Program-made: the position numbers and the translations under genes | From: Minisyncoccia bacterium | GTDB taxonomy: Bacteria > Patescibacteriota > Minisyncoccia > Phycocordibacterales > UBA9973 | DNA: 64,000 nucleotides | Assembly (NCBI GenBank): GCA_965656375.1 | Contig: CBFHKH010000001.1 | Location: forward strand, 514,845-578,844 | Reading direction: 5' to 3' | The notes under the pieces: model-generated | Seen by the model: only the letters and a program-made list of their open reading frames with translations | Databases searched by the model: none | Told to the model about the DNA's origin: nothing | Shown: positions 1 through 64,000 of the stretch, in pieces | Position numbering within the stretch: position 1 is the stretch's first letter | How the letters are laid out: each line of letters opens with the position of its first letter

Positions 1-1329
1 GTAAACCGTCTGTTGTAGTACCTGAAGGAACGGACATTGCAGGAGTTCCGGCTATGTTTGCAGGTACAGTGAATAAATCAGACATATACATCGCAATAGG
101 ATCATTTGATTTTTCTCCGAATTTAAACGGTGGGAATGGAACCGTCGGAGTGATGATCGCATCTACATCTTTGAATACTTCTCGAAGTTCCGCTTTGATT
201 GATTCGCGAACTTGTACTGCTTTATTGTAGTACGCATCATAGTAACCATGCGAAAGAATATAGGTGCCGAGGAGGATACGACGTTTTACTTCCTTGCCGA
301 ATCCGTTACCACGGCTTTTCGCATAGACGTCATAGAGTTTTTCAGACTCAGCCGATACTCCATATCGTATACCATCATACCGAGCGAGGTTACTTGAAAC
401 TTCAGCTGGCATAACGATATAGTAGACAGCAAGTGAATATTTGATACGTGGAAGAGACACATCGACGAGTTCATAACCCGCATCTTTTAATTTCTGGCAA
501 CTCTCTTCGAAGTTCTTCATCACTTCTTCGTTTATACCATCACCAGAGAGAAATGATCGCGGGATGCCAAGGCGCTTCCGTTCCACTCCAGTTGTTCTTT
601 TCTCTTTTGGAATTGAGGTACTGTCATTTGCATCATAGTCATTTGTTGCATTGTAGAGAATTTCCACGTCGCGCACAGTTTTACCCATTGGACCTACTTG
701 GTCGAGCGAGCTCGCCATCGCAACGATACCAGAGCGTGAGATATTGCCATATGTCGGCTTCATACCGACGAGCCCAGTGAATGATGCAGGTTGTCGGATT
801 GATCCGCCCGTATCACTACCGAGCGACACAAGAGCTCCATCCATAGCAACTGCTGCAGCAGAGCCGCCAGATGTGCCGCCTGGAACATAGTCGCGATTGA
901 TAGGATTCCGTGTAATACCGTAGGCACTTGTTTCTGTCGAAGAACCCATAGCAAACTCATCCATGTTTGCACGTCCCATAATGATCGCACCCTGTGCTTT
1001 CAATTGTGTAACAACTGATGCATCGTATGTGGCTTTATAATTCTCCAAGATTTTTGATCCAGCTGATGCGATGTGACCCACGACGAGCATATTGTCCTTG
1101 AGCGCAACAGGAATACCAGTCATGAGTGTCGCAGTACCTCGTGCAAACATTGCTTCTGCAAGCTTGATCTGAACGTCGAGGTCATCATACACTTCAAGAT
1201 ATGCATTTATATCTGTATTCTTTTCTTTGATACCTTCGAGATACGCATTCACAAGATCAGTCACAGTAAAGTCACCATTTTTAAATGATTCATGCGCTTT
1301 TTCAATTGTAAGAGTTCGTAGATCGATCA
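1..1329 (-). CDS. gatA: Glu-tRNA(Gln)/Asp-tRNA(Asn) amidotransferase subunit A; the C-terminus runs off the window edge
   Basis: Minus-frame translation from the ATG at 1329 reads MIDLRTLTIEKAHESFKNGDFTVTDL... and contains the amidase signature GGSSGGSAAAVA plus the GSDTGGSIRQPAS motif. It lies immediately downstream of gatC. Confidence 0.85.
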
Positions 1330-1334
1330 TAGTA

Positions 1335-1610
1335 TTATAGAATTTGTTTTACTTTCAAAAAATTATCCTGAGAGTCAGGCATCTGTTTTACTATAGCATC
1401 TGTGTATGTACCGGTTGGGTTTGTGACAATATCATCACGCATGACATTCTCGAGGGTGTATTCTACCTCGCTCTCAGAGATCTTCACTTCCCCCACTTGA
1501 CCTACATATGCCAAAATCGGGTCAAATTCAGTGGCCATAGGGGCAAGCTCTTCCTCGCTCATATCTATCCGAGCCATAAGAGCCAACTTTTTAATATCGT
1601 TTAGTTGCAT
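1335..1610 (-). CDS. gatC: Glu-tRNA amidotransferase subunit C
   Basis: 91 aa (MQLNDIKKLALMARIDMSEEELAPMATEFDPIL...), typical GatC length and sequence, sitting directly upstream of gatA. Confidence 0.8.
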   Translation of the reverse strand: MQLNDIKKLALMARIDMSEEELAPMATEFDPILAYVGQVGEVKISESEVEYTLENVMRDDIVTNPTGTYTDAIVKQMPDSQDNFLKVKQIL

Positions 1611-1638
1611 ATGACTACAATAGCATATTTTTACTGTT

Positions 1639-4219
<2,581 letters not shown>

Positions 4220-4220
4220 A

Positions 4221-4820
4221 TTATTTTTGCCAATTCAAAAGACTGATAACGAGAGATCTCGAGCGTACGAGCTTGCCATTTTGCCACTCAACGGTGACTT
4301 TGACATCGATCTCGTCCGGTCGTTTCGGATTTACACTCATGAGGACTTGCCGTTTAAAATTACTCGGAATGCCCACAGTACGGTATGTATAGAAATCATT
4401 CCCAGAACCTGTTTCATCGTAATTGAGAATTGGGCAGTTCGTATTACCAAATGAGGATACCACATTACAGATCTTTGGAACGGAGAGTACATCAGCAGGC
4501 TCAATATAGCAACCACCTTTTGAATTAAATGGTTCGAAGCAGCCGCCTTGTCTATACTTATTCTCAAATAAATCCCATCCACCACCTGTAACTGGGTCAT
4601 TGTTTTGGAATGCGATAGTATCACGGTCATTGCGGATGGCATCTATCGCTTCTTGAGCAAGGTATGTTGCGGTAACTTCATTGCGAGAATATCGGGCAGA
4701 GAATAAGCTACCTGCAATGAGGGCAAAGAATCCGGAGAGTGCTGCAGTTAGTATGAAAACAGCGATCATCGTCTCGATCAGGGTAAAGCCTGTATTCATT
4801 TTTGTTTTATTGATTTTCAT
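4221..4820 (-). CDS. prepilin-type N-terminal cleavage/methylation domain protein (pseudopilin)
   Basis: MKINKTKMNTGFTLIETMIAVFILTAALSG: a G/FTLIE prepilin leader. The listed 331-aa ORF 4221..5216 carries a spurious 5' extension; the true start is at 4820 or 4799. Confidence 0.7.
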   Translation of the reverse strand: MKINKTKMNTGFTLIETMIAVFILTAALSGFFALIAGSLFSARYSRNEVTATYLAQEAIDAIRNDRDTIAFQNNDPVTGGGWDLFENKYRQGGCFEPFNSKGGCYIEPADVLSVPKICNVVSSFGNTNCPILNYDETGSGNDFYTYRTVGIPSNFKRQVLMSVNPKRPDEIDVKVTVEWQNGKLVRSRSLVISLLNWQK

Positions 4821-4824
4821 ATGA

Positions 4825-5433
4825 TTATTCGAGATTTCTTTGTGAAACATTTGTCTGGAGTGCGAATGACGTTGCCTCCCCCTTGATAGTAACAGTGCCT
4901 TTGATGATGATGTATACGCTCGGCTGTACTTTATCCAAAACATCAGAACCAGTAACAAAAAATTTGAGTGACTGTATGTCGATATCAGACGAAACAAGGT
5001 CAAGACAATCCGGATTACATCTTTGGAGTACATGGGTAGAGGCACTCTGGCCATTTGTAGTCGGACGAGTAGCAAGCATGTATGCGGTATCACGAGATCC
5101 TGCCGGATGAAGTGCAGGTGTAAAAATGATCGCACTACCACCTTGGGTGCCAAGCGAACAATCCATATTGGCAGGCGCTGGGAGTGATACGCCTGTAGTA
5201 GACGTAACACATACATAATCTCTTCCCATGCGAAGTGATCTCGTCATGCTTTCCATCGCGAAGTTTACATTGTCCATGGCAGTTCGAAATGCCTGGGACT
5301 TTTTGGCAGTATCGGATGTAGTAATAAGAGCTCCCATAGCCATAAGCATGATGATCATGAATATCGAAGTTGCTACCATGATCTCGATCAAGGTAAAGCC
5401 GGTATTTGTATGTGATCGTTTTGTATGTTTCAT
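4825..5433 (-). CDS. prepilin-type pseudopilin
   Basis: MKHTKRSHTNTGFTLIEIMVATSIFMIIM: a class III signal peptide with Glu at +5. Confidence 0.7.
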   Translation of the reverse strand: MKHTKRSHTNTGFTLIEIMVATSIFMIIMLMAMGALITTSDTAKKSQAFRTAMDNVNFAMESMTRSLRMGRDYVCVTSTTGVSLPAPANMDCSLGTQGGSAIIFTPALHPAGSRDTAYMLATRPTTNGQSASTHVLQRCNPDCLDLVSSDIDIQSLKFFVTGSDVLDKVQPSVYIIIKGTVTIKGEATSFALQTNVSQRNLE

Positions 5434-5434
5434 A

Positions 5435-6127
5435 TTATTTTATACTTATCTGACCAATATTCGATATCGTGATCGTCTTTCGATCTTCGCTCTTTAGATT
5501 CTTTACAATAATATCTACGCTTTTGAGTGGGTCGAGGCATGTCGCACCGCCTATGCCACTTGATGCGCAGATATATGCATCAGGATTCGGACGAAGAAAA
5601 ACAATGTCTACAGAAGTCGCAGTGCAGTTGCCTGGCTCACTATTAGGACAAATGAATTCTATCTCGTCTTCACTGATAATTCGAAGAAGATCTATGCATT
5701 CGTTGCCTGCGCGAAGCGTAGTAGTATCGCAGAGAGACTGCTGGCTCGCCTGATCATAATCATAGAGTTTATTCGGATTACCAAGTGAGTCCGGGATGTC
5801 GTTGAACAAGATAAAGGATTTATTTGAACCAGCGAGCTGATTTGGAGTGGTCTTGTTTGTCGAAAAGTGGATGCCATAGCCGTTTGCAAATGTCGAAAGA
5901 GAACTCCCTACCCCGATCGCCTGGCCTTGAGCTCTTCTGACAGAAAGTGCAATGTCATCGGCGAGATTTTGAAGAGAAACATTTGACCGGAATTTCCCGT
6001 AATCGAATATTGTAAGTCCCGCTACCAAGACAAATATACCGAGCACAACGAGAAGCTCAACGAGGGTCATTCCTCTTTGTAGAGATTGATTACGGGTATA
6101 TTTTTGAGGGCGCAGTTTCTTGTTCAT
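5435..6127 (-). CDS. prepilin-type pseudopilin
   Basis: N-terminus ...LQRGMTLVELLVVLGIFVLVAGL, a prepilin leader followed by a hydrophobic helix. Confidence 0.65.
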   Translation of the reverse strand: MNKKLRPQKYTRNQSLQRGMTLVELLVVLGIFVLVAGLTIFDYGKFRSNVSLQNLADDIALSVRRAQGQAIGVGSSLSTFANGYGIHFSTNKTTPNQLAGSNKSFILFNDIPDSLGNPNKLYDYDQASQQSLCDTTTLRAGNECIDLLRIISEDEIEFICPNSEPGNCTATSVDIVFLRPNPDAYICASSGIGGATCLDPLKSVDIIVKNLKSEDRKTITISNIGQISIK

Positions 6128-6130
6128 ATA

Positions 6131-6943
6131 TTAAAAGTGAAATGCTTTGACGAGAGAGAATATATCAAGATCAAATAAAAGGACAATCAGTGTGCTCAAT
6201 ATCAAAAACGGAGCAAACGGTATCTCTGTCTTCATGGTCATCTTGTGACGAGAGAAGAACATAATACCAAGACTCACAATAGCCCCGATCCAAAATGAAA
6301 GCGTTAAGACAGCAAATGTTGCAAGTGGTCCCAACATCCACCCGATACCCAAGATGAGCTTCGCATCTCCGAGACCCATCCATCGTCCGCGCGATACAAG
6401 CCACAGAAGTGCAAATGGTAATGCAAAGAGCGGACCAGATACAAGAGAAAGGAGAGATGGCATCACAAAGAGTGGGCCTATACCAGTGTGATTCACAAAA
6501 ATTGAAAAAAGAGAAACGATCGCATACATATATACAAGTCGATCTGGGATGATCTTGTGTCTCATATCATATACAGTTATAACCATGAGGAGGGAGAAGA
6601 TGAAAGAGAACAGACATACAAGGAATACATATGCGCCTTGTGAAAACGCGAGTACATCCATAAAACGAAATGCAATGAGCGCAAAGAGTATTCCAGTTCC
6701 AAACTCTACAAGCGGATACTGATGCGAGATGGTCTTTGCACAACGGCGACACTTCCCTCCCTGAATAAGAAAGCTCACGACGGGAATGAGTTCATACCAG
6801 CGAAGCGTATGATTGCATGTCATGCAGATAGATCGGCCTGTTGTAATCGATTTGCCAGAATTAAATCTATAAATAACTACATTTAAGAAACTACCTATTA
6901 TCGTACCGAGGAGGATGATAAAGATAAATGCAAGTATATACAT
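6131..6943 (-). CDS. pilD: prepilin peptidase (A24 family)
   Basis: 270-aa polytopic membrane protein with N-terminal CxxC...CxxC (CMTCNH...CRRCAK) and the catalytic-region motif WMGLGDAKLILGIG. Confidence 0.85.
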   Translation of the reverse strand: MYILAFIFIILLGTIIGSFLNVVIYRFNSGKSITTGRSICMTCNHTLRWYELIPVVSFLIQGGKCRRCAKTISHQYPLVEFGTGILFALIAFRFMDVLAFSQGAYVFLVCLFSFIFSLLMVITVYDMRHKIIPDRLVYMYAIVSLFSIFVNHTGIGPLFVMPSLLSLVSGPLFALPFALLWLVSRGRWMGLGDAKLILGIGWMLGPLATFAVLTLSFWIGAIVSLGIMFFSRHKMTMKTEIPFAPFLILSTLIVLLFDLDIFSLVKAFHF

Positions 6944-6990
6944 GCACTGATTATATCATGTATATGACAAAGAGAATACATCCTAAAAAC

Positions 6991-7020
6991 AAAAAACACT
7001 CCAAAAGGAGTGGTTTTTGT
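6991..7020 (-). terminator. rho-independent terminator downstream of pilA
   Basis: Hairpin CACTCC-aaaa-GGAGTG followed by a T-run on the minus strand, just 3' of the pilA stop. Confidence 0.6.
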
Positions 7021-7035
7021 TAAATAGAGAATCTA

Positions 7036-7488
7036 TTAGTTACAAGCTGTTGCACCTGCAACCTTCGCACCAGCGCCAGATACACCCTGGTATGGAAGAG
7101 CATATGACTTTGAGACACCAGTACTGTCAACACAGTATGATGTGTTTGCTGAGACTCCGTTTGCTGAAACTGCCCATGCTGTCGCACTGTTTGCACAGTC
7201 TTTTGATGTAGTGATAGCAGTAAGGAGTGTAGCGAGTGAGTTTGTACCCTGGAACAATGAGCCAGATGTTGTACATGATGTACCAGCTGTACCGTAGCTG
7301 TTTGCTCCTGTTGTACTGTAATACAATTCAGCTTGTGCTCTCATACTTGAAAGCTGTGACTGAATCGCTGCGTCCTGACCCTTTGAACGTGCACTAGAGA
7401 GTGCTGCAAGCACGACTGATGCCAAGATACCGATGATTGCAATAACAACCAAAAGTTCGATAAGCGTAAAACCTTTTTGTTTATTCAT
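7036..7488 (-). CDS. pilA: type IV major pilin
   Basis: MNKQKGFTLIELLVVIAIIGILASVVLAAL, then a Ser/Thr/Gly/Ala-rich variable region and C-terminal cysteines; 150 aa. Confidence 0.85.
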   Translation of the reverse strand: MNKQKGFTLIELLVVIAIIGILASVVLAALSSARSKGQDAAIQSQLSSMRAQAELYYSTTGANSYGTAGTSCTTSGSLFQGTNSLATLLTAITTSKDCANSATAWAVSANGVSANTSYCVDSTGVSKSYALPYQGVSGAGAKVAGATACN

Positions 7489-7611
7489 ACTAAAATTTAA
7501 TTCTATTAATTGTGTCTTTGTATAAAGACGCGACCTTATTTTTAATATCCCTATTATATCATAGAACCTTTTAAAAAGTGCAATAGAGAGCCTCTCTGTG
7601 GATATCTTCTT

Positions 7612-8820
7612 CTATCCGATACCTCCGGCAATATTGTAAATCGGCATCAGTACTGATGTAAGAAGTAGACCTACACCTACTCCAAGAGCGACGATCATAA
7701 GTGGCTCGATCAAGCCCACCAAGGTATCTACCGCTTCATTCACCTCACGAGCATAGAAGTGGCCAAGTGTTTTTAAGATATTGCCAAGGGAACCCGTCTC
7801 TTCACCGACACGGATCATTCCGGTCATGATAGAGGGAATTTCCGGATGATGCGACAGCGCATCAGAGAGCGAACTACCACTCTTCACTGCTTCGGTAGAC
7901 TGCTTGAGAATGTCTTCGAAGATTCTGTTACCTACCACTCCTCCAGTGAGCTCGATAGCACGAATGATCGGAATACCTGATGAGAGCATCGTATCCATAT
8001 TGTCTGAAATACGAGAGAGATAGAGCTTTGTATAGATATTCTTGAATATCGGAGTAGAAATCTTCAATCGATCAAGATAGTGACGACCTGACTTTGATTT
8101 TGCAAGTCGAACCATATAGAGAATAAAAATGATCAAGCCAATAAGTAGGAATATTCCGTAATGAACCAGGAGGTTACTGAGTCCGAGGACGATCTGTGTA
8201 CTCCATGGTATTTCCTGTCCTGATTCCTTGATGATGACTGCGAGTCGCGGCACGATGAATACGAACATGAGTGTCATCACGAGAATGAATACTCCGATAA
8301 CGAATGCCGGATAAATGAGCGCATTCTTGGTCTTTGAAGTAAGCTGGTACTGACGATCAAGATACTCAGCCAAATATGCGAATACTTGCGTAAGCTTTCC
8401 CGATTCTTCACCAGACTTGACCATGTTCACATAGAAATCCGAAAATACCTGCGGATGTTTTGCTAATGCTCCTGAAATAGAGACTCCTGAAGAAATATCT
8501 TCGGATACGGTGTTTAAGATCTTTACCAAATTTGGATTCTCGGTATTCGTTGCAAGGAGGTTGAATGCTTTGAGCGCTGAAACTTGTGCTTCGAATAGTG
8601 TCGAGATCTGTCGTGACATGATAACGACATCTTTCATCGGCACACCTTTATCAAAAAATGTTATTGACTGCCATCCCTTTTTTGCTCCTTCTTCAGCAAC
8701 TGACAATACAATGAGTCCGCGACGCTGAATGGCAGCTATCGCCAAATCCTTGGAACTCGCATCGACGGTTCCCTTCTTTTTTTCACCTGTACTTGTGATA
8801 GCGTCGTATGTAAATAGCAT
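7612..8820 (-). CDS. pilC: type IV pilus inner-membrane platform protein (GspF family)
   Basis: 402 aa with two GspF repeats and a C-terminus ...PLMIVALGVGVGLLLTSVLMPIYNIAGGIG. Confidence 0.9.
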   Translation of the reverse strand: MLFTYDAITSTGEKKKGTVDASSKDLAIAAIQRRGLIVLSVAEEGAKKGWQSITFFDKGVPMKDVVIMSRQISTLFEAQVSALKAFNLLATNTENPNLVKILNTVSEDISSGVSISGALAKHPQVFSDFYVNMVKSGEESGKLTQVFAYLAEYLDRQYQLTSKTKNALIYPAFVIGVFILVMTLMFVFIVPRLAVIIKESGQEIPWSTQIVLGLSNLLVHYGIFLLIGLIIFILYMVRLAKSKSGRHYLDRLKISTPIFKNIYTKLYLSRISDNMDTMLSSGIPIIRAIELTGGVVGNRIFEDILKQSTEAVKSGSSLSDALSHHPEIPSIMTGMIRVGEETGSLGNILKTLGHFYAREVNEAVDTLVGLIEPLMIVALGVGVGLLLTSVLMPIYNIAGGIG

Positions 8821-8825
8821 ATAGA

Positions 8826-9884
8826 TTAGAGCATGCGCTCGAGCGCCTTAGGATTAATAGAGTATTGATACGCACTTTCCATGCTAATCTCCCCTTTTTG
8901 AACGAGTTCGATGAGAGATCTATTCATATCTACCATGCCTTCTCCTGAAGAAGTCTCGATGACGTTATTTATTTCGTGTGTGCGCTTTTCACGGATAAGA
9001 TTTGATACGGCATTGTTGTTGATCAGAAGCTCGTATGCTGGAATACGGCCACCTGCTACGCGCGGGATAAGTCTTTGTGAAAATACGGCAATCAAACTCG
9101 AAGCAAGCTGAAGCCTGATCTGATCCTGCTGACTCGGTGGGAATGAATCGATGATACGATCGATAGTTTGAGAAGCATTGTTTGTGTGGAGCGTCGAGAG
9201 GACGAGGTGTCCCGTCTCTGCAGCAGTCACTGCAGCTGCGATCGTCTCTGGGTTTCGCATTTCACCGATAAAGATAACGTTCACATCTTCACGGAATACT
9301 GACTTGAGGGCTCCAGAGAAATCCTTCGTATCGATACCAACTTCACGCTGATCAATAATAGACTGATCAGGTTCATATACGAATTCGATAGGATCCTCGA
9401 TAGTAACAATGTGTGCTGCGCGCTCTTTGTTGATCTTGTTGAGCATAGTCGAGAGTGTCGTAGATTTTCCTTGCCCTACAGGACCAACAACAAGGAAGAA
9501 TCCTTGCTTCTTGTCTGCGAAAGACTGAAGAATCGGAGGAAGATTTAATTCTTCAAATGATTTGGCCTTTGGTATGAGTCGAAACGCGATTGAAATATTC
9601 CCACGCTGGAAAAATGCGTTACCTCGCAAGTGAGTCATACTATCAAGCGTATATGAAAAGTCTGCCTCTTTCTCTTCCATGAATGCTTTTGTCTTCTCTG
9701 TACCGAGGATAACAGTAAGCATACCCTCCATATCTTCATTCGTAAGTGGATTCTTGTTGGCCAGGAAGATAAGCTGTCCATCAACACGGATTGCAGGCTT
9801 GCGACCTGCTCCGAGGTGGAGATCAGATCCGTTTTCATGCATGAGACTAGTGAGCAATTCGTTGAGAAGTTTTGAGTAATCCAT
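8826..9884 (-). CDS. pilT: twitching-motility retraction ATPase
   Basis: 352 aa; Walker A GPVGQGKSTT, plus the PilT-family His and Asp box regions. Confidence 0.9.
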   Translation of the reverse strand: MDYSKLLNELLTSLMHENGSDLHLGAGRKPAIRVDGQLIFLANKNPLTNEDMEGMLTVILGTEKTKAFMEEKEADFSYTLDSMTHLRGNAFFQRGNISIAFRLIPKAKSFEELNLPPILQSFADKKQGFFLVVGPVGQGKSTTLSTMLNKINKERAAHIVTIEDPIEFVYEPDQSIIDQREVGIDTKDFSGALKSVFREDVNVIFIGEMRNPETIAAAVTAAETGHLVLSTLHTNNASQTIDRIIDSFPPSQQDQIRLQLASSLIAVFSQRLIPRVAGGRIPAYELLINNNAVSNLIREKRTHEINNVIETSSGEGMVDMNRSLIELVQKGEISMESAYQYSINPKALERML

Positions 9885-9896
9885 AGTATGTAAATA

Positions 9897-10286
9897 TTAT
9901 TTATGAAGATCCTTTATAATTTCATTCACCTTATCTATAACTTCTGAAGGTGTGCTTGATGCTTTGACGATATATCCGGCTGCTCCGAGCGATTCCCCGC
10001 GTGCAATATCTGATGGCTGACCGCGATTCGAGAGTATTACCCGGATGGAGTTTTGTGAGAGCTTTTCTTCATTCATCTTCTCCATAAGTTCGAACCCATC
10101 CATAACCGGCATGACGATATCAAGGAGTATCACATCAGGAGTAAGTCCTCCGTGGAATTTTTCAAGTGCTTGCACAGGACCAAGCGCAGTAGTGACATCA
10201 AAATTCGACTGATTAAACTTGAGTGCGTACATGTCGAGCAGAAAGCTATCATCATCGATAATCAAGATTTTCTTTTTTCCTTCCAT
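9897..10286 (-). CDS. single-domain response regulator (receiver only) embedded in the pilus locus
   Basis: 129 aa: KILIIDDDSFLLDMY...DVILLDIVMPVMDGFEL...; CheY-like with a conserved Asp pocket. Confidence 0.8.
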   Translation of the reverse strand: MEGKKKILIIDDDSFLLDMYALKFNQSNFDVTTALGPVQALEKFHGGLTPDVILLDIVMPVMDGFELMEKMNEEKLSQNSIRVILSNRGQPSDIARGESLGAAGYIVKASSTPSEVIDKVNEIIKDLHK

Positions 10287-10328
10287 ATAAAGATATTATA
10301 GTATAGTCATGCGCGTTTGCCTATACAT

Positions 10329-12065
10329 CTAGAAGTTATAGACTTCTTGGAATGGAATATCACCCTTCAAAGCTTTTAGAATCGCGTCTTCACGGATAGA
10401 GAGCATGCCGCGTTCGCGTGCAAGCTTGTATATCTCCTGTTCTTGTGGCCGTTTCAAGATAACTTCTTGCATCGCCTTGTCTATAGAAAACATTTCGAAA
10501 ACAGGAATTCTCCCACGCATACCAGACGGGCATTCAGGCGATGGAATCGCTTCATAGACGCTCCCATCAAGCTTTAATTTCTCTTTGAATTGTGGAGGCA
10601 GGTCTGCAAACTGCTTGTCTATGATGATACGAGTTGCATCATCGATCGGTATCTCATGTTTGGAACCTGGATAGATACGGCGAGCAAGTCGCTGCGCAAT
10701 ACAGAGTGTAAGCGTTGGGGCAATCAGATATGGATCAATGCCCATATCGATCAAGCGTGGAATCGCACCAACCGAAGAGTTTGTGTGGAGCGTCGAGAGG
10801 ACGAGGTGTCCGGTAAGTGCAGCTTGAATAGCAAGCTCGGCAGTTTCTTTATCACGGATTTCTCCCACGTAAATAATGTCGGGGTCCTGACGCAGTATTG
10901 AACGAAGTCCTGATGCAAATGTATAGCCGATCTCCGGTGTGACTTGAGACTGATTGATACCATCGATATGGTATTCGACTGGATCTTCGAGTGAGACAAT
11001 ATTCTTCTCTTCGTGATCAAGCTCACCGAGCATCGAGTAGAGTGTCGTTGTCTTACCGGAACCTGTCGGACCAGTGATCAATATCAACCCATATGGTTTC
11101 TTTAGTGCATCACGAACAAGAGCGAGATTATCCTCTGAGAGGTCAAGAGAATCTACGGGGAAAATACCTCTTTGTGAATCAAGAATACGCATCACGATCT
11201 TCTCGCCATAGTATGACGGCATCGTTGAGACACGAAAGTCAATCTTGCGTCCATCTATCTTTGCGGAGAAACCACCATCTTGCGGTTTGCGCTTTTCATC
11301 GAGGCGCAATTTAGCGAGAATTTTGATACGCGCAACGACACCATTGTATACATTGATAGGAAGGACGAGCGATGTATGGAGAACACCATCGACACGAAAT
11401 CTGACTTTTACTTTATCACCTACATTTTCAATATGAATATCTGACGCCTGACCTTCTGTTGCATGGCGTAGGATAACTGCAACGATCTTGATGATCGGTG
11501 CATCTTCGACGATTCTCTCTTCTTCACCAGGCTTGAGTGTGTCTGATGTCTTTATATTTGTCTCGACAGTCACTCCCTCACTATCTCCATCTGCAATTTC
11601 ATTATCAAGTTCAGAAAGTGCTTGATCAACTTCGTTGCCCAGGCCTTCATACATTTCGAGAAGCTTATTGTAGGCTGATGCAGTGATAAGGAATAATTTG
11701 AACGGCTTATTGATACGAGCAGTGATAAATGTGAGGGCATCCATTGCCTGAACATTTTCCGGATCAATGATACCGATTTCAATAGCGCTATCGCTTACTC
11801 CGATCGGCACAAAGTGGTAAATACGTGCAGCGTCGACAGGGATCAGTTTGAGCGTCGATGGTGAAACAGTCTTCGGATCAATTTCTTTTGAAGGAATATT
11901 AAAAAGTGCTGCCTTTGCTTCGAGGATCTTTTGTTCATTTATATTGAAATCAAGAAGCGCTTGATCAACGCTTCCTGCATATTTATCAAGAGCGATCTTC
12001 TCTATTTCGGCTATTTGTCCTTCTTTGAGAAGCCCGCGTTTTAGTAGCTCATCGAGAAGTACCAT
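10329..12065 (-). CDS. pilB: type IV pilus assembly ATPase (GspE family)
   Basis: 578 aa with an N-terminal GSPII_E_N-like region and Walker A GPTGSGKTTTLYSML. Confidence 0.9.
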   Translation of the reverse strand: MVLLDELLKRGLLKEGQIAEIEKIALDKYAGSVDQALLDFNINEQKILEAKAALFNIPSKEIDPKTVSPSTLKLIPVDAARIYHFVPIGVSDSAIEIGIIDPENVQAMDALTFITARINKPFKLFLITASAYNKLLEMYEGLGNEVDQALSELDNEIADGDSEGVTVETNIKTSDTLKPGEEERIVEDAPIIKIVAVILRHATEGQASDIHIENVGDKVKVRFRVDGVLHTSLVLPINVYNGVVARIKILAKLRLDEKRKPQDGGFSAKIDGRKIDFRVSTMPSYYGEKIVMRILDSQRGIFPVDSLDLSEDNLALVRDALKKPYGLILITGPTGSGKTTTLYSMLGELDHEEKNIVSLEDPVEYHIDGINQSQVTPEIGYTFASGLRSILRQDPDIIYVGEIRDKETAELAIQAALTGHLVLSTLHTNSSVGAIPRLIDMGIDPYLIAPTLTLCIAQRLARRIYPGSKHEIPIDDATRIIIDKQFADLPPQFKEKLKLDGSVYEAIPSPECPSGMRGRIPVFEMFSIDKAMQEVILKRPQEQEIYKLARERGMLSIREDAILKALKGDIPFQEVYNF

Positions 12066-12067
12066 GG

Positions 12068-12709
12068 CTATTGTGTCTCGAACGTTACTATCTCACCATA
12101 GACTGGTGTGCCGTTTATTTTGGCAACAGCACGATAGAAATACGTTGTTTTAGGTGTTAATCCACTGATCGTGGTGACAAATGTACCAATGAGAGAAGGT
12201 GTAGCCTGAGGCGTAACCTTGCCGAGTGTTGGAGTAGGACCATATTCAAAATATGTATTTGTAACTTGAGTCGATGAATCGATCGTACCACTTAATACTG
12301 CAGTCTTTGTAGCAATTTTTACAGGAGCATCTGTGGTAACTGGCGAAGCAAGTGCACCATCCCCTACGGTATATGCATCGATCGGAGCAAATGGGTTCGG
12401 TCGTCCAGTTTCTACTTGTTCGAGTGCCACGGTATTGTCATTGAGTCTTTGGAAGGCGATGTTGTCGAAAAGCGATGTATCAATTTTCAGTTTTGTAAGT
12501 GAAGTGAGTGAGAGAAGAAATGCAGTGTCAACGGATATCTGGTCATTTGAAGTAGTCGCTGCCTGGAGTGGAGATGCTCCGCTTTGCGATGCTACTGATG
12601 AGGTAGGAGCTGCCGCTTGAACATTGAGATTTGCATCAAAATATACATAGACTCCCAAAAAGAGGAGAATGACCGCAAATGCTATTAGAAATGTATTGTG
12701 TTTGTTCAT
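12068..12709 (-). CDS. membrane-anchored hypothetical protein in the pilus operon
   Basis: 213 aa with an N-terminal TM helix and a Thr/Ser-rich extracytoplasmic region; position suggests a PilP-like role, which is unproven. Confidence 0.35.
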   Translation of the reverse strand: MNKHNTFLIAFAVILLFLGVYVYFDANLNVQAAAPTSSVASQSGASPLQAATTSNDQISVDTAFLLSLTSLTKLKIDTSLFDNIAFQRLNDNTVALEQVETGRPNPFAPIDAYTVGDGALASPVTTDAPVKIATKTAVLSGTIDSSTQVTNTYFEYGPTPTLGKVTPQATPSLIGTFVTTISGLTPKTTYFYRAVAKINGTPVYGEIVTFETQ

Positions 12710-12710
12710 A

Positions 12711-13301
12711 TTATTTTAGCCAATATGTTTCAACTTTTAATGTGTAGGTATAAATATCCGGATTAACTCCGACGCCTGCAGGCTGCGGTGGGACGGTAAA
12801 GGCAATCGATTTTACATCCACAAGGCGTAGATTATGCTCGATATCTGTGAGGAATGCTGCAAATGTCTCGTACGTACCTTCTGTAGTGAACTCAATCGGG
12901 AATATTCCATACGGCTTCGATGCTGCTGGGTCATTCGAAACAATGACAGTTCCTGCTGTAGCTGCTTTCGCGAGATCCGCCTTTGCTGGATCGAACTTGA
13001 TATTCTTTATTGGCATACTGTGGAGGCTCGCGATCTGCTCTATCTCCAATATAAAGCGAATGTTGTTGACAGTATTCGGAAGGAAGTGAAGCAGTCGCTC
13101 TTTATCACTTTCAGTTATGTTCTTGTAGGTATCAACGAGGGAGTCACGAGTCTTCTCGAGTTCTTTTGAATGATCAAGCGCAGTGTTGTACGTAGCGACA
13201 TCACCTCGCAACTTTGATACATCATCATAGAGCGGATTAACCACTGAGAAAAAGAGGAGTCCGGAAATTATTATGAATGATAGTGGAAAGATAAATCTCA
13301 T
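12711..13301 (-). CDS. PilO-like pilus assembly protein
   Basis: 196 aa with an N-terminal TM and a coiled-coil region, sitting in the gene-order slot after the pilN-like gene. Confidence 0.45.
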   Translation of the reverse strand: MRFIFPLSFIIISGLLFFSVVNPLYDDVSKLRGDVATYNTALDHSKELEKTRDSLVDTYKNITESDKERLLHFLPNTVNNIRFILEIEQIASLHSMPIKNIKFDPAKADLAKAATAGTVIVSNDPAASKPYGIFPIEFTTEGTYETFAAFLTDIEHNLRLVDVKSIAFTVPPQPAGVGVNPDIYTYTLKVETYWLK

Positions 13302-13302
13302 A

Positions 13303-14013
13303 TTATTGAACTTGGTTATTTATATCAGTACTTTCTGGAACTGTGGTATCGGTTTGTGATGCATCTGTTCTAGGCAGGGATGTTTCTCTCGGTGTCGTCA
13401 CTTCAGGAGTCTTTGGCTTTGCTCCTTCGATAAGAACGTTTTTCTGATAGGAAAGAAGTGCAGGATCGACGATAAACTCAAGATCAAAGCCGACACTGTT
13501 ATCCTTATTCTTTGTCAGGTTAGAAAAAACAATATTTTTAAACGAGCGACCCTTTGCGCTATTGAATGAATCTGCTTGAAGTGCGATAGAACGATAATCC
13601 GCTGAAACACCTGAGACTTTTACTGAGAATCCTTTATCGGTAGTTGCATGTTCGAATTTGGTGTATTGAACCTCAGGTATGGTGAGCTCTCCTAAAAGCG
13701 CAAAAAGCGGAGACAGAACAATGTGACCGTCGAGAATTTGCTTTGATGCCCCTACTCGCTTGTCATAGAGCTCGAGCTCATCGATTGTATCTTTCTCAAA
13801 AGAATCTCGGACCTTGAGCAGTGATGATGAAAGAACTTCTTTTTCTTTGATGAGGTAATTCTTGTAGAGGAATAGTCCACCGGATGCGATACCCATGAGA
13901 ACCATGAGAATAACTGCAATAACAGTAAAGAGACTTGTTGAACGCGGGCGCACTGCAGTCGTCGTGGTGACCGGCTTCTTAGGTATGAATGATGTTTGAA
14001 ATGAATTTTCCAT
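13303..14013 (-). CDS. PilN-like pilus assembly protein
   Basis: 236 aa, single TM (LFTVIAVILMVLMGIASGGLFL), immediately downstream of pilM. Confidence 0.45.
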   Translation of the reverse strand: MENSFQTSFIPKKPVTTTTAVRPRSTSLFTVIAVILMVLMGIASGGLFLYKNYLIKEKEVLSSSLLKVRDSFEKDTIDELELYDKRVGASKQILDGHIVLSPLFALLGELTIPEVQYTKFEHATTDKGFSVKVSGVSADYRSIALQADSFNSAKGRSFKNIVFSNLTKNKDNSVGFDLEFIVDPALLSYQKNVLIEGAKPKTPEVTTPRETSLPRTDASQTDTTVPESTDINNQVQ

Positions 14014-14015
14014 GG

Positions 14016-15182
14016 TTATGAAAGCTGACGTAGTGCAAGGCCCACTGCTACCGCGAATTCAGGACCGCTTGTTGCAAGAACCGGTTCTAGGAATGCCGGT
14101 GCTTCAGTCTTTTCGAACGGATTGCTGTATACAACTTCCATATGAAAGTTTTCGATCGCGCGCTCGAGTAATCCTTTAAGCAAAGATCCGCCTCCAGTCA
14201 TAATGACTTTACTTATGCTCTTATTATACTTCTTCTCATATGCAAGCACAACACTATTTGTGTCAGAAAATATATAATCTGTGGATAGACGGACGATATC
14301 CGCTACTTCAGCGCTCGCACTCGCATCAAGACCAACTGATCGCTTCATCTTTTCTGCTTCAGCAAATGACATTGAGAGGGATTGGGAGATATTTTTAGTA
14401 ATATCTTGAGAACCACGGTTGACGATGTGAAATACGCGCACAACACCAGCCTCGATGATCGAAAGCTTGGTCTTTGATGCGCCAAAATCCATGAGGAGTA
14501 CCGGCGCCAAATCATTGTTGAATGATGAACGGATGTTTGAGAATATTTCCATTTCAAAAGAATCGGAATTGATATTTGTTTTTGTCAGTATCTCTTGGTA
14601 TTTAGAAAGCGTATCATTGTGTATCGCGACAACGAGGACTTCTAGTTTTGGTTCATAGATTGTCTTCGGTTCTCCGTTATTCATATTCCCTTCAAAATTG
14701 TCGATCTCTTGCGGAATAACGAACCAATCAAGAGCAACTTCGGAAATCGGTACCGGAATATATTTGCGAGCTTCAGTTGGTACAATTGTTGCAAGCTTGT
14801 CTTCGGTAACATTTGCAGGGAGTGAGATGGTAAAGATCAAGCTCGATGATGATGGGATCGCGATAACACCACTGAGTGTCGTAATATTTGACTCCTTAAT
14901 GACATCGATGAGCGCACGTGCGATATCATCTGTGCTTAAATTTGTAACAGCACCGACGTCAGTATTGCCATACGGACCAAGAGAAAGAGCGCCGTATGTC
15001 TCGAGTATTGCCTTACCTCCTTTTTTCTTGAGCTGGACTGCTTTTATAGCCGACGAACCAATATCGATCCCAAGTACGCTTTTTGATGAATTCTCAGATG
15101 AGAATATATGAGAGAGATTTGCTAATCCTCCGGATATGATTTTCTTGAGTGATGTATCCATAGACTGTATGTAGTATAGCAT
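14016..15182 (-). CDS. pilM: type IV pilus assembly protein PilM (actin-like ATPase)
   Basis: Actin-fold phosphate-1 motif VLGIDIGSSAIKAVQL and Asp/Gly motifs in ...MDFGASKTKL... Confidence 0.8.
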   Translation of the reverse strand: MLYYIQSMDTSLKKIISGGLANLSHIFSSENSSKSVLGIDIGSSAIKAVQLKKKGGKAILETYGALSLGPYGNTDVGAVTNLSTDDIARALIDVIKESNITTLSGVIAIPSSSSLIFTISLPANVTEDKLATIVPTEARKYIPVPISEVALDWFVIPQEIDNFEGNMNNGEPKTIYEPKLEVLVVAIHNDTLSKYQEILTKTNINSDSFEMEIFSNIRSSFNNDLAPVLLMDFGASKTKLSIIEAGVVRVFHIVNRGSQDITKNISQSLSMSFAEAEKMKRSVGLDASASAEVADIVRLSTDYIFSDTNSVVLAYEKKYNKSISKVIMTGGGSLLKGLLERAIENFHMEVVYSNPFEKTEAPAFLEPVLATSGPEFAVAVGLALRQLS

Positions 15183-15202
15183 AGGTATAGTAAAATAAAG
15201 GA

Positions 15203-15868
15203 GTGGAATCAGGCCTTAAATCACTTATAGATGGGGTGCTCGACCTTCTTTTCCCAGAAAAATGTCTCGGGTGCGGCAAGAAGGGTTCTGCCCTCTGTCC
15301 CCTCTGCATCGCACGCCTCAGGCGAGCCGAAAGAGAAACAAATCCGCATATCATCGCATGTTTTGATTATCGTGACCCTGTAGTAAAGCGTGCGATATGG
15401 AGTCTAAAGTATCATACGCGTCGCCATCTCGGATCTACGCTTGGAGAACTGCTGTACGAATCACTGATCGAAGAGATTGCAGAGATGCGCGAATTTACAA
15501 AAGGAAGTCCGATATGCGTCATTCCTGTCCCGCTCTCACGCACACGAAAGAAAAAGCGTGGATACAACCAAGCAGAAGTTATTGCCCGCGGATTCTGTCG
15601 CTCGGGAGGACAGAACATTTTCGAGCCGAGGAACGACATCATCGTAAAGAAAATCGACACACTCCAGCAAGCGCGAATCACGAATCGTACGATCCGTCTA
15701 CGCAATATCTCTGGTGCATTCCACATAGAGAAACCTAACGATATAAAAGGGCGTACAATCATCATCGTCGATGATGTCACGACGACTGGTGGAACAATGA
15801 ACGAGATCATCAACGTATTAAAAAAATCCGGCGCCAAAAAAGTCGTCGGATTTGCAGTAGCACACTAA
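15203..15868 (+). CDS. comFC: ComF family competence protein (phosphoribosyltransferase domain)
   Basis: N-terminal zinc ribbon CLGCG...CPLC and a C-terminal PRTase motif IIIVDDVTTTGGT. Confidence 0.8.
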   Translation: MESGLKSLIDGVLDLLFPEKCLGCGKKGSALCPLCIARLRRAERETNPHIIACFDYRDPVVKRAIWSLKYHTRRHLGSTLGELLYESLIEEIAEMREFTKGSPICVIPVPLSRTRKKKRGYNQAEVIARGFCRSGGQNIFEPRNDIIVKKIDTLQQARITNRTIRLRNISGAFHIEKPNDIKGRTIIIVDDVTTTGGTMNEIINVLKKSGAKKVVGFAVAH

Positions 15869-15930
15869 GAAATAAAAAAACTTTACCATTTTCATAGTAA
15901 AGTTTAATATATTTCCGTGGCACTTTATAG

Positions 15931-16353
15931 CTATTTATCAATAAATACGTGCCCATTTTCATTGACATAAGTTACAGGTAATTTCAGAGGTGGAATTTTG
16001 ATCATATAACTATCAACTTTTTTTATCCAGCAGGCAAGATGGGAAATAATAGTGCGATAACCAATTTTTATTGGATCTCCTTCAATTGCTCCATCGTTAA
16101 AAAAATAGGTAGTCATAATGAATCTTGGAGTATTGCTCGGTTGTTCACCCAGATCTTCGATTCCAGTTACGATAAGCTTTGTTGTCTTAGGTTCGATATT
16201 ATTATCCTTGGTAACAAACCTCCAGTTAGTTTTATCTGATGGATTGATTGGTTCAACATGGAAATCAAAAATTGTTCCGATTTCCCAGTAATATGTTTTA
16301 TTATCAAGTGGACAATTCAATGTTGTCCAATGAAGTCTGATAAAGTTACTCAT
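15931..16353 (-). CDS. hypothetical protein
   Basis: ORF with no recognisable motifs; probably starts at the internal MSNFIRLHW. Confidence 0.3.
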   Translation of the reverse strand: MSNFIRLHWTTLNCPLDNKTYYWEIGTIFDFHVEPINPSDKTNWRFVTKDNNIEPKTTKLIVTGIEDLGEQPSNTPRFIMTTYFFNDGAIEGDPIKIGYRTIISHLACWIKKVDSYMIKIPPLKLPVTYVNENGHVFIDK

Positions 16354-16440
16354 GATGTGTAAGTTTAGTTTAAAAAAACAGTACACTATCAATCAAAAGT
16401 TGTCAATAGCACATTTCTAACAAGTAAATAAGTGTAAAAT

Positions 16441-17640
16441 TTATTTCCACAAATCCCAGATCATCCCGGCGATATTGCGCGGCTTGCCTTCGAGTGCATA
16501 GTAATGAAGATCAATGAATGGCAATGTGTTACATTCGATGATCCCCCATCGCTGTTCATCCGCGGGTTTGGTCGGATCAGGAATAATACAATCAAAACCG
16601 ACAACAGAAAGGCCGACAACACGTGCGGCATTTTCCAATATCGGGACAAAGCTCGGATGAAGTTCATCTATCATCTCTTTGGTAGTTCCGCCAAAAAGGC
16701 GTCCGTTCCTATGCGTAAGGATGATATGTGTGCCGTGAGGAAGTACGTCATCGATACTGTATCCTGCTCGTGCGATCGTATGATAGAGTTCTTCTCCGTG
16801 TCTGATTGCTTGAACTCGATCGGATCTATGTTCATCTTTCTCGCTGATAAGCTCGAGAATTGTTTTTTTACCATCACCTACGATAGAAGGTGCTTGGCCT
16901 TTATAGAATCCGGCGAGAATTCCTCCGACAAGCGTCGCTCGGCAGACAGATCCATGGAGGTGTTCTTCTACAACGAGATGTGATGCGATCTGGTGAGAGA
17001 TAGAGACGGCTTTTTTAAAATCAGAAAGTGTCTCTATGTTGGTGATCGTATGCCGTCCGCGAGATCCAAGTTCTGGCTTTACGATTATCGGCAGTCTAAA
17101 ACTCGCATACACAGATTCAAGATTAGTGAAATGAAACGGTGAGAGCTTTTTATATTTCGGTACCGGAATATTATGCTCGGAGAGTTCCCTCTTTAAAATA
17201 GTTTTGCTATCCCAGTTTTCTCTGAAATCCAAATATTCGGATTGAATCGGAATACTTTCAAAATAGACGGTCTTGCCATTAAGAGTAGTCCGGTACCAAT
17301 CAAGTGCACGTTTTCCGAGTATGATTTGCTCCATCGGAATGCCACGCTTTCGTGCTTCTTCCCAAATGATCCGGGATCGAAATGAACTCGCGCGCTCAAT
17401 ATCAGAAGAGAACCGTGCAAGACCAAGTGCAACAAATCCTCTAAAAAGGATTCTTGGTATCCATCCAGCAAAATCTTTCAAAAATTGAGGAGCATATTTT
17501 GTCGTTCGTACCATATGCGAATCCACGCTCGAAGAAATCAAATTCTCAAGATATGCAAGTCTATGATTTACCGGTGCATCTCCGCAATATGAGCAGGTGC
17601 CTCCGTGTGTAATTGGTTCACGTGTATCGTTCATATACAA
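16441..17640 (-). CDS. ATP-grasp family ligase (cyanophycin-synthetase / glutathione-synthetase-like)
   Basis: 399 aa containing PIIVKPELGSRGR, an ATP-grasp B-loop, and C-terminal IIECNTLP, an ATP-grasp Mg/ATP motif. Confidence 0.55.
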   Translation of the reverse strand: MYMNDTREPITHGGTCSYCGDAPVNHRLAYLENLISSSVDSHMVRTTKYAPQFLKDFAGWIPRILFRGFVALGLARFSSDIERASSFRSRIIWEEARKRGIPMEQIILGKRALDWYRTTLNGKTVYFESIPIQSEYLDFRENWDSKTILKRELSEHNIPVPKYKKLSPFHFTNLESVYASFRLPIIVKPELGSRGRHTITNIETLSDFKKAVSISHQIASHLVVEEHLHGSVCRATLVGGILAGFYKGQAPSIVGDGKKTILELISEKDEHRSDRVQAIRHGEELYHTIARAGYSIDDVLPHGTHIILTHRNGRLFGGTTKEMIDELHPSFVPILENAARVVGLSVVGFDCIIPDPTKPADEQRWGIIECNTLPFIDLHYYALEGKPRNIAGMIWDLWK

Positions 17641-17647
17641 ACAAAGA

Positions 17648-17684
17648 GACAGCCCTCGATTTCTCTTGACTGTCTCTTTGGGCG
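17648..17684 (-). terminator. rho-independent terminator after the sensor gene
   Basis: AAAGAGACAG-N17-CTGTCTCTTT, a 10-bp perfect stem. Confidence 0.55.
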
Positions 17685-17802
17685 AAATATCACCTCTTAG
17701 TGTTCTCCTCGTGTCATGGTGGTAATAAGATTATAGGGTTGATAAACGACCTATGAATATAGTATAGCACACCCGTATTTCCATGCGAGCTTTCTCATGG
17801 AC

Positions 17803-18855
17803 TTATGTTTGTGAATCACCTATATCTTGAACGGTACATACTACTCTTAGGGGATTGCCTTTTCCATCCCGCTTTATTTTACAAAGGGACATTATCTCAT
17901 GCTCTTTCTGATCAGGACTTTTGATTCCATATTTGAATGTGGCAAACGACGAATCATGTGGCATTTCTTCGAGCTCTTTTTGTATTCGAACAACATCTTC
18001 ATGATTCACGTACCCCATAAGGTCAGTCAAAGAAAGCTTCGACTGTTTGCTCCAGATAAGATCCATAACTACTTTATCGATAAGGACATCATTCGTGGCA
18101 GCGCTCCATGTCAATTGACCGAGACGCGCGATACCTTTCACTTCAAGCAAATGATCTCTTCCTGCTGAAAGATCCTGGTTTACTTTTTCGAGCTCTGTTC
18201 CATATGCGTTTGATCGTTGTATGAGAAAGACGAGAAGTACAATCACTAAAAAGAGAAGTATCGAAATGATGAGAACAGCTTCCCGAGCGATCCGAATACT
18301 TTCGAGTATATTTTTAGCATCTACATCCATACCGACAAGCGCCAGAACTTGTCCCGTATCAGGATCAAGAACCGGATAATACGCAGAAATCCATGTCCCC
18401 CATTCATCAGTATAGGGACCGCTCGTGTATGCAATAGCGCGAGTGTGGTTGTAGATATCAAGCTCAGTCGCATCGTTATATGGCTGACCAGGAGGAGAAT
18501 AATCTTTTGAAGATGGATTCTCAGAATCAACGTAGAAGAATTGACTTCCCCCACGGAGGCCCATCAGGTATACGAATCTGCTATCAGTATTTACAACATG
18601 CACATTTTCTAATGTTCGTTTGAGGTGTTCGTATGAAGTAGTTCCGATATCAGCGTCTGTACCAGTGAGATTCTGTATATCATTCACACTAATCAGTTGT
18701 GCAATCGTTCCCGCACGCAGGAGCAACCCTTCGCGCACGTTCTTGTTGATCTTCGAACCAACATACACCATCCCCCATAGACTAAGACCAATTATCGCAA
18801 AGAGCGCAATACTGCTTGCAATGATTCCATATCTACGATTACTCTTTGTATACAT
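17803..18855 (-). CDS. membrane sensor protein (Cache-like periplasmic domain plus C-terminal PAS-like domain, no output domain)
   Basis: 350 aa; a TM helix, about 150 aa extracytoplasmic, a second TM, then about 110 aa PAS-like; no kinase or GGDEF motifs. Confidence 0.45.
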   Translation of the reverse strand: MYTKSNRRYGIIASSIALFAIIGLSLWGMVYVGSKINKNVREGLLLRAGTIAQLISVNDIQNLTGTDADIGTTSYEHLKRTLENVHVVNTDSRFVYLMGLRGGSQFFYVDSENPSSKDYSPPGQPYNDATELDIYNHTRAIAYTSGPYTDEWGTWISAYYPVLDPDTGQVLALVGMDVDAKNILESIRIAREAVLIISILLFLVIVLLVFLIQRSNAYGTELEKVNQDLSAGRDHLLEVKGIARLGQLTWSAATNDVLIDKVVMDLIWSKQSKLSLTDLMGYVNHEDVVRIQKELEEMPHDSSFATFKYGIKSPDQKEHEIMSLCKIKRDGKGNPLRVVCTVQDIGDSQT

Positions 18856-19018
18856 ATATAGTGTAGTATCTCTTATTTTAAAGTAAAAATCTACAGGCCG
18901 TACATCGTATATGCAGCAACTGTCGTCTCCAAATGTCGAGCAAACAATACAAAGATCCCGATATTGGCAAGAATAAAGAGTGCGATCAAAATCCAGGATT
19001 TTTTAATTTTAGTTTTCA

Positions 19019-19468
19019 TTAGGAAATTCGAGATGGCAGCGGATGTAAATGTGCAGCAATACCAAATGCACATGCGATAAGGGCGAGGTTTTTAATAATG
19101 TATTGTCCTTCTAGTGTTGGGGTCATAAAACCTGACCATGTCTCCTGTGGTAGTAAAAAGAGTGGCATAAATGTCGTGATCATATGGAAAAAAAGTAACG
19201 GAATAACGATACGCTCAAATCCACGAATGAGAAAAAGGACCCCAATGAGCATTTCAAACAATCCAAATAATGTGAGGAAAGTCGCAAATAACATGAAAGG
19301 AATTGTGCTCTCAAAAAGCTCTTGTACTAAGCCGCTTGCAGGTGAAAGTCCGACAATTTTGAGAAATCCAAACCAAAAGAAAATCACAAAAAGCCCGAAT
19401 CGCGCAAGCGGCACTGACACTCTCCTGAAGAAGTGTATCACTTCGACATCAGTTTTATGTATATTCAT
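19019..19468 (-). CDS. DUF417/DoxX-like membrane protein
   Basis: 149 aa with four TM helices; paralogue of 21297..21743 (shared LxxFWFGxLKIxG motif). Confidence 0.5.
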   Translation of the reverse strand: MNIHKTDVEVIHFFRRVSVPLARFGLFVIFFWFGFLKIVGLSPASGLVQELFESTIPFMLFATFLTLFGLFEMLIGVLFLIRGFERIVIPLLFFHMITTFMPLFLLPQETWSGFMTPTLEGQYIIKNLALIACAFGIAAHLHPLPSRIS

Positions 19469-19471
19469 ATG

Positions 19472-19642
19472 CTAGATCCAATTTGCAAGATATGCGACAA
19501 AGAGTAAGAAACCAAGAAGACCCAAGAGTGGCTGAATGCGAGAAAGAATCCCGAGAATGATGATAGCAAGGATCATCTTGAGCACACCAAGGGCAAGGAT
19601 TGATGCCCATACGGTTTGGAAAAATAATTGTAGTAGTATCAT
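19472..19642 (-). CDS. small hydrophobic membrane peptide (56 aa)
   Basis: My own translation reads MILLQLFFQTVWASILALGVLKMILAIIILGILSRIQPLLGLLGFLLFVAYLANWI; preferred over the overlapping Cys/His/Trp-rich listed ORF. Confidence 0.3.
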   Translation of the reverse strand: MILLQLFFQTVWASILALGVLKMILAIIILGILSRIQPLLGLLGFLLFVAYLANWI

Positions 19643-19680
19643 GCGTTAATTGTACAATATGTCTAACTTTAAAGTCAAAA

Positions 19681-20070
19681 CTATCGTGCAATTGATGCGA
19701 GAGGAGAACTCGAGTGAAGTCTATGGTAGTTCACGTATGAGATGACAAGGAGAATACATGCGACAACAGGCAAGATGAGAAGGTTTCCGAAGCCAGCGAC
19801 TACCCAAATACTTATAAATGCGCAAATAAAATCAATAGCAAATCCTGCATATGCCCATTCCTTTACACGAGCTGGAACCTTGGGAATGATAAGCGCGAGA
19901 GAACCGAGAACTTTAAACACAGTAATGATAGTCACGAAATAAACAGGATATCCCAGGCTTGTGATACCTTCTATCGCCATTTGTGAATGCCCGGTAAGTG
20001 CTGGCATCACTCCTTCACCAAGAAAGATAATAGCAGTTGAAACCCAAAACAATATTTTTGCTTTTTTCAT
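19681..20070 (-). CDS. DoxX family membrane protein
   Basis: 129 aa with four TM helices in the DoxX arrangement. Confidence 0.55.
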   Translation of the reverse strand: MKKAKILFWVSTAIIFLGEGVMPALTGHSQMAIEGITSLGYPVYFVTIITVFKVLGSLALIIPKVPARVKEWAYAGFAIDFICAFISIWVVAGFGNLLILPVVACILLVISYVNYHRLHSSSPLASIAR

Positions 20071-20128
20071 ATGCCTCTACTGTATAATTTCCAAACTCGG
20101 TTTGCAAGCACTACCTCTCTAGGAAATG

Positions 20129-20743
20129 TTACTTGAGCGCGTCTTTTAAAACTGCATATACTTTTTGAGCGATCTTCTGATATCCCTCATCATTCGGATG
20201 TATCGGATCACTCATATAGTGTGTATTTGTAAGGAGGCCCGAGAGTACATCTGGAACATAATACACATCCCTCGTATCTCGTATCGTTTCAAATTCTTTC
20301 TTGAATGGATCCGATAGCAATCCTCCTCGAACTCCAAGCAGTATGACGGTGATTCCACGCTCCTTGAGGCGAACAACTATTTCATCTAGATTCTTGAATG
20401 TCTCTTCTATCGGAACTTTTCTCAGAAAATCATTCCCACCAAGGAGAACTATGACAATCTTTGGATCTTTCTCAAATACTTCATCGATCGCTTCGAGTCC
20501 GCCCGTTGTGGTTCTTCCTGGTACGCCCATATTCTCTATCGGCTCTCCTACCATAGTACTGAGAAGAAATGGGAAATCATGTTCTTTGGTTGATCCGACT
20601 CCGGATACCAAACTATCGCCAAATGCGACGATCGTTGTGCCAGTTGTTGACGGCGCTTTGTTTTGAGCTGGCTTTTTAAATATGTAATAGAGCAAAAAAG
20701 CGACACCACATATGATAAGGATTGAAATGATAATTTTATACAT
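20129..20743 (-). CDS. SGNH/GDSL hydrolase
   Basis: N-terminal TM, block I IVAFGDSLVSG, and block V DPIHPND near the C-terminus. Confidence 0.7.
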   Translation of the reverse strand: MYKIIISILIICGVAFLLYYIFKKPAQNKAPSTTGTTIVAFGDSLVSGVGSTKEHDFPFLLSTMVGEPIENMGVPGRTTTGGLEAIDEVFEKDPKIVIVLLGGNDFLRKVPIEETFKNLDEIVVRLKERGITVILLGVRGGLLSDPFKKEFETIRDTRDVYYVPDVLSGLLTNTHYMSDPIHPNDEGYQKIAQKVYAVLKDALK

Positions 20744-21284
20744 TGTGCAATAAAAATTCTCTAACTTGTTCTATCGGTTTTATGAGGAGGTATGCTTTGT
20801 GGTTATCTTCTTCATTCATTTCTGCTCGCGTTACTTCGTACCCTTCGGGAATAAATAGCCTGTCCCAGCCATAGCCATTCTCCCCTCTCGGTTCTGTTGC
20901 GATCTTGCCACCCAGTTTTGATTCAAAAAATTTAAGCGTGCTTCCGTCAAAGTATCCGAATACGCACCGAGCCGTCGCATTTCTATTTTCTTTGATCATG
21001 TTGCAAATCTTTTCGAATGGAACAGTGTCCACAAAAAATTTGATAAACGGTCCAGGCAAGCCATGGAGTTCTTCAAATTCAAGTGACACATCTTCAACGA
21101 GCACTGGCTTTTTGATCAGATCAAATGCCTGTCTAACTTTATGCTCGACGATGGTGTGTAAATCAAGCGACTGTATCTCATCGAGATCTAATTTTTGATA
21201 GTGTATCGAGAGTCCAAGTAACTTTTCGAGGTATTCGGCCTTCTTTTGATTACCAGTGATGAATGTTACGTCGAGTTCTTTCAT
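20736..21284 (-). CDS. rdgB: non-canonical purine NTP pyrophosphatase (Ham1/RdgB family)
   Basis: N-terminal FITGNQKK and overall Ham1 fold motifs; 182 aa. Confidence 0.8.
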   Translation of the reverse strand: MKELDVTFITGNQKKAEYLEKLLGLSIHYQKLDLDEIQSLDLHTIVEHKVRQAFDLIKKPVLVEDVSLEFEELHGLPGPFIKFFVDTVPFEKICNMIKENRNATARCVFGYFDGSTLKFFESKLGGKIATEPRGENGYGWDRLFIPEGYEVTRAEMNEEDNHKAYLLIKPIEQVREFLLHNV

Positions 21285-21296
21285 AGAAGGTTTTTC

Positions 21297-21743
21297 TTAT
21301 ACGAGAGTTTGAACAGTTGCTCGTCTGCGAGATTCGTGGACGAGGACCACGAGTCCGGCAATCGCAAGGGTCATATTTTTAATCACAAATTCACCATCGA
21401 GTGAAAGAATCGGAAACTGAGGGCTGAATACTACATGCCAGCCAAAGATAAATGTCGAAAACGTTCCCACAAGGTGAAAGAGTACGATGCAATGTGTAAA
21501 GAGAAGCGCGCGATTAATGAAAAGCATGAGTCCGATAAACGCTTCGACTACTCCCAAGATCACAAGCCCATGCCCGTGTGCAAGCGCAGGTATAACAGAA
21601 TTATAAATAAGGTCAAAGACAGGGTTATATCCGAGAATTTTTAGTATTCCAAACCACAAGAATATGAGTGCGAGTGTATAGCGAAGAGTAGTAATAAGAA
21701 TATTCTCATATCGAGATGAAAAAATAGTACGTAAGATTTGCAT
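21297..21743 (-). CDS. DUF417/DoxX-like membrane protein (paralogue)
   Basis: The internal start MQILRTIF... gives 149 aa, matching the paralogue at 19019..19468. Confidence 0.5.
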   Translation of the reverse strand: MQILRTIFSSRYENILITTLRYTLALIFLWFGILKILGYNPVFDLIYNSVIPALAHGHGLVILGVVEAFIGLMLFINRALLFTHCIVLFHLVGTFSTFIFGWHVVFSPQFPILSLDGEFVIKNMTLAIAGLVVLVHESRRRATVQTLV

Positions 21744-22005
21744 GCGTGTATTGTAGCAAAAAATCGAGGTCATGAAAATTGTGTTTGACAATCGACTGTA
21801 AAATTGTAATATGAGCTTGAAATCAATATTGATCACCAAAATTAAAGAAATGAAAAAGATCTTCAAGCTAGGATTCCAGCTCAAAACACCGTGGCAAATC
21901 TTGCCAGTTCTTTGGAAAAAGTTCCGGATGTCTTTGTCTCTTATAGTCACCCTTAACTTAAATGATTATCATGCAGGAGGGTTACGGAGATATTTTTTCG
22001 TCACA

Positions 22006-22956
22006 ATGATGAAGAAGCATCTTATAAAAACGAGCTTTTTTTATGTAAAGAACCATATGGTATCTCCAAAATTGTTGAAGGAAGTAAGAAAATTGTATCT
22101 CCAATTCTATGCCTTGCCGGAGGAAGTAAAAAAGAAATACTATTTCCCGGAAGTTGGCGGACAGTACGGTTTTACACCATTTGGCACTGAAAAGGGTGAT
22201 GGTGCAAAATTTGCTGACACGAAAGAATTTTTCCAGGTGGGCGATATGCATCCATTCCCTTTCGTGAAAGAAATTCCTGAACTCCAAGCAAAGACAATAA
22301 AATTGTTTAATGCAATGAGAAATACCTACCAGACATTGCTGGAGCCACTATCTCTCCTTTTAGGAAAGACAGCTAATTATTTGCTAAATAAAGAAGGCAA
22401 TTCTATTCTGCGGATTATCAATTATCCAGCACAGGCAAATCCAAGAAGGCACGAAGAAGGCGATGCGATTGTAGATGGTGGCAATGCTGGCGGTCTGTGT
22501 GCGTACAGGCATAGAGATATAAATTTCCTAACATTGATTCCTATACCTCAAAAAGGTCTTGAGTTAGAATTTAAAGGGAAATATGTAAAAATTCCTGTTA
22601 GACGGGGATGTATTTTAGTGAATGCTGGCCTGATGCTAGAACATATTAGTAACGGTTTGATCAAAGCAGGCCCTCATCAGGTGATTTGCGAAAAGGATCT
22701 CCAGCGCTTATCGATTGTGTTGTTTGGCCATCCTTTGCCACGGGCAATTATTAAAGCACTGGCTAAAATTAATGGTGAGCCAGATTATGAAAAATATCCA
22801 TTTACTATTGCACACGACTTTTTGATGGATGTGCTCATAAAGATTGAATTGCTTAAAGAGGCAATCTCGATTGAAGAAGTAGCAGGTGGAAATATTGAGG
22901 TATGTGAAGACGAGAGAGAAACAGAAGAAGTTTTTGATATAGAAATTTTCGAATAA
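22006..22956 (+). CDS. 2-oxoglutarate/Fe(II)-dependent oxygenase (isopenicillin-N-synthase-like)
   Basis: HxD...H-type iron-binding core (HRDINFLTLI ... GPHQV) and overall 2OG-oxygenase organisation; start moved to MMKKHL to avoid overlap with the divergent gene. Confidence 0.6.
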   Translation: MMKKHLIKTSFFYVKNHMVSPKLLKEVRKLYLQFYALPEEVKKKYYFPEVGGQYGFTPFGTEKGDGAKFADTKEFFQVGDMHPFPFVKEIPELQAKTIKLFNAMRNTYQTLLEPLSLLLGKTANYLLNKEGNSILRIINYPAQANPRRHEEGDAIVDGGNAGGLCAYRHRDINFLTLIPIPQKGLELEFKGKYVKIPVRRGCILVNAGLMLEHISNGLIKAGPHQVICEKDLQRLSIVLFGHPLPRAIIKALAKINGEPDYEKYPFTIAHDFLMDVLIKIELLKEAISIEEVAGGNIEVCEDERETEEVFDIEIFE

Positions 22957-22990
22957 TTAAAAGAGTTCGCAATTGCGAACTCTTTTTTAA
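22957..22990. terminator. bidirectional terminator between convergent genes
   Basis: AAGAGTTCGCAATTGCGAACTCTT palindrome flanked by T- and A-runs. Confidence 0.6.
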
Positions 22991-23532
22991 TTAATTAAAA
23001 CAGTTGTAATACCTGATACGTTATCCTTTTCGAGAAAACCTTGGTATTTCTGTAGTTCAGGTAGTTCTATCCCTTTTAAGTCAGAGAAATATATTTTAGT
23101 TTTGAATTTTTTACTGAGAATTTTATCTTTAAAACTACACGTATCAATATCTCCGGAAATTATCAATTTTTGCTTCTCGCTAACTAAATCAAAAACTCTT
23201 TCTTCAAAGAGATCGATATTTTTAATAATGATAACTCTATCGTTGATATCTAGCAGTGTGTCCATACACTTAGTAAATTCCTCTGCCTGATCTTTCAGAA
23301 AAAATATAACCCTGTCATCTTCTGCGCTCAATAAAGAGGTTTGTTTTTTGAATTCCTGCTTGGCCATTTCATACCCAGTAAGAAATAATAGTTTAGAACC
23401 ATGAGCAAATAAATTCGCAGCAATCGTAATGGTATAGAGCGATGCCCCTGCCTTATCTTCGCCATGAAGTAGAAGGGGTAAATCATTCTCCGCGTACAGA
23501 AACTTTTCTTCATTTAATAGGATTTCATTCAT
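22987..23532 (-). CDS. DnaB C-terminal/RecA-like domain protein with degenerate Walker A
   Basis: LLLHGEDKAGASLYTITIAANLFAHGSKLLFLTGYEM aligns by eye to DnaB LIIIAARPSMGKTAFALNIAQNVA...FSLEM, but GKT is replaced by GAS. Confidence 0.4.
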   Translation of the reverse strand: MNEILLNEEKFLYAENDLPLLLHGEDKAGASLYTITIAANLFAHGSKLLFLTGYEMAKQEFKKQTSLLSAEDDRVIFFLKDQAEEFTKCMDTLLDINDRVIIIKNIDLFEERVFDLVSEKQKLIISGDIDTCSFKDKILSKKFKTKIYFSDLKGIELPELQKYQGFLEKDNVSGITTVLIN

Positions 23533-23816
23533 AAATTTATTGTATCAAATTTGCTGCGGGCAGTGTGGTACGCAGTTGGAACCAAGTTAATAATCGATTA
23601 GCTAATTGCTGACGCATCTTTCACCGAATAAAATTGTACGAATAAAACTTGAATCGTACATCGTCCATGGCTGATTATTATATTTTATATAAGAAATTGA
23701 ATTACAGTCCCTTGGTGTTGCAAGAGGATTGAAATTATTAAGGGGAGTAAATCGAAGAATTATTAATAATGCGATTAAGATTACTATCCATTTCATACGT
23801 CTCAGTATAGCATTTC

Positions 23817-23904
23817 TGCGGAGGCGGTGAGATTCGAACTCACGGTCCTTTAAAGGGACGACGGTTTAGTAAACCGTTGATTTAAACCACTCATCCACGC
23901 CTCC
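23817..23904 (-). tRNA. class II (Ser-type, long variable arm) tRNA with apparent anticodon ACU
   Basis: GGAGGCG-TG-GAT-(11-nt D-loop)-ATC-A-ACGGT-TTACTAA-ACCGT-(variable arm)-GTGAG-TTCGAAT-CTCAC-CGCCTCC-G; the cloverleaf folds cleanly and positions 34-36 read ACT. Confidence 0.7.
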
Positions 23905-23919
23905 GTATGAAAGACTATA

Positions 23920-24228
23920 CTACAGTATAGTCTTTTTAGAAAGTAGTCTCTTACGATGAGGAGTATAGTACCACCATGGTCTCGCAGGTTGTCCTTTCAT
24001 AAAATCTACCACTGCCATAAATGTATCGAGTACACACGGGTCTTGCTTTGAATGAGTAATAGTTTGCAGTTTGTTATACATTTTGAGCGGATCTTGTTTC
24101 ACTAAATCTTTTGGATTTTTAATTCCAAGTATTCGAAAATCTCGAGCAATACGCGGTCCTACATTTGGAATTTCTTCGAATCTTTTCACTTTTGTATGAT
24201 CAGATACTTTCATACCAAGAGTATACAC
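23920..24228 (-). CDS. helix-hairpin-helix DNA-binding protein (TfoX-C / Cdd1-like)
   Basis: About 95 aa with IPNVGPRIARDFRILGI, an HhH motif; flanked by two tRNA genes. Confidence 0.45.
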   Translation of the reverse strand: MYTLGMKVSDHTKVKRFEEIPNVGPRIARDFRILGIKNPKDLVKQDPLKMYNKLQTITHSKQDPCVLDTFMAVVDFMKGQPARPWWYYTPHRKRLLSKKTIL

Positions 24229-24268
24229 TTATTTTGAGTAAAAATAGTAAATATGATAAGGTGTATTC

Positions 24269-24357
24269 GGAGACGTGTCGGAGTGGTCTAACGTACCTCC
24301 TTGCTAAGGAGGCAGGCTTTAATCGGCCTCGAGAGTTCGAATCTCTCCGTCTCCGCA
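24269..24357 (+). tRNA. tRNA-Ser (anticodon GCU)
   Basis: GGAGACG...CCTCC-TTGCTAA-GGAGG..., long variable arm, T-loop TTCGAAT. Confidence 0.85.
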
Positions 24358-24361
24358 GTTT

Positions 24362-24395
24362 TAAAAATAGCCCGATTTTGATCGGGCTATTTTTA
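24362..24395 (+). terminator. rho-independent terminator after tRNA-Ser
   Basis: AAATAGCCCGAT-tttg-ATCGGGCTATTT followed by a T-run. Confidence 0.6.
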
Positions 24396-24444
24396 TTATC
24401 GGCGAATCTTACGTCTAGTGATTTTCGGAACTTTTATCCGCCTC

Positions 24445-24648
24445 TTAATCCTTAAACTCCAAAATATCGCCAGGCTGGCAATCGAGCGCTTTACAGATTG
24501 CTTCGAGTGTCGAGAATCGGATCGCTCTCGCCTTTCCATTCTTCAATATCGAAATATTCGCCATCGTTATGCCGACTTTTTCTGCAAGTTCGGTTACGCT
24601 CATTTTTCTTTTTGCGAGCATTACATCTATGTTGATTATTATTGCCAT
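24445..24648 (-). CDS. XRE-family HTH transcriptional regulator (YozG-like)
   Basis: 67 aa, MAIIINIDVMLAKRKMSVTELAEKVGITMANIS..., a Cro/C1 HTH. Confidence 0.8.
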   Translation of the reverse strand: MAIIINIDVMLAKRKMSVTELAEKVGITMANISILKNGKARAIRFSTLEAICKALDCQPGDILEFKD

Positions 24649-24654
24649 AATTTT

Positions 24655-25137
24655 TTATACTGTTAGTTCATTTTCTGACTGTATATCGATCGCATTTTTA
24701 AGTAACTTCTCAAGTACTGCAGCAAAGACAGCGACTACAGCTGGAGCAGCCGCGATAACCATACCTACGATCAGAAGTCCCGGAGCATCATCTAACTCTG
24801 CGATCGGGTAAAGGAGGGGTACACCTCCGATATAGAGGACTGCGATAGTAGCTGCGCAGTATTTTATAGTACGAAGCGCTTTCACCGACATAGCTGAAAA
24901 TGCTTTATTCTGGTCGATAGAGCGAAGCAATTTAAATCCCTGTCCGAGTGCTATAAAGAATGGCACCACAGTAGCATAGAGACCGATCATAATCAAAAAG
25001 AGAATATGAGACGCCGATGGGAATTCCTCTCTGCCATCTATCCATATATGCGGCAATGCAAAGATACAAAGTGCAAGCACTGCTAATCCTAGAAAAAATA
25101 TTGCAAACCGCAAGAAGTGAGTTGATTTTCGTTTCAT
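24655..25137 (-). CDS. DUF2975-type membrane protein (usual partner of YozG regulators)
   Basis: 160 aa with four TM helices, immediately downstream of the XRE gene. Confidence 0.6.
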   Translation of the reverse strand: MKRKSTHFLRFAIFFLGLAVLALCIFALPHIWIDGREEFPSASHILFLIMIGLYATVVPFFIALGQGFKLLRSIDQNKAFSAMSVKALRTIKYCAATIAVLYIGGVPLLYPIAELDDAPGLLIVGMVIAAAPAVVAVFAAVLEKLLKNAIDIQSENELTV

Positions 25138-25200
25138 AGATATATAGTAATTTATCGCTTATCGTTTGTCAATATATTGTTATTGTTATAAATATCAGCT

Positions 25201-26277
25201 ATGGAGGTCGGGGATATAAAAAATGCTAGAATACTCTTGCACGATATGAAGTATCTTTTTTATACAAGTTCAGAACAAGCATGGAGAGGGTTCAAGATCG
25301 CCTTGGAATCTGCAAAAGAATCCATCTATATAGAGATGTATATATTTGTAGATGATGCGCCCGAAGCAAAAGAACTTCTTGAGATACTCGCCCAAAAAGC
25401 AAAGTCAGGGGTGTCAGTTAAAATCATCCTCGATGGATTCGGAAGCAAGGAACTCTCTTCTCGTGCGATAGATATGCTTGAGCATGCAGGTGTCGAATTA
25501 CTATTCTTTACTGCAGTATTTCGAAGACTACATCGCAAGATCATGATCATTGATGAGAAGATAGGTTTTGTAGGAGGCGTAAATATACATAAAAGTGCAC
25601 GTCTGTGGAATGACTTACTTATTCGAGTAGAAGGAAAAATAGTGCATTCACTGATACGATCATTTGCGAAAATATACAAGGCATGCGAAGGGAATAGTAG
25701 GTATCTTTTGAAATATCGAAAGAAGGCACCCTTTGGACGTACTCGCATTTGGTTCCTGGAACATTTTCCTGGGATGCATCGAATGCGGTTAAAAGATTAT
25801 TATATGGAAGCTCTCCTAGAAGCACAGAAAGAAGTGATCATTGTCACTCCATACTTCCTCCCCCACCGATGGCTCAAAAAGATTTTGCGAGAAACACATC
25901 AACGAGGAATTATGATAAAAGTTTTTGTACCTCAGCGAACAGATATCTCACTCATTACAAAAGCAAACTATACCTATATGCGACTGATGGGCCAAGACGG
26001 TATAGAGTTCTATACCCTTCCGATCATGAATCACGCAAAGCTTTTGCTCATTGATGAGAATCGTGCGCTTGTCGGTTCGCAAAATATTGATGCACTCTCA
26101 TTTGACTACAATGCTGAAGCGGGACTCTATTTTGATGACCCCATAATGATCAGAGATCTGAAAACAATCATTGAAAAGTGGCAGAAAACATCCACTCTTT
26201 TCAACCCTAATCATCCAGTGAGTCTCATTGATCGATTTTATTCATACATGGTCAGACTCTTACAGCCATTTTTATAA
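25201..26277 (+). CDS. phospholipase D / cardiolipin-synthase family protein
   Basis: Two HKD motifs: LHRKIMIID and NHAKLLLID...GSQN. Confidence 0.8.
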   Translation: MEVGDIKNARILLHDMKYLFYTSSEQAWRGFKIALESAKESIYIEMYIFVDDAPEAKELLEILAQKAKSGVSVKIILDGFGSKELSSRAIDMLEHAGVELLFFTAVFRRLHRKIMIIDEKIGFVGGVNIHKSARLWNDLLIRVEGKIVHSLIRSFAKIYKACEGNSRYLLKYRKKAPFGRTRIWFLEHFPGMHRMRLKDYYMEALLEAQKEVIIVTPYFLPHRWLKKILRETHQRGIMIKVFVPQRTDISLITKANYTYMRLMGQDGIEFYTLPIMNHAKLLLIDENRALVGSQNIDALSFDYNAEAGLYFDDPIMIRDLKTIIEKWQKTSTLFNPNHPVSLIDRFYSYMVRLLQPFL

Positions 26278-26285
26278 AATAAAAA

Positions 26286-26312
26286 AAGCAGTAGTAATTA
26301 CTGCCTTTTAAA
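26286..26312. terminator. bidirectional terminator
   Basis: GCAGTAGTAATTACTGC palindrome between convergent genes. Confidence 0.55.
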
Positions 26313-26325
26313 ACAAAAAAATCTA

Positions 26326-27840
26326 TTAAAGTGAACGGAAATAATAATTTTCATCCGTGCCCTTTTGCATTTCGACAACCTTTGCCTTTAGCCCATCTTT
26401 ATAATCTCTGAGGTACGACCGAACACCTACATCACTGATCGCTAAGATCTGAAGTGCAAGTAATCCTGCATTCGCTGCGCCATCTATAGCCATCGTTGCC
26501 ACTGGCACGCCGGCTGGCATCTGAACGATAGAAAGCATGGAATCGAGGCCAATCATCGAATTGGATGATTTTACCGGTACACCAATCACGGGTAATGTAG
26601 TATTCGCAGCAATCATTCCTGGCAGATGTGCAGCGCCACCAGCACCAGCAATAATAACTTTTATACCCTTTCTTATAGACCCTTCGGCATATTTGGTTAA
26701 TCTCGCAGGCGTGCGGTGCGCAGATATAATTCCAAGTTCAAAGGTAACCCCTGCCGCAGTTAAAACTTCAGCAGCTTTTTGCATAATGGGTAAATCGCTT
26801 TCGCTACCCATCACGATACTTACTTCTGCTCCTTCAATACGTGTGCGGATTTTTACCAGTGCGTTAAGGATTGGATCACCTTTTGTTGCAGAGTATACGG
26901 CAACATCATCCGTAAATTCACGGCCAACAACTTGCTCGTACAACTCTTCATAACGGTTACTGATGCCTTCGATGAATCCCTCATCGAATTCTGGCATTAC
27001 TTCTCCTGGTTTACCAGAAAACCCATTTTCTATCAGATATTGGCGAACAAACTCTTTGGAAAGTGCTTTTGGTTCCTCTCCTTTTGCGAATGCTTCATTG
27101 TATCCTTCCTTATACCAGTACCGGCTACTATCTGGCGTATGGATTTCATCTATCAGATAAACTTTTCCATCCGGCCCTTTGCCAAACTCATATTTAGTAT
27201 CCACTAATATGAGATTCCGATCATCTGCCATCTTTTGCCCTCTGGCAAAAAGTTTTAATGCTTTTTCGCTAATAAATTTCCATTCTTCTTCTGTAGCCAG
27301 CCCTCTTTCAACAATTTCTTTTGCTGAAATGTCTTCATCATGCTTTCCTCCATCAGCTTTAGTTGTAGGAGTAATTAGTAGTTGGGGGAATTTTTCATTT
27401 TTCTTCAAACTAAAATCTAATGCATATTCCCACGGTAACTTTTTCCTTTCCTGGTAATAATTCCGGTAGAAAGAACCGGTATTAAAAGCACGAACAATTA
27501 CTTCAATTTTAAATGGCACTGTTTTGCGCCAGATTGAGGTGTTCGCAGTCGGAACAGCAAGCATGCAGTTAGGAATGATATCCTTTGTTGCGTTCATAAA
27601 ATGTGCAGAAATTAAATTTAATACTGCACCTTTATTCTCTACCTGAAATGGCAGTATGTAGTCGAAGGCAGAAATACTATCTGTAGTTTCTGCAACTATT
27701 ACCTCGCCAACGGTGAAGACTTCCCTTACCTTGCCTTTGTAATAGCCAGTCTGGCCGGGATATTTATTATTTTGCATAATGTTTGGTAAACCAATTGTTC
27801 TATGTGGAAGGTTAACCCACTTTTTTATTTTGAATTTCAC
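26326..27840 (-). CDS. purCE: bifunctional SAICAR synthetase / AIR carboxylase (PurC-PurE fusion)
   Basis: N-terminal approx 300 aa SAICAR-synthetase-like; C-terminal approx 160 aa PurE (SIVMGSESDLPIM...AHRTP...IIAGAGGAAHLPGM). Confidence 0.8.
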   Translation of the reverse strand: MKFKIKKWVNLPHRTIGLPNIMQNNKYPGQTGYYKGKVREVFTVGEVIVAETTDSISAFDYILPFQVENKGAVLNLISAHFMNATKDIIPNCMLAVPTANTSIWRKTVPFKIEVIVRAFNTGSFYRNYYQERKKLPWEYALDFSLKKNEKFPQLLITPTTKADGGKHDEDISAKEIVERGLATEEEWKFISEKALKLFARGQKMADDRNLILVDTKYEFGKGPDGKVYLIDEIHTPDSSRYWYKEGYNEAFAKGEEPKALSKEFVRQYLIENGFSGKPGEVMPEFDEGFIEGISNRYEELYEQVVGREFTDDVAVYSATKGDPILNALVKIRTRIEGAEVSIVMGSESDLPIMQKAAEVLTAAGVTFELGIISAHRTPARLTKYAEGSIRKGIKVIIAGAGGAAHLPGMIAANTTLPVIGVPVKSSNSMIGLDSMLSIVQMPAGVPVATMAIDGAANAGLLALQILAISDVGVRSYLRDYKDGLKAKVVEMQKGTDENYYFRSL

Positions 27841-27941
27841 TCACCATACAACATATTATGGGATAAAGCAAACACTCTACATGCATCAAAAAAGCATGTG
27901 CCATATTTCATGACACATGCTTCCAAAACATTTTAGATTCC

Positions 27942-29072
27942 TTATTTATACACAAAAGTATTCCCTGAAAATTTTGAAGTTATCAAAAGTTGCGATGTTG
28001 ACCTCTCTTCTATCACGCCAGCAACTCGGGCCTGTATTCCAAATTGCGTTGCGTGTGTGATAAATGAATCTGCTTCATTTGAATCAACTACAACAAGTGC
28101 ACCTTGTCCACAACTCCACTTTTCATACAAAAGCTCATCAGAAAATCCAGACCACCGGGCCATATCTGCCACAATTGAAGGGGGTTCCCACAAATTGTGT
28201 AACTTCGCTGAAAGTCCTTTCCTTTTTAAAACATCATCAAAGAATTTTGATTTAAAAGATCCACCGGAAAGATGGCAAATCAAATGCGGCTTGATGTAGT
28301 GCTCAAAATTATTATCTATGTTATACCAGCCATTAAGAGATGCAAGAAAGTAATCATACAGCACCGAAGGTTCAGCGATCTTTTCAACAAGCTCTTTTTG
28401 TTGCCACCACTCTGGGCCAAATTGCTTTTCCATTGTTGCTCGCACGGCAGATATACCGTTTGAACGAAAGCCATTTTCTTTCAAAGCAATAATAACTTGC
28501 CCTGAGGCTAACGTCTCACCGGTGATACGTTTATCAGGATGTATGATCCCAATCATAAACCCTGACCAATTGTATTTTAGTGTAGCAGCAGGATTCGGAC
28601 TTGAAACGCAGACACTGAGTTCTGCAGTTTCACCTTTGATGCATGCAAACTTACCTTTGTTTGCAACTTCTACCAATCCATCAAATAAAGCCTGTGCGGC
28701 TAAAAAGCTTTTGTCATCCTTTGTATCTCCAAGTTTTGAAACATCAAGCACATTAGAGAATACTACGGGCAACCCACCATTGCGGGTGATATCACCGCTT
28801 GTCATAGCACCAAGGTCGTATGCACTTTTTCTGTGGAAACAAGCCGCATCGCTCAGTAATACTTTCGTTCCATTACCATCAGGAGCTATAATCATCCGAA
28901 TATTCGGTAAATGATTAATGATACTGAAGGATATTTCTGAACGAAAATGATCGTCAGGCTTGTCTACATCTACCCATATCGAATTGCCATGGGTAGTTCG
29001 GGTTAGTTTACCCGCATAGACGCTAATCAAGTCTCCTAGAGGCAGATTAACGGGGTCTTTAATTTTGCTCAT
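27942..29072 (-). CDS. purM: AIR synthetase (PurM family)
   Basis: APDGNGTKVLL resembles the PurM DGVGTK motif; KGETAELSV and RSNGISAVR blocks are also present. Confidence 0.75.
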   Translation of the reverse strand: MSKIKDPVNLPLGDLISVYAGKLTRTTHGNSIWVDVDKPDDHFRSEISFSIINHLPNIRMIIAPDGNGTKVLLSDAACFHRKSAYDLGAMTSGDITRNGGLPVVFSNVLDVSKLGDTKDDKSFLAAQALFDGLVEVANKGKFACIKGETAELSVCVSSPNPAATLKYNWSGFMIGIIHPDKRITGETLASGQVIIALKENGFRSNGISAVRATMEKQFGPEWWQQKELVEKIAEPSVLYDYFLASLNGWYNIDNNFEHYIKPHLICHLSGGSFKSKFFDDVLKRKGLSAKLHNLWEPPSIVADMARWSGFSDELLYEKWSCGQGALVVVDSNEADSFITHATQFGIQARVAGVIEERSTSQLLITSKFSGNTFVYK

Positions 29073-29142
29073 ATTATTGTTTTAAGTTTTAAAAATAGTG
29101 ATTTTCCTTTACTTAACCATATTTCGTCTCTAAATGCAAAAA

Positions 29143-29172
29143 AAATTCCGTGGTCGTAATAACCACGGAATT
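29143..29172 (-). terminator. intercistronic hairpin between purL and purM
   Basis: CCGTGG-tcgtaataa-CCACGG with flanking A/T runs. Confidence 0.45.
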
Positions 29173-29194
29173 CCATGCTGTTCGCATTTTTCTT

Positions 29195-32100
29195 TTATTG
29201 AGACTCTACATCTTGGTAAAGCCAAAGGTACATATTCACGAATGCTTTTGCCCAGACTGGAGTTGTAAAATTCCAATCCTTTGGTTTGTATGGCAAATGA
29301 TCATTACTCGCCGATACCCGTTCGATGTGTGGCATCATAAATGTGTGACGACCATTTTCTGTACAAAGCCCGGCAATTGCATTTGGTGATCCATTCGGAT
29401 TGAAAGGATAGTCATCTGTTTTCCGCCCATTGCTATCTGCGTACTGTACGGCAACTAATCCCAATGACTCTATCCATTCACTATCGTAGTCTGGCAAAAA
29501 CAACTTGCCTTCACCATGAGCTGACCATGCAGGGAGTATAGAGCCCTCCATTCCACTAAACATAATGGATGTTGTATTTTCTGGTATCAACAAATTCACT
29601 GGACGATGCTCAAATATACCTGAATCATTATGGAGGAGCCGTGGCTTCTGTCCAAGTGATTCATCGAGCACACCAAGCAATGTCGCAACCTGAAAACCAT
29701 TACATACCCCAAATGAAAGCGTGTCTGGTCGGGCATAGAAATCATCAAACATCTTCTTCAATTTTTCATTGAATAAGATGCTCGCAGCCCATCCTTTACC
29801 AGATCCACCTACATCTCCATACGAGAACCCACCGGCAAATGCTATCACATTGAAATCTTTCAAATCATAGGCACCTTTGATAAGCTCGTTCATCTGGATA
29901 ACGGATACGCTAAATTGCTGTTCCATTCTTCCAAACATAAATGCAAGCTCGTGGTGACCATTTGTACCAGGAGCTGCTAAAACTGCAACCTTGAACTTTT
30001 TATCCGTTGGAATTTTTTGATCTTCGTCTGGATTGAAGGTGAGTTTACAATTTTGTCTGAAATGCAATTCCCTACTTAAAAGCTTATGAGGCATTCCAAG
30101 TTGTTTTTTTATTTGCTTGCCGGTCTCTCTAAACCATTCTCGTACATCACTTGCAAATGGAGAATATTTAGTATCCTTTCCATAAAAAGTAAAATACTTG
30201 GACGATGATTTCACAGAACCAATAATACTAGCTTTTAATCCTGTATCTTGTGCCATCTGTATGATCTCTTCATTTTGCGTACGCCTGCATTGCACAATTA
30301 CTCCAATTTCTTCGTTAAAATAAAAACTTGCATATTCAGTTTCTGTGGGATTCTGAACGTGAGCCTCTACCTGTGAAGCAATGGACATTTTTGCAATTGT
30401 AGGAAGTAACCCTCCTTTTATCTTTGGTGAACCTGCAAGGATCATATTGTCTTTGACTAAACGTTGCACCAATTCAAAAAGTGCTTTTGCTTTTTTAGGA
30501 TTTGCATCAGGAACCTCATTACCAGTTTCACCATGAGCTTCACATAGTGCACTACCTCCCATACGTCCTCTGTTCTCTTCAAGCTCAATAAGGATAAGAT
30601 CTGTTGATCCTTCTCCTCCTTTGAGCTCCGGAGTAATCCGGCTTCGAAAATTATCTAGATGAACATATGGCTCTAAAATAAATGTCGGGAAAGACATCAC
30701 TGCATTTCCGTCAAAATTAACAGAGAGCGACGAGCTATCCTTACCTCCATCTATTCCAAAGCCTACATCAGCAAGTGCATCTGTAATCGCACTGTATGCG
30801 CTATAGAGTCGTGCTTTCATACCTGGCTGTTTAAACGGCCACATCACATTTAAGCGTCCTTTCATCATTTCTATTCCACCAGGAATTTCTACAAATGAAA
30901 GTGTTGCGAGCATGTGTGCAACAGTCATCCGGGCTGTAGCTTTCTCATCGATGAGCATCGCCACTGGATTGCTGCGTGCGATAGTAGAAACCACGCCAGT
31001 TGTGCCGGTAAAACCATCTGACATAATTGCATACGGGCAAATGGGAAGTTGGTACTCCCCGCTCCGCGGCCCTTGCACAACTCGTCCACCGACGGAACCA
31101 TCGAAATGGTCAGTCATATAGCCAAGGAGCGCTACTCCGGGAATCTGAGCAACCTTTTTAAAATGCTCATCAATACACAGATCAGAAATTACAAATGGTT
31201 GAAATGTAAACTCAATCAAAGTATCGGTATACGTCTTCTGGGGAAGGCTTCCCAGGATTTCAGGCAATGTCAGTGAAACTGGAGTTGATCTATCACGTGA
31301 GTCAGAAACTACAATTTTTGCTGAATCATTTGTCTCTCCCAAAATCTCTATTGGGCATTCAAATTTTTTACAAATATCCTTGAATAACTCAAGGTTCTCG
31401 TTCTTAATAAGAATTCCATACAGTTCCTGTGCTTCCGCTATCCAGATTTCAGTTTGGGAAAGCGAAGAGTCCCCTATTTGCATTTTTGCAAGATCAATAG
31501 AGCCTCCTGACGGATTTGTCAGTTCAGTGATTACATTAGAAGCACCGCCTGCGCCTTGATCATGTACTGCTTCTATAGGATTTTTATCTCCCATATATAC
31601 GCAATACTCGATCACGTTGTACGCACTGCGACCCATTAATGGTTCTCCTCTTTGCACTGATGCAAAATCAAGATCTGACTTGTTGTCGCCAGTATTCATA
31701 GAGCTTGCAGCTCCACCACCAACACCAATACGCCGTGTAGCACCACCGATTCGTACAATCATCATACCTGGTATAGCATCCATCTTGTCTTTTGCTAAAG
31801 CCCTAATAGAACCTACCGCACATGTATAGATGATAGGTTTTATAGATTCAAACCTTTGTCCTCCTGGCAAAATAACTCCAAGTGAATCATTACCAAAAAG
31901 TAATGTCGGTTCTCCAAACGGATTACCATAACCCGAGGCACCCTTTATTGATCCTACCAACACTTCGGTAGGGGTTGCCATATTTTTAGGATATGACCAT
32001 AGAGGAGCTCCGTGGATCCGAAGTTTTCCCGTCTGAAAATATACTCCACCAAATCCGATAAGTGATCCGCAGCCAATAGCAGCAATATCACGCAATCTTC

Positions 32101-32986
32101 CACCAACTCCCGTAGCAGCACCAGGATATGGACTGATTAGAGTGGGGTGATTGTGTGTTTCTGCTGTAGCAGTGTGGTTCATAGGGATCTGTACTAGTCG
32201 GTATACACCATCTGACCCAGGTAAGAACATTTCAACCATGCTCCCTTTAAGGATACCTCCGTTGTCTTTAAATGCTTTCACGCTCCCATGCGGATTCTTT
32301 TTTAAAGTTTGTTTTACCATATGAAAAAGAGTTTCTTTCATTTCTTCTCCACCGATGATAAATCTCCCTCCAAATTCCCAGTGTCGGCAATGACTGCTGT
32401 TACCCTGGGCAACCTGCATCAGTTCTACAATTGTAGGATTACGTTTATAGTCAGATACAAACAAATTATAATAATAATTCATATCAAACTCGTCCATACC
32501 CATACCGTATTGTTTATTTACCTCTTTAAACATGTCTATCCCTCCATGTATGAGATCAACGTCGAACGTTTTCTCTACATGAAATAAAGGAATCAATGTT
32601 TTTGGTAGGGCCGTGTACACAGACTCGGTCATACGATCATACGGCGGGCTCTCACCATCAGTGCAGGAGTACGCAGTAAATTGTTCGATCCTGAGGATAT
32701 TTTTCAATCCAAAAGATATACAAATTTTACGTAACTTTTCTGATTCTGGCGTTTCGAATCGCAGATTCGGTCCAACAAAAAAATTGTAAGTCCCACCCAC
32801 AGTAGATGTTCGTTCAGTTAGTACAGATGGATTGAGCATCACTGCATGTTCACTTGTCACAGTTGGATTTAATATCCACTTGAGACGCAAGATGTCAGTT
32901 GAATTCAAATTACCATTTGATTCAACCACAAAAATACATGGCTGATTGTCTCCTCCATTAAAGAAGAATGTGTTTTGAGTCTTCAT
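29195..32986 (-). CDS. purL: phosphoribosylformylglycinamidine synthase, single-chain large form
   Basis: 1263 aa with N-terminal SHCRH, central FGAM-synthase domains and a C-terminal class I glutamine amidotransferase motif GVCNGFQ. Confidence 0.93.
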   Translation of the reverse strand: MKTQNTFFFNGGDNQPCIFVVESNGNLNSTDILRLKWILNPTVTSEHAVMLNPSVLTERTSTVGGTYNFFVGPNLRFETPESEKLRKICISFGLKNILRIEQFTAYSCTDGESPPYDRMTESVYTALPKTLIPLFHVEKTFDVDLIHGGIDMFKEVNKQYGMGMDEFDMNYYYNLFVSDYKRNPTIVELMQVAQGNSSHCRHWEFGGRFIIGGEEMKETLFHMVKQTLKKNPHGSVKAFKDNGGILKGSMVEMFLPGSDGVYRLVQIPMNHTATAETHNHPTLISPYPGAATGVGGRLRDIAAIGCGSLIGFGGVYFQTGKLRIHGAPLWSYPKNMATPTEVLVGSIKGASGYGNPFGEPTLLFGNDSLGVILPGGQRFESIKPIIYTCAVGSIRALAKDKMDAIPGMMIVRIGGATRRIGVGGGAASSMNTGDNKSDLDFASVQRGEPLMGRSAYNVIEYCVYMGDKNPIEAVHDQGAGGASNVITELTNPSGGSIDLAKMQIGDSSLSQTEIWIAEAQELYGILIKNENLELFKDICKKFECPIEILGETNDSAKIVVSDSRDRSTPVSLTLPEILGSLPQKTYTDTLIEFTFQPFVISDLCIDEHFKKVAQIPGVALLGYMTDHFDGSVGGRVVQGPRSGEYQLPICPYAIMSDGFTGTTGVVSTIARSNPVAMLIDEKATARMTVAHMLATLSFVEIPGGIEMMKGRLNVMWPFKQPGMKARLYSAYSAITDALADVGFGIDGGKDSSSLSVNFDGNAVMSFPTFILEPYVHLDNFRSRITPELKGGEGSTDLILIELEENRGRMGGSALCEAHGETGNEVPDANPKKAKALFELVQRLVKDNMILAGSPKIKGGLLPTIAKMSIASQVEAHVQNPTETEYASFYFNEEIGVIVQCRRTQNEEIIQMAQDTGLKASIIGSVKSSSKYFTFYGKDTKYSPFASDVREWFRETGKQIKKQLGMPHKLLSRELHFRQNCKLTFNPDEDQKIPTDKKFKVAVLAAPGTNGHHELAFMFGRMEQQFSVSVIQMNELIKGAYDLKDFNVIAFAGGFSYGDVGGSGKGWAASILFNEKLKKMFDDFYARPDTLSFGVCNGFQVATLLGVLDESLGQKPRLLHNDSGIFEHRPVNLLIPENTTSIMFSGMEGSILPAWSAHGEGKLFLPDYDSEWIESLGLVAVQYADSNGRKTDDYPFNPNGSPNAIAGLCTENGRHTFMMPHIERVSASNDHLPYKPKDWNFTTPVWAKAFVNMYLWLYQDVESQ

Positions 32987-33105
32987 TTTATTTAGTTTTA
33001 AAGGTGATTAGAAAATTAGAAATAGGATATTTCTCCAACTAAAACACATTTATGGGTAAAAAGCAATTCACCATTATTTACAATAAATTCTGATATACTA
33101 CGTAG

Positions 33106-33843
33106 ATGGACGACATAGAAAAACTAAAGAAAGAAAACGAGGAACTCAAGAAGATGAATGCGGTAAAGTCTGATCTGATCTCCATCTCGGCACACCAGCT
33201 CCGAACGTCACTCTCTGCGCTCAAATGGATACTCAAGATGTTCATTGATAAAGACTTAGGTACTCTTACGAGCGAACAAGAAAGTTTTATACAAAAAGCA
33301 TTCAACAGCAACGAGCGCATGATCGCACTTGTAAATGATCTCCTTACTCTTAATCACGCCGATGATACGACTATCGCCTACAAGCTTAAAAATGTTGATA
33401 TGCTCGGCCTCGTCGAGCAGACAGTCTTTGAATTCTCCGGTGAGACAAGTAAGAAAGGAATCACTTTGATATTCCTTCGTCCTGAATCTCCGATTCCAAT
33501 GATCAAATGTGATGAAGAAATGATCCGTGTGGTTCTCCAGAACCTGATCGAGAATGCGATAAAATACAGCAATGATAAAGACAAGGTGATCATCTCAATA
33601 AAGGAATCAAATGGCGAGCTCCTGTTATCTGTTCACGACACTGGTATCGGCATTGAAGAGAAAGATAAGGATGAGATATTCAAGAAATTCTTCCGTGCAG
33701 GAAATGCAATCGAGAAAGACAGCATTGGGTCTGGGCTCGGGCTATTCACTACCAAAAATATTGTCGAACGACATAATGGCAAGATTTGGTTTGAAGCAAT
33801 CGGTGGCGGAACAACATTTTTCGTTACATTGCCTATCGCGTAA
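33106..33843 (+). CDS. cytoplasmic histidine kinase (HisKA plus HATPase_c, no sensor or TM)
   Basis: H-box ISAHQLRTSL with N, D(xGxG) and G boxes (HDTGIGI, GSGLGL). Confidence 0.85.
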   Translation: MDDIEKLKKENEELKKMNAVKSDLISISAHQLRTSLSALKWILKMFIDKDLGTLTSEQESFIQKAFNSNERMIALVNDLLTLNHADDTTIAYKLKNVDMLGLVEQTVFEFSGETSKKGITLIFLRPESPIPMIKCDEEMIRVVLQNLIENAIKYSNDKDKVIISIKESNGELLLSVHDTGIGIEEKDKDEIFKKFFRAGNAIEKDSIGSGLGLFTTKNIVERHNGKIWFEAIGGGTTFFVTLPIA

Positions 33844-33864
33844 ACCCTATGATATAATCAGCCC

Positions 33865-34230
33865 ATGAGAAAAGTACTTATAATAGAAGATGACAGTTTC
33901 CTGCAAGGCCTTGAAGCGAGCAAGCTTAAAAAAGAGAACTACGAAGTCATCGTAGCTTCGACGGGTGAAGAAGGAATAGCAAAGATAACCGAAGCGGGGA
34001 TTGATTTGATCCTCCTTGATATCATACTTCCAAAATTCGATGGCTTCGAAATTCTTAAAAAGATTCGTGAAACAGAAGCAACTAAAAATATCCCTGTTAT
34101 CGTATTCTCAAACCTCTCTGAAGAGAAAGACATTAAAAAGGCAGAAGCTCTGGGAGCGACTGACTTTATGGTTAAATCAAACTTTACTCTCGATGAATTA
34201 GTAGAGCACATCAATAAGATTCTAAAATAA
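33865..34230 (+). CDS. single-domain response regulator
   Basis: KVLIIEDDSF...DLILLDIILPKFDGFEI... receiver domain. Confidence 0.85.
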   Translation: MRKVLIIEDDSFLQGLEASKLKKENYEVIVASTGEEGIAKITEAGIDLILLDIILPKFDGFEILKKIRETEATKNIPVIVFSNLSEEKDIKKAEALGATDFMVKSNFTLDELVEHINKILK

Positions 34231-34232
34231 AA

Positions 34233-34260
34233 CCCTGCTTTGCAGGGTTTTATTTTAGAA
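34233..34260 (+). terminator. rho-independent terminator
   Basis: AACCCTGC-tttg-CAGGGTT followed by TTATTTT. Confidence 0.65.
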
Positions 34261-34274
34261 TTACCTCTATGGTA

Positions 34275-34458
34275 TACTTTCTTTATGAAAGTTGAGAACA
34301 AAAGAAAAGCGATTATCTTACTCCTTACTCTAATCGCCATCGGCGGCATTGTCATGTATGGCGGAGAGCAACCTCCACGCAGACAGACAGAGACAAGCAC
34401 TATTCCTAAAATTAAGGGTCCAACAACTCCTCCACCTGGCTATGAAGCTCCACGATAA
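34275..34458 (+). CDS. small membrane protein (about 60 aa)
   Basis: MKVENKRKAIILLLTLIAIGGIVMYGG... with a single TM; weak call. Confidence 0.3.
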
Positions 34459-36622
34459 GCTCGAGTCACATTTTCGCATTGATGCGAATCAAAAGAAAGC
34501 GCTCACGCGTTTGGGTATCATATCAGTACGTGATCTCCTCTACTACTTTCCACTACGCTATACTGACATATCCGATGTACGTTCTATTGATGCGCTTATC
34601 GTTGGAGAAACGGCAACAATACTCGGAACTATTTCAAAATTGAAAACAAAAAAAGGATTCAAGAGCAAGATCCCTATGGGGTCTGCTACTCTTACTGACC
34701 TTTCAGGAAGTATAAATATTATTTGGTTCCATCAGCCATATCTTGCAAAGATGCTTACCGAGGGAAGCACAGTCCGAGTGACAGGTAAGGTAACAGAACA
34801 TAGTACATATGGATTGACTCTCACTAATCCAGAAATAAGCAAAGAAGATGTTCTCCCGATCGATATCCATGACTCGCTCTTCCAAAAAGAAAGTAAGGAA
34901 CAATTTGGCTATCCAATCTATTCCGAATCAAAAGGTATCACTTCCAAGTGGATCTATCATACGATACAGAAAATATTAAAAAGTGACGCAGTAAAAAATA
35001 TAGTGGAGTATATACCTGGAGATATTCTTACTGCGTACAATTTACCAGCACTCCATACCGCACTCGTATGGATTCATATGCCAAAGATGAAAGAGCATGC
35101 AGATATCGCTCGTAAGCGCTTCGCATTCGAAGAAGTGTTTTTCATACAACTTGCACGGGGACAGGAACGCAAAGCATATGAAGCACTCTTTTCCTATAAA
35201 CTCGCAGTAAAAGATGCTGATATACGAGATTTCATTTCGCGATTTCCCTTTACCCCTACCACAGCACAAGATGACGCGATTAAAACAGTTCTCGATGATT
35301 TGAAGCGCGACAAACCTATGTCACGCCTTATCGAAGGCGATGTAGGAAGTGGGAAAACATTCATCGCCGCTACTGTCGCCTATGCAGTGATCAAGAATCG
35401 TCCCGCTGGTCAGAGCTTCGGGAATCTTCAGGTTGCATACATGGCTCCAACAGAAGTTCTTGCGACACAATTGTATGAGAATTTCATACAATATTTCGAA
35501 CATACTGGTATCTCTATTGCACTCATTACCGGATCAGGCTGCCGCAAATATCCAAGCAAAAGCGCCCACTGGGAAAATGGTCAACAAGTAAAAACCTGGA
35601 CGCCTATATCTCGCGCTCAATTACTCAAATGGGTAAAAAATGGCGAGATACCGATTGTCATCGGTACCCACGCGCTCATTGCAAAGAGTGTAGAGTTTGA
35701 AGACCTGGGCCTCGTTATCATTGATGAGCAGCATCGCTTTGGTACCAATCAACGAATGAAACTTGCAAAGAAAGAAGGTCATGCTCCACACTATCTCTCT
35801 ATGACTGCGACTCCTATCCCTCGTACACTTGCCCTTACGATCTATGGAGACCTTGATCTCTCTATCATCGATCAGATGCCTGCTGGACGAAAGGAAGTCA
35901 TTACAAAGATAGTTTCATCTGATAAACGGCAAGACGCATATGATGCAATCAAAAAAGAACTTGAGGCAGGGCGCCAAGCATACGTAATTTGCCCACGCAT
36001 TGATGAGCCAGATCCTGACCGCGCACAAGCAGTTATCGCGAAATCTGTGCTCGCAGAAGCAAAGCGCCTCGAACGCGAGGTATTCCCCGAGTATCGTATT
36101 GGCGTAATGCATTCGAAAATGACCAAACAAAAGAAAGAAGAAATTATGCAGGAATTCAAAGATCACGAGATAGACATTTTGGTTTCAACATCTGTTATCG
36201 AAGTTGGAGTGAATGTTCCCAATGCTACATCCATCATTATCGAAGGAGCTGAGCGCTTCGGCTTGGCACAGCTTCACCAGCTTCGCGGGCGCGTTATACG
36301 CTCTAACCATCAAGCATACTGTTACTTATTTGCAGAAGCAAAGAGTGGTAAGACAGTAGAGCGATTGAAGGCACTGACGAAAGCAGCAAATGGCTTTGAA
36401 CTTGCCGAACTTGACCTTGCACTACGTGGTGCAGGACTTCTCTCGGGTGACAAACAATGGGGCATCACCGACCTCGGCATGGAAGCAATCAAGAATATAA
36501 AAATGGTAGAAGCAGCCCGTACTGAAGCGACAAAGTTGATTGAAAAAGACCAGAATCTCTCAAGCTTCCCTCTCCTTCTAAAAGCATTGTCTGAAAAAGA
36601 TCTAGACCTACATTTCGAATAA
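34442..36622 (+). CDS. recG: ATP-dependent DNA helicase RecG
   Basis: N-terminal wedge/OB region, helicase motif I GDVGSGKT, motif II DEQHRFG, and a C-terminal helicase domain; start placed at MKLHDKL rather than the upstream overlapping ATG. Confidence 0.88.
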   Translation: MKLHDKLESHFRIDANQKKALTRLGIISVRDLLYYFPLRYTDISDVRSIDALIVGETATILGTISKLKTKKGFKSKIPMGSATLTDLSGSINIIWFHQPYLAKMLTEGSTVRVTGKVTEHSTYGLTLTNPEISKEDVLPIDIHDSLFQKESKEQFGYPIYSESKGITSKWIYHTIQKILKSDAVKNIVEYIPGDILTAYNLPALHTALVWIHMPKMKEHADIARKRFAFEEVFFIQLARGQERKAYEALFSYKLAVKDADIRDFISRFPFTPTTAQDDAIKTVLDDLKRDKPMSRLIEGDVGSGKTFIAATVAYAVIKNRPAGQSFGNLQVAYMAPTEVLATQLYENFIQYFEHTGISIALITGSGCRKYPSKSAHWENGQQVKTWTPISRAQLLKWVKNGEIPIVIGTHALIAKSVEFEDLGLVIIDEQHRFGTNQRMKLAKKEGHAPHYLSMTATPIPRTLALTIYGDLDLSIIDQMPAGRKEVITKIVSSDKRQDAYDAIKKELEAGRQAYVICPRIDEPDPDRAQAVIAKSVLAEAKRLEREVFPEYRIGVMHSKMTKQKKEEIMQEFKDHEIDILVSTSVIEVGVNVPNATSIIIEGAERFGLAQLHQLRGRVIRSNHQAYCYLFAEAKSGKTVERLKALTKAANGFELAELDLALRGAGLLSGDKQWGITDLGMEAIKNIKMVEAARTEATKLIEKDQNLSSFPLLLKALSEKDLDLHFE

Positions 36623-36641
36623 GCCTTATTTTACAAGGTAT

Positions 36642-36670
36642 TTTACCTTGACAAGAACGTGTATTTATGA
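36642..36670 (+). promoter_or_regulatory. sigma70-like promoter (TTGACA-17-TAAAAT) for the 36747 gene
   Basis: TTGACAagaacgtgtatttatgaTAAAAT, followed by AATTAGCTAATT palindromic sites at 36667..36696. Confidence 0.45.
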
Positions 36671-36746
36671 TAAAATATACTTAAGGTTATTAGCTAGACC
36701 TGATAATTAGCTAATTCAAAAAATTCTTCATTTAAAATTTAAGAAA

Positions 36747-37427
36747 ATGTCACAGTTCAGCTACAAACAAAGCCCAAGCGGCTCTCTTCTGGTAAGAGTT
36801 AAAGCGTTTACAACATTCACTGTTGAAGTAACTTATAAAGGTTACTGGTTACCTACCCCGGAGGAACTTGAAGGGAAACTACGTCCTGAAAAGGATTTCT
36901 CTTCTTCCAAAGGTAAAACAATTGAACGTGTAAACATACACATGTACAACAGGGTACGAGCATTGGTAAGGTATCTTACCGAAGACCTAAGTTTAACGAT
37001 CAATTCTGCAAGTATCAATGCGGAAAAGATCAAAACGAACGCCGGCAATGCTCTGTACAGAGCCTGGTTTGGAAGTGATAAAGAAGAAGCATGTTACTTC
37101 TATTTATCACAATTTCCTAAACGAAAAGTATACAGGTATCGTACATCTACCAATGAAATTAATTTCAGTTCCCTGATGACCCGCGCACAGTGGGTAGAAT
37201 TAAGGGAAATGATTTTAAAAGCTAAGGAAGAGTATAAAGTGATCCCGGTAACAGACAAAGACGAAAAAACTGCCGTTATGAATGCATTCTTCTACTCCCT
37301 TGCTTTGAAGAAAGTCAAAGAAGCGAGCGTGTTGGATTACAAAAAGAATTCAGCAAGAAAAAACGAAGATGTCGCTAAACCAACAGTTAAAAAATCTGCT
37401 CCAAAAAAGGCAGTAGCAAAAAAGTAA
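36747..37427 (+). CDS. hypothetical protein with histone-H1-like Lys/Ala-rich C-terminal tail
   Basis: 226 aa ending ...KPTVKKSAPKKAVAKK. Confidence 0.5.
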   Translation: MSQFSYKQSPSGSLLVRVKAFTTFTVEVTYKGYWLPTPEELEGKLRPEKDFSSSKGKTIERVNIHMYNRVRALVRYLTEDLSLTINSASINAEKIKTNAGNALYRAWFGSDKEEACYFYLSQFPKRKVYRYRTSTNEINFSSLMTRAQWVELREMILKAKEEYKVIPVTDKDEKTAVMNAFFYSLALKKVKEASVLDYKKNSARKNEDVAKPTVKKSAPKKAVAKK

Positions 37428-37502
37428 GTTTGGTACTAAAAATTACAAAGTTCCCTGCGCGTTATAAACGAGCAGGGAACTTTTTCGTATAAATAGTCTT
37501 TC

Positions 37503-40500
37503 TTACTTATTATCTTTTTCTTTTATACCACGTATTTGTTTTGCAAACTCTGCTTCCATAACTACAATTGAGTCCAACAAGAATGCTTTTATGTCTTTAT
37601 CTTTATTCTCAGGAATTTCTGTATATTCACGATATTTTTCATCTATATACGCCTTTTCAGGATCTCCTGTCTTAAGCGTAAAGTAACCCTTAAAATTAAA
37701 GTATCTTTCTACTCCCTTTCGATACGATTTCATTAATCGTGGGTCACTCATTACTCGATCGACAAGTTCTTTTGTAAGAGCAGTGTTTTCTCTGAGTTCT
37801 TCAAGTGTGACTTTTGTTTGCTTTTTCTTTACCTCATCGTGTGCATGCAATAAGGCAGACATGAATTCCTTCATTGACTGATATCTATCCTTTGGTTCAG
37901 GACTCATGCCTTTTTTGATTACTTCCTTGATTGGAGATGGGACTGTACCCGGGAACCTCATTTTTCCTGATAAATGAATTTTTTTGTATTCTTCCATTCG
38001 TTCAGATGCTTTCATATCCTTAGTTTCCTTTTCAATATCGTGAGGCCACTTATTTGTGATAAACCTATACAAGTTAGCTGAAGCTGCATAGACATCAACT
38101 GTTTTATCGAAACTTTTCTTTGCCTCAAATAATTCTGGGGCCATAGTAAATCTATTTCCACGAGCATAATCTCGCATTGATGTTTTTTGTGAACCTTGAA
38201 CAATAGCTGCACCATCAAGATCTGTTATTTTCAAATTATTTCTACTTAAGATTATATTACTTGGAGAAATATCTACATTAATTACACCCGCATCGTTGAG
38301 TGAATCAACTGCTTGAGATGTTTTCATAGTTGTCGCGATTGAATCATCAAGAGACAATCTTCTATTATTTAAATATGTTTGAAGATCCATATCTCCTGCT
38401 TCATATACTCTGTATGTTTTACCGTTTACTTCAAAAGTATCCATTGGTAATAATACATTTCGATTCTTATATCCCTTCTTTTTCAAGAAAGATTCAGGCG
38501 TATTATCTCCCCAGTAATGAGATTCCTTTAGTCCATTGAAATAATCTGTGTCTATCTCTTTTATAACTAAAAGTTTGTCTTGTCCTGGCTTATAACCCAA
38601 AGAAACCTTTCCTGTTTCAGTATTAGATAGTACAAAGTCTTTTGAGATTATATATGCACCTACACTTTCTTTATTTTCTGAATTTATAACTTCATTTACG
38701 TTTTTAACCCTTGGCTTTGTATCATAACCTACTATTACTTCATCAGAAAAATTATTTAACTGTTGCGGCAAATTGGAAGCAGGTTGTTGCCGTATCTTTC
38801 TAAGTTCTTCGATTGCTTCAGGTTTTCCTGAGCGTGCATCACGCATTAATTTCCCTTCAACTTGATATCGCTTGAGTCCATCTAGAAGAGGTCTCATCTT
38901 CGTTATGACCATATCGCCTTTACTATCGAGTTTATATTTAATTCCAAGCCAGCCTATTGCTTTGCGATAATAAGGACTATCCTTTCCAATTTTTTCACCT
39001 GCTTCCCAACTATCTAGAGTTCGATTTATGATGTATTCGAATGTTTTTTTCAATTTTTCCTGAGTTTCCAGATCATCATAGTCTATGGCATCACCGTCTT
39101 CCATTGTTAGCTTTCGAATTTCATCGTCAAACGCACTGAATCCTTTGTCCCACTGCTCAACAGGGGCAAGGCCTGATTTAAACGCATCAATAGCTCGACG
39201 AGACGAGGTAAAGAGTCGTGTAGTAGTTCCAGCAAAACCAAGTGCTTTTTTATTATCACCTCTTGCACTTATTATTGCTTGTCCAATAGAGATATCCTCT
39301 CCACCCTGGAGGTTGTCTATATAGCCACCAATACCCGCAAACATACTTGATCTGTAGGCAGAGTTAGCTCCACTTGAAACCATACTGTTCGTTCTATGAC
39401 GACCGATAACACTGAGATACTGGAAGAGTCTCGTTCCTATATGGACGCCTGGGTACTTCTGGTATGACTCTGGATCCCAATCAAGCTGACCAAGGAGTGC
39501 ATCAACTTCTGGATTCTCTTCAAACTTATCGATAAATGTTTGGATATATCTTGGATCAATACCTTTATTGTCAGCGTCATTACTTACCATTATCAAGTCT
39601 GGTGCGTCTTTACCTCTTTCGTGCTGGCGTACGAGTGTTGCATCTGAAAGTATCTTTCTGATTCTTCCGATTTTTGCTTCATCATTTGGCAATGCTTCAT
39701 ACATGACTCTGACATTCATGTCAGGATAGTCAGTTTTAAACTTTTCGATCGCAGCCATCGTCTCATCTGCATTCAACGGATTGCCATCCTTATCATTCTC
39801 GGGATGATTCACATAGAGAACAATTTCAAAATCTTCTGGCTTAGCAGTTTGGTAGGTATAATTCTTTAACGATTCGTAGATATTATTTCCCTCTTGGTGA
39901 CCTGCGACAGGGATACAGATAGAAATCTTGCAGTCCTTGCCCATCTTTTCTGTTGATTGCGCGAGTTTCTCTATTCTCTCTCTGTATTCTTTATCTTGCT
40001 TTTCTAGATAAAGAGCAATTTCTTCAAAGTGATCCAATTTTGCGTTTGGATTTTCTTTCAAAGTCTTTGATCTCAACTTTTCGAATAATGCTAATTTCTC
40101 TGCAGGAGTAGCACCACCAGCGTAATTTAAATAGTATTCTATTTTGTTATTAACCGGAACGATCTCTGCAGCCTTAGGCTTTTTGTATCCGAGCGGTTCA
40201 AGTGGAGTACGAGGAACAAGGGGTATAAAGTATGGCGGTTCAGTATCAATTGGGATCTCGAGAGTGTTTATCGGGATCTCTTTTGGACCAGGGACAGTAA
40301 TCGGACCGTGGTCAGGACCTTCGTACGTAGCAAGTTCTCTGACATGCAGACGTCCATCTGCATCTGTACCGAATGTCTCAGAGACTTCGGCAAAGCGTCC
40401 TTGGAATACGGCATGACCTTTATCATCTACACTAAAGAATAATTTTCCTACCTCACTATTTGGATCGATAATAGCGTTACCGTTCGCATCTATATCAACT

Positions 40501-42716
40501 TCGAATGGATGCATCTGAGTATCTCTCGTTAGTGAGAGGAACATCTTGAGTCCACCATTTTTGACTTTTTCTTGAGCATCCACTGAAAGACTATCATGGA
40601 ATGAACCACCTTTTGTCATATGAGAAACATTGAACACAATCTTGCCATCAGCATTGACCCCTGTATTATTCTCTCCGCCCCACCAGAGTTTCAATTCATT
40701 CTTATCAAAAACTGGCTTTGGGGTATCGTTGTCATACCATCCGTCACGAGCTATGTGTGTAGTCTGGTCTGGATGAGAATCTATATATTCATTCGGATTC
40801 ATTGTCGTATCTCCTGCTCCTTCAATCAAAGATGTTTCATTATTAGCAATAATTCCATCTTCCCCAAGTCTATTGATGGACGCTTGATCCAAAGCACCGT
40901 TTGCATCTGTATGGAGTTCTATATGATCAGAGATGACATCATCACCACGCATAATGTTGAAAGTACCATCCCCATTATCTATCATCGTTGTTCCCTCTGG
41001 AAGCTTGAAGTGGCTTGGTATATCAAAACTCTTACTAGTAAGAATTTGGTCCTGCGCATTCTCCATAGAGATATGCTGGTTACCTGAAAGGAGATGATCT
41101 AATGGAGTCTGTACATGATTTGATGTACCTTCCCCTGTTATGCGATGATATATTCCTTCGAAAACTCCTTCTTTATGTCCACCCCACAGTCCATCAGCAA
41201 GAGCAATACTTTCTTGCACTGCAGCTCCTATAGTTACACCCATGAGTACAGTTTTACCCATCTTGAGCGCAGCACGGCGCAATTTTAAATTGCTGAACGC
41301 TTTATCTTGTTTTGTGATGCCCTTTTCACCGCCAAGGAATGCTTTTTCTGTAGTATCAACTTGTTTTGCTAAATAAGACTCAAAGGTTTCTCCATCTGGT
41401 AAACCATCTTTCAATGTAGCATTTACTTGTTTCGCTAACTCAACTTTTGCACGAGCAAGCAAGATAACCATTTCAGTGTGTTCTTTTTCAACATTTGCAG
41501 GGTTTGAATATCGAATGAGATCGATTTTCTTTTGGCTTGCAAGTGACTCACGAGCTTCGATATTGCCAATGTGACCTAAAACTGACTCTAATTCACTTTG
41601 AGAGATTTGCTTTGCTACATCATTACCATCTTCATCTTTTGTAAAAAGTGATTCTCGGAGTGCCTTCATTAATACTTCTGCACTTTCTGTCTGATATGCA
41701 TATTTCTCCATCGATTCACGACGTGGGCTGTCTGCTTCTATCACACCGCCTTTTGCCATTTCACGGCCGTGCTGTCTTCGCTCTTCAGCAAGGCGCTGCG
41801 ATTCATTTGCAGCGGCAAGTACACCAGATGCAACTGCCGTACCTCCAAATGTCACCATGTGTGAGACTTTGCTTTTCATGAACATCTTTCCTGTCCCTGC
41901 TGCTACAGTATAGGCAAGAGCAACCGCTGTCGATAATGTCGCAGGATTGATGAATCTTCCAATCTTAGTTTTTTTGATTCCGGTGACAGTCTTGTCGATC
42001 CAGTTACTTTTCGCTTCTGTCTTAATACTACTTTTTGCCTTGCCGACAATTACATTGAAATCAAGATCAAGCTCTTCGAGCTTTGCCCCGTGTTCTACAG
42101 CAAGTTTGGCATTTTTAGCCATTTCAAAAAGATTACTTGCGTATATATTTGAACCCGTAACAAAAGAGTCTCCTATTGTATTAAAAATTTTAACCTTTTC
42201 TGAATTGAATGAATCTTCATTGATATCACCTTTTGCGTAATCAGAAATAAGTTTCTTTATATCTGCTTTTGTCTGGGCTGTCTTTGGATCAGTTTCTTCG
42301 AGTGTTTTTTTCTCTTCTCCAACTTTCTTGTTAACTGCTTCTTCATATTCTGACGCAAAGCGCTCTGTGATAGCTTCCATCGCTCTATCATGGGATTGTT
42401 TATCTTTCTCTACTGCAGAGTAAATATTATCTGACTTGAAGATTTCATCTCGAGCTTTGTCTAATGCTTTCTGTCTATAATACCCATCCATGTAGGTATG
42501 CTTCCAAAGTTTTTTCCAGAAACCAGCTTTGCCTTTTGCTTCAGTCATTGCTGCATCAGCAGCATCGCGAGCTTCCATTTCGGCCAAATGAGTCGCATCA
42601 ACAATTACGAGCTTTTGTTTTAAAGCTTCTAATGCTTTATTTTTTATTTCCTCACTTGTTTGCGGATTTTCAATTGTATCCGGCTTACTATATAGAGTAG
42701 GTGATTCAATTGGCAT
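37503..42716 (-). CDS. giant membrane protein (1737 aa): N-terminal coiled-coil/TM region, GT-A glycosyltransferase-like domain, C-terminal eukaryotic-like protein kinase domain
   Basis: GT2-like start ISICIPVAG...NIYESL and DxD motif SNDADNKG. Kinase subdomains are present: LLVIKEI (VAIK-like), VINVDISPSNIIL (HRDxKPxN-like), KITDLDG (DFG-like), TMAPELF (APE), DVYAASANLY. Confidence 0.8.
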   Translation of the reverse strand: MPIESPTLYSKPDTIENPQTSEEIKNKALEALKQKLVIVDATHLAEMEARDAADAAMTEAKGKAGFWKKLWKHTYMDGYYRQKALDKARDEIFKSDNIYSAVEKDKQSHDRAMEAITERFASEYEEAVNKKVGEEKKTLEETDPKTAQTKADIKKLISDYAKGDINEDSFNSEKVKIFNTIGDSFVTGSNIYASNLFEMAKNAKLAVEHGAKLEELDLDFNVIVGKAKSSIKTEAKSNWIDKTVTGIKKTKIGRFINPATLSTAVALAYTVAAGTGKMFMKSKVSHMVTFGGTAVASGVLAAANESQRLAEERRQHGREMAKGGVIEADSPRRESMEKYAYQTESAEVLMKALRESLFTKDEDGNDVAKQISQSELESVLGHIGNIEARESLASQKKIDLIRYSNPANVEKEHTEMVILLARAKVELAKQVNATLKDGLPDGETFESYLAKQVDTTEKAFLGGEKGITKQDKAFSNLKLRRAALKMGKTVLMGVTIGAAVQESIALADGLWGGHKEGVFEGIYHRITGEGTSNHVQTPLDHLLSGNQHISMENAQDQILTSKSFDIPSHFKLPEGTTMIDNGDGTFNIMRGDDVISDHIELHTDANGALDQASINRLGEDGIIANNETSLIEGAGDTTMNPNEYIDSHPDQTTHIARDGWYDNDTPKPVFDKNELKLWWGGENNTGVNADGKIVFNVSHMTKGGSFHDSLSVDAQEKVKNGGLKMFLSLTRDTQMHPFEVDIDANGNAIIDPNSEVGKLFFSVDDKGHAVFQGRFAEVSETFGTDADGRLHVRELATYEGPDHGPITVPGPKEIPINTLEIPIDTEPPYFIPLVPRTPLEPLGYKKPKAAEIVPVNNKIEYYLNYAGGATPAEKLALFEKLRSKTLKENPNAKLDHFEEIALYLEKQDKEYRERIEKLAQSTEKMGKDCKISICIPVAGHQEGNNIYESLKNYTYQTAKPEDFEIVLYVNHPENDKDGNPLNADETMAAIEKFKTDYPDMNVRVMYEALPNDEAKIGRIRKILSDATLVRQHERGKDAPDLIMVSNDADNKGIDPRYIQTFIDKFEENPEVDALLGQLDWDPESYQKYPGVHIGTRLFQYLSVIGRHRTNSMVSSGANSAYRSSMFAGIGGYIDNLQGGEDISIGQAIISARGDNKKALGFAGTTTRLFTSSRRAIDAFKSGLAPVEQWDKGFSAFDDEIRKLTMEDGDAIDYDDLETQEKLKKTFEYIINRTLDSWEAGEKIGKDSPYYRKAIGWLGIKYKLDSKGDMVITKMRPLLDGLKRYQVEGKLMRDARSGKPEAIEELRKIRQQPASNLPQQLNNFSDEVIVGYDTKPRVKNVNEVINSENKESVGAYIISKDFVLSNTETGKVSLGYKPGQDKLLVIKEIDTDYFNGLKESHYWGDNTPESFLKKKGYKNRNVLLPMDTFEVNGKTYRVYEAGDMDLQTYLNNRRLSLDDSIATTMKTSQAVDSLNDAGVINVDISPSNIILSRNNLKITDLDGAAIVQGSQKTSMRDYARGNRFTMAPELFEAKKSFDKTVDVYAASANLYRFITNKWPHDIEKETKDMKASERMEEYKKIHLSGKMRFPGTVPSPIKEVIKKGMSPEPKDRYQSMKEFMSALLHAHDEVKKKQTKVTLEELRENTALTKELVDRVMSDPRLMKSYRKGVERYFNFKGYFTLKTGDPEKAYIDEKYREYTEIPENKDKDIKAFLLDSIVVMEAEFAKQIRGIKEKDNK

Positions 42717-42723
42717 ATATGTA

Positions 42724-43029
42724 TTAACCTAAATATGTTTGTCTAAAAAGTATAAGTTCACTTGCAATTAGTTCGGCAAGATCTGGAATATGTGCTGCAC
42801 AAAATGCCTGTACCTCTTCATCTGTTCCCTTCTCTGATATTTCAACAAAAGCATCCATTTGATCCTCTGGGATATTTTTGACAATTACTGCGTTTATTCT
42901 ATCTTCGATACGACTCTGAAGATCAAGTTTGATCTGAAGTATAACTTCTGGCGCAAGACCCTCAAACTCTCTTTTTTCACTGACGATCTTGTCGATGAAC
43001 GTACTAAGATCTAAGTTTTTGTCATTCAT
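42724..43029 (-). CDS. small acidic hypothetical protein upstream of the giant gene
   Basis: 101-aa ORF in the same orientation with an 8-bp gap to the giant gene. Confidence 0.4.
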   Translation of the reverse strand: MNDKNLDLSTFIDKIVSEKREFEGLAPEVILQIKLDLQSRIEDRINAVIVKNIPEDQMDAFVEISEKGTDEEVQAFCAAHIPDLAELIASELILFRQTYLG

Positions 43030-43149
43030 TTTTTGTATTTTTAGTTAGTAAAAGTAACATCTTTATTATATCTTCTCGGTATTATAAGGTCAATAAAACA
43101 AGCTTCTTAAACCAAAATTAACTATTTATAATTATACAACCATCGAAGT

Positions 43150-43179
43150 ATAATTGTCAAGTAATATATTGACAATTAT
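43150..43179. promoter_or_regulatory. 30-bp palindromic operator-like site in a divergent intergenic region
   Basis: ATAATTGTCAA-gtaatata-TTGACAATTAT, perfect 11-bp arms; the right arm contains TTGACA. Confidence 0.5.
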
Positions 43180-43352
43180 GAGTAAATGTGCTACCATATC
43201 CCTAATGCCCTTCATGGGTCTAAATATCGAGCTCTTTGACAATGACAGGGTTAATTATGGATTGAGAAATTGAATCTTTCTTTGAGTAAACGTAACGTTT
43301 CCTTGAAAAAAGATAGATTTCTTAATTTATTTTAAACCAAAAAAACAGAAAA

Positions 43353-44471
43353 ATGAAAAAAACAAAGAAAGCCGCAACGGCTTCACAACAGACACCCCCT
43401 TTAAACAGGGCGCAAACTCTGGAAGTATTTAATTCCAGGAAGAAAGCCATTAACGACAGGATGGCAATACATGTTGAAGACATCACCAAGCTTAAAAAAC
43501 CTTTACCGGAAATGAGCTTGGAGTTGTACGGACACAAAGAATACGACCTTAAAAAGGGGTACAAATTTCTTTTAACGATTATTGTTTTACTGGTAGTTTC
43601 AGCCTTAGAAATTCCTTTGAATGCAACCGGACTTGAAATGCTGGGCCGCCCTCAAATGACGACCACATTCATGGCAATAGGCCTTGCATGTGCGCTAGGC
43701 TTACTTGCTGAAGGCGCTGGTTTTTCATTCAGAAGAGGAGTTGTTAAAAAAAGCTTTATTGGAATTTTTGGTGCACTATTTTGTGCCGGCGTAGCCTTAA
43801 CCATCATCTATTGGTTATCAGAATTTCGAGTGGCATATTTCCATCGTATGAAGTTTAACAAAGAGGACATCAGCATAACCGGGCAGGTGATATTTTCAAT
43901 TGCCGTTTGGTGTGCAGGTGTAATTGGAGTTTACTTTTTAACCAGTGGTGTAAAAAACTTACATCTGGAAAAAGTATTTAACAGCAAGCGTAAATCCATC
44001 AGAATTTTACAGAAAAAACATGCAGCTTTGGAAGCCGAAAAAGATAAACTTAAAGCTGAAAATGCTGTAAATATGGTTGCTGCAGAAGCATACGAAACAA
44101 ACATTAAGCATGAAAAAACAAAAGCTGAAAATTTGAAAAATGAGCTAGCAATAGCAACATTAAAAGACAAGGAAAATGCAGCAATGCAGCAGACAGCGCA
44201 GGAGAAAAACAAAATCACTCAGCAGAAAAATGCCTTTTATGAAAAACACACAGAATTATTAGGTATTAAGACCCGCGTTATGGAAATTGCGGGTAAGATT
44301 GAAGACAAAAGTGAGTTAAACCTCAATGAAGACTATGTATCATCAATGGACCAGGCTACTACCTTGATCGAAGAGATGAAGGAACTGGCATCCGTGGATA
44401 TACCTGGTACAAAAGAAAGCTTCGAACAAGCTGAACAAATTTTTAACTCATTAAAAAACCTCGCATCATGA
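43353..44471 (+). CDS. membrane protein (N-terminal cytoplasmic region, 4 TM, long C-terminal coiled coil)
   Basis: 372 aa with hydrophobic helices at about 70-210 and a Lys/Glu/Ala-rich heptad region at 215-372; higher GC and different codon usage than neighbours; no Shine-Dalgarno sequence. Confidence 0.5.
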   Translation: MKKTKKAATASQQTPPLNRAQTLEVFNSRKKAINDRMAIHVEDITKLKKPLPEMSLELYGHKEYDLKKGYKFLLTIIVLLVVSALEIPLNATGLEMLGRPQMTTTFMAIGLACALGLLAEGAGFSFRRGVVKKSFIGIFGALFCAGVALTIIYWLSEFRVAYFHRMKFNKEDISITGQVIFSIAVWCAGVIGVYFLTSGVKNLHLEKVFNSKRKSIRILQKKHAALEAEKDKLKAENAVNMVAAEAYETNIKHEKTKAENLKNELAIATLKDKENAAMQQTAQEKNKITQQKNAFYEKHTELLGIKTRVMEIAGKIEDKSELNLNEDYVSSMDQATTLIEEMKELASVDIPGTKESFEQAEQIFNSLKNLAS

Positions 44472-45163
44472 AAAGTGTAATTATCATGGCACTGGTGGCT
44501 GCAACAGCTACCCTGCTATCCTGCGGATCAGAAACACCAAAAACAAAAAATGATATCTACATTCTTGTAGATAATACCGACAAGACAAAATACTCCGGTG
44601 ATATTGTTTCATCAGATGCTATATTGGACCTTGTTGGCAAGAAGGGTACTGTGAAATTCAAAGCCCTTACTGGTGTTTCCCTGAATGAAGAATCGGAAAT
44701 TTCCTTACTGGTAGATGGATCCACTAGCGTTCTGCGCCAGGATCAGATCGACCCGTTCGTTGAAAAGTTGGACTCCCTTAAGAAAAAATACCTCGGTGTT
44801 ACAACTGAGTATAAAAAATCAAGCTTATGGGAACCGGTATGCCAAGCTCTGAATGAGCTTAGTGCATCCGCAGTTACTGAGCCCGGCGAAAAAACGATGA
44901 TCATATTATCGGATATGCTGGAAAACTCAGACTACTGCAACTTTTATAAGGATATGTCGATAGAAACAGTGAAGGAACAGTTGGCAAAATCAGGCTCAGC
45001 ACTTCCCAAAAATCCAAAGGTTAAGGTAATCATCATCTTTAATCCCAACCAGAACATTGAAAAAGAACGGCTGCACAAGAAAGCCATGAATTACTGGGAA
45101 AAGCTTTTTAAAGAAGCAGGGATCAAATTTGTTGTAAAAGCCAATCTTGGCGAAAAAGTGTAG
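44468..45163 (+). CDS. lipoprotein
   Basis: Signal peptide plus lipobox ATLLSCGS; its ATG overlaps the upstream stop (ATGA). Confidence 0.5.
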   Translation: MKSVIIMALVAATATLLSCGSETPKTKNDIYILVDNTDKTKYSGDIVSSDAILDLVGKKGTVKFKALTGVSLNEESEISLLVDGSTSVLRQDQIDPFVEKLDSLKKKYLGVTTEYKKSSLWEPVCQALNELSASAVTEPGEKTMIILSDMLENSDYCNFYKDMSIETVKEQLAKSGSALPKNPKVKVIIIFNPNQNIEKERLHKKAMNYWEKLFKEAGIKFVVKANLGEKV

Positions 45164-45165
45164 TC

Positions 45166-45660
45166 ATGGGAAACAAGGAAGCAAAAGAGCAGTTAAAAGG
45201 TTTTCTTTTAAAACTCAAGGTATTTAAAATGTACCTCGAACAAACCAAGAGTAAATTCACTGAAATAGCGTATTATGAAAAATTTATTTTTGGCTTTCAT
45301 CCTCCGAGCCCCATTCCTATTAATATATCAGAAGAGTTTTGGAATAGTTTGAGTTCTACTCAGAAGTTGTTACTTGAATTCAGGAAATCATTCAATGAAA
45401 ATGATCTTCCCGAAGACATACGGCAAGCTTTTGTGAATATGACGATTACTATAGTTCAAAATAAATTTGATGTTGATAAAGGAGTGATCAAGATTGGTGG
45501 ATTGGGGAAACCATGGTGGAAAGAAGTTGGGTATGTGAAAAAGAATTGGGGACCGATGGAATATGATGTAAAAGTTATATATTCACAAGAAGCATATTCG
45601 AATATTAGCTACTACTTTGTATTGATCGGCCAGATAGAGCAACTGGAAGCCATGTGTTAA
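45166..45660 (+). CDS. hypothetical cytoplasmic protein
   Basis: 164 aa, starting 2 nt after the lipoprotein stop; no recognisable motifs. Confidence 0.4.
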   Translation: MGNKEAKEQLKGFLLKLKVFKMYLEQTKSKFTEIAYYEKFIFGFHPPSPIPINISEEFWNSLSSTQKLLLEFRKSFNENDLPEDIRQAFVNMTITIVQNKFDVDKGVIKIGGLGKPWWKEVGYVKKNWGPMEYDVKVIYSQEAYSNISYYFVLIGQIEQLEAMC

Positions 45661-45750
45661 AAACATTTTCTGCTTTAACTGTCATTACGTAATTATTAAG
45701 ATCTGGAATTAAAACCTCCAGATCTTTTTTTATGTCTAGATTTGTGATAA

Positions 45751-45915
45751 CGCCTTGGCACGTCTGCCTCCAGCTTGGACATGATGTCGTCACGAATAAT
45801 TCCTCGCTGTCGCTGCGGAATTTTCTCGATCCTGTTTGGACTCGTCGTCACAAGTATTTTTCTGGTGAAAAATCTCGCGACCCCGCCTCGGCACGTCTGC
45901 CTCCGGCTTGGACAT
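45751..45915. repeat. degenerate tandem copies of an approx 55-bp repeat family
   Basis: cgccttggcacgtctgcctccagcttggacat (45751-82) and cgcctcggcacgtctgcctccggcttggacat (45884-915), plus a related copy ctgctgaaaaattccgcgaccccgtctcggctcgtcagcctccgacc at 49681-49740. Confidence 0.6.
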
Positions 45916-45962
45916 TTAAAAAAACGTAATGGGTAATTACGTTTTTTTAAATGTCCACCCGC
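45913..45962. terminator. long perfect hairpin (22-bp stem) acting as a bidirectional terminator next to the tRNA 3' end
   Basis: TGGACATTTAAAAAAACGTAAT-gggta-ATTACGTTTTTTTAAATGTCCA. Confidence 0.6.
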
Positions 45963-46027
45963 TTGGATTCGAACCAAGGACCCCAGAGGTATAAGCTCTG
46001 TGCTCTAACCAACTGAGCTACGGGTGG
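45952..46027 (-). tRNA. tRNA-Ile with apparent anticodon UAU
   Basis: CCACCCG-TA-GCTC-AGTTGGTTA-GAGC-A-CAGAG-CTTATAC-CTCTG-GGGTC-CTTGG-TTCGAAT-CCAAG-CGGGTGG-A; positions 34-36 read TAT. Confidence 0.7.
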
Positions 46028-46078
46028 ATGCGTGTTACTACTATATAGTATAGTTTTTTCTTCTGCAATACGCGGACG

Positions 46079-47989
46079 TTACACGTTCACTATCGTATCT
46101 TTTGTTTTTGGAAGAATACCGTTTAGTGTTATGAGTTTGTTGTATTCGTCTTGTTCGAGAGTTTCAACTTCCACAAGTCGAAGTGCAATCGCATCAAGAA
46201 CTTTTTTATTATCTGTGAGGACTTTATTCGCAACTGCGAGAGCGTTATTCATGATCTTTGATACTTCAGCATCTATGAGGGCACTCACACGCTCAGAATA
46301 CTCTTGATCATTTACTCCACGACCAAACATTGTGCGGCCTCCATCTGATTCGAGTGCAATCGGACCAATTTCATCACTCATACCCCAGCGTGTAACCATC
46401 GCTCGAGCCATACTCGTAGCAACCTGAAGATCATTCGAAGGACCAGTTGTAATATCGCCAAAGATCATAGTCTCTGCCGCATACCCTCCCATCGCCATTG
46501 CAATGTCATCAAGGAATTCTTTCTTGCTTTGAAGCCTACGCTCTTCGAGTGGAAGTTTGAGTGTATATCCGCCTGCAGAACCACGAGAAACGATAGAAAC
46601 TTTGTGCACTGGATCAGCGTGCGGAAGTACCGATGCGACAAGCGCATGTCCTGCCTCATGATACGCAGTGATTTCCTTTTCTTTCTTTGAGAGTAAGTGG
46701 CTCTTTCGTTCCGGACCCATCATGACTTTTTCGATAGAACGAATGAGGTCAAATTGCGAGACTTTCTTGCGATCTTCACGCGCAGCAAGTATCGCACCTT
46801 CATTCATAAGGGAATAGAGATCAGCTCCAGAGAATCCGGGGGTACGTTCTGCGATGACTTTCAGGTTTACATCTTCTGCAAAAGGCTTCTTGTGAGAATG
46901 AATCTTGAGTATCTCTTCTCGATCAGCACGATCAGGAAGATCAAGCATTACACGGCGATCAAAACGTCCTGGTCGAAGAAGTGCCGGATCAAGGACATCA
47001 GAGCGGTTTGTTGCTGCCATAACGATCACTTTTTCATTTGGTTCAAATCCATCCATCTCCACGAGTATTTGGTTGAGTGTCTGTTCGCGTTCATCATTAC
47101 CTCCCCCAACTCCAGATCCACGCACACGTCCAACAGCATCGATCTCGTCTATGAAAATGATTGCAGGAGCTGCTTTCTTTGCCATTTTGAACAAGTCGCG
47201 CACGCGAGATGCTCCGACACCGACAAACATTTCTACGAATTCAGAACCAGAGAGATGGAAGAATGGTACACTCGCCTCTCCAGCGACAGCTCGAGCAAGG
47301 AGTGTCTTACCAGTACCAGGATTACCAGTGAGAATAACTCCCTTTGGAATCCGTGCTCCAATCTCAAGAAACTTTTTCGGATTTCTAAGAAAGTCGACGA
47401 TTTCTTTAAGTTCTTCTTTTGCTTCCTTTGCTCCAGCTACGTCTTTGAATGTTACTTTATTATTCTTGTCATTCGGGTCAGTGATGCGAGCTTTGGACTG
47501 TCCAAATGTAAACGCTTGCATCCCCTGGCCTTTGACTTGGCGTGTCAGCATCCAGACAAAGAATATAACAAGTAGTACTGGTAAAAGGAACGGGAGGATA
47601 TTGAGAAGCCAATATCCAAATCCGGATTCATCTTTTACTTCAATTGGAGTAGTAGCAAGCTGTGCTGGAGTTACACCGTAATTGAAAAGTGTTTCCGTAA
47701 GAGAGCTTTCGGTTTCCTTTTTTGCCGTACCCGTAGTATCGTCCTTGAAAGTAACTGTGATCTCTTCTCCCGCGACATCGATTTTGTTTATTGTGCCTTC
47801 TGTAACGCTCTTTGCTACATCCGAAATAGTGAGCTTTTTAACACTTGTAGCAGGCTGCGTAACCAATGAGTAAATAAGAGTAATGCCTATAAATACAAAT
47901 AGTGCAATGCCTATTTGGCTGCCGATTTTTGGGATTTTCTTTGGTTGTTGAGGTTTTTTTTGTTGAGCCATAGTAGGAGTATTATACAT
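46079..47989 (-). CDS. ftsH: ATP-dependent zinc metalloprotease FtsH
   Basis: N-terminal TM pair, AAA Walker A GPPGTGKT, second region of homology, and zinc motif HEAGHA. Confidence 0.95.
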
Positions 47990-48059
47990 GAATAAGGGGG
48001 TAAATAGAAATAAGCCCGACTTTTAAAAATCGGGCTTATTAAAAATATATTGAAAAAGT

Positions 48060-48776
48060 TTAAAATCCTCTACGCCGGTATGGCTTAAGTGCTTGCGATT
48101 CTGCTGGATATTTTTTCTTTAACCATTTCATGAGAAAGTGCGTTAAGATACTGTAAAGTATAAGTATTGTAATGGTATCTGAAATAAAACTTGGCAAATA
48201 TTCCCAAGATACCCAATTATAAAGATTATATCCAAAAAGGTTGTCAACGAATAAAGCAGCTAAAATAACTATGGAAAAAATTAAAAAGAATATAATTCTT
48301 GTAGGGACACATGGTGCATATTCGACATGACCATGTGTTTTGTATTCCAAGCGTACTGCCAGCCATCGTAAGAAGAATGCTACCAGCATCCACATGAACA
48401 AATAGATAACATATGTATTTGGAACTCTTTGCTCTACACCAACTGAATTTTCAGGGTATATATACGGAGTGTTGTTATCTGATGAAAATGCAAGGCTTTT
48501 CTTTGTAATCTCTGGTATTTTACGGATCCAAAATAATCCTAATGGAAACATATTCGGTTTAAAAACCCAAACAGTAGTAACTGATGAACCGGTTTGCAAT
48601 ATCTTTTTAGCCTCTTCTAAAGTAGAAGTGCCAATTCCAGTTAGAAGTGTATCTTTTATAAGTGTATATTTTACCATTACACTTCCTTCCTTTTTAAGGT
48701 ATGTAGAATCTTTTTGTTGTGCATTGCTTGAAAAGAAACCAAGTAATACGATAACCACTAATAGAGTCTTTTTCAT
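48060..48776 (-). CDS. membrane protein with Bacteroidetes-style signal peptide
   Basis: MKKTLLVVIVLLGFFSSNAQ... followed by several TM helices; unknown family. Confidence 0.45.
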   Translation of the reverse strand: MKKTLLVVIVLLGFFSSNAQQKDSTYLKKEGSVMVKYTLIKDTLLTGIGTSTLEEAKKILQTGSSVTTVWVFKPNMFPLGLFWIRKIPEITKKSLAFSSDNNTPYIYPENSVGVEQRVPNTYVIYLFMWMLVAFFLRWLAVRLEYKTHGHVEYAPCVPTRIIFFLIFSIVILAALFVDNLFGYNLYNWVSWEYLPSFISDTITILILYSILTHFLMKWLKKKYPAESQALKPYRRRGF

Positions 48777-49002
48777 GTGTATAAAGTTTTAGTTTTTGAG
48801 TTTAGGTGATCTCTACTCCCCCGATGCGAGGAACACAGATCACCCAACAAGAAAAATTAAAACTATGTGTCAAAGAAGAATTATAGTGAAACACTATAAC
48901 ACCTAGGTATGTTTGTCAAGTTAAGGCACCTGGCCATTTGATTATTTTTAGAATACTTGTATGATGGGATCAAAACAACACTCACCAATAAAATTGAATA
49001 TT

Positions 49003-49608
49003 ATGGAAGAGAATAAAAACTCAACTAATATCGAGAAAGAGTTTAAAAATCTGATCTATGTAAATGAGTATGTAAAGACTCTCTCTTATCTAAAACTAAA
49101 ACCTCTCTTCGGGGTTATGCAATGTAATTCTTTTTTTGATAATGAACAATTAAGCTTACATAAAAAGAACGCGACGTTGCGCATTCGATTCAGTAATGGA
49201 GTTCGTGAACTGACTTTGAAGGAAGATGCTGATGATGGCAGACTGGAGACAAATTATAGTCCGTTATCCGACAAACAATTTGCAGATCTTATAATTGAAG
49301 GGATCATTCCAAAAAGTGATATTTTGACACGACTTCAACACTCAGGAGTAAAGGGTCCATATTGGTATCAAGGTGAGATGATCACCAATCGAATAGAGAT
49401 ATCATACAAAGGATGCAAACTTGCCATCGACCATGCTAAATATTTGGGCACGGAAGATTATGAGATTGAGGTTGAAAAGGATAACGAGAAAGTTAATCAT
49501 AAAAAAGTAGCAAAAAATCTACTTGAAAACCTTGGTATACCTGTACGAAAAGTAAAAGGTAAGAGGAAACGTTTCTTTGAGTTTAAATTACGAACCGAAC
49601 TAGTTTAA
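49003..49608 (+). CDS. CYTH-domain protein (triphosphate tunnel metalloenzyme family)
   Basis: N-terminal NIEKEFK (ExExK signature) and about 200 aa; start placed at MEENKN. Confidence 0.55.
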   Translation: MEENKNSTNIEKEFKNLIYVNEYVKTLSYLKLKPLFGVMQCNSFFDNEQLSLHKKNATLRIRFSNGVRELTLKEDADDGRLETNYSPLSDKQFADLIIEGIIPKSDILTRLQHSGVKGPYWYQGEMITNRIEISYKGCKLAIDHAKYLGTEDYEIEVEKDNEKVNHKKVAKNLLENLGIPVRKVKGKRKRFFEFKLRTELV

Positions 49609-49626
49609 GAAATGATAATAGAGAGG

Positions 49627-49660
49627 AAGGCAAATGCTTTCCTCTTTTTTTTGTGGAACT
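49627..49660 (+). terminator. rho-independent terminator
   Basis: GAGGAAGGCA-aa-TGCTTTCCTC followed by T8. Confidence 0.6.
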
Positions 49661-49672
49661 GGGCGGAGTTGA
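49652..49672. repeat. 21-bp direct repeat duplicating the tmRNA 3' end (distal att site of an ssrA-integrated element)
   Basis: tgtggaactgggcggagttga is identical at 49652-49672 and at 52419-52439, the latter being the 3' end of ssrA. Confidence 0.7.
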
Positions 49673-50212
49673 GTCACTGATATTTTTCTGCTGAAAAATT
49701 CCGCGACCCCGTCTCGGCTCGTCAGCCTCCGACCGTTCAACTCCTATCCCTACTTACCCCATATACCCAAAAAGCCTGCCATCCGAGGCAGCCTTTTATT
49801 GGTATTGTGGACTACCCCAGATTAAGGTACGAACACAAAAAATCATCAAATTCCTCTCCCTTACAAAAACACAAACCCATTGCTTGGGATGAAATCGAGA
49901 AAGAATTGTTCGTCTTAGAAGAGATTCTAAAATCTGATTCTTCTGAAGATGATCCTTTTACTTCTTCTGTATTTCCTCCATAGGCTTTTCAGGTTTGTTT
50001 TCGAGCTGCCAGAAGAAGGCCTCTACAACAATATCAGCTAAGATGCCTATTTGCTCATCTTCGGTGATATCCGGATTTCGTAGCCTAGCTATCATATCTT
50101 CTAGCTCATATCTTACAACTGTATCCATATCCACCGGTTATACCAGAATTTGCAGCATATGCAAATTCCCCGCCCTTACTAGCTGTATCATTAATTTTTA
50201 TAATTACACTAT

Positions 50213-50453
50213 GAACAAACGAAAAGAGATTGTTCCAAACAATTTGAAAGAGTATCGATTGAAAGCAGGGCTAACACAGAAGGAAGTTGCGAAATTACTT
50301 TGCTTACAATGTGAAGATCGCCTGTCTCATTGGGAAAAAGGACAAGCTGTTCCTTCTATCAAAAATATTATTAAGCTTTGTGGTATCTATCAAACCACTT
50401 TTGAAGAAGTATTTAATGTTCTTAAAAAACAAAATCCAAAACTAAAAATATAA
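50213..50453 (+). CDS. XRE-family HTH regulator
   Basis: MNKRKEIVPNNLKEYRLKAGLTQKEVAKLL...; about 80 aa HTH_XRE. Confidence 0.6.
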
Positions 50454-50754
50454 TCGAAAGGATAATAGGAATAGCCTTTAAACAAAAAATTATTGTAAAA
50501 TATTTTTTAACTCCCGGCTGATTCAAAAAATCTATGCGAAGATTAGCCGGATTGAGAAAAGTTTCTGGAGTAAGAACGCTAAAAACAGATGCATATACGC
50601 CGAATATTGCAGAGAAGGTTGCATATTCCTTATTTAAACGAATGGCTGCAATAATAGTGACTGCTAATGGAATCAATGAGAGAAAGCAAATTTCAAGGAA
50701 CTTAAAAAATCCTTTCTTTGCTTGAGCTTCTGAGAGTGGTGGAGTATATGACAT
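50422..50754 (-). CDS. small membrane protein
   Basis: 110 aa with two or three TM helices; weak call. Confidence 0.3.
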   Translation of the reverse strand: MSYTPPLSEAQAKKGFFKFLEICFLSLIPLAVTIIAAIRLNKEYATFSAIFGVYASVFSVLTPETFLNPANLRIDFLNQPGVKKYFTIIFCLKAIPIILSIIFLVLDFVF

Positions 50755-50763
50755 AAAATATTT

Positions 50764-51594
50764 TTATCTTGATAGCTGAGTAATTGCAGCCTGCAAAACC
50801 TGCCAGCAGATTTTTGCAGTATGTTCATCAGGATTAAAATTCGATGACATTTGTGCATATGGGTGAATGTAATTCCTAAAATCACGCAAGGCATGGCTAA
50901 ACTTCTTCACATCTTCACCAAGTAAATTAATATCCCTAGCAACATTTATAAAATCATTTAAAGCCCAATTTGGAAATTGCTTTACAGTTCCTCCTCTATC
51001 CCTTGGGCTAAGAGAACTTCGATTAAAATTTTGAGGATCCTTCGTTGCTATTCCAAGTAAAATTCCTTCCAATGTACTCCCGCAAAGAAAAATAACGGCT
51101 AAAGATGCTTTAGCATTGAGGCATTTAGCAATCTCATCCATTCTCTGTTCAAGAACACTGGTTATGCTACTGTCCAATCCTAGTTTATGAATAGAAACAT
51201 TCTTAAATTCTTTGCTAATAAAATCCTCTTCTTTCATCTCCGGGGTTTGGGTTTTAATACCAAGCAATTTATTAGCCACTGACCTGCCTGCCACCACTAA
51301 ATCATCGGGGAAATCTGACTTTTTTAAATTGCCTAATAGGATTTGATTTTCAATATACTCAATAAGCTTCGAAATCGATTTTCCAACCAAGGGATCATCA
51401 GCAACTTTCCAAAAGCCCCTGAGTCGATTAGCTTTGGAGCCACTCGCATAATTATATTTGTCATCATAAATATTTATACCAACATCGTCCTGGAAAAACT
51501 CTCCCATTGTTCTATCAGTAAAATTTAAAACATAGCCAGTCATTTGGAAGAGTTTCTCTAATATCTGCTTTTCGTTGGTACCAAGATTTGCCAT
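50764..51594 (-). CDS. hypothetical protein with a possible C-terminal HEPN-type Rx4-6H motif
   Basis: 276 aa; C-terminal ALRDFRNYIHPYAQ; no other recognisable motif. Confidence 0.35.
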   Translation of the reverse strand: MANLGTNEKQILEKLFQMTGYVLNFTDRTMGEFFQDDVGINIYDDKYNYASGSKANRLRGFWKVADDPLVGKSISKLIEYIENQILLGNLKKSDFPDDLVVAGRSVANKLLGIKTQTPEMKEEDFISKEFKNVSIHKLGLDSSITSVLEQRMDEIAKCLNAKASLAVIFLCGSTLEGILLGIATKDPQNFNRSSLSPRDRGGTVKQFPNWALNDFINVARDINLLGEDVKKFSHALRDFRNYIHPYAQMSSNFNPDEHTAKICWQVLQAAITQLSR

Positions 51595-51599
51595 TATGC

Positions 51600-52034
51600 T
51601 TAGTTTAATAAAGAGTCAAAATCAACAATTGCTTTTCTAAATATGTTTTCAATAGCCTTTACCGTCTCCTCATTCACGCTGGCTGGGCTGCTCGCCACCC
51701 ACTTTGCCAAGTTATACAATTCTTGGGGAGATAACGATAACCATTTTTCGTTCTTCCCCAGGAATATAAGAAGAGACATGACAGCCACACGCTTATTCCC
51801 ATTCTGAAACGGATGATTTTTAATCATGAGATAAAACAAGATTGCAGCTTTACTAATCAATCCTTTATACAAATCTCCTTTGTATGTCTGGAACGGTGCC
51901 AGGATGCATTGTTCAAGGGCCCGAGGGTAGCGAGTTGAAAACTCAGGAATTGGCTCTCCCCATTCTAAATATTTTCGAGCAAGTTCATGTGCAGAATATT
52001 CGATTTCTTCCATTGTCAGCCGTTTGGTTTTCAT
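51600..52034 (-). CDS. doc: Doc/Fic family toxin (death-on-curing type)
   Basis: Motif HPFQNGNKR matches the Doc-type Fic motif HxFx(D/N)GNKR; 144 aa. Confidence 0.75.
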   Translation of the reverse strand: MKTKRLTMEEIEYSAHELARKYLEWGEPIPEFSTRYPRALEQCILAPFQTYKGDLYKGLISKAAILFYLMIKNHPFQNGNKRVAVMSLLIFLGKNEKWLSLSPQELYNLAKWVASSPASVNEETVKAIENIFRKAIVDFDSLLN

Positions 52035-52036
52035 AC

Positions 52037-52306
52037 CTATTCTCGGCCAAGCATACGAATTGTTTCTCCGTAGTCTTTAATGGTTTTATCTACTAAGGCT
52101 TTTATTTCCTGTTTATCAATTTCTGTGAGTGGTCGGGTATCAAGATGCTTAATGACTTCCTCATGAGGAATAACATAATTACGACCAATCTTATGTGCCT
52201 TAATTGATCCATCTTTGATCCAGCGAAAAACTGTAACCCGGGTTACATCGAGAATTTTAGCGACTTCAGAAGTTGAAAAATAATTTTGACCATGTAACGA
52301 TTCCAT
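52037..52306 (-). CDS. HTH (excisionase/AlpA-like) DNA-binding protein, probable antitoxin partner of Doc
   Basis: 89 aa; STSEVAKILDVTRVTVFRWIKDG is a MerR/excisionase-type HTH; 3-nt gap to doc. Confidence 0.55.
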   Translation of the reverse strand: MESLHGQNYFSTSEVAKILDVTRVTVFRWIKDGSIKAHKIGRNYVIPHEEVIKHLDTRPLTEIDKQEIKALVDKTIKDYGETIRMLGRE

Positions 52307-52418
52307 AGGCCTATGGTAACATATGTTACATAACTATGCAAGAGTTGTTACATTTCCTATTTATTAGGATGCTATGAAATAAGCCTTTTTTAGAAATATA
52401 ACTTGTTATTTCTAACAA

Positions 52419-52816
52419 TGTGGAACTGGGCGGAGTTGAACCGCCATGCAAAAGATGTTCATAGATGAATCTACATGTGTATCATGTTCGATTGGGTTTA
52501 AATATGAAAGCTAGAGAACACGCAATATACTTTCACACCGAGCTTTTCATTGTCGAGATCTCTCGCAAGCGGTGAGAGATCCGTAACCCGATAAATTATG
52601 CCTCTCCTCTGTATCGGATGTCGAGAAGAGAGACACCTGACTGGCTTAAATTAAGCGAGTGCAGGAGCGAAGTTGAAACCAAATGCGTTAGCAAATGGTG
52701 ACTTCACCATAGCGACTTTGTTTGCACGTAGTCTTTTGGAAGTAGTTTAGCGAGATACCTCCGCACTCGACACGCACATCTATGAGGACGAACCTTTGTC
52801 GAAGCCCGTCAGTCCC
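52419..52816 (-). ncRNA. ssrA: tmRNA (SsrA)
   Basis: 5' GGGACUGACGGGCUUCGAC... pairs with 3' ...GGCGGUUCAACUCCGCCCAGUUCCACA (tRNA-like T-arm and acceptor). The internal frame GCU AAC GCA UUU GGU UUC AAC UUC GCU CCU GCA CUC GCU UAA gives a tag near ANAFGFNFAPALA. Adjacent to smpB. Confidence 0.8.
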
Positions 52817-52837
52817 ATGTATTTTACTTTCAAAGAA

Positions 52838-53281
52838 TTACCGTTTATATTCTCTTCGGATCTCCCGATCCGTATCACGTTTCTTTATGGTCTCTCGTTT
52901 GTCGTAATTTTTCTTTCCTTTTACAACTGCGAGTTCTACCTTAATGAGGCGCCCCTTACTATACAATGAGAGTGGGACCAAGGTCAAACCCTTTTTCTTG
53001 TCCTCATCTGCCAAGCGTTGTATTTGTTTCTTTGAAAGAAGAAGCTTCCTCGTACGAGTTGGATCATAGTCTGTAGGGGTATTACCAACTTGATAGGGCG
53101 GAATCTGCATGTTCATAAGGAACACTTCCCCACCACGAACAATTGCGAACGCACCTAGAAGTATAGCCCGCCCACCCTTGATAGACTTTACTTCAAATCC
53201 AAAAAGCTCAATACCTGCCTCGTATTTTTCAATCACTTCAAAATTAAAGTGAGCTTTTCTATTGTCAATCAATACGGTCAT
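52838..53281 (-). CDS. smpB: SsrA-binding protein
   Basis: 147 aa, ...KAHFNFEVIEKYEAGIELFGFEVKSIKGG..., with a basic C-terminal tail. Confidence 0.9.
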   Translation of the reverse strand: MTVLIDNRKAHFNFEVIEKYEAGIELFGFEVKSIKGGRAILLGAFAIVRGGEVFLMNMQIPPYQVGNTPTDYDPTRTRKLLLSKKQIQRLADEDKKKGLTLVPLSLYSKGRLIKVELAVVKGKKNYDKRETIKKRDTDREIRREYKR

Positions 53282-53710
53282 ATATCTATAGTATCATACT
53301 CTTTGCGCATACTTGGATAAAAAATAACCGACCCAAAAATGGAATCGGTATTTTAGTGATCAGAGGGATAATTTCTTATACAGTTTGTTTGCTTGTTCAA
53401 TTAAAAATTATTTTCTTTAATATCTTCATCTGGAGGAGAATTCAAATCTCTTATTAAAAGAAAAAGAAGGATTGGCAAGAAAATAGATAAATAGTGAGCA
53501 TTTTCCCTATAAAAGGAACTTAATAAAATAATGTTAACTGTCATTAGCGGTTAGTTTTGAATTTAAAATTGTTTTATTTAGTTATTTATACCACATTATT
53601 TTATATAAAGCAAATTTGAGAAATATAAAAAAATGCCGTCCAAAGAGCGGTAAGCCTGACGACATTTTTTGTATACCTCCGAACACTCGAAGCAAGGTAT
53701 AGTTTTGTGA

Positions 53711-53920
53711 TTAATTATGTACTTCTTCTATTCTTTTAAATCTTTTGAAAGCACTGTATATGCAAACACAAAAGAAATACATGCATGCCAGTATTACAAT
53801 TCCAGAAAGCATTCCCTCTCCGGTGAGATATACATGTGCAGCAATTGAAAGAATTACAAACAAAATAGCTTTCAAAATCCAGAGAACTCCCTGGAGTTTG
53901 TTTGATAACATTTTTTTCAT
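53711..53920 (-). CDS. small membrane protein
   Basis: 69 aa with two TM helices; weak. Confidence 0.3.
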   Translation of the reverse strand: MKKMLSNKLQGVLWILKAILFVILSIAAHVYLTGEGMLSGIVILACMYFFCVCIYSAFKRFKRIEEVHN

Positions 53921-54040
53921 AAAACAATTTTAATGATGAATTTAATGGATTTCCTTTAAATCAATACCAAATACTGTTCTGACGAAATATTAAAACAATT
54001 ATATCAGATTTACCTGTAAAAGTCAAGTAAAAAAGCCTTA

Positions 54041-54862
54041 TTAAGTAAGGCTTTTTATATCAGAAGCCGTATATTTCCCTACTTTTATGCGTTTTATAGA
54101 GTAAGTTACAAGAGGTACTCCTATCTTTTCTCCTATGTCATGTACAAGCTGACGGATATAAGTACCGCTAGAGCAGTGTATGATACACCTAAACAAAGTA
54201 AATTCTGTCTGATTAGATTCTTCAAATGTTCTATTCCATGCGTTCATAATTTCCTCTTGTCTGAAATCTCCATGTACGAGCCCTATGCGCCGCAATATCT
54301 CCTTTTGCAAATCATCTTTTGTAAATATCATCTCGCTAGTACACTGTAACGTATGAATCGTCACTTCATGTTCTGGAAGTATGTCAGGTAGAGTATCATC
54401 TTTGGAAAGCTGGAAGAGCTGTTTGCCTCCAACTGTCTTTGAAGAGAATGGTGGGTATTTTTGAGTCAAAGTTCCAATAAAAGACATTAGTATCTGAGCG
54501 AGGTCGGAGAGAGGATTTGAAACGGTCTGGCCGAGACCATCTGAGAATTTGGCGAGGAGATCCGAGGACCTTTCAAATCCTCTCTCCGACGTAATGACTT
54601 TTCCGAGCAAATCGTACGTATCAGTTTCAAACCCTACCAATATCTCAAACTCGTATGTCTTATCGAGGCCAAGGTATTTTTCCTTATTTTTGCATTCATC
54701 GCCAATAAGGAGGATCAGAATGCCTTCTGCCATTGGATCAAGCCTCCCTGCGTATGTCATAGGAATATCATTTTGTATACCGTATTCAAGTCTCGATCTT
54801 TCGAGACATTCAAGGGGTGTTTCCCCTAGATTTTTACAGGCGATGACCACAGATAGCGACAT
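54041..54862 (-). CDS. truB: tRNA pseudouridine(55) synthase
   Basis: Catalytic-Asp motif TYAGRLDPMAEGILILLIG and C-terminal GTYIRQLVHDIG. Confidence 0.85.
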   Translation of the reverse strand: MSLSVVIACKNLGETPLECLERSRLEYGIQNDIPMTYAGRLDPMAEGILILLIGDECKNKEKYLGLDKTYEFEILVGFETDTYDLLGKVITSERGFERSSDLLAKFSDGLGQTVSNPLSDLAQILMSFIGTLTQKYPPFSSKTVGGKQLFQLSKDDTLPDILPEHEVTIHTLQCTSEMIFTKDDLQKEILRRIGLVHGDFRQEEIMNAWNRTFEESNQTEFTLFRCIIHCSSGTYIRQLVHDIGEKIGVPLVTYSIKRIKVGKYTASDIKSLT

Positions 54863-54916
54863 ATTGCCATACTAGCATAGATATGCTAGTATTGTTCCAG
54901 GTAGGCTAGTCGTATC

Positions 54917-55480
54917 TTGCGTCCAAAGACAGAGGATATGCAATCTATTTATACTAGTGGCAATCATAATTTGAGAGAAAGAATCAACAATCAAATACGA
55001 GCTAATGAGATTCGCGTACTCTCGAGCACAGGTGAGAACCTCGGTGTTTTGAGTTTCAAAGAAGCATTTGCTCTTGCCCAGAAAGAAGGGCTTGATCTGA
55101 TTGAAATATCTCCCAATGCAAAGCCACCAATAGTAAAGATAGCCAACTACGGCAAATACCAATACGAGCAGAACAAGAAGCAAAAAAAAGCTAAGGCAGG
55201 TGCAAAGACAACTGAAACCAAATCTATCCAAATAAAGATAGGTACCGGTGACAACGACCTTGCGCTCAAAGCAAAGAAAGCTTCAGAATGGCTCAAGGAA
55301 GGTCACCGTATCAAAGTAGAGCTCTTCCTATCTGGCCGTTCGAAATTTATGCCAGACCCATTCTTGAAAGAACGCCTTGATCGTGTACTGCATCTCATTA
55401 CTGAGAATTTCAAGATTGCAGAAGATTACAAAAAAGGACCAAAGGGGCCAACCATTACTATAGAAAAAGATAAGAAATAA
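54917..55480 (+). CDS. infC: translation initiation factor IF-3
   Basis: INNQIRANEIRVLSSTGENLGVLSFKEAFALAQKEGLDLIEISPNAKPPIVKIANYGKYQYEQ; the true (possibly non-ATG) start is uncertain. Confidence 0.88.
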   Translation: MRPKTEDMQSIYTSGNHNLRERINNQIRANEIRVLSSTGENLGVLSFKEAFALAQKEGLDLIEISPNAKPPIVKIANYGKYQYEQNKKQKKAKAGAKTTETKSIQIKIGTGDNDLALKAKKASEWLKEGHRIKVELFLSGRSKFMPDPFLKERLDRVLHLITENFKIAEDYKKGPKGPTITIEKDKK

Positions 55481-55483
55481 TTT

Positions 55484-55678
55484 ATGAGTATCAAAACAAA
55501 CAAATCATTAACGAAGCGATTGAAGATCACAAAGAAGGGCAAAGTCCTCGCTCGAGCACCCGGTTTCAATCACTTTAATGCACGACAAACAAGAAAAAAA
55601 CAGCTCGGTGGCAAGAAAATGCAGAATTTCCCTATTTCAACAAAGAATGCTCGTACATATCTAGCAAACGCAAAGTAA
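55484..55678 (+). CDS. rpmI: 50S ribosomal protein L35
   Basis: 64 aa basic protein in the infC-rpmI-rplT arrangement. Confidence 0.88.
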   Translation: MSIKTNKSLTKRLKITKKGKVLARAPGFNHFNARQTRKKQLGGKKMQNFPISTKNARTYLANAK

Positions 55679-55770
55679 TTATAAATATTAAAAGTTACGC
55701 GAATTATATTCTTTCCTCGGGTAAAGTCACCAGACCGGCCCGGAAATAAAATAATTCGCTCCACAATATC

Positions 55771-56112
55771 ATGACAAGAGTAAAAAGAGGAACAATGAAA
55801 AATAAGCGTCGAAAGAATATCTTGGTACAGACCAAGGGATTCCGTTTCGGACGCAGTACAAAGGTTGCACAGGCAACAGAAGCCCTTGCTCATGCAGGAG
55901 CATATTCATTCGCTCACAGAAAAGACAAGAAAGCAGATGCTCGAGCACTCTGGACTACTCGTATTAACGCAGCAGCTCGCCCACAAGGAATTTCATACAG
56001 TAAGCTTATCGATGGACTTGCAAAGAAAAAGATCAGCCTTGATCGCAAAATCCTCGCTGACCTTGCAGAAAACAACCCTGAAACGTTTGCTCGAGTCGTA
56101 AAAAGCATCTAA
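55771..56112 (+). CDS. rplT: 50S ribosomal protein L20
   Basis: MTRVKRGTMKNKRRKNILVQTKGFRFGRS...; 113 aa. Confidence 0.9.
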   Translation: MTRVKRGTMKNKRRKNILVQTKGFRFGRSTKVAQATEALAHAGAYSFAHRKDKKADARALWTTRINAAARPQGISYSKLIDGLAKKKISLDRKILADLAENNPETFARVVKSI

Positions 56113-56124
56113 CTTAAAAATAAA

Positions 56125-56155
56125 AAATCCCTTCAATTGAAGGGATTTTTTATTG
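56125..56155. terminator. bidirectional terminator
   Basis: AAATCCCTTCAATTGAAGGGATTT with flanking T/A runs. Confidence 0.65.
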
Positions 56156-59068
56156 GGCTGGTTCGTCAGATGCCGGACTCTCCACCGGTGGAACAGCGGT
56201 TCCTTCTGAGCCTCCATCAGCTTCTGGAGCGATTTGATCTTCTACACACGTACTTCCATCGAGATGATAGCCAGATGGAACCGCTGCCTGATCGCCATCG
56301 ATGTTTGGACACATATCTGTAGCTTGTGGGGTGTCTCCACCTCCGCCGTTTCTCGTATTTGTATTATTGCTGAGCATCTGTAGAAGTTCTGCTTTTGTTA
56401 CACAAACATCCTCAAGACAAAGTTTCTTTGTATGCACTTCGCCAAAGAATACAATTTCTATACCATTGCCTATATCTGCTAGGAATTCTTTAATGAGAGA
56501 ACCAAGTGAGGCTTCGTTTGTAGTATCAAGTGATGAGAGTCCTTCGATCCTAATATTCATCTCCCTCACCGCACCCACCACATATGGCATGAGACCACTC
56601 ATGTTTAAGAACTTGCGGGTGGTGCCATCGATCCAGGTATGATCTGTAACGAGGTCTGGGAATTGAGTAGCGACTTCTTGAGCGATGAATCCGTACTGGA
56701 GTGGTGCGGATGTGCCTTCAGTGAGCCAGTGGTATGAGACGGGGTTGAGGGATGAGATCTTGGAAAGGAGATCTGATGTTGAGAGTGAGGTAACATCTTT
56801 CTTGAGGGTGAGGTCTGAACCGCAGGTTGGGGCTCCAGTGTTTGCATTGAAGTCACAGACTGAGTTTGTGTCTTGTAATCTCATGAGTGTGGTGCCGTCA
56901 GTGATGGATGAGGAGCCTACGTGGAGGAGGAAGCCGGGGGTTTGCTGGTTGATGCCGACGTTACCGTTTAACATGATGTTTTGTGAAGCAACTGAGGCGT
57001 TCTGCTGGATGTAGATTGGGGAGGCTGTTTGGTCGCCGGTGTAATCTGCTCGATCGAGTGAGTTAATGAATATTTGGTTTGAAGCGGTTGTAGTATACCT
57101 ACCTGCTACTGCACCAATTGCTACATTTGCAGTACCTGTTGTATTGTTAATTAAACTTCTATCTCCAATTGCCGTATTAGCATGAGCCTCGTTGTTGTAA
57201 AGAGTGTTTCGTCCAACTCCTACATTCTCAGATCCAGAAACATTGAATCTTAATGATTCTGCTCCGATGGCTATATTTGCTGTACCGTCAATATTAGCAA
57301 GGAGGGCACTCCGTCCAAATGCAGCATTAGCTTGACCTACTGTATTAGCTTTTAGAGCACCAGTACCAAATGCTGCATTATTAATAGATCCATTTACAAG
57401 CAATGCTTCATAACCGAAACTAGTACTATTTGTTGTTAGATCAATATAACCACTTTTCAAATTATTAGCTTTAAACATCAACCCCACATTATTAGTAGTA
57501 CCGATAAAATTAGTTCCTGGTGTTGTCCCTGCATTACCTGTTAAGGCCCATCCAGTTGGAAGCGTTATCCATGTTGGAGGAAGTCCTGCCCCTCCGCTTG
57601 TGAGAATTTGCCCTGCTGTACCAGGCAGATTATTCGGCATGAGTGCACCAGAGAAATTAATGTTGCCTGTGACATTGAGCTTTTGTCCGCCTGCAGTTGC
57701 ACTTCCGATGGTAACGTTACCTCGAACAGTATGCGAAGGGCTTAATCCCAAGAATATTTCTCCATCCCCACCTGCACCGTTACCAAGACCCGAGACGATA
57801 TATATGTTACCTCCCGCAGCTCCTCCGGTACTACCTGCATTACCTGCTTTTAGAGCAGCATAACCAGCAGAACCGCCTGATGTACCTCCGCCACCATTTC
57901 CCCCTTGAATTTCGACATATCCTCCAACCCCACCAAATGTAGTTCCCAAACCGCCATCTCCACCGAGAATAGTAATGCGTCCTCCGGCTCCGCCGATTCC
58001 TGTTGTTGGTGATCCTGTTATATTACCGCCATTCCCTGCGAGAATATCTATTGCGCCTGCATTGCCTCCGCTAACAGTCCCGGTATTATATGATGTTGCG
58101 CCGCCTGCACCACCTTGTATTTTGAGGGGCGAGCTAGCAGTAGTACCGTCTGAACCTGATACTGCACTTTGAGCAGCTTGGAATACATGGAGTAGGGCTG
58201 TCGGACTTGTTGTTCCGATACCAACATTGCCACCAATTCCAGGCACAAGTGCTATATGCGTCGATGCACCAGAGGTGATTGAACCGACGTTCGGAGTGTT
58301 CGCGAAATAGATACCGTAATTATTCGTCGCTGCAGTAAGACCATTTATATACAGGCCATACTGATCTGTAACACTACTACCACCAGATACGGAAACATCG
58401 CGCAGATCAATGTGTTTTAAAATCGTTGTGATTGCACCACCGGTCACCGAAGGACCTGTCTGATACTCGACCTGGTTTGCTACTGTGCCTGATGCTGCTC
58501 CGTGATTACTTTGAGTCGCCAGACTGACAATACTGCTCGGGAGATTAGTGATTCCAGATAATGTAACTGCAATATTCTGGCCAAGGATCGCTCCACCAGC
58601 ACCCGCGCCGCTTCCCGCAGTCAATCCTATTTTTGATCCGTATAAAACGCCACCGTTCATACTGCTTACAGTGGCCGCTATATTTGAAACAGTACTTCCG
58701 TTGCTTGTGATGGTTCCGGCGATGTCTAGTTTAGAGCTAGGGTTTGTCACTCCTATCCCTACATTGCCTGTATTGTAGTAAATATCCGAGCCATTTGTGA
58801 TCCACTGGCTACTACCTGAAAGAGCTACCCAGCTCGTCACACTTCCGTCTGTCATGAGGAACTTGCCAGTATTACCTGTTTGATCAGGAAGAATCTGAAC
58901 GAAACAATTCGTATCTCCAGGCGCACAGGAAGGATCAAGAGTCTCTCCTGCCTGATAGGGAGAGCCTGGTGGTGTAGCAAAAACAGAAATATATGCACCA
59001 AAAAGGAGTACGAAGAGAAACCCAGTCAAAAGTTTTGGATAGCGAAATGTAGATTTCTTCATATACAT
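56150..59068 (-). CDS. secreted glycine-rich tail-fibre-like protein with C-terminal intramolecular-chaperone (peptidase S74-type) domain
   Basis: Signal peptide; about 600 aa of Gly/Ala/Asn/Thr-rich repeats (GGAGGATSYNTGTVSGGNAG..., NAAFG/NIAIG/NVGVG repeats). C-terminal ...DLTLKKDVTSLSTSDLLSKISSLNPVSYHW...YGFIAQEV... resembles tail-spike autoproteolytic chaperone domains. Confidence 0.7.
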   Translation of the reverse strand: MYMKKSTFRYPKLLTGFLFVLLFGAYISVFATPPGSPYQAGETLDPSCAPGDTNCFVQILPDQTGNTGKFLMTDGSVTSWVALSGSSQWITNGSDIYYNTGNVGIGVTNPSSKLDIAGTITSNGSTVSNIAATVSSMNGGVLYGSKIGLTAGSGAGAGGAILGQNIAVTLSGITNLPSSIVSLATQSNHGAASGTVANQVEYQTGPSVTGGAITTILKHIDLRDVSVSGGSSVTDQYGLYINGLTAATNNYGIYFANTPNVGSITSGASTHIALVPGIGGNVGIGTTSPTALLHVFQAAQSAVSGSDGTTASSPLKIQGGAGGATSYNTGTVSGGNAGAIDILAGNGGNITGSPTTGIGGAGGRITILGGDGGLGTTFGGVGGYVEIQGGNGGGGTSGGSAGYAALKAGNAGSTGGAAGGNIYIVSGLGNGAGGDGEIFLGLSPSHTVRGNVTIGSATAGGQKLNVTGNINFSGALMPNNLPGTAGQILTSGGAGLPPTWITLPTGWALTGNAGTTPGTNFIGTTNNVGLMFKANNLKSGYIDLTTNSTSFGYEALLVNGSINNAAFGTGALKANTVGQANAAFGRSALLANIDGTANIAIGAESLRFNVSGSENVGVGRNTLYNNEAHANTAIGDRSLINNTTGTANVAIGAVAGRYTTTASNQIFINSLDRADYTGDQTASPIYIQQNASVASQNIMLNGNVGINQQTPGFLLHVGSSSITDGTTLMRLQDTNSVCDFNANTGAPTCGSDLTLKKDVTSLSTSDLLSKISSLNPVSYHWLTEGTSAPLQYGFIAQEVATQFPDLVTDHTWIDGTTRKFLNMSGLMPYVVGAVREMNIRIEGLSSLDTTNEASLGSLIKEFLADIGNGIEIVFFGEVHTKKLCLEDVCVTKAELLQMLSNNTNTRNGGGGDTPQATDMCPNIDGDQAAVPSGYHLDGSTCVEDQIAPEADGGSEGTAVPPVESPASDEPAQ

Positions 59069-59092
59069 ATAGTATATAGTAAAACCGAAAAT

Positions 59093-60463
59093 TTAGCATT
59101 CAAGCATAACTGATTCTCCGGCATCAGGAGAATGCACCTTGATGCCAAGATTGTCATGCAATTTCTGAGCAAGGAAAAGTGATGATTTTGGCTCTCCCAT
59201 GACCACAAAAGCTTTCTTGAGATTTTTTGCCATATGACTTACGAATTCTACCAAGTGATCAGAGTCTTTATGTCCGGAGTAACCGCTGATCATCTCTATA
59301 CGTGCACGAACTTTTACATCTTCACCTTGGATGTGTACAGTTTTCGCTCCATCTTCGATCAAGCGCCCAAGGGTACCGGCTGACTGATACCCAGTAAGAA
59401 GGATTGTATTGTTTGGATCAGGTAAATAATTCTTCTCGTGATGTATGATACGTCCACCATTCGACATCCCAGATCCAGCCATGATGATTTTCGGGTTCGA
59501 TGCTTTGAGTATCGCTTTTGATTCTTCGGTATCTGCTGTCTCCTGTAGTCCAGGAAATTCAAAGATAGGATCTCCTCCATCAATGATCTTCCGCGCAGTA
59601 GCATTAAAATATTTTCCATATTTAAGATAGATATCAGTAAGCTTAATCGCAAGTGGCGAATCGAGGAACATTGTCATCTCTGGAATCTCTTTTGCATGGA
59701 GTAGTGTGTCTATCTCGTAGAGAAGCTCTTGGGTACGCTCCAGTGAAAAAGTAGGAACGATAAGGGTGCCCTTTCTCTTGTAATTATCATTGATGACTTG
59801 TGCAAGTTTGTCTTTGCGAATTTTGCGGTCTTCATGATTGCGGTCACCATATACAGACTCCATGATGAGATAGTCTGCATCAGTAATGATTTCTGTATCG
59901 CGAAGAAGCGGTGAAGGAGAATTACCGAGATCACCGGTAAAAACGATCTTCTTGCCGTTGTACATCACCTCGAGCATTCCGGAACCCAAGATGTGGCCTG
60001 CGTCTTTATAGGAAAATTGGAATCCGTGATCGATATTGAGCTTCTGTCCGTACTCGAGGGTTTCCCACATATCCATCGCGCGCTTTATATTCTCCCCCGT
60101 ATAGATCTCACCCAAATTATTCTTTTTATCGTGTGAAAGCAAATGTGCAGTATCCTCGAGCATAACCGCGGTGATATCTTTTGTTGGGATAGTTGAGTAG
60201 ATCTTACCTCGAAAGCCCTCGCTTATAAGCTTCGGAATACGTCCAATGTGATCGATATGACCGTGTGTTATAAAAAGAATGTCTATTTCACTTACTGGGT
60301 ATGAGAATTTTTCCCAGTTTATCTCGTCAGCAAGGCTTTCCCCTTGTACGAGCCCGCAGTCGATAAGGAATTTCTTACCATTGCCTTCGAGGAGGAAGTT
60401 CGCGCCTGTTACCGTGCCTGCTCCCGAGCAGAAAGTGACTTTCAGTGTATGATCAGTTTGCAT
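59093..60463 (-). CDS. RNase J-like metallo-beta-lactamase/beta-CASP ribonuclease
   Basis: HxHxDH motif FITHGHIDHIG with further MBL and beta-CASP motifs; start placed at MQTDHTLKV. Confidence 0.75.
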   Translation of the reverse strand: MQTDHTLKVTFCSGAGTVTGANFLLEGNGKKFLIDCGLVQGESLADEINWEKFSYPVSEIDILFITHGHIDHIGRIPKLISEGFRGKIYSTIPTKDITAVMLEDTAHLLSHDKKNNLGEIYTGENIKRAMDMWETLEYGQKLNIDHGFQFSYKDAGHILGSGMLEVMYNGKKIVFTGDLGNSPSPLLRDTEIITDADYLIMESVYGDRNHEDRKIRKDKLAQVINDNYKRKGTLIVPTFSLERTQELLYEIDTLLHAKEIPEMTMFLDSPLAIKLTDIYLKYGKYFNATARKIIDGGDPIFEFPGLQETADTEESKAILKASNPKIIMAGSGMSNGGRIIHHEKNYLPDPNNTILLTGYQSAGTLGRLIEDGAKTVHIQGEDVKVRARIEMISGYSGHKDSDHLVEFVSHMAKNLKKAFVVMGEPKSSLFLAQKLHDNLGIKVHSPDAGESVMLEC

Positions 60464-60763
60464 ATAGGCTTTATTATACATGAATATAATAAAAAATCCT
60501 TCTATTTTCATAGAAGAATTGCTTATTAGGACTATTCAAGAGATATTACCATAGCGGAACGCTACGTGGGACCAAGGATACTACAGATTTGTTCACATTA
60601 ATAACGTTACAGCACGGTAGTAAAACTCTTTGTCCCCTATAAAATGTGTTCTAGGTAATACGTCTCAAATAACCCTACCTTGAGTATACTCGTGTGAGCG
60701 AAGTCTGCAAGTAAATTTACAAAACAGCACACTTTTGACAAGAGTTCAAATCAAGTCTAGAGA

Positions 60764-61420
60764 TTAGATTTCAAAATTTTTCAATTCTTCGATTATTTTC
60801 GCTACAGATTCATCAGTAATATCTTCAGGTTTGATGTTTGATTGCAAGAAAATCTGTTTTTCAATTTCGAAAATATTTTTTGCATAAAAATTCTTCTTTT
60901 CTTCATCAAAAGCCCTTCCTGTATCTTTGTATCGCTTATAAGCTTCTATGTTTCTCTCTTCAATAGACACGATTCCATGCGGAGTGACTCGATCATCAGC
61001 ATATATACTGATTTTTCTACCAAAATTATCACCTGTAACTATACTTTCTATATAAGTAGCATCTACATGTTTTGCAAGATCAAGCACAATAGAAGATGTT
61101 CTAAGTTCTTTAATAATAGCGATAGTTGCTTCATGCTCTTTTTCTCCATATTTTGTAAAATATTCTTGTTGAATATCCTGCCAATATTCTAATCCTTGTG
61201 GCTCTAGAAATCCGGGAAAGTTCTGTTTAGTATATGACAGATTGAACTTTATAATATTACCCATATCATGCATCAAGCATGCAGTCACTACAGATTTCGT
61301 ATCAATATCTTGATCTAGAGACTCGCAAACCTGTCTCGCTACAGCTGCAACTCGCAACTGATGCAACTGTAGCTGTGGCATTATTTTATATTCTTCATAT
61401 ATATCTGTAATTTTCCGCAT
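60764..61420 (-). CDS. HD-domain phosphohydrolase
   Basis: H...HD motif: HQLRVAAVAR ... LMHDMGN. Confidence 0.65.
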   Translation of the reverse strand: MRKITDIYEEYKIMPQLQLHQLRVAAVARQVCESLDQDIDTKSVVTACLMHDMGNIIKFNLSYTKQNFPGFLEPQGLEYWQDIQQEYFTKYGEKEHEATIAIIKELRTSSIVLDLAKHVDATYIESIVTGDNFGRKISIYADDRVTPHGIVSIEERNIEAYKRYKDTGRAFDEEKKNFYAKNIFEIEKQIFLQSNIKPEDITDESVAKIIEELKNFEI

Positions 61421-61425
61421 GAATT

Positions 61426-61965
61426 TTAAAATCTCATATTATTCCAATCAAGACCATAACGCTCGCGGATGAGTTTTGTCTCTCCTTGTGAAAGTGCTTC
61501 ATGATTTTCTAATTCAAGAAGTTTAATAGCGTGACCAACATGCTCTTCACTATTCCCTTCAATCTCTAAATACGCAGGCATTCCAGGATACTGATCAAGA
61601 TCGAAATTCCAGCTCTCAAATGAGAAAGAGATTCTATCTTTTTCTTGATGGGCATAGTGTACAAATCCCACTGCTTCAAGAAGAGATTTTGCATTTTCAA
61701 AATCAGAAACATCTATATTTATTTCTTGAGATTGGCGGGTATTACCAACAATCGTTTCTAGTGATTTCCAACTAATTTCGGCCTTACCATCAGATGTTTT
61801 TCGAACTCTTAAATACCATGGATGAGTAGTGTCGAGCGCATTCTTTGGGCAATACCAGTCGACAAAGAGACGTACGTCTTGAGTCTGATTTGCTCCTAAA
61901 TTTTTTAGTTTTTCTAAAACTTTTCCAGTATTAATTTCCAGAATTTTCGTTTCTATTTCGTGCAT
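61426..61965 (-). CDS. CYTH-domain protein
   Basis: N-terminal MHEIETKIL (ExExK); about 180 aa. Confidence 0.55.
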   Translation of the reverse strand: MHEIETKILEINTGKVLEKLKNLGANQTQDVRLFVDWYCPKNALDTTHPWYLRVRKTSDGKAEISWKSLETIVGNTRQSQEINIDVSDFENAKSLLEAVGFVHYAHQEKDRISFSFESWNFDLDQYPGMPAYLEIEGNSEEHVGHAIKLLELENHEALSQGETKLIRERYGLDWNNMRF

Positions 61966-61968
61966 AAA

Positions 61969-62520
61969 TTATTTCATTCCATACTTTTCAAAAAGCATGA
62001 TGTCGTATTTACCATCAATTACCCGATCTTCTTCTTGGATACCAAACTCTTCCAGAAATTTAAAAAGCTCTTCCTGAACTTTCATTCGCTCTTCAGGTTT
62101 TGTAAGATCAATAATTTTTTCAGCTTCAATAAAATCTCCGAGATTTTCTACAGTATCTAATACGATTTCTACACCCTGATACATTGTTTTGATTCTTTTC
62201 TTATCTACGGTGGGAACTTGCTTATATCCTAAAAAGTGAAAAACTTCCAACATCTTATCTCCATCAGAAATCTCAAACTCACGTTCTATACAATCTTGTC
62301 TACTTGATTGTGGAATCTTTAAAGTGAAAAAACTCGTACCGTTTTCCTTTCGTACTCGCAAAACTGGCACACCCAATGCGGGTGGAAAAATTGAATCTCC
62401 AGGTATAAAAATATAGTCTACTTGGTGCAATTCTTCAGAAAAAATGCACCCCTTTGATTTAAGCAAATCTTGCACTACTTTTTTATCCTTAAGTCTAGCT
62501 TTTACTTCAACTTCATACAT
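61969..62520 (-). CDS. CYTH-domain protein
   Basis: N-terminal MYEVEVKARL (ExExK); about 180 aa. Confidence 0.55.
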   Translation of the reverse strand: MYEVEVKARLKDKKVVQDLLKSKGCIFSEELHQVDYIFIPGDSIFPPALGVPVLRVRKENGTSFFTLKIPQSSRQDCIEREFEISDGDKMLEVFHFLGYKQVPTVDKKRIKTMYQGVEIVLDTVENLGDFIEAEKIIDLTKPEERMKVQEELFKFLEEFGIQEEDRVIDGKYDIMLFEKYGMK

Positions 62521-62568
62521 ACTGCTTACTATAACATAAAATCCCCTTTCGGGGATTTTATTAATTAT

Positions 62569-63153
62569 CTATTCATCAACACCGAAACGCTTGTAATCCA
62601 TGAGCTTGATATCGCCGAACCAGTGCTTGATCTCGTGTTCTGCTTCCTCTGGAGTTTCTGAACAATGAACGATATTCATAACTGCGCGCTTTTCCATGTT
62701 TGCAAGTGCTGGAGAATCAATAGAGAAATCTCCACGAATTGTGCCCATCTCAGCTTTGTATGGCATTGTATCGCCAGCAACCTTACGAACAACGTCCACA
62801 GCATGCACACCTTTAACTACCATTTTCACAAGAGGTGCAGATGTCATGTAATCGATGAGCCATTTACGGATCTCAGGACCGATCTTTGCAGCTTCAGTTG
62901 TACCGAAGTCTTTCATAGCATCATAGCCGTATTTTTCGTATGTCGTGAGAGTTTTGTTACCAAGGCGAGTGATCCATTCTTCGCTCTTTGGATAGTGATC
63001 ATTAACTCGATCGAATTCTGGAGTAAACATCTCAAGCGCGACGATCTTCAGATCGCGCTGTTCAAAACGCTTGATAACTTCACCTATGAGGCCTTTTTTG
63101 ACTCCATCCGGCTTCATCATAACATATGTAACTTCTTCTTTTGGGTGTTTCAT
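62569..63153 (-). CDS. ndk: nucleoside diphosphate kinase with an approx 50-aa internal insertion
   Basis: VMMKPDGVKKGLIGEVIKRFE..., active-site NIVHCSE; 194 aa versus the usual 140 or so. Confidence 0.8.
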   Translation of the reverse strand: MKHPKEEVTYVMMKPDGVKKGLIGEVIKRFEQRDLKIVALEMFTPEFDRVNDHYPKSEEWITRLGNKTLTTYEKYGYDAMKDFGTTEAAKIGPEIRKWLIDYMTSAPLVKMVVKGVHAVDVVRKVAGDTMPYKAEMGTIRGDFSIDSPALANMEKRAVMNIVHCSETPEEAEHEIKHWFGDIKLMDYKRFGVDE

Positions 63154-63223
63154 ATAAATAAAAAATCGCTTTCGCGGTTTGTAGTAATAAAGCTATTATA
63201 GCAGAAAATCCCTTGTTCGGCAA

Positions 63224-63835
63224 TTATTTCTTAATCTGCTCGGTAAATGTAATAACTGAATACTCATTCTCATTTATATTATTCATTTTATAAATCTGCA
63301 TTGTAGAACAGCGTAAATGAGTGCTCCAATCAAAGCCGAGCTTTTTTGCAACTGCTTCAACATTCTCCCAACTATTCCCTTCAAGCTCTACATACGGATC
63401 AATCATCGGCCATGTATCTATATCTACTTCAACTGTATCGAGAATATAACGTTCTCGTTTATTTTCTTCGTAGAACTTCTCTATCATACCTATTGATTTG
63501 AGGAATTGATCTGCAGTAGTAAAATCACTGACAACTATCTCGACTTCTTTCATCCCTCCATCACGCATCGTCTCACTATTTGCTTCGAGTCGTTGTTTAT
63601 ATGTCATGACAACCTTGTCTCCTTCATCACGCACTCGCACCCACGCATGCTTCTCTGCAAGTGGTAAACCCGGGAAATCATACGATTTTCTTTTATAATC
63701 AAAGCTACCGATAAAAACCGCTTCAAGTGCTTTGAGTTTGTCTCTTAGCTTCTCTACATCTATATGTATAAACTTTGCTTCTATCTCTTCCATATTATCC
63801 TTGCTGTCTGTATTTATCCATAATTTCTTCTTCAA
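63224..63835 (-). CDS. CYTH-domain protein
   Basis: MEEIEAKFI (ExExK) near the N-terminus; about 200 aa. Confidence 0.5.
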   Translation of the reverse strand: MKKKLWINTDSKDNMEEIEAKFIHIDVEKLRDKLKALEAVFIGSFDYKRKSYDFPGLPLAEKHAWVRVRDEGDKVVMTYKQRLEANSETMRDGGMKEVEIVVSDFTTADQFLKSIGMIEKFYEENKRERYILDTVEVDIDTWPMIDPYVELEGNSWENVEAVAKKLGFDWSTHLRCSTMQIYKMNNINENEYSVITFTEQIKK

Positions 63836-64000
63836 CTTCTCCGCGTTCGCGACCGAATTTCAAGTATGAGAGTTCTTTGATCTTCTCGACGATCTCGACT
63901 GTTCCTTGTGGCGGTGGGAATGTTGCAATATTGAACGGCTTTGTCGGCTGGCCACCAACGAGCATCGACATATATGCATTCCTATTCTCAATCTTCATAA

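Follow-up and report, generated by a model that had tools for sequence, protein, structure and literature searches.

The locus examined here raises the question of what is done by a single bacterial protein of 1737 residues that carries both a glycosyltransferase-like domain and a eukaryotic-like protein kinase domain (ePK), and, before that, whether such a protein is the product of one gene at all. The protein is encoded in a Minisyncoccia bacterium, on the stretch of 64,000 nucleotides of contig CBFHKH010000001.1 that was analysed as a whole and is called the window in what follows. Patescibacteria represent a large share of bacterial diversity, and the way in which they build their envelope and engage their hosts is hardly known.

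The giant gene and its partner

The features that define the locus are the following:

37503..42716, reverse strand: giant open reading frame, 1737 aa plus stop, ATG start (from the reading frame and the full-length homologue P0002)
42724..43029, reverse strand: partner gene DUF5663, 101 aa, acidic, pI 4.3 (Pfam PF18908)
43065..43160, reverse strand: two predicted promoters of the sigma-70-like type in front of the partner gene (consensus match only)

The giant frame runs for 5214 nt without interruption and the G+C content is even along the gene. The homologue P0002 is 65% identical to the giant protein along the entire length, and the same order of N-terminal module, GT-A domain and kinase is found in six more proteins. 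The sequence-only reading had named a misassembled concatenation of separate genes as an outcome that would undo it; this is excluded because P0002 matches the whole length and the six other proteins keep the domain order. An artefact of assembly or annotation could be argued from the loci L007 and L009/L010, where the kinase is a gene of its own, and from L020, where the N-terminal module and the GT-A domain lie on separate reading frames. Nonetheless, with the frame unbroken, the base composition even and the fused order recurring in seven other independent proteins from different samples, the probability of such an artefact is practically nil. The giant reading frame is a genuine single gene. 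The combination of domains had been called unusual, which holds among known proteins; within the family of this one the architecture is recurrent (8 of 195 members).

The small acidic reading frame immediately upstream had been proposed as a cognate partner, and the comparison of loci bears this out: DUF5663 adjoins the giant gene in each of the 45 loci examined in which the flank is present, while the other neighbours vary. In the window its product matches PF18908, a Pfam family without described function, with 29.4 bits against a cut-off of 23.7. Its stop codon lies 7 nt before the ATG of the giant gene, and the two genes are probably co-transcribed. Of the two predicted promoters, one (TTGACA-18-TATAAT, 43160-43131) agrees with the consensus at 12 of 12 positions and the other (43093-43065) at 11 of 12. 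Across the family the partner is a protein of about 100 aa and acidic, with a pI of 4.1-4.6 in 37 of 40 homologues (full range 4.08-7.95). A profile search of the PDB with DUF5663 returned nothing better than E 0.15; no mention of it was found in the literature searched, and searches by topic likewise returned nothing relevant.

The glycosyltransferase and kinase heads

The C-terminal half of the protein carries three parts, namely a GT-A head, a kinase and a tail domain of 110 aa:

38784..40139, reverse strand: GT-A/GT2-like region, aa 860-1311, core about aa 930-1180 (from homologues and a structure model)
37872..38618, reverse strand: Hanks-type/ePK Ser/Thr kinase domain, aa 1367-1615 by Pfam PF00069 (about aa 1340-1625 in the family alignment)
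37506..37841, reverse strand: conserved C-terminal tail domain of about 110 aa, aa 1626-1737

The presence of a GT-A-like domain and a Hanks-type kinase domain in one polypeptide, as first proposed, is upheld by Pfam, by the homologues and by the structure model. For the glycosyltransferase, direct searches with the window protein were empty or nearly so: no glycosyltransferase family matched at E <= 1 in Pfam and none in NCBIfam, a single-sequence search of the PDB gave no match, and a profile search of the PDB gave 6yv7 alone, at E 0.15. Fold-level and transitive routes were therefore needed. In the transitive test, which used 19 homologous segments that are 24-33% identical to the window region, PF00535 was matched by six (best 6.9e-6), PF13641 by three (best 3.9e-6) and PF13632 by four. 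The AlphaFold model of the region (pLDDT 86, pTM 0.87) was matched in Foldseek to GT2 enzymes with E values of 3e-9 to 1e-6 and a probability of 1.00; the matches listed are all glycosyltransferases, nearly all of them named GT2 enzymes (best E 3.1e-9), and include PcManGT, HAS, BcsA, TarP/TarS and RmlT. By predicted fold and by homology, then, residues 860-1311 or thereabouts are confirmed as a GT-A/GT2-fold domain. The GT2-like domain claimed upstream of the kinase thus stands on its homologues and its fold, and not on a direct profile match of the window protein.

The motifs of this head are CKISICIPVAGHQEG at aa 929-943, HQEG (E942), VNHP (N970), DAD (1047-1049), GGED (1138-1141) and SSRRA (R1173, R1174). 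Conserved across the GT-A homologues are the D1047-A-D1049 sequence, which is a DxD-type motif with its second Asp invariant, the G-E1140-D1141 sequence, which is a GED motif that occupies the catalytic-base position, and the pair of arginines. The head therefore has in common with PcManGT (6yv7), TarP/TarS/RmlT and the catalytic domains of hyaluronan and cellulose synthases the GT-A fold, the DxD-type DAD, the GED and a basic motif after it. It differs from these enzymes in lying below Pfam detection, in following an 850-aa module of no known fold, in having no transmembrane channel or trimerisation domain after it, and in its invariant N970, which aligns with the Asp of VDSAS in 6yv7, that is, with the usual first nucleotide-binding Asp.

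The kinase domain is matched directly by PF00069 (Pkinase), with 73.8 bits against a cut-off of 31.7 (E 1.9e-20) and over profile positions 11-254 of 263. Its best solved relatives, with which the protein-kinase fold is shared at the level of sequence, are PknE (E 9e-9) and PknB of Mycobacterium and StkP of Streptococcus. The motifs that had been quoted for it are all present: LLVIKEI (1382-1388), VINVDISPSNIIL (1478-1490), KITDLDGA (1496-1503), TMAPELF (1524-1530) and DVYAASANLYRF (1541-1552). In an alignment of 11 fused and stand-alone kinases, with a divergence down to about 30% identity, the invariant residues are the beta-3 Lys (K1386, in LLVIKE), the alpha-C Glu (E1408, in TPESFL), the catalytic Asp D1482 and Asn N1487, which align with their counterparts in PknE/PknB, the Mg-binding Asp of the DFG position (D1499, in D1499-L-D1501-G), the Glu of APE (1526-1528, with PE at 1527-1528 conserved), the alpha-F Asp D1541 and R1611 of subdomain XI. 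All of these are shared with PknB, PknE and StkP.

Other canonical elements are replaced or missing in comparison with the same three enzymes. HRD is N1480-V-D1482 in the window kinase and H-G-D, H-A-D or C-T-D in its relatives, which makes the window kinase one of the non-RD type; Ser or Ala takes the place of the catalytic-loop Lys in all 11 sequences; and DFG has become D-L-D. The alignment therefore agrees with the first description, in which the catalytic Asp and Asn were said to be kept and the His and Arg of HRD and the catalytic-loop Lys to be replaced. The glycine-rich loop GxGxxG is missing as well, YIISKDFVLSNTETGKVSLGY having one Gly and the stand-alone relatives none. Unlike the receptor kinases PknB, PknE and StkP, the window kinase has no PASTA or other sensor domain and stands at the C-terminal end of a giant protein that bears a glycosyltransferase. 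Judged by its residues, it is probably a catalytically competent, divergent, non-RD kinase of the Hanks type. We infer the activity of both heads from conservation only, because in each of them canonical elements are missing or replaced.

The N-terminal module and the family

The heads follow a module that defines the family:

40167..42716, reverse strand: N-terminal module, aa 1-850, helical over aa 20-530 and followed by a beta-rich domain
41898..41954, reverse strand: hydrophobic segment 1, aa 255-273
41808..41864, reverse strand: hydrophobic segment 2, aa 285-303
41196..41273, reverse strand: hydrophobic segment 3, aa 482-507, with invariant G493, G497 and E502
40257..41054, reverse strand: beta-rich domain, aa 555-820
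40194..40241, reverse strand: conserved, Pro-rich motif EPPYFIPLVPRTPLEP, aa 826-841, marking the boundary where the module ends

This module of about 850 aa has no known fold and is common to the family; no similarity in sequence or fold to toxin delivery domains was found. Its beta-rich domain contains the conserved motif WYDNDTPK..NELKLWWGG (aa 660-681). The three hydrophobic segments are conserved, with a family mean Kyte-Doolittle value of 1.35-1.39 against at most 0.42 elsewhere in the module, but they are only marginally hydrophobic: the summed dG is about +5 kcal/mol for each on the Hessa scale. Of the earlier description of a membrane protein with TM-anchored sequence, the three conserved segments are found, and such anchoring of the giant protein in a membrane is plausible at most. 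The flanks of segment 3 are strongly basic on the N-terminal side (K/R 6.5 against D/E 0.4) and acidic on the C-terminal side (1.1 against 2.6), which by the positive-inside rule favours a signal-anchor with the N-terminus inside and the C-terminus outside. Together with a hairpin formed by segments 1 and 2, such an orientation would leave aa 509-1737 outside the cell and so would contradict a cytoplasmic location. This three-TM topology would place both nucleotide-dependent enzymes outside.

The giant proteins form a large, uncharacterised family that is specific to Patescibacteria, with 1299 clusters at 50% identity. What the C-terminus carries varies: the heads are GT-A (in about 54% of members), GT9, a calpain-like Cys protease (P0148), a PPP-like phosphatase (P0158) or non-enzymatic repeats. 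With the models for GT-A, kinase and tail, no head is recognised in 73 of 195 members (about 37%), of which at least some have repeats only. The GT-A head is conserved, with 30-78% identity over about half of the family. The tail domain of the window protein occurs elsewhere in the family after a GT-A head, after a GT9 head or after the bare N-terminal module. The tail of other members, which contains an IIDHH motif, was considered as a DHH phosphoesterase and was not called as such, no PDB sequence match being obtained. This wider context, in which the window protein is a single version of a modular family of very large size whose C-terminal heads can be exchanged, had escaped the sequence-only reading.

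The kinase has a narrower distribution: it occurs in company with GT-A giants alone, in some cases as a fusion and in others as a gene that directly follows the giant gene. It is fused to the N-terminal module and GT-A in 8 of 195 family proteins, and in none is it present without GT-A. In two other loci (L007 and L009/L010) a stand-alone kinase, 45-48% identical to that of the window, lies immediately downstream of the giant gene, in the order DUF5663, GT-A giant, 70-nt gap, kinase. This recurrent fusion or adjacency suggests, as evidence of the Rosetta-stone type, that phosphorylation and glycosylation are coupled.

The giant gene occupies stable chromosomal positions among housekeeping genes. 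FtsH and RecG flank it in 10 loci each, which is synteny within one subclade, and no neighbour other than DUF5663 is conserved across loci. The gene is core and vertically inherited, and not mobile.

Possible roles at the membrane or at the host interface

The explanation that we tentatively prefer, although we place it just short of an even chance, is that the giant protein is a glycosylation machine that works in the cytoplasm close to the membrane and carries a regulatory kinase. The hydrophobic helices and their basic flanks would keep the protein on the cytoplasmic side of the cell membrane, and DUF5663 would bind the N-terminal module to stabilise it or to assist its assembly. With a nucleotide sugar as donor, the GT-A head would glycosylate an acceptor near the membrane, for instance a polymer of the envelope, a lipid carrier or a protein. 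The kinase would be competent without phosphorylation of its activation loop and would control glycosylation locally by phosphorylating the machine, the partner of the machine or the substrate. The cytoplasmic side is proposed because the heads identified (GT-A, GT9, kinase and PPP-like phosphatase) need nucleotide-activated donors or phospho-substrates, which by established biochemistry are normally cytoplasmic, and because the hydrophobic segments are marginal. Against it stands the arrangement of variable heads on a constant carrier, which resembles effector and toxin architectures.

The role of the kinase could be different. It may be a pseudokinase or scaffold without phosphotransfer, the fusion merely adding a binding module, in agreement with the absence of GxGxxG and with the replacement of HRD by NVD and of the catalytic-loop Lys by Ser. 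Pseudokinases, however, usually lose at least one of the residues (beta-3 Lys, alpha-C Glu, catalytic Asp and Asn, Mg-binding Asp) that are here invariant over 11 divergent sequences, and we regard this as improbable. By analogy, the kinase might also act on the sugar or polymer product of the adjacent GT-A head and not on a protein. Protein-kinase-fold sugar kinases that work alongside glycosyltransferases are represented by WaaP, in the LPS core together with GT9 heptosyltransferases, and by POMK, on O-mannosyl glycans. The likeness lies in a kinase of this superfamily being tied to a glycosyltransferase, strictly so here, whether fused or adjacent; in the occurrence of GT9, the heptosyltransferase family, as an alternative head in the giant family; in the missing Gly-rich loop; and in the catalytic-loop pattern D-x-[S/A]-[P/L]-x-N, together with the HGD/NVD variants, which are reminiscent of atypical kinases. 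In the WaaP and POMK pathways, nonetheless, the enzymes are separate proteins, and the window kinase scores best with Pkinase/Hanks-type models and not with the Kdo/WaaP or APH families. It also keeps APE, the alpha-F Asp and the subdomain XI Arg, which make up the substrate-binding C-lobe of protein kinases and are not found in small-molecule kinases. A sugar kinase is therefore unlikely, if somewhat less so than a pseudokinase.

The location of the heads could also be different altogether. The main rival explanation, which takes up the host-interaction factor suggested in the sequence-only reading, is that the giant protein may be a host-directed surface or effector protein, in which the hydrophobic helical hairpin, the signal-anchor-like third helix and the beta domain of the N-terminal module anchor the C-terminal part or translocate it out of the episymbiont, so that the GT-A, kinase, protease or phosphatase heads have their targets on the host cell or within it. 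In that case DUF5663 would be a chaperone or export adaptor, comparable to the acidic helical proteins of small size that accompany secreted toxins. Several modular toxins are built in a comparable way: the large clostridial glucosylating toxins combine a GT-A domain, a Cys protease and a hydrophobic translocation region, and MARTX toxins and LXG toxins, the latter with small helical partner proteins, join a constant delivery part to variable enzyme heads. The giant proteins share with them a constant carrier with exchangeable heads (GT-A, GT9, kinase, the protease of P0148 and the phosphatase of P0158), Ala/Gly-rich helices of the marginal hydrophobicity that conditionally inserting toxin domains have, and a small acidic helical partner that is always adjacent. 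The charge bias of segment 3, which predicts the C-terminus outside, and the largely episymbiotic lifestyle of Patescibacteria point in the same direction. Several observations do not fit. Searches with Pfam, NCBIfam and PADLOC brought up neither a secretion-system marker nor a signal peptide nor a toxin-trafficking domain, and no immunity-like gene is conserved downstream, DUF5663 being the only conserved neighbour. The heads lie C-terminal to the hydrophobic region, in contrast to those of the modular toxins. The GT-A head is conserved across about half of the family and is not diversifying, while more than a third of the members have no recognised head, some of them just repeats. The gene has been inherited vertically, with housekeeping genes around it, and we know of no route by which a tethered domain of 1200 aa would reach the host cytoplasm. 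On balance, an effector or surface role is doubtful. Slightly more doubtful still is the specific proposal that DUF5663 and the N-terminal module form a new Patescibacteria-specific delivery or display system, which would export exchangeable enzyme heads into the host cell or to its interface with the symbiont and would here glycosylate and phosphorylate host targets. If true, it would be the first candidate effector platform of episymbionts of the candidate phyla radiation (CPR), and extracellular or host-directed heads would make the whole family a new platform of this kind.

A family of at least about 1300 sequence clusters, always paired with DUF5663 and without described function or literature, can be approached experimentally through two soluble enzyme domains and a partner of 100 aa, all of which are testable.

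A role in defence was considered and rejected, no neighbour having matched PADLOC and the kinase part having matched only the generic models PD-T4-6, mad6, Stk2 and PglW. In the sequence-only reading the organism was taken to have few other signalling proteins; a histidine kinase/response regulator pair is encoded 3 kb from the giant gene.

The giant gene, its partner and their family

The window is a segment of bacterial chromosome, with tmRNA, tRNAs, FtsH, RecG, PurL and a histidine kinase/response regulator pair, and its G+C content is even at about 0.36-0.46. Two adjacent genes are at issue:

37503-42716 (-): giant ORF, ATG start, frame uninterrupted, 1737 aa
42724-43029 (-): partner ORF, 101 aa, ending 7 nt before the start codon of the giant gene

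All motifs quoted in the sequence-only reading were found where it had placed them. The possibility raised there, that the giant ORF is a misassembled concatenation of separate genes, is ruled out by P0002, a protein from a Candidatus Paceibacterota MAG (GCA_031413715.1) that is encoded in a syntenic locus and is 65% identical across residues 23-1737. The same fused order of N module, GT-A and kinase occurs in six more proteins of the representative library, and in locus L033, where the N module is just 32% identical. The chimera reading was rejected on these grounds, and an artefact is practically inconceivable.

The N module (aa ~20-850) is common to all 68 first-round homologues and matched no Pfam family. 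Searched against 1.84 billion proteins, the N-module profile retrieved 1299 clusters (50% identity representatives) with E <= 1e-3, of which 863 reach E <= 1e-30. The genome matches are mostly titled Patescibacteria (Paceibacterota/Paceibacteria, Moraniibacteriota, Nomurabacteria, 'Saccharibacteria'), with a few automated TPA labels of Gammaproteobacteria or Bdellovibrionales. The predicted model (pLDDT 82.6) is helical up to about aa 530 and beta-rich at 555-820. In L020 (7941-11863) the N module and GT-A occupy two overlapping ORFs, and in L019 (331-3614) the N module is split into two; real gene fission is one possible cause of these breaks, frameshifts or sequencing errors another.

The small acidic ORF upstream, suggested earlier as a cognate partner, proved to be a DUF5663 protein (29.4 bits versus a cut-off of 23.7), and this gene abuts the giant gene in every locus with the flank present among 47 fetched loci and the window, mostly upstream and occasionally immediately downstream. 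When the neighbouring ORFs are clustered, conservation is confined to the giant gene (42 distinct loci) and DUF5663 (40); FtsH and RecG come next, at 10 loci apiece, as a result of vertical synteny. The partners are about 100 aa long, and for 37 of the 40 homologues the pI is 4.1-4.6 (full range 4.08-7.95). They have in common a conserved core, RxEDRINA, and F(R/K)QxYL at the end. Searches returned no solved relatives of the partners and no literature on DUF5663, nor any paper describing the family or a GT/kinase fusion; the N module and DUF5663 are without characterised relatives. Given two strong matches to a sigma-70-like promoter ahead of the partner gene in the window, the two genes probably form one operon.

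What lies C-terminal to the conserved Pro-rich motif EPPYFIPLVPRTPLEP (aa 826-841) differs from lineage to lineage.

Exchangeable C-terminal domains (heads) behind the shared N module
GT-A: 106 of the 195 family proteins examined
GT9: alternative head among family members
Repeats of ~80 aa plus a 70-aa end domain: short-tail family members
Calpain-like Cys protease after GT-A: P0148, C-terminal 520 aa (PF00648, 8.7e-7)
PPP-like metallophosphatase: P0158, C-terminal 715 aa (PDB 1v73/2z72, 2.3e-4; GDxxGDR...GNHE motifs)
Tail of ~400 aa with conserved IIDHH(S/G)EKSDR motif: C-termini of P0127, P0185, P0093 and P0169; no sequence match in Pfam or PDB
End domain of ~110 aa: aa 1626-1737 in the window protein, recurrent behind several heads

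The giant gene represents one form of an unstudied and very large two-gene system of Patescibacteria whose enzymatic heads are exchangeable. At the domain level these are known kinds in a new variant; the system as such is uncharacterised. The observation stands, and the fusion is more interesting within its family than as an isolated case. Short-tail members (e.g., P0031, P0025, P0054, P0068) carry one or two copies of the repeat EEYxGMxDDLxMINKKxQSSEGII...FKSxYGKKRYNEL and an end domain of about 70 aa terminating in GNIKITKVE, both absent from Pfam.

Glycosyltransferase and kinase domains

The GT2-like domain of the sequence-only reading stands by fold and through its homologues, but not by direct profile detection: the window protein has no GT match in Pfam at E <= 1 or, by sequence, in the PDB. 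Among the 19 homologous segments aligned (A1), PF00535 matches 6 (best 6.9e-6), PF13641 matches 3 (3.9e-6) and PF13632 matches 4. The only match of interest of the A1 profile in the PDB is the GT2 mannosyltransferase 6yv7 (E 0.15), over the first beta-strand, the conserved Glu and the second strand. The AlphaFold model from A1 is confident (pLDDT 86, pTM 0.87), and every listed Foldseek match in the PDB is a glycosyltransferase, almost always a named GT2 enzyme (PcManGT, 3.1e-9; hyaluronan synthases, BcsA, TarP/TarS, RmlT, K4CP; probability 1.00 for all). Fold and transitive homology therefore support the assignment to GT-A. E942, E964, N970, A-D of D1047-A-D1049 and R1173-R1174 are invariant across the family, and G-E-D 1139-1141 is largely conserved. 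The region thus has most GT2 motifs but lacks one Asp, N970 occupying the position of the usual first nucleotide-binding Asp; with this one unusual substitution, the motif set is compatible with activity.

The proposed kinase domain was borne out by the Pfam Pkinase profile (aa 1367-1615; 73.8 bits, cut-off 31.7; E 1.9e-20; profile positions 11-254 of 263). Its profile score places it in the protein-kinase superfamily, but it departs from three classical sub-motifs. NCBIfam gave only generic, sub-threshold similarity to PknB-like, MAD6, LanL and PglW kinases; the closest solved relatives are mycobacterial PknE (E 9e-9), PknB and pneumococcal StkP. Against these, VINVDISPSNIIL lies opposite HRDVKPxNIL, TDLDGA opposite VDFGIA, MAPE opposite the APE motif and PKDRY opposite the subdomain XI Arg.

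Eleven kinases of the clade were aligned (8 fused, 3 stand-alone); the fused kinase of L033, aligned on its own as a twelfth, follows the pattern of the others. The GxGxxG loop was found in none of them, the HRD position varies (NVD, NID, CTD, HTD, HAD, HGD), and the catalytic-loop Lys is Ser or Ala in every member. A pseudokinase is nevertheless very improbable: K1386, E1408, D1482, N1487, D1499-L-D1501, PE 1527-1528 and D1541 are invariant, as are NRF before APE, a WPY motif and the R-Y of subdomain XI. We read the domain as a putative non-RD, atypical phosphotransferase, catalytically competent and under purifying selection. A kinase directed at a sugar or polymer, in keeping with the adjoining GT-A, is improbable; C-lobe elements that characterise protein kinases, not small-molecule kinases, are retained in the clade.

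Among the 195 family proteins, the kinase always lies behind a GT-A head and never otherwise. A search with the kinase domain only found three stand-alone kinases (280-337 aa, 45-48% identity), two of them placeable in loci. The gene order in L007 and L009/L010 is DUF5663, giant gene (N module and GT-A; 1562-1640 aa, 43-44% identical to the window protein), a 70-nt gap and the kinase. The fact that the kinase is fused in some genomes and adjacent in others is Rosetta-stone evidence for a shared function. The stand-alone kinase P0072 is seemingly frameshifted (L009 5183-6185, L010 5112-6114), the kinase HMM matching two overlapping ORFs.

Proposed membrane association and function

The N module has three conserved segments (aa 255-273, 285-303 and 482-507) that far exceed the rest of it in hydrophobicity. 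They are rich in Ala/Gly/Ser/Thr, and sums of about +5 kcal/mol each on the Hessa scale make them marginal as autonomous TM helices. Mean K/R versus D/E charges in the family are 4.7/2.0 before the first segment, 2.75/0.03 between the first and second, 6.5/0.4 before the third and 1.1/2.6 after it. If the protein crossed the membrane three times from an internal N-terminus, aa 509-1737 would lie outside the cell. Given that this part includes two enzymes needing nucleotide sugar and ATP, monotopic or hairpin association with the inner membrane face is favoured, with all heads cytoplasmic.

Domain identities, family membership, the obligate partner, the kinase-GT linkage and the conservation of catalytic residues are shown by the analysis. 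The explanation tentatively preferred, and somewhat short of probable, is that the giant protein would sit at the cytoplasmic face of the membrane with DUF5663 bound to its N module, the GT-A head glycosylating an envelope-associated acceptor and the kinase providing local control by phosphorylation. A host-directed effector or display platform is unlikely, yet keeps substantial weight, mainly on account of the membrane topology; the overall architecture is like that of modular toxins in logic only, not in sequence or fold.

Four ORFs flank the module (372, 231, 164 and 226 aa; 43353-45660 (+) and 36747-37427 (+)); they have zero Pfam or PADLOC matches and are not kept beside the giant gene in distant loci. 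Adjoining recG at 33106-34230 (+) is a pair found together with the module in 5-6 loci: a small histidine kinase of cytoplasmic type (245 aa, with HisKA and HATPase_c) and a 121-aa receiver protein that stands alone. Two tRNA-Ser genes about 360 nt apart (23818-23904 (-) and 24269-24356 (+)) both score above the Rfam tRNA threshold, with ARAGORN anticodons ACT (A34, unusual for bacteria) in one and GCT in the other. A tRNA-Ile with anticodon TAT (45953-46027 (-)) lies between the giant-gene neighbourhood and ftsH.

Follow-up and report, generated by a model that had tools for sequence, protein, structure and literature searches.

A conserved three-gene operon with a structured leader RNA, encoding a putative envelope module of Patescibacteria

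The window analysed here, a 64-kb stretch of the genome of a Minisyncoccia bacterium, contains three adjacent genes, designated A, B and C (the trio), which are divergent from a DUF5663 gene and followed by a tRNA-Ile. The features of the locus are as follows.

37503-42716, minus strand: gene of a giant 1737-aa protein with a kinase domain at residues 1367-1615 (Pfam Pkinase)
42724-43029, minus strand: DUF5663 gene, 101 aa, divergent from the trio (PF18908, E=1.2e-6)
43131-43160, minus strand: sigma-70-type promoter of the DUF5663 gene, TTGACA-18-TATAAT, 12/12 match (consensus scan)
43150-43179, no strand: perfect 11-N8-11 palindrome, ATAATTGTCAA-N8-TTGACAATTAT, with two back-to-back -35 boxes
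43169-43197, plus strand: trio promoter, TTGACA-17-(TGC)TACCAT, extended -10, 10/12 match (consensus scan)
43232-43258, plus strand: conserved single-stranded leader box, CTCTTTGACAATGACAGGGTTAATTAT
43262-43325, plus strand: covarying leader hairpin, extended by RNAfold to 43257-43331
43334-43352, plus strand: A-rich translation-initiation tract lacking a Shine-Dalgarno sequence (from the sequence)
43353-44471, plus strand: gene A (open reading frame, 372 aa)
44468-45163, plus strand: gene B (open reading frame, 231 aa)
45166-45660, plus strand: gene C (open reading frame, 164 aa)
45698-45731, plus strand: intrinsic terminator of the operon, AAGATCTGGA, 9-nt loop, TCCAGATCTT, T7 run (from the sequence; stem predicted)
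45751-45782 and 45884-45915, no strand: two 32-nt direct repeats, 94% identical (repeat search)
45909-45957, no strand: perfect 22-nt inverted repeat (5-nt loop) that adjoins and partly covers the tRNA 3' end
45953-46027, minus strand: tRNA-Ile, anticodon TAT (ARAGORN; Rfam tRNA, 70 bits)

Genes A, B and C form a real and tightly coupled operon whose cistrons are translationally coupled. The positions of the open reading frames place an ATGA overlap at the A/B junction and a gap of 2 nt between B and C, which bears out the co-translation proposed in a preliminary description of this DNA, and the trio recurs elsewhere as a unit. An A-rich tract lies 5' of the gene A ATG in all of the loci compared (7/7). 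The trio indeed lacks Shine-Dalgarno sequences, as that description had pointed out, but this absence does not distinguish it, since only 3 of the 55 window genes have one. The operon terminator was not picked up by the consensus scan, probably because that scan admits loops of 3-8 nt and the loop here has 9 nt. On the 3' side, the repeat-rich stretch and the tRNA-Ile are both present as described. In contrast, the pilus genes that were said to flank the trio are distant: the nearest PilM/B/T/C genes lie 28 kb off, and the left neighbours are the DUF5663 gene and the gene of the 1737-aa kinase-domain protein. A literature search on DUF5663 found nothing.

The trio had been considered foreign on account of its composition. 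The GC contents of A, B and C are 0.386, 0.407 and 0.343, compared with a gene mean of 0.406 ± 0.037 (z = -0.54, 0.02 and -1.70); that is, about or below the window mean rather than visibly higher, as had been claimed, and the ftsH gene to the right, at 0.44, is above all three. The supposed difference in codon usage was not recovered either: GC, GC3 (z = 0, 1.2 and -0.28) and codon z-scores all remain at |z|<2, the synonymous-codon likelihood falls inside the range of the other window genes, and the tetranucleotide distance lies at the 91st percentile. Therefore, the trio is not a compositional outlier.

These results bear on the proposal that the trio is a horizontally acquired island at the tRNA-Ile, where a membrane effector, a lipoprotein sensor and a soluble partner, under the control of a dedicated repressor at the palindrome, would make up a defence or conflict system. 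The tetranucleotide distance, at the 91st percentile, could be read in its favour, as could the synteny downstream of the trio, which is unlike that of its relatives, and the direct repeats adjoining the tRNA-Ile, whose core resembles the 3' end of this tRNA. The repeat core, TCCAAGCNGGNGG, has three copies in the window, all near the tRNA-Ile and on the tRNA strand. Nevertheless, the window search located tRNA-3'-like cores only at 45767-45779 and 45900-45912, where they bracket at most 200 nt beside the tRNA, and the window has no such copy on the left side of the trio; an att-bounded island was thus rejected. The neighbours that were scanned, up to about 10 kb from the trio, also include no integrase or transposase, the cassette has no regulator gene, PADLOC gave nothing for 14 family members or neighbours, and no relatives of the trio were retrieved from IMG/VR, GenBank phages or PLSDB plasmids. 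What had looked like a typical island junction is therefore not one: the trio is not bounded by the tRNA, lacks a far-border repeat and a nearby integrase, and holds a conserved position in its relatives. We consider an acquired defence island very unlikely.

Among the 11 patescibacterial loci of our small sample (which includes five others), the A-B-C order is the same, with spacings of at most 6 nt (the window, L004, L005, L006, L007, L008, L009, L137, L139, L140 and the fragment L003), so that the trio co-occurs as a unit in at least 10 patescibacterial loci. The family comprises about 30 clusters at 50% identity with E<1e-20, while a pattern-based scan of GTDB species representatives returned six loci; it appears to be limited to a subset of Patescibacteria. 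In several loci, the trio lies between a ThrRS-L32-NusB-RNaseIII-SMC block and an RNaseR-S16-KH-TrmD block (SMC, then A-B-C, then RNase R), and in L009 it is inverted in place between these housekeeping blocks. Neither the window nor L137 shows the adjacency to SMC and RNase R; both retain, beside the trio, only the pair formed by the DUF5663 gene and the giant-protein gene. This pair adjoins A-B-C in the window, L007, L009 and L137, and the N-terminal 860-1360 aa of the giant protein are conserved with its partners in L009 and L137. The synteny of trio, DUF5663 gene and giant-protein gene with L007 and L009, together with the one core position occupied in distant Patescibacteria, speaks against an acquired island, and the recurrence of the same flanking housekeeping genes indicates vertical inheritance. 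That the trio is native to the patescibacterial genome, rather than imported, forms part of the explanation that we favour below.

The genomic context also raises the possibility that the trio is a housekeeping factor of the envelope or cell cycle, for instance an anchor or scaffold for segregation, division or envelope biogenesis, with the copies on mobile elements being secondary. It adjoins SMC, RNase III and RNase R genes across Saccharibacteria, Paceibacterota-type and other Patescibacteria, and this arrangement survives the in-place inversion. However, adjacency to a large conserved block may simply mirror vertical gene order, it is lost in two of the loci, the trio is equipped with a promoter, leader and terminator of its own, and the family appears restricted, as noted above. 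The strongly conserved transmembrane domain of protein A and its long cytoplasmic coiled coil, a feature typical of scaffolds, are points in its favour. On balance, this explanation seems improbable to us.

The preliminary description had reported a perfect 11-N8-11 palindrome over a TTGACA box, which we confirmed at 43150-43179. This palindrome is unique in the 64-kb window and was not matched in any of 100 shuffles (0/100). Its left arm is the -35 box of the DUF5663 promoter, and the trio promoter, from which transcription is predicted to start near 43204, uses the opposite one. A TTGAC[AT]-N17/18-TGC-TAnnAT promoter architecture is also found in L004, L005, L006, L007, L009 and L137; an xGTCAA-N8-TTGACA core recurs at the trio promoters of L004 and L006, and those of L005, L007, L009 and L137 carry palindromes of other forms. 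The simpler reading is that the palindrome consists of the two back-to-back -35 hexamers of divergent promoters, and it may double as an operator.

The stronger claim that a dedicated dimeric repressor uses the palindrome as its operator, blocking the trio promoter by covering the -35 box, stands in part, as the dyad does overlap that box. The perfect symmetry of 11+11 nt extends past the hexamers, palindromy at the -35 region recurs in L004, L005 and L006, with weaker symmetry in L007, L009 and L137, and four of the six TTGACAAT octamers of the window lie within 370 nt of the palindrome. In contrast, both arms are already accounted for as divergent -35 boxes by the 12/12 and 10/12 matches, and A or AT follows most of the promoter-like TTGACA sites of the window. 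The geometry moreover varies by locus (GTCAA-N8-TTGAC versus TTGAC-N4-5-GTCAA), and in L004 the palindrome forms a GC-rich hairpin that leads into a stretch of T residues and resembles a terminator for the upstream SMC gene. No gene for a repressor could be recognised, and neither A, B and C nor the DUF5663 protein matched a DNA-binding family. A dedicated operator is possible but doubtful.

Between the trio promoter and gene A lies a leader of about 150 nt. Its box is near-identical in six loci whose proteins share only 25-40% identity; the L137 copy has diverged further. The hairpin that follows has a fold z-score of -3.7, and RNAalifold recovered 18 pairs, nine of which show compensatory changes. 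The paired fraction of cells is 90.4% versus 73.7% in shuffles (0/500), and slid controls reach at most 58%. A covariance model of the leader found exactly one copy per trio locus, only upstream of gene A. A pattern scan for the leader box in the metagenome collection returned 120 loci, which we regard as chance matches because none encodes A, B or C. No Rfam family matched 43232-43331, either at gathering thresholds or at E<=1 (4227 families of Rfam 15). The leader resembles the cis-regulatory 5' leaders of Rfam (riboswitches and protein-binding leaders) in being linked to a single operon, in combining an unpaired conserved box with a covarying stem, and in its position between promoter and start codon, but it differs from them in that it consists of one hairpin only and shows neither an obvious ligand pocket nor a consistent terminator. 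Two alternatives were discarded for this element. A leader peptide was rejected since neither the frame nor the length is conserved (the ATG of the box opens MTGLIMD* in the window and MTG* in L004), and a terminator or attenuator is not general, since only about three of the seven loci have a U-run after the hairpin.

Protein A, sketched earlier as a polytopic membrane protein with a coiled-coil tail, is borne out as such by its predicted structure, in which four transmembrane helices (at about residues 69-97, 101-131, 135-165 and 175-199) are followed by a long helical tail. This tail is predicted to comprise a single helix at 203-318 (about 116 residues) and then two short helices. The topology would be N-in/C-in, leaving the 203-318 helix in the cytoplasm. 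The model was built from 17 sequences and has a pLDDT of 78, exceeding 90 across most of the long helix; beyond about residue 320 it must be interpreted with caution, because the C-terminal tail was misaligned onto the B domain of the fusion proteins described below. The transmembrane region is nearly invariant among homologues that are 68% identical overall, and a motif of the outer loop is conserved (E86-I-P-x-N90...G-x-E-x-x-G-R). Fold searches with A retrieved generic helical bundles only, and its alignment found no relative in the metagenome collection.

Protein B is a lipoprotein, as had been proposed: its signal peptide and lipobox read MKSVIIMALVAATATLLS-C19 (LLSC), in agreement with the pattern [LVI][ASTVI][GAS]C, and the cysteine is invariant, in a lipobox-like context, in all seven homologues (7/7). 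The model of B, of medium confidence (three input sequences, pLDDT 63), is an alpha/beta fold with the strand and helix order of von Willebrand factor A (vWA) domains, and it superposes on those of BatB (3ibs), RrgA, GBS104 and PilB. An extracytoplasmic vWA-like domain is therefore moderately supported, even though no Pfam vWA model matches any of the seven members at E<=1 and neither NCBIfam nor PDB sequences gave a match. Conserved residues include D35-x-T37-x-K39, T86 and S148-D149-M-x-E152; among them, D35-N-T37-x-K39, T86 and D149 are invariant in the seven sequences, and a D-x-T-[DE] motif is kept in the distant homologues inspected. Compared with the MIDAS metal site, DxSxS...T...D, the corresponding DxTxK has its third serine replaced by lysine in the patescibacterial sequences, so the metal-site motif appears partly preserved and metal binding is putative. 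B thus shares its predicted fold with envelope vWA proteins, such as BatA/BatB of Bacteroides and the tip adhesins RrgA, GBS104 and PilB of S. sanguinis, and like them is predicted to be membrane-anchored and extracytoplasmic, with an acidic/Thr cluster where the metal-ion site sits. Unlike them, it has no MoxR ATPase, TPR or pilin partner; its partner is instead the 4-TM coiled-coil protein, which is sometimes fused to it.

Protein C, expected to be soluble, indeed has no signal peptide or transmembrane segment, and it carries conserved FNENDLP and YSQxAY motifs. It was found only in the patescibacterial trios and is absent beside the A-B pairs of other lineages. C has no Pfam, NCBIfam or PDB match, and its profile search against PDB was empty. 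Likewise, no Pfam, PADLOC or PHROG family matched A, B or C, in line with the earlier statement that the three proteins could not be recognised. The Tn-seq paper on Southlakia mentions neither a vWA domain nor a lipoprotein.

Relatives outside Patescibacteria are informative about A and B. About 15 proteins of 500-755 aa carry B at their C-terminus, and the A profile matches the N-terminal part of those tested (P0033, E=1.6e-21; P0043, E=1.8e-13), with a hydrophobic, lipobox-like segment between the two parts. Other non-patescibacterial loci encode separate A-like proteins beside B (E 1e-11 to 1e-13). That A and B are a single polypeptide in other lineages suggests that they act as one trans-membrane unit. 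In five of five non-patescibacterial contexts, A-B lies directly upstream of the genes of a type IV coupling protein (T4CP), a Mob accessory protein and a relaxase. These relatives reside on integrative mobilizable elements with integrases, one of them beside a CBASS system, which counts in favour of the acquired defence island weighed above, although PADLOC gave no match for the suggested defence or conflict role. However, no transfer genes adjoin the trio in the window or in any other patescibacterial locus, so the mobile-element context may not apply there.

In the F plasmid, TraS is an inner-membrane entry-exclusion protein and TraT a surface-exclusion lipoprotein, and the gene order is traS-traT-traD...traI (PMC12658005). 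A-B likewise pairs a polytopic membrane protein with a lipoprotein, in that order, and outside Patescibacteria it occupies the same position relative to the coupling protein and relaxase genes as traS-traT does in F. The window trio differs in not lying beside transfer genes and in having a third gene, C. Homology with TraS/TraT was rejected (hhalign probabilities of 1.8% and 4.7%, with only the lipoprotein signal peptide aligning). TraT is not known to be a vWA protein. Protein A also resembles ZorA of the Zorya system and similar defence proteins in the predicted succession of a polytopic membrane domain and a very long cytoplasmic helix; unlike ZorA, it has no MotA/ExbB-type domain, no PADLOC ZorA match and no ZorB-like partner. 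For A, B and C, as well as 10 of their relatives or neighbours, PADLOC-DB 2.0.0 gave nothing above noise level, the single weak ZorA match being that of a fusion relative (E=0.0013, sub-threshold), and homology with ZorA, DruC or UzuA was rejected. Matches of the fusions to tetraspanin, MARVEL and ABC2 families were below threshold, reflect their transmembrane composition and were discarded.

As a whole, these observations are best explained, in our judgement with somewhat better than even confidence, by a native operon, expressed by the route described here, that encodes a trans-envelope ligand-binding module. Transcription would proceed from the extended -10 sigma-70-type promoter at 43169-43197, through the leader, to the terminator at 45698-45731. 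A would span the membrane four times and project its C-terminal helix of about 116 residues into the cytoplasm, while B would be attached to the external face of the membrane by its lipid anchor and may contact A through the conserved outer loop. The two would constitute one trans-membrane unit; in the fusions, the cytoplasmic helix of A would join B through a fifth transmembrane segment. C could be a cytoplasmic accessory of the patescibacterial version, binding the cytoplasmic helices of A. The external vWA domain of B would bind a surface ligand, be it a protein or some component of the envelope, which could plausibly belong to the contact or transfer apparatus of another cell, and the bundle and coiled coil of A would pass ligand binding on to the cytoplasm. 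The module would thus most likely be a device of the contact, adhesion or exclusion type, and less likely an enzyme or a transporter, and the envelope role that the preliminary description had offered as one of its closing guesses holds.

A bolder extension can be formulated, although we regard it as a long shot. A-B(-C) would be a new trans-envelope contact-control system, in which the vWA lipoprotein and its 4-TM partner recognise the pilus, transfer apparatus or surface of another cell. It would serve exclusion or gatekeeping on Bacteroidota-type mobilizable elements and would have been domesticated in Patescibacteria with C and the leader RNA, where it would govern attachment, or the exchange of DNA or protein, at the interface between epibiont and host.

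The genomes of Patescibacteria are tiny, many of their envelope proteins lack characterisation, and the way in which they make contact with host cells and exploit them is poorly understood. In this context, our analysis corrects a false assignment of the trio to a foreign island, as neither the missing Shine-Dalgarno sequences nor the local GC content sets it apart, and defines a conserved three-protein envelope module that carries a recognisable, putatively extracellular, vWA binding fold. The dedicated structured leader RNA is present in no RNA-family library, and the natural A-B fusions are evidence that the two subunits act together. Finally, A and B reveal an unexpected evolutionary link between this patescibacterial module and the mobilization modules that mobile elements carry in other bacteria.

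The three genes under study, encoding a predicted four-transmembrane protein (A), a lipoprotein (B) and a small soluble protein (C), form an operon that is native and translationally coupled and has a promoter, a leader and a terminator of its own. The reading frames of A and B overlap in ATGA, and 2 nt lie between those of B and C. In its anatomical part, the preliminary description was correct: these frames, the palindrome, the downstream repeats and the tRNA-Ile were all found as it had described them. The region comprises:

Left flank: DUF5663 gene, 1737-aa kinase-domain protein ("giant protein"), then RecG and a two-component pair
43160-131, - strand: promoter facing the DUF5663 gene, TTGACA-18-TATAAT (12/12 consensus); its -35 box is the left arm of the palindrome
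43169-197, + strand: trio promoter, TTGACA-17-TGC-TACCAT; its -35 box is the right arm of the palindrome; predicted start of transcription ~43204
43262-43325: leader hairpin (fold z-score -3.7)
43353-44471, + strand: gene A, ORF of 372 aa
44468-45163, + strand: gene B, ORF of 231 aa
45166-45660, + strand: gene C, ORF of 164 aa
45698-45731: hairpin-plus-T7 terminator, downstream of C
45751-45957 region: two direct repeats of 32 nt, 133 nt apart
Overlapping the 3' end of the minus-strand tRNA-Ile: perfect inverted repeat of 22 nt, running into the tRNA
45953-46027, - strand: tRNA-Ile(TAT)
Right flank: tRNA-Ile, FtsH, CYTH protein, HTH protein, Fic/Doc protein, tmRNA, SmpB

Word-indexed searches of 5.8 billion proteins retrieved one or two close relatives per trio protein, and further loci came from scanning GTDB species representatives for a pattern and from context look-ups. 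The A-B-C order was recovered in a Candidatus Paceibacterota MAG (L001/L004, 61-68% identity), in three Saccharibacteria MAGs (L005, L007 and L008), in two other Patescibacteria or uncultured MAGs (L006 and L009) and in the metagenomic contigs L003, L137/L138, L139 and L140, the more distant loci sharing just 25-41% protein identity with the window trio. Everywhere, the intercistronic spacing is <=6 nt or the genes overlap. A-B-C is a conserved unit that recurs in multiple Patescibacteria loci. These relatives and the gene content suggest that the window organism is itself a Patescibacterium. Gene B is found in two ORFs in L008 (617-1303), and its ORF end and tblastn extent disagree in L007 (4352-5065); these irregularities may reflect frameshifts or errors of assembly in the MAGs concerned.

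The chromosomal position of the trio is also conserved. In L004, L005 and L006, it lies between the blocks ThrRS-L32-NusB/NUDIX-RNase III-SMC and RNase R-S16-KH-TrmD. The same two housekeeping blocks flank it in L009, where the trio is inverted in place and has a DUF5663/giant-protein pair beside it; L007 has the SMC block and this pair in common with L009. The idea that the trio is itself a housekeeping scaffold, linked to SMC or division, seems unlikely. The DUF5663/giant-protein pair adjoins the trio divergently in the window and in tandem downstream in L137, and it is a trio neighbour, in two arrangements, in 4 of ~8 informative loci. Conservation of the giant protein is confined to its N-terminal 860-1360 aa; the Ser/Thr kinase domain present in the window protein is absent from the L137 homologue. 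No publications were found on either gene of the pair.

The trio had been presented as compositionally foreign, with a higher GC content and a different codon usage than its flanks, which our measurements contradict. The GC contents of A, B and C are 0.386, 0.407 and 0.343 (window mean 0.406), corresponding to z-scores of -0.54, 0.02 and -1.70 against the 50 other genes, with GC3 z-scores of 0, 1.2 and -0.28. The synonymous-codon likelihood of the trio, computed from the rest of the window, does not leave the range covered by the other genes, its tetranucleotide distance is at the 91st percentile among equal-sized windows, and FtsH on the right flank is richer in GC (0.44). Nor do pilus genes flank the trio: the type IV pilus cluster lies at a distance of 28 kb, and the left side is occupied by the DUF5663 gene and the giant protein. 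The single chromosomal position across deeply diverged lineages, together with this ordinary composition, indicates that the trio is native to Patescibacteria and vertically inherited. Both observations contradict an acquired cassette, and a defence island of that kind appears quite improbable.

An island junction had also been proposed at the tRNA-Ile. The repeats and the tRNA are indeed there. The 3'-end core of the tRNA, TCCAAGCNGGNGG, has three copies in the window, all on the tRNA strand: one is the tRNA itself, and the other two (45900-912 and 45767-779) lie within the 32-nt repeats of the 45751-45957 region (fold z=-7.4). These tRNA-3'-end-like copies bracket <=200 nt; there is no copy left of the trio anywhere in the window and no integrase among the scanned trio neighbours. 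The trio is not part of a tRNA-bounded island. The repeats themselves look like scars of past tRNA events, either att scars derived from the tRNA 3' end or a tiny repeat element. The tRNA carries the anticodon TAT (UAU) instead of belonging to the usual CAU-lysidine type. An independent assembly of identical sequence (L002, Logan ERR15116721 contig, ~33350-46020 of the window) confirms the left half, from the giant protein through DUF5663 to ABC; because it stops within the tRNA, the junction of the trio with tRNA-Ile/FtsH is without independent confirmation. Further right, a low-GC patch (48000-52400, 0.33-0.38) between FtsH and tmRNA, with genes for an unknown secreted or membrane protein (48060-48776), CYTH, HTH_3, an unknown 276-aa protein and Fic/Doc, looks more like accessory DNA than the trio does. 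A 972-aa protein (56150-59068, - strand) with an unusually high second-codon-position GC (0.52) contains a domain of the Peptidase_S74 (endosialidase chaperone) type, which phage tail fibres or self-cleaving surface fibres typically carry.

The 323-nt spacer upstream of A contains a perfect 11-N8-11 palindrome, ATAATTGTCAA-N8-TTGACAATTAT (43150-43179), which overlaps a TTGACA box and occurs in a single copy in the window and 0 times in shuffles. Of its earlier reading as a dedicated repressor site, the dyad over the -35 box stands. Nevertheless, no regulator gene is apparent, and each arm can be read as the -35 box of one of the two divergent promoters. Because most TTGACA promoter-like sites in the window run on with A or AT, 7-8 of the 11 symmetric positions are explained in this way. 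An xGTCAA-N8-TTGACA core is likewise found at the trio promoters of L004 and L006; in L004, it lies inside a hairpin that is rich in GC, precedes a run of T and resembles a terminator for the SMC gene upstream; here, a perfect TATAAT is found 17 nt downstream. Other, partly imperfect palindromes cover the -35 box in L005, L007, L009 and L137. Since the arms double as -35 boxes and the palindrome forms vary among loci, operator function is possible but not required, and a true operator at the palindrome seems somewhat unlikely.

The trio lacks Shine-Dalgarno sequences, as had been observed, but this absence does not set it apart because SD-like motifs are present in just 3/55 window genes. A TAnnnT hexamer whose end lies 5-10 nt (mode 6 nt) from the start codon precedes 22/53 genes, versus 11% of random positions, often with a TGn extension (for example, starts 6943, 10286, 23532, 33106, 33865, 53281 and 54862). 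Judging from these hexamers and the rarity of SD motifs, leaderless or SD-independent initiation appears to be widespread in this genome. With many of its genes apparently leaderless, the ~150-nt structured, dedicated leader of the trio stands out as unusual. Each of the six relatives examined has a box related to GTTCTTTGA(C/A)AATGACGG(G)GTTAATTTT at 20-45 nt beyond the -10 element, with the greatest divergence in L137. A long hairpin comes next, variable in sequence with its pairing kept, and then an A-rich tract and the ATG. In a small sample of seven sequences, RNAalifold recovered 18 pairs, 9 of them with compensatory double changes, and 90.4% of alignment cells were paired versus 73.7% in shuffles (0/500 reaching the observed value) and at most 58% in slid controls. 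A covariance model retrieves a single copy in each trio locus, in every case upstream of A, with no match elsewhere in the window or in non-Patescibacteria loci, and the leader has no match in Rfam 15. It is a candidate new cis-regulatory RNA and may be a protein-binding site, C being one candidate binder.

The proteins had not been recognised previously, and A, B, C and all tested homologues gave nothing above noise against Pfam-A, NCBIfam, PADLOC and PHROGs; the B and C profiles had no significant match among PDB sequences. In agreement with a polytopic protein bearing a long tail, the model of A (pLDDT 78) consists of an N-terminal helix, four TM helices (~69-97, 101-131, 135-165 and 175-199), one ~116-residue helix (203-318) and two short helices. 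C, which has neither a signal peptide nor a TM segment and is soluble as proposed, conserves FNENDLP and YSQxAY motifs and has no detectable relatives outside trios. A vWA-like fold of B is moderately supported; this divergent fold is the sole recognisable part of the operon.

An exhaustive search of 1.84 billion cluster representatives with the B profile retrieved 210 clusters at E<=1e-3 and 35 at E<=1e-10. These are mostly stand-alone proteins of 225-255 aa, while ~15 are proteins of 500-755 aa with a C-terminal B. The N-terminal halves of the tested fusions match the A profile (P0033, E=1.6e-21; P0043, E=1.8e-13) and share its outer-loop motif; in these fusions, a hydrophobic, lipobox-like segment lies between the coiled coil of A and the B domain. 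In these other lineages, the two proteins are thus joined in one chain, and the layout fits the proposed topology, which places the coiled coil on the inner and the vWA domain on the outer side. Such natural fusions speak for A and B acting as one unit, and the two proteins probably form a complex.

Relatives of A-B also sit in mobilization modules. In all five examined contexts outside the Patescibacteria trio type (L133, L134, L136, L141/L142 and L143), a fusion or a pair of A-like (E 1e-11 to 1e-13 against the A profile) and B proteins lies beside a T4SS coupling protein (T4CP), a small Mob accessory protein and a relaxase; none of the five contains C. In four of them, the pair immediately precedes the transfer genes and is co-directional with them, the Mob genes of L134 being on the opposite strand. 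Integrases, a Fic protein and one CBASS system are found nearby; the latter (L136 11179-15451; SMODS, SAVED, bacterial HORMA, Cap8, AAA ATPase, with a Peptidase_S24 protein) adjoins the A-B, T4CP and relaxase module of this non-Patescibacteria mobile element. Por_Secre_tail and Arm-DNA-bind_5 neighbours suggest Bacteroidota hosts. The gene context of fusion P0033 (L130), from which transfer genes are absent, looks Patescibacterial. The placement of A-B in mobile elements parallels traS-traT-traD...traI of plasmid F, where TraS is an inner-membrane entry-exclusion protein and TraT a surface-exclusion lipoprotein (PMC12658005), although A-B have no homology to either.

Tentatively, the trio could be a ligand-binding trans-envelope module. 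At the outer face of the membrane, B would dock on the conserved outer loop of A (E86-N90, G-x-E-x-x-G-R) and bind a ligand via its acidic/Thr site; the four-helix bundle of A, together with A's cytoplasmic helix (~17 nm, as estimated from ~116 helical residues), would couple this binding to the cytoplasm, where C would bind. From the positional analogy alone, the module may serve to recognise or block the contact or transfer apparatus of another cell, and its site of action in epibiotic Patescibacteria may be the host interface; such an exclusion or contact-control role seems unlikely.

The feature is real but was mis-described as a foreign island: what it represents is an uncharacterised envelope operon that is conserved in its lineage, and the structural and evolutionary statements made here are very probably correct. 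The trio belongs to the broad kind of membrane-anchored vWA envelope modules, from which it differs by its unrecognised 4-TM coiled-coil partner, the extra subunit C, found only in Patescibacteria, and a leader RNA absent from Rfam. It overturns no expectations and is of moderate interest, offering testable leads for the envelope biology of Patescibacteria and for the accessory genes of Bacteroidota mobile elements.

Follow-up and report, generated by a model that had tools for sequence, protein, structure and literature searches.

A probable recombinase-less islet carrying Doc and HEPN genes at the ssrA locus of a Patescibacterium

The window analysed here (the whole 64-kb stretch of DNA, which comes from a tiny Patescibacteria genome) was found to contain a full-length tmRNA gene, ssrA, on the minus strand at 52420(52418)–52816 (ARAGORN, Rfam), which encodes the tag peptide ANKVAMVKSPFANAFGFNFAPALA. 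Its match to Rfam RF00023 scores 108.9 bits over model positions 1–374, with both the acceptor stem and the T-arm paired. Directly upstream lies smpB (52838–53281, minus strand; Pfam SmpB, E 3.6e-52), encoding the protein partner of tmRNA. The adjacency of smpB and ssrA is kept in relatives, and smpB is part of the host backbone, outside the island described below.

The 3′ end of ssrA is duplicated. The sequence TGTGGAACTGGGCGGAGTTGA occurs in two exact plus-strand copies (0 mismatches) at 49652–49672 and 52419–52439, in direct orientation and with a spacing of 2,767 bp. It is the reverse complement of the final 21 nt of ssrA and, as read on the minus strand of the gene, spans the T-loop from its second base, the 3′ strand of the T-stem, the 3′ strand of the acceptor stem and then ACA. 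The proximal copy (attL core) is the present 3′ end of ssrA, while the distal copy (attR core) is followed by a hairpin shared with a convergent CYTH gene, a terminator being called at 49620–49647 by terminator scan. No third site was detected in the 64-kb window even when 3 mismatches were allowed, and 0/100 shuffled sequences held any match. The 21-mer has 0 matches in IMG/VR and was found in seven metagenome contigs, in one copy each, every copy being the 3′ end of an smpB-adjacent ssrA. The duplication of the ssrA 3′ end claimed in the original prediction is thus confirmed at 21/21 nt and coincides with the end of the gene, and the repeat is specific to these two sites rather than dispersed. 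The target gene itself remains intact next to the island.

Six genes lie between the repeats. The first two from the ssrA side, both on the minus strand, are an HTH_17/excisionase-family DNA-binding protein of 89 aa (52037–52306; Pfam HTH_17, E 5.5e-13; TIGR01764, E 8.9e-13) and a Doc-family toxin of the Fic fold, 144 aa in length (51600–52034). The latter matches TIGR01550 (E 8.4e-14, 51.8 bits vs a cutoff of 38.65), Pfam Fic (E 1.8e-11, 45.1 bits vs a cutoff of 24), the PHROG Doc-like toxin (E 1.5e-17) and the "death-on-curing family protein" PDB 9vzc_A (E 1.4e-6). As in the Phd/Doc type II toxin–antitoxin systems (P1 Doc; TIGR01550), the Doc signature HxFx(D/N)(A/G)NKR is present, here as HPFQNGNKR, and a small DNA-binding partner is encoded upstream, at a gap of 2 nt, with a predicted palindromic operator further upstream. 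This candidate operator, GTAACATATGTTAC, was read from the sequence at 52317–52330, just upstream of the HTH_17 start, and is likely to be that of the HTH–Doc operon; the TGTAACAnnTGTTACA motif upstream of HTH_17 is kept in five other loci (L087, L088, L145, L146, and L147). The partner differs from that of Phd/Doc systems in being of the HTH_17 (MerR/excisionase) type. A Phd antitoxin upstream of Doc was considered and rejected, the neighbour not belonging to Phd/YefM. An HTH_17 gene of 89–95 aa stands immediately 5′ of Doc in six loci (L001, L087, L088, L145, L146, and L147), and the 89-aa protein is a putative antitoxin/repressor of Doc. Its description as excisionase-like is correct for the family to which its sequence belongs, but not for its role, as it is the conserved operon partner of Doc and not of a recombinase.

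The third gene (50764–51594, minus strand) encodes a two-domain protein of 276 aa, in which an N-terminal helical domain is followed by a C-terminal domain with the four-helix up-down HEPN fold. The latter has the catalytic-type Rx4-6H motif, as defined in PMC13017515 and PMC3710099, in the form R237-x2-R240-N-Y-I-H244 (R237-x6-H244). Among 48 sequences R240 and H244 never vary, and R237 is conserved in at least 90%, in line with the HEPN-like assignment first made from this motif. The protein scores 17.6 bits against Pfam DUF4145, under the gathering threshold of 23.1, while its close homologue P0031 has a precomputed PF13643 match; the family is not present in PADLOC v2 or NCBIfam. DUF4145-type HEPN RNases (AbiJ-NTD1+DUF4145, PMC3710099; RAZR, PMC13017515) have the same layout of a non-catalytic N-terminal and a HEPN C-terminal domain, the conserved Arg and His, and the occurrence as a stand-alone gene in defence islands or mobile elements. 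Differences are the N-terminal domain, which is without a zinc finger in the 276-aa protein, and the sub-threshold DUF4145 score. The protein is predicted to be a stand-alone abortive-infection RNase. Since the 276-aa gene is found elsewhere as a stand-alone gene within defence islands, it is not functionally tied to Doc.

The remaining genes are a small membrane protein of 110 aa (50422–50754, minus strand), an XRE-family HTH_3 regulator of 80–81 aa which is convergent with the cargo genes (50211–50453, plus strand; Pfam HTH_3, E 5.6e-12) and an acidic ORF of 58 aa (49958–50134, minus strand), taken from the ORF list and also called as a gene there in L001. The membrane protein has at least two strongly hydrophobic segments (residues 15–42 and 84–110) and gave no family match in family searches. 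The XRE protein is 58% identical to the XRE protein at the equivalent position of L087. A predicted divergent promoter/operator region at 50137–50178, between the XRE gene and the 58-aa ORF, has 84–88% nucleotide identity to its counterparts in L087 (16109–16151) and L088 (4350–4382), and a bidirectional terminator follows the 58-aa ORF at 49776–49791 (terminator scan). Family profiles and hydrophobic segments bear out the initial Doc, HTH, XRE, and membrane-protein calls.

No recombinase or recombinase remnant was detected in the island or in the 64-kb window by tblastn and phmmer with two tyrosine integrases, three large serine recombinases and one IS110 enzyme as queries, in agreement with the absence of an integrase noted initially; the searches gave no integrase pseudogene either. 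A module of the order HTH–Doc–[variable defence cargo]–XRE recurs, at ~80% nucleotide identity, in other Patescibacteria, on mobile elements that carry recombinases. In L087, L088, and L145 the order is HTH_17–Doc–cargo–(XRE)–small ORF–large serine recombinase, accompanied by TrwB/TraG-like, ArdC, and methylase genes; in L082 it is 276-aa–58aa–HTH_3–LSR, and L147 has three tyrosine recombinases with the module. The island could therefore be the remnant of a larger integrative/conjugative element that lost its recombinase, of the large serine or the tyrosine type, and its transfer genes in an internal deletion, with the HTH–Doc–cargo–XRE arm surviving between the two att repeats, and streamlined genomes do delete readily. 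This origin appears unlikely to us, however. No recombinase fragment was found at any threshold in 49673–50200 or elsewhere. The two copies of the 21-bp repeat have not diverged, and this favours a recent event over prolonged decay. Recombination by large serine recombinases typically leaves no more than a few bases in common, rather than 21. An element of the large-serine-recombinase type was rejected on the grounds that no Resolvase+Recombinase protein is present here, unlike in L087, L088, L145, and L082. A random deletion end-point is also improbable, because the distal end is a stereotyped unit that is likewise found at cargo-less sites and at the ends of other recombinase-less islets, namely an islet of 2.4 kb with three genes in L030 and one of 0.54 kb at the second unit of L050, each ending in a spacer and a displaced copy. 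The suggestion that the element is decayed or was mobilized in trans meets evidence on both sides: elsewhere the module is accompanied by large serine or tyrosine recombinases, but there are also small recombinase-less islets with the same distal unit.

This distal unit consists of an inverted copy, a spacer and the displaced direct copy of the ssrA 3′ end, and it is the new element of the finding, the island itself being ordinary. The inverted copy, A′ (GGAGTTGAA; 49736–49744, minus strand), corresponds to TTCAACTCC of the ssrA T-loop and T-stem 3′ strand, abuts the spacer and is found at the equivalent position in other units; in the predicted fold it pairs with the distal repeat as a closing stem. 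The structured spacer of 63 nt (49673–49735, minus strand), recognized by homology and covariation, has two hairpins and the conserved motif CGAGRCGGGGTCG and ends in GTGAC, after which the distal repeat begins at a distance of 0 nt. Hairpin 2 is 93.5% paired with eight compensatory pairs (0/500 shuffles). The spacer is 85% identical to positions 45847–45905 of the window and was matched by nhmmer in L090, L007, L030, L008, L050, and L006, with members of its family lying 3′ of ssrA, tRNA-Ile, and tRNA-Ser at no fewer than seven loci. The geometry of A′, spacer and direct copy (A) holds in five independent units, with the inverted copy abutting the 5′ end of the spacer and no nucleotide between GTGAC and the displaced copy, and the units fold as three-way junctions of a stem and two hairpins (z −3.2 to −4.0). 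At only 9 nt (plus GGG/CCC), the inverted copy in the window is much shorter than the 17–19 nt of L050, which weakens the case for an integrative element with this unit as its att site.

Units of this kind are common in the lineage and most are without cargo. Direct copies of 9 nt or more were found within 450 nt downstream of 20/77 Patescibacteria tRNA/tmRNA genes (~26%) and inverted copies downstream of 17, compared with 5 and 4, respectively, in upstream controls; other bacteria gave 1/24. This abundance, the fixed orientation downstream of genes and the covarying hairpin would also suit a host structured RNA, or a signal for 3′-end processing or termination of tRNA/tmRNA within which the island merely sits, as would L003 and L007, where the 3′ end of the gene itself joins the inverted copy and a perfectly palindromic terminator in a single long hairpin. 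We nonetheless consider a host RNA or signal highly improbable. Units vary in presence among close relatives (L091 has none), several unrelated spacer families fill the equivalent position, and the spacer matches no Rfam family. The displaced copies decay, and do so more the farther they lie from the gene, a pattern that would follow if older integrations were pushed outward by each new one at the gene. A related spacer also occurs upstream of ssrA, inside other inverted repeats, in L014 and L029.

Comparison with relatives supports a real insertion. Island proteins were found at none of the 80 smpB–ssrA loci of relatives, L091 has a bare ssrA–terminator–ftsH site with no unit, and L003, L092, L093, and L095 have only the ~200-bp unit without cargo, while in L094 the inverted copy was seen and the direct copy was not detected. 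An empty ssrA site, for which a comparison had been proposed, is therefore present in relatives, although none of them has the CYTH flank: the exact pre-insertion junction (ssrA beside CYTH) was found in no relative, since relatives lack both CYTH and the 238-aa gene. Of the "classic" integration footprint initially proposed, the insertion and the intact ssrA stand, but the distal repeat ends a stereotyped unit that is mostly cargo-less, so that the repeat alone neither dates nor explains the arrival of the cargo.

Given how common the units are (~26% of the sampled tRNA/tmRNA genes), the unit at ssrA may have been in place before the cargo. The repeat would then belong to an earlier cargo-less unit (ssrA–terminator–A′–spacer–A), the 2.5-kb cargo having entered later, between the end of the gene and A′, by an unrelated event. 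L090, with the same spacer family at ssrA and no cargo, shows such a state, and at other sites the module occurs apart from units: in L087, L088, L145, and L147 neither a tRNA gene nor a spacer unit lies within 10 kb of it, so that cargo and unit are seen together only in the window. A separate, later entry is quite improbable all the same, since old units have displaced copies that have decayed or been split (L090, L007, and the tRNA-Ile of the window), whereas the copy discussed here is preserved at 21/21 nt. At the nucleotide level, the match to the L087 and L088 elements sets in at 52418, immediately beside the proximal repeat, and the cargo homology thus begins exactly at the repeat edge. 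Had the cargo come by the same route in a second integration at the gene, moreover, a further unit would be expected, but the locus has a single one. We infer that cargo and distal unit arrived together.

On balance, the region 49673–52418 is probably, though by no means firmly, a recombinase-less islet or cassette that was integrated in trans by site-specific recombination into ssrA. Insertion would have taken place in the T-loop-to-3′-end segment of the gene in this Paceibacteria-class Patescibacterium, the element bringing along a copy of the final 21 nt, so that the tmRNA stayed intact with an element-supplied proximal repeat, and the original 3′ end would have been displaced 2.77 kb downstream as the distal repeat. 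The cargo would be a module travelling on mobile elements of the phylum, made up of an autoregulated HTH_17–Doc toxin–antitoxin-like pair, whose toxin is of the EF-Tu-kinase type, a variable "defence slot", in this case occupied by an AbiJ-like HEPN RNase together with the membrane protein, and then the XRE regulator and small ORF. The distal unit, with its inverted target copy, two-hairpin spacer and direct copy, would serve as the att site. The recombinase would act in trans and is presumed to be a host enzyme (Xer-like or another tyrosine recombinase) or that of a co-resident element. No excised or circular form was seen and, with no recombinase seen either, mobility in trans is deduced from the arrangement of the locus.

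Integration sites in tRNA and tmRNA genes have reportedly been covered by the surveys of K. P. Williams. The islet resembles tyrosine-integrase islands of such genes in its insertion in the 3′ part of ssrA from the T-loop, the element-supplied replacement 3′ end, the bounding direct repeat equal to that end, the accessory/defence cargo and the outward growth of arrays. Those islands carry the integrase gene inside the element, usually beside one att site, whereas the present element lacks one and measures only 2.8 kb. The classical model, furthermore, neither needs nor predicts the inverted core copy and the conserved folded spacer.

CTXphi-type IMEX and integron attC cassettes use folded single-stranded att sites, the former integrating at dif by host XerC/XerD via a single-stranded intermediate. 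They share with the islet the lack of an own recombinase, the inverted target-like arms flanking a structured spacer, the presence of both arms at one junction after integration and the occurrence as small cassettes, some of them empty, in arrays. The order gene(A)–cargo–A′–spacer–A is exactly that expected from single-strand exchange with a hairpin of the CTXphi/integron type. By this analogy the inverted copy–spacer–direct copy might tentatively be seen as folding in ssDNA to mimic the double-stranded target, like CTXphi attP or integron attC. The target in the window is, however, a tRNA/tmRNA T-arm and not dif or attI, and the ssDNA intermediate is hypothetical. An integron attC proper was rejected, no integrase being present and the heptamers being in reverse order (GTTGAAC ... 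ACTCAAC on the ssrA strand), that is, GTTRRRY...RYYYAAC in the window vs RYYYAAC...GTTRRRY (R''/R') in attC.

Tycheposons use tRNA genes as integration sites, where they give rise to islands bordered by partial tRNA repeats, and they carry their own recombinase and replication genes, unlike the element described here; we know of no inverted-copy/hairpin unit in them. The Tycheposons of Prochlorococcus are presented as integrative elements driving genome plasticity in a streamlined genome (bioRxiv 10.1101/2020.12.28.424599). The likeness to the islet lies in these features and in the use of tRNA genes.

It is conceivable, if still doubtful, that Paceibacteria (Patescibacteria) harbour an undescribed class of recombinase-less cassettes with a folded-hairpin att site, which target the T-loop-to-3′-end segment of tRNA/tmRNA genes. 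If this is true, tRNA genes would act as integron-like platforms on which small gene cassettes accumulate alongside empty units, the Doc/HEPN islet of the window being a loaded example of such a cassette.

The window contains exactly two copies of the 21-mer TGTGGAACTGGGCGGAGTTGA (49652-49672 and 52419-52439), which are direct repeats at a distance of 2,767 bp. Of these, the proximal one serves as the functional 3' end of the tmRNA gene (ssrA; 52420-52816, minus strand), which is complete according to ARAGORN and Rfam (RF00023, 108.9 bits, all 374 model positions) and has smpB (52838-53281) directly upstream. On the ssrA strand the repeat reads TCAACTCCGCCCAGTTCCACA and spans the T-loop from its second base onwards, the 3' strand of the T-stem, the 3' strand of the acceptor stem, the discriminator and two further bases. 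No third site was present in the window at up to three mismatches, and shuffled sequences likewise gave zero matches. IMG/VR returned no matches for the 21-mer, and in the metagenome collection it was found on seven contigs, once on each and always as the 3' end of an ssrA adjacent to smpB. A chance or dispersed repeat is ruled out by these observations, and the original prediction of an exact 21-bp direct repeat at the ssrA 3' end, specific to two sites, proved correct.

Relatives identified through SmpB all belong to the Paceibacteria/Parcubacteria group of the Patescibacteria, the best being 88 and 87% identical. The proteins of the island (49673-52418) were located on one 840-kb NCBI contig and on a Logan contig (L001) which is identical over the region. 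By tblastn, neither these proteins nor the flanking CYTH and 238-aa proteins were found in any of 80 relatives' loci, in which the same search detected FtsH and TruB. The empty ssrA site anticipated by the original prediction exists in relative L091, where a terminator and the ftsH promoter come after ssrA, in that order. The gap between ssrA and ftsH is only ~200 bp in L003, the closest relative with downstream sequence, as against 4.4 kb in the window, where it consists of the 2.77-kb repeat-bounded segment, a CYTH-domain gene (48961-49608, plus strand) and a 238-aa membrane-protein gene (48060-48776, minus strand), the last two lying between the island and ftsH. Since these two genes (48060-49608) are also missing from the 80 loci, where ssrA adjoins ftsH, a second indel at the same site is indicated, and for this reason the relatives do not carry the exact pre-insertion junction of the window. 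No degenerate repeat or recognizable integration unit was seen at or beyond the two genes in the window.

The earlier reading of an island at ssrA was largely right, but its distal junction is more than a simple repeat. On its inner side the distal copy adjoins a 63-nt spacer (49673-49735) that is 85% identical to 45847-45905, a stretch on the same strand as tRNA-Ile(tat) and 45 nt downstream of it. The spacer is in turn directly preceded by GGAGTTGAA (49736-49744; A'), the reverse complement of the ssrA T-loop/T-stem TTCAACTCC. The distal junction is thus a unit made up of an inverted copy of the gene's 3' end (A'), a structured spacer and a direct copy (A). A spacer HMM identified more copies just downstream of, and co-oriented with, ssrA (L090, L007, and L050), tRNA-Ser (L030) and tRNA-Ile (L008), with an orphan copy in L006. 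The tmRNAs of L007 (7769-8165) and L050 (10697-11104) were missed by ARAGORN and found by Rfam (96-104 bits). In five units an A' that matches the 3' end of the unit's own gene abuts the 5' end of the spacer, with 10-19 matched nucleotides (equalled by 0-8 of 500 shuffles), and in four of the five the displaced A begins right after a spacer-terminal GTGAC, 2-4 nt into the T-loop; the displaced copy of the fifth (L007) has decayed beyond significance.

Hairpin 2 of the spacer is 93.5% paired over 10 instances with compensatory changes at 8 of 14 pairs, while no shuffle was as good and slid controls were 39-55% paired. As single strands, the units are predicted to fold to a three-way junction with A'/A as closing stem (z -3.2 to -4.0). 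Such pairing bears on the idea that the unit is a host RNA structure, an explanation considered highly improbable; no Rfam family was found for units or spacer, and unit presence differs among close relatives, L091 having none, L003, L092, L093, and L095 one, and L094 only the inverted copy. In these relatives other than L091 (in L003 at 7655-7830), and in L007, the palindromic terminator behind ssrA has the acceptor 3' strand on one side and its exact complement on the other (for example CAGTTCCACA ... TGTGGAACTG). The gene end, the terminator and A' are thereby combined in a single perfect hairpin of 22-26 bp, with A' divided by a small conserved hairpin, GCAAACTGCTTTGC, into acceptor and T-arm portions.

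Several known structures were rejected. A hammerhead ribozyme in the spacer (CUGACGAG ... GAA) does not fit the core, the 15.1/16.1 pair being reversed, stem II unclosed and Rfam returning nothing, and an integron attC is ruled out by heptamers in the wrong order. Group I introns are known from the tmRNA T-loop in Bacillota (PMC13011429); here one is ruled out by a complete tmRNA, a spacer of ~63 nt and a spacer end that is not G. ARAGORN and Rfam were negative for a tRNA-like gene on the plus strand of 49652-49760. A spacer relative ending in GTAC was also observed between smpB and the ssrA 5' end (L014 3559-3624 and L029 10508-10569), within long inverted repeats which are not derived from tRNA 3' ends and which in L014 include the first tmRNA bases, so the spacer family is not limited to 3' ends.

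To survey the spread of units, the last 22 nt of all tRNA and tmRNA genes in the fetched loci were compared with the 450 nt to each side of the gene. For 77 patescibacterial genes, direct downstream copies were found at 20 (≥9 nt) and 13 (≥12 nt) and inverted ones at 17 (≥9 nt), compared with upstream controls of five direct and four inverted at ≥9 nt and none of either at ≥12 nt. The 24 genes from other bacteria gave one direct copy downstream at each threshold and one inverted (≥9 nt), with upstream controls of zero direct and three inverted at ≥9 nt and none at ≥12 nt. Where both copies are present the layout is constant: gene, terminator (usually a perfect palindrome), A' at 15-101 nt, spacer, and A at 96-265 nt. 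There are several spacer families, one of which terminates in TACTGAnnCTGTAAG. IMG/VR held no match to a 30-nt spacer core, and its 34 matches to a gapped spacer pattern are all chance occurrences in high-GC phage genes except L098 (IMGVR_UViG_3300033463_005745). At least three units form a tandem array (2840-3319; A' TAGGGATTTGAA, displaced copies CAAATCCCTCCC...) in the first 3.3 kb of this contig (34.7 kb, 'viral'), next to the ordinary host genes cysE, galE, cdd, and a GDSL lipase gene.

Units are also stacked. In L050 a second, more decayed unit is located 0.54 kb further out, and in L030 a cargo-less unit is followed by 2.4 kb with three genes and no recombinase, closing in a spacer-GTGAC-displaced copy. 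Cargo-less units bear on the alternative that the cargo of the island entered an older unit, which is regarded as distinctly unlikely. A one-gene islet at ssrA in L035 has another kind of repeat, of 24 nt, at its boundaries. The window itself has a second, cargo-less unit (45750-45957) downstream of tRNA-Ile(tat) (45953-46027, minus strand). Here a perfect palindromic terminator with 22-bp arms (45909-45957) overlaps the tRNA end and is followed by the spacer (45847-45909) and then by a decayed copy of the tRNA-Ile 3' end (GACGAGTCCAAACAGGATCGA, 45826-45846). After these, hairpin 2 is partially copied once more, with GTGAC at its end (about 45789-45846), and the start of the spacer recurs as a partial repeat of 31 nt (about 45750-45783). 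An ORF of 1,737 aa (37503-42716, minus strand) a few kb past this unit and three low-GC ORFs (43353-45660, plus strand) in between could be further accessory DNA at the tRNA-Ile site.

The first gene of the island from ssrA encodes an 89-aa HTH_17/TIGR01764 'excisionase-family' protein (52306-52037, minus strand) and is preceded by the palindrome GTAACATATGTTAC. Two nucleotides downstream is doc (52034-51600, minus strand), whose 144-aa product has the HPFQNGNKR motif and scores above threshold for TIGR01550 and Pfam Fic, with further matches to a PHROG family of Doc-like toxins and to a 'death-on-curing family protein' of solved structure. Further genes encode proteins of 276 aa (51594-50764, minus strand) and 110 aa (50754-50422, minus strand; hydrophobic segments 15-42 and 84-110), an XRE HTH_3 regulator (50211-50453, plus strand) and a 58-aa acidic ORF (50134-49958, minus strand), followed by a bidirectional terminator (49776-49791). 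No compositional break was found at the island. Judging from family membership, Doc would provide post-segregational stabilization or phage-triggered translation arrest, its HTH_17 partner would restrain it and probably repress the operon at the palindrome, the HEPN protein would cleave RNA and XRE would control the divergent promoter. The island itself is of a known type, a further small defence/TA islet at ssrA.

Doc has 3,838 homologues, those named in their sources being mostly patescibacterial. HTH_17 and Doc at 84-88% protein identity to those of the window occur in L087, L088, L145, and L146, with ~80% nucleotide identity and the same arrangement in L087 and L088, where nucleotide homology to the window starts at 52418, the base adjoining the proximal repeat. 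The operator palindrome is kept in all copies of the module. The HTH-Doc pair is followed in L087, L088, and L145 by other cargo (a 202-aa protein and ThsB-TIR) and further on by a small ORF and a large serine recombinase; TrwB/TraG-like, ArdC, and methylase genes are in the vicinity. In L087 an XRE 58% identical to that of the window comes after the cargo. In L147 the slot holds a Schlafen/AlbA_2 protein with three tyrosine recombinases nearby, and in L082 the 276-aa gene occupies the position beside HTH_3 and a large serine recombinase. This recurrence with differing cargo shows that HTH-Doc and XRE frame a variable defence slot on mobile elements of the phylum. The HTH-Doc module is itself mobile; no tRNA genes or spacer units were found within 10 kb of it in L087, L088, and L145-147. 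Directly upstream of HTH-Doc in L087 (6775-9289) is a BubE/ThiF(E1)/Prok-E2_E set, a ubiquitin-like conjugation system and probably further defence cargo on the same element.

The 276-aa family is large and remarkably well conserved: it gave 4,851 matches, the best 120 of them at 67-78% identity, and thousands of members share about 70% identity along their full length. They come from unrelated phyla, some being encoded on contigs as long as 3.7 Mb that belong to unrelated bacteria, and are unnamed in every source. NCBIfam and PADLOC v2 have no entry for the family, and the match to Pfam DUF4145 was sub-threshold. No variation was seen at R240, Y242, I243, H244, and P245 and almost none at R237; R237 and H244 give an Rx6H motif. 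DUF4145 is a recognized HEPN family, at times fused to N-terminal AbiJ-type domains (PMC3710099), and the DUF4145 protein RAZR is an abortive-infection RNase (PMC13017515). The homologues stand singly in defence islands or on integrative elements, with Gabija-like OLD+UvrD, ThsB-TIR, nSTAND, tyrosine integrases, large serine recombinases, and T4SS genes as neighbors, and Doc was never beside them in the neighborhoods examined. The conserved motif, the kinship to DUF4145 and the defence-island context support the earlier guess of a HEPN protein, which is most plausibly an independent single-gene defence candidate of AbiJ-like type. Being large, cross-phylum and outside the defence databases searched, the family is a ready candidate for experiment.

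With two tyrosine integrases, three large serine recombinases and one IS110 enzyme as queries, tblastn and phmmer --max gave only noise in 44000-53000 and in all 123 ORFs of the window. No integrase or large serine recombinase pseudogene was detected in 49673-50200 or elsewhere in the window, in agreement with the original prediction that no integrase is present, this being a weak test for very divergent Xer-like enzymes. That the island is the deletion remnant of a recombinase-bearing element is considered rather unlikely. On the simplest reading, it belongs to a family of small integrative units and is one that carries cargo; such units would enter tRNA/tmRNA genes at the T-loop, make the gene whole again by supplying a 3' end of their own and depend on a recombinase encoded elsewhere. 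If the cassette is mobile, the junction of the excised circle would be ...CAGTGAC-TCAACTCCGCCCAGTTCCACA-TTGTTAGAAATAACAAG and that of the empty site ...GGCGGT-TCAACTCCGCCCAGTTCCACA-AAAAAAAGAGGAAAG.

The attP of CTXphi and the attC of integrons share the logic of a folded single-strand att site, and the unit resembles both in having a layout suited to single-strand exchange with a folded hairpin. The classical double-stranded attP model predicts no inverted, target-matched copy beside the spacer, whereas the units have one. The order gene(A)-cargo-A'-spacer-A would be the product of a single-strand exchange between the gene and the folded A'-spacer-A hairpin on a circular single strand, the hairpin step being a tentative hypothesis. 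Literature searches on integration at patescibacterial tmRNA/tRNA genes, or on hairpin att sites at tRNA genes, found nothing relevant.

The island is evidence that even a patescibacterial genome of ~0.84 Mb gains defence genes by integration linked to tRNA/tmRNA genes, in this case a TA-like pair with Doc and a HEPN candidate for abortive infection. The unexpected part is the architecture of the junction and its spread through the lineage: the unit is structurally constrained, is found at about a quarter of the sampled tRNA/tmRNA genes of the lineage and almost none in other bacteria, and borders several small gene sets without a recombinase. If the units are recombination sites used in trans, they would be a third example of folded-DNA att sites and would explain gene exchange in streamlined episymbionts with few classical mobile elements.

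Follow-up and report, generated by a model that had tools for sequence, protein, structure and literature searches.

A hairpin repeat inside the truB gene of a Minisyncoccia bacterium is probably one copy of a structured palindromic repeat family of Patescibacteria

Introduction

Rickettsia palindromic elements (RPEs) are selfish palindromic repeats that lie in-frame within housekeeping genes (Ogata et al. 2000, 2002; summarised in PMC10969869), and they are described as losing their repeat identity over time (PMC6649704). Palindromes in coding sequences have been proposed to be maintained by template switching or conversion between the two arms (PMC6649704). REPs lie outside genes and are marked at the 5′ end by a GTAG or CGTC tag (PMC3733652).

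Here we analyzed a hairpin repeat in the truB gene of a Minisyncoccia bacterium, which lies in a 64-kb stretch of genomic DNA (the window, meaning that whole stretch), together with its relatives in other genomes. Intragenic invertons, said to have been described by Chanin et al. in 2024, reportedly consist of inverted repeats that flank a short intragenic segment, the frame being open in both orientations and the loop recoded. Our analysis indicates that the truB hairpin is probably a copy of a structured palindromic repeat family that is specific to Patescibacteria and has multiplied within genomes, both in genes and in spacers.

Results

The truB gene of the window contains an inverted repeat whose two 20-nt arms are 100% complementary and are spaced 48 nt apart (Table 1). 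A sequence-only reading of this DNA had proposed that a second locus of a repeated element lies inside the truB coding sequence, with perfect 19-bp arms around a 48-bp core that contains the shared sequence. The second locus was confirmed by the finding of a homologous copy in ligA, and the core does contain the shared sequence, as about 60 nt are 80% identical to positions 2402–2461 in the LigA ORF. The arms are perfect, as had been proposed, but they are 20 nt and not 19 nt long, and the right arm ends at 54590 instead of 54587. The element reaches beyond the arms, where an internal loop rich in purines is followed by a short outer helix, and the model match thus covers 54495–54598. Pairing of the arms runs on into the core past one bulged base (GGTC/GACC). 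The arm sequence was found at only these two sites in the window, and no match to it was obtained in 100 dinucleotide-preserving shuffles with up to three mismatches allowed.

Folding of the region and target-site duplications had been named as checks in the same reading. The truB region was predicted to fold stably (−49.1 kcal/mol, z = −5.4; −47 to −49 kcal/mol overall for the hairpin), and the covariance model (R1) scored the truB copy at 97 bits on the + strand (E ~1e-22) versus 20 bits on the − strand. No clean target-site duplication was detected in the flanks of the truB copy, which read ...TTAC, element, CTCGC.... An Rfam scan of the truB region (E <= 10) returned only a sub-threshold match to the mir-14 generic hairpin, with 27 bits versus a gathering score of 53, and a simple terminator scan left the truB copy uncalled. 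The consensus motifs of the hammerhead, the hairpin ribozyme, the K-turn, and attC, compared with the core by eye, did not fit.

Table 1. Coordinates of the truB hairpin, its parts, its host gene, and the related copies in the window
Feature	Position	Strand	Basis or remark
Full truB copy of the element	54495..54598	+	Covariance-model (R1) match; + strand folds better, antisense to truB
Left arm of stem P1, GTCGGAGAGAGGATTTGAAA	54503..54522	.	Perfect 20-nt inverted repeat
Conserved core, 5′ half, GTCTGGCC	54525..54532	+	Sequence
Variable hairpin P2, GAGACCATCTGAGAATTTGGCGA, partly decayed in the truB copy	54533..54555	+	
Conserved core, 3′ half, GGAGATCCGAGGAC	54556..54569	+	Pairs with GTCTGGCC; AGAU and GA are bulged, one U.G wobble
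Right arm of stem P1, TTTCAAATCCTCTCTCCGAC	54571..54590	.	Perfect 20-nt inverted repeat
Host gene truB, 273 aa	54041..54862	-	Pfam TruB_N, E=5.6e-22; homologue alignment
ligA copy of the element	2376..2485	+	R1 model, 53.8 bits; arms imperfect, still pair
ligA core, GTCTGGCC	2408..2415		
ligA core, GGAGATCCGAGGAC	2440..2453		
Host gene ligA, 698 aa, NAD-dependent DNA ligase	1639..3735	-	Pfam
Third copy, decayed, in the rpmI–rplT spacer	55691..55767	-	R1 model, 28.5 bits, E ~1e-4

The R1 covariance model identified three copies of the element in the 64-kb window. The arms of the ligA copy differ in sequence from those of the truB copy, yet they pair with each other (for example, GGGGCAAAG with CTTTGTCC), and the favored strand of both copies is the + strand of the window, which is antisense to both genes. 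The two copies are homologous as DNA and are translated in different frames, truB reading ...FERSSDLLAKFSDGLGQT...; therefore, it is the nucleic acid that is conserved and not the protein. The third copy has kept arms of an AT-rich subfamily (GAATTATATTCT and ATAAAATAATTC), and its core is rearranged, with the remnants CCTCGG...CCAGAC. In this copy, again, the weaker-folding strand is co-oriented with the rpmI–rplT genes.

Other repeats were also observed in the window. The perfect 21-nt direct repeat TGTGGAACTGGGCGGAGTTGA is present at 49652–49672 and 52419–52439, with one copy overlapping the 3′ end of the tmRNA gene (52420–52816, minus strand). Judged by eye from motifs, the intervening 2.7 kb encode an excisionase/AlpA-like HTH protein, a Fic/Doc-like protein (FQNGNKR), an Xre-like HTH protein, and two unknowns. 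The segment from 49652 to 52439 resembles a small island that has integrated into ssrA and retains no integrase between its repeats. Two imperfect direct repeats lie at 9180–9224 and 10779–10823 (45 nt, 91% identity, 1.6 kb apart) and, near tRNA-Ile, at 45751–45782 and 45884–45915 (32 nt, 94% identity, 133 nt apart).

We searched one-genome-per-species GTDB contigs with the strict pattern GTCCTCGGATCTCC-N15-35-GGCCAGAC, which specifies a 22-base core. At least 115 stretches matched, and across these the conservation of the core is partly built in because the pattern required it. The matches listed were labeled Paceibacterota, Nomura-, Adler-, Vogel-, or Kaiserbacteria, Minisyncoccia, Parcubacteria, "Patescibacteria group", or unclassified, and the sole other label among them was Bacteroidetes, on a 3.4-kb contig, L084. 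On this contig (JACAAW010000233.1, "Bacteroidetes bacterium"), the element sits in a truB of the Patescibacteria type, and the contig is probably mis-binned. The closest TruB homologues of the window protein are Patescibacteria too. Several genomes had five or six copies each among the matches listed, and copies at different loci of the same genome were often near-identical in both stems: P1 and P2 are common to L026, L094, and L101 (CAYHMN01) and likewise to L002, L041, and L075 (JAUSIP01). Such similarity bears the mark of recent amplification. The covariance model also detected additional copies whose cores have diverged, each within 8 kb of a copy matched by the pattern (L042, 3819–3919; L003, 1169–1253; L041, 1427–1542; L025, 1401–1478; L089, 6854–6970), and the strict pattern thus undercounts the family.

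The strict pattern gave no match in IMG/VR viral contigs. The 120 stretches obtained with a loose viral pattern (16 specified bases) were judged to be due to chance, and the five readable looser-core matches had no palindromic flanks. An autonomous or longer version, in which the two halves of the core would be widely separated, was not found in the 115 loci listed and the window, nor was a transposase, reverse transcriptase, or other partner enzyme identified. Literature searches by core sequence (DNA and RNA, both strands) or by keyword found no description of the element, with coverage that was incomplete, so that a prior description is possible. With these copies at hand, the explanation that the truB hairpin is a chance inverted repeat or an assembly artefact is effectively refuted: its sole point in favor is that the sequence comes from a metagenome assembly, whereas zero matches are expected by chance, contigs from NCBI and from Logan carry the identical TruB protein, and at least 115 homologous copies exist in independent assemblies.

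The element is 82–152 nt long in the 114 copies analyzed. Read 5′ to 3′ on the best-folding strand, it begins with a short outer helix, commonly GC, after which come a GNA loop and the 5′ arm of stem P1, which is about 20 nt of free sequence with an A-rich end and is followed by a bulged pyrimidine and (R)GUCUGGCC. After GUCUGGCC come the variable hairpin P2, often closed by tandem G.A pairs, and then GG-AGAU-CC-GA-GGAC; the 3′ part comprises the 3′ arm of P1 with its U-rich start, a second GNA loop, and the partner strand of the outer helix. Pairing of the eight GUCUGGCC bases with GG..CC..GGAC is continuous, and the AGAU and GA bulges and the U.G wobble are invariant features of this helix, the bulge bases being 98–100% conserved. 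The columns of the core 5′ half were likewise invariant in all 13 seed copies (13/13) and in more than 100 of the 108 aligned copies. The flanks of the element read GCGAA...GAAGC or covarying variants, and the triplets that flank P1, which form a conserved GNA/GNA loop, were identical in 25 copies versus 11 expected.

Pairing is supported by covariation throughout. In the alignment of 108 copies, which was fitted to the covariance model and thereby favors structure, standard pairs occupied 90.2% of the pair cells, as opposed to 35–61% when the partners were slid by 1–3 columns. Double-sided changes were observed in 946 cells of this alignment versus 279 ± 16 in shuffles, and all four Watson–Crick types occurred at every P1 pair. 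An unaligned, arm-by-arm extension, which gave 2607 Watson–Crick pairs in 114 copies, led to the same conclusion. The two-pair outer helix covaries (GC 53, AU 19, CG 12, UA 12), and so does P2 in other copies (CCUCGCC..GGCGAGG, CCUGUCC..GGCAGG, and CCGGGGCCCC). The arms differ among loci and covary, and conservation is limited to the central core.

The two strands of the element are not equivalent. The strand with GUCUGGCC...GGAGAUCCGAGGAC was the more stable one in 109 of the 114 copies, with a mean folding energy of −45.3 kcal/mol versus −38.5 kcal/mol for the other strand (Wilcoxon p = 1e-19). Mismatches in P1, which are independent of the energy model, were G.U (G.T) 104 times and A.C 35 times on the favored strand, and the internal loops on this strand are purine-rich, with GAA/GAA and tandem GA in P2. 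Since a palindrome that evolved only in the double-stranded form would be symmetric, we infer that the single-stranded form of the favored strand matters, as ssDNA or as RNA. On the favored strand, the core hairpin is preceded by an A-rich stretch and followed by a U-rich stretch.

Copies of the element lie both within and between genes. Among the 114 analyzable copies, 61 are intragenic, residing in long ORFs that continue for 60 nt or more to either side, and every one of the 61 is open and leaves the frame downstream intact. They occur in all three phases and in both orientations; the mRNA has the weaker-folding strand in 42 cases and the stronger-folding strand in 19. The hosts are PolA (8), LigA (8, not counting the window copy), TruB (5, likewise without the window copy), and RecG (4), followed by TGT, PheT, TrmD, and UvrC with three copies each and, further, DnaE, class I aminoacyl-tRNA synthetases, UvrB, and others. 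The copies are read in all six frames (RSSDL, VLGSP, GPRISS, TVWP..RRSEDL, NGLA..GDPRT, and SGR..EEIRGP), and the core has a stop codon in 0 of 6 frames. The other 53 copies are intergenic, located in short spacers, typically 10–40 nt from the ORFs on both sides, and show no strong preference in orientation (17 versus 14 between tandem genes).

These placements bear on the idea that the element is an intervening sequence, which would be removed from the mRNA (intron-like, or cut and religated) or be skipped by the ribosome. Patescibacteria are known for insertions in their rRNA genes, and a hairpin of −47 to −49 kcal/mol is so stable that it would impede ribosomes. However, the observation that 61 of 61 intragenic copies are open and in frame, with six frames in use, is predicted for translated inserts and would be needless if the element were removed. 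The element is also too small, has no match to a group I or group II intron or to a ribozyme in Rfam, and occurs in both orientations within genes. We thus consider an intervening sequence to be highly improbable.

The effect of the element on its host proteins was assessed from alignments and structure prediction. In TruB, the loop between the DTxDxLG and QxYPxFSS motifs is 27–30 aa long without the element and 43–63 aa long with it. Residues ~91–120 of the window protein, TSERGFERSSDLLAKFSDGLGQTVSNPLSD, are encoded by the element. The AlphaFold model of this protein had a mean pLDDT of 89.6, and residues 91–120 had a pLDDT of 56–59, compared with >90 for the flanking blocks, making this the only low-confidence segment. 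The LigA insert, ~37 aa long, separates the two Cys pairs of the zinc finger, and the Pfam match to the DNA_ligase_ZBD profile covers the second half only. Translation of the inserts would yield peptides such as GFERSSDLLAK and FSDGLGQTVSNPLSDLAQILMSFIGTLTQK. Both the TruB and the LigA inserts are therefore most simply explained as tolerated, translated surface excursions.

Other inserts recur in the same TruB loop of other Patescibacteria, including KISGPRVGSPDAEIL, VIPDLIRNP, and SGIQNLDFRLHGND/GLINLDSRLRGND. The homologues that carry them fall into groups (P0004, P0017, P0019, P0022, P0032, P0033, and P0059; P0057, P0058, P0061, and P0065; P0090 and P0103). These inserts look like translations of other repeat families, so the loop would be a general landing site.

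We then compared orthologous sites. In the truB loop of relatives, the element is read forward (RSSDL...GQT), in reverse (TVWP...RRSEDL), or in other frames, or is present as remnants, and many TruB orthologues have no element. Among distant metagenome truB loci from an independent sample, 5 of 80 had the element at the same place, with three copies in one orientation and two in the other. All nine LigA orthologues (56–84% identical) had it between the zinc-finger cysteines, in orientations of 4 versus 5 that are interspersed on the LigA tree. The closest LigA pair with opposite orientations, L036 and L111, is 70% identical and shares the same P2 type. Outside the element, the nine LigA orthologues were 40% identical at third codon positions and 76% identical at positions 1 and 2. 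The proximal arms of the element were 70–73% identical irrespective of frame and orientation, and the distal arms were 40–49% identical, with each copy still almost perfectly self-complementary. Set against the 40% at third positions, these arm identities indicate that the core and the proximal arms are constrained at the nucleotide level. The distal stem is drifting at about the neutral rate with its pairing kept, which could be achieved by compensatory selection or by template-switch correction of the arms at quasi-palindromes. Copying of the arms from the host flanks was considered and rejected because young copies in the same genome share their arms and because the loop and the outer helix are located beyond the arms.

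In vertically inherited genes, the core and the proximal arms are conserved more deeply than expected of a purely decaying selfish insert. This observation raises the alternative that the element is host-functional, a structured RNA or ssDNA signal that acts in cis under purifying selection and whose spread is secondary; it might serve to bind a protein, as a site of processing or of RNase III action, to pause or terminate transcription, or as a priming signal. Conservation of 70–100% in the core and proximal arms where neutral sites stand at 40%, compensatory changes that maintain pairing, the strand-specific fold with its conserved U.G wobble, bulges, and purine loops, and the A-rich and U-rich stretches on the two sides of the core hairpin on the better-folding strand all fit such a role, and RPEs, by contrast, are reported to lose their repeat identity (PMC6649704). 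On the other hand, the element takes both orientations relative to host genes (42 versus 19 within genes, 17 versus 14 between tandem genes), and its better-folding strand is mostly antisense to the mRNA, which ill suits a co-transcribed RNA signal. The many TruB orthologues that have no element, the opportunistic-looking positions (protein linkers, loops, and any short spacer), the absence of an Rfam match, and the simple terminator scan, which did not call the truB copy, also count against a host function. We therefore regard it as unlikely.

The presence of both orientations at one site raises a further alternative, namely that the element is an intragenic inverton whose core flips in place, such that TruB, and also LigA, switch between two in-frame isoforms. 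The perfect 20-nt arms around a 48-nt segment are what such a switch would show, and flipping the truB core keeps the ORF open to give ...GFETVWPRPSENLARRSEDLSNPL..., a peptide of the type present in the TruB of other species (RTVWP...RRSEDLSN). The interspersed orientations on the LigA tree, with L036 and L111 opposite, also agree with this explanation. However, the arms are not conserved between loci, so a sequence-specific invertase site is not apparent, and half of the copies are intergenic. An exact look-up of the flipped TruB isoform in a protein collection found it absent, a result of little power as only two contigs carry the gene.

In LigA, every asymmetric feature lies within the long arms, and inversion through the arms fits. 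In truB, the outer loop and the outer helix beyond the arms switch orientation together with the core, as do the P1-flanking triplets, unlike what recombination between the arms would produce, and we rejected arm recombination as the source of the opposite orientations in truB because the outer loop flips too. Opposite orientations at one site could thus arise by inversion through the arms, which fits LigA, or by repeated insertion or flipping of the whole element, which is needed for truB. Taken with the points above, this makes an inverton a quite improbable explanation of the truB hairpin.

Discussion

Our preferred explanation is that the truB hairpin is a member of a dispersed family of structured repeats of about 90–130 nt, and the following mechanism is proposed for it. 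The element would be mobile or selfish, dependent on its structure, and tolerated at permissive loops of proteins; we infer its mobility from the copy number and the within-genome similarity of its sequences. It forms a rod-like hairpin consisting, from the outside to the inside, of the outer helix, a purine-rich 3x3 loop (GNA/GNA), a ~20-bp stem, the bulged core helix, and a terminal hairpin. Propagation or recognition may involve the single-stranded fold of one strand, as ssDNA or RNA, and a hypothetical trans-acting enzyme may read the conserved core and the loops rather than the arm sequence. Intragenic copies survive only if they keep the frame open and lie in permissive surface loops or linkers, and a surviving copy would be translated as a floppy insert of ~30–37 aa, as in TruB and LigA. 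Because none of the six core frames contains a stop, either orientation is tolerable. After insertion, the stem stays paired as its sequence drifts, through selection on the fold or template-switch correction of the arms.

The element may, more tentatively, represent a new class of structure-defined nucleic-acid element that is actively maintained for a very long time in essential genes and switches orientation in place, either as a set of intragenic switches that recode surface loops of replication, repair, and tRNA-modification enzymes or as the recognition site of a structure-specific recombinase or retroelement. We hold this to be possible but less than likely.

The repeat family is apparently undescribed; it resembles RPEs but has a structured core that is kept and not left to decay. 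Protein-coding palindromic repeats have so far been regarded as a curiosity of Rickettsia, and the family would extend the phenomenon across a huge uncultured radiation and into central enzymes, among them DNA ligase, DNA polymerases I and III, TruB, RecG, UvrB/UvrC, and tRNA-modifying enzymes. It would also explain many odd low-complexity inserts (RSSDLL, GPRISS, TVWP..RRSEDL, ARPDH, and the like) that inflate and confound CPR protein alignments and annotations. The combination of a bulged core, covarying stems, and a strand-specific fold makes a motif amenable to covariance-model searches and offers a route to the enzyme that moves or reads it. Finally, the element may serve as a natural experiment on the tolerance of essential proteins to insertions and on the upkeep of hairpins in coding sequences.

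Several known systems share features with the Patescibacteria element. MITEs (Correia, RUP, ERIC, SPRITE, and others) are likewise small, non-autonomous hairpin repeats, some of them terminator-like and some occasionally fused in-frame; however, they have conserved terminal inverted repeats, target-site duplications, and related full-length ISs, whereas the terminal arms of the Patescibacteria element are its variable part, no clear target-site duplication was seen among its copies, and the 115 loci listed and the window yielded no parent IS. Integron attC sites follow a similar design, in which a folded single strand defines the recombination site, few bases are conserved, bulges are extrahelical, and the terminal hairpin varies, but the Patescibacteria element is without R and L boxes (RYYYAAC/GTTRRRY), cassette arrays, or an integrase and has intragenic copies. 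REPs/REPINs (RAYT, Y1 HUH) and the ends of IS200/IS605 also form long imperfect hairpins in genome-specific families, and the strand-specific single-strand fold with bulges suggests recognition as ssDNA, as in REPs/REPINs. The Patescibacteria element differs from REPs in that about half of its copies are intragenic and its flanks, GCGAA...GAAGC, bear no GTAG or CGTC tag.

Coding palindromes of Nematomorpha mitochondria are comparable in that long, near-perfect inverted repeats are kept in protein-coding genes, but they are not a family built on a common conserved core, and each of their two arms codes for conserved protein (PMC6649704). With intragenic invertons, the truB copy shares inverted repeats that flank a segment open in both orientations; the Patescibacteria element is, however, a dispersed repeat family and not a locus-specific switch, and no invertase was found.

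Among known phenomena, the Rickettsia palindromic element comes closest to the Patescibacteria one. Both are short (~100–150 bp), palindromic, multi-copy repeats with no coding capacity of their own, and no mobilizing enzyme is assigned to either. Both lie in-frame in unrelated housekeeping genes as well as between genes, are compatible with the fold of the host protein, and occur in host-dependent bacteria with small genomes. The Patescibacteria element belongs to another phylum and probably differs in sequence. An RPE family uses one frame and encodes a conserved peptide, whereas the Patescibacteria element is read in all six frames and combines hypervariable, covarying arms with a near-invariant bulged core across a class-level group. 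In contrast to RPEs, it also keeps its pairing and its core at orthologous sites, at ~60–80% identity of the host proteins, and is found there in both orientations.
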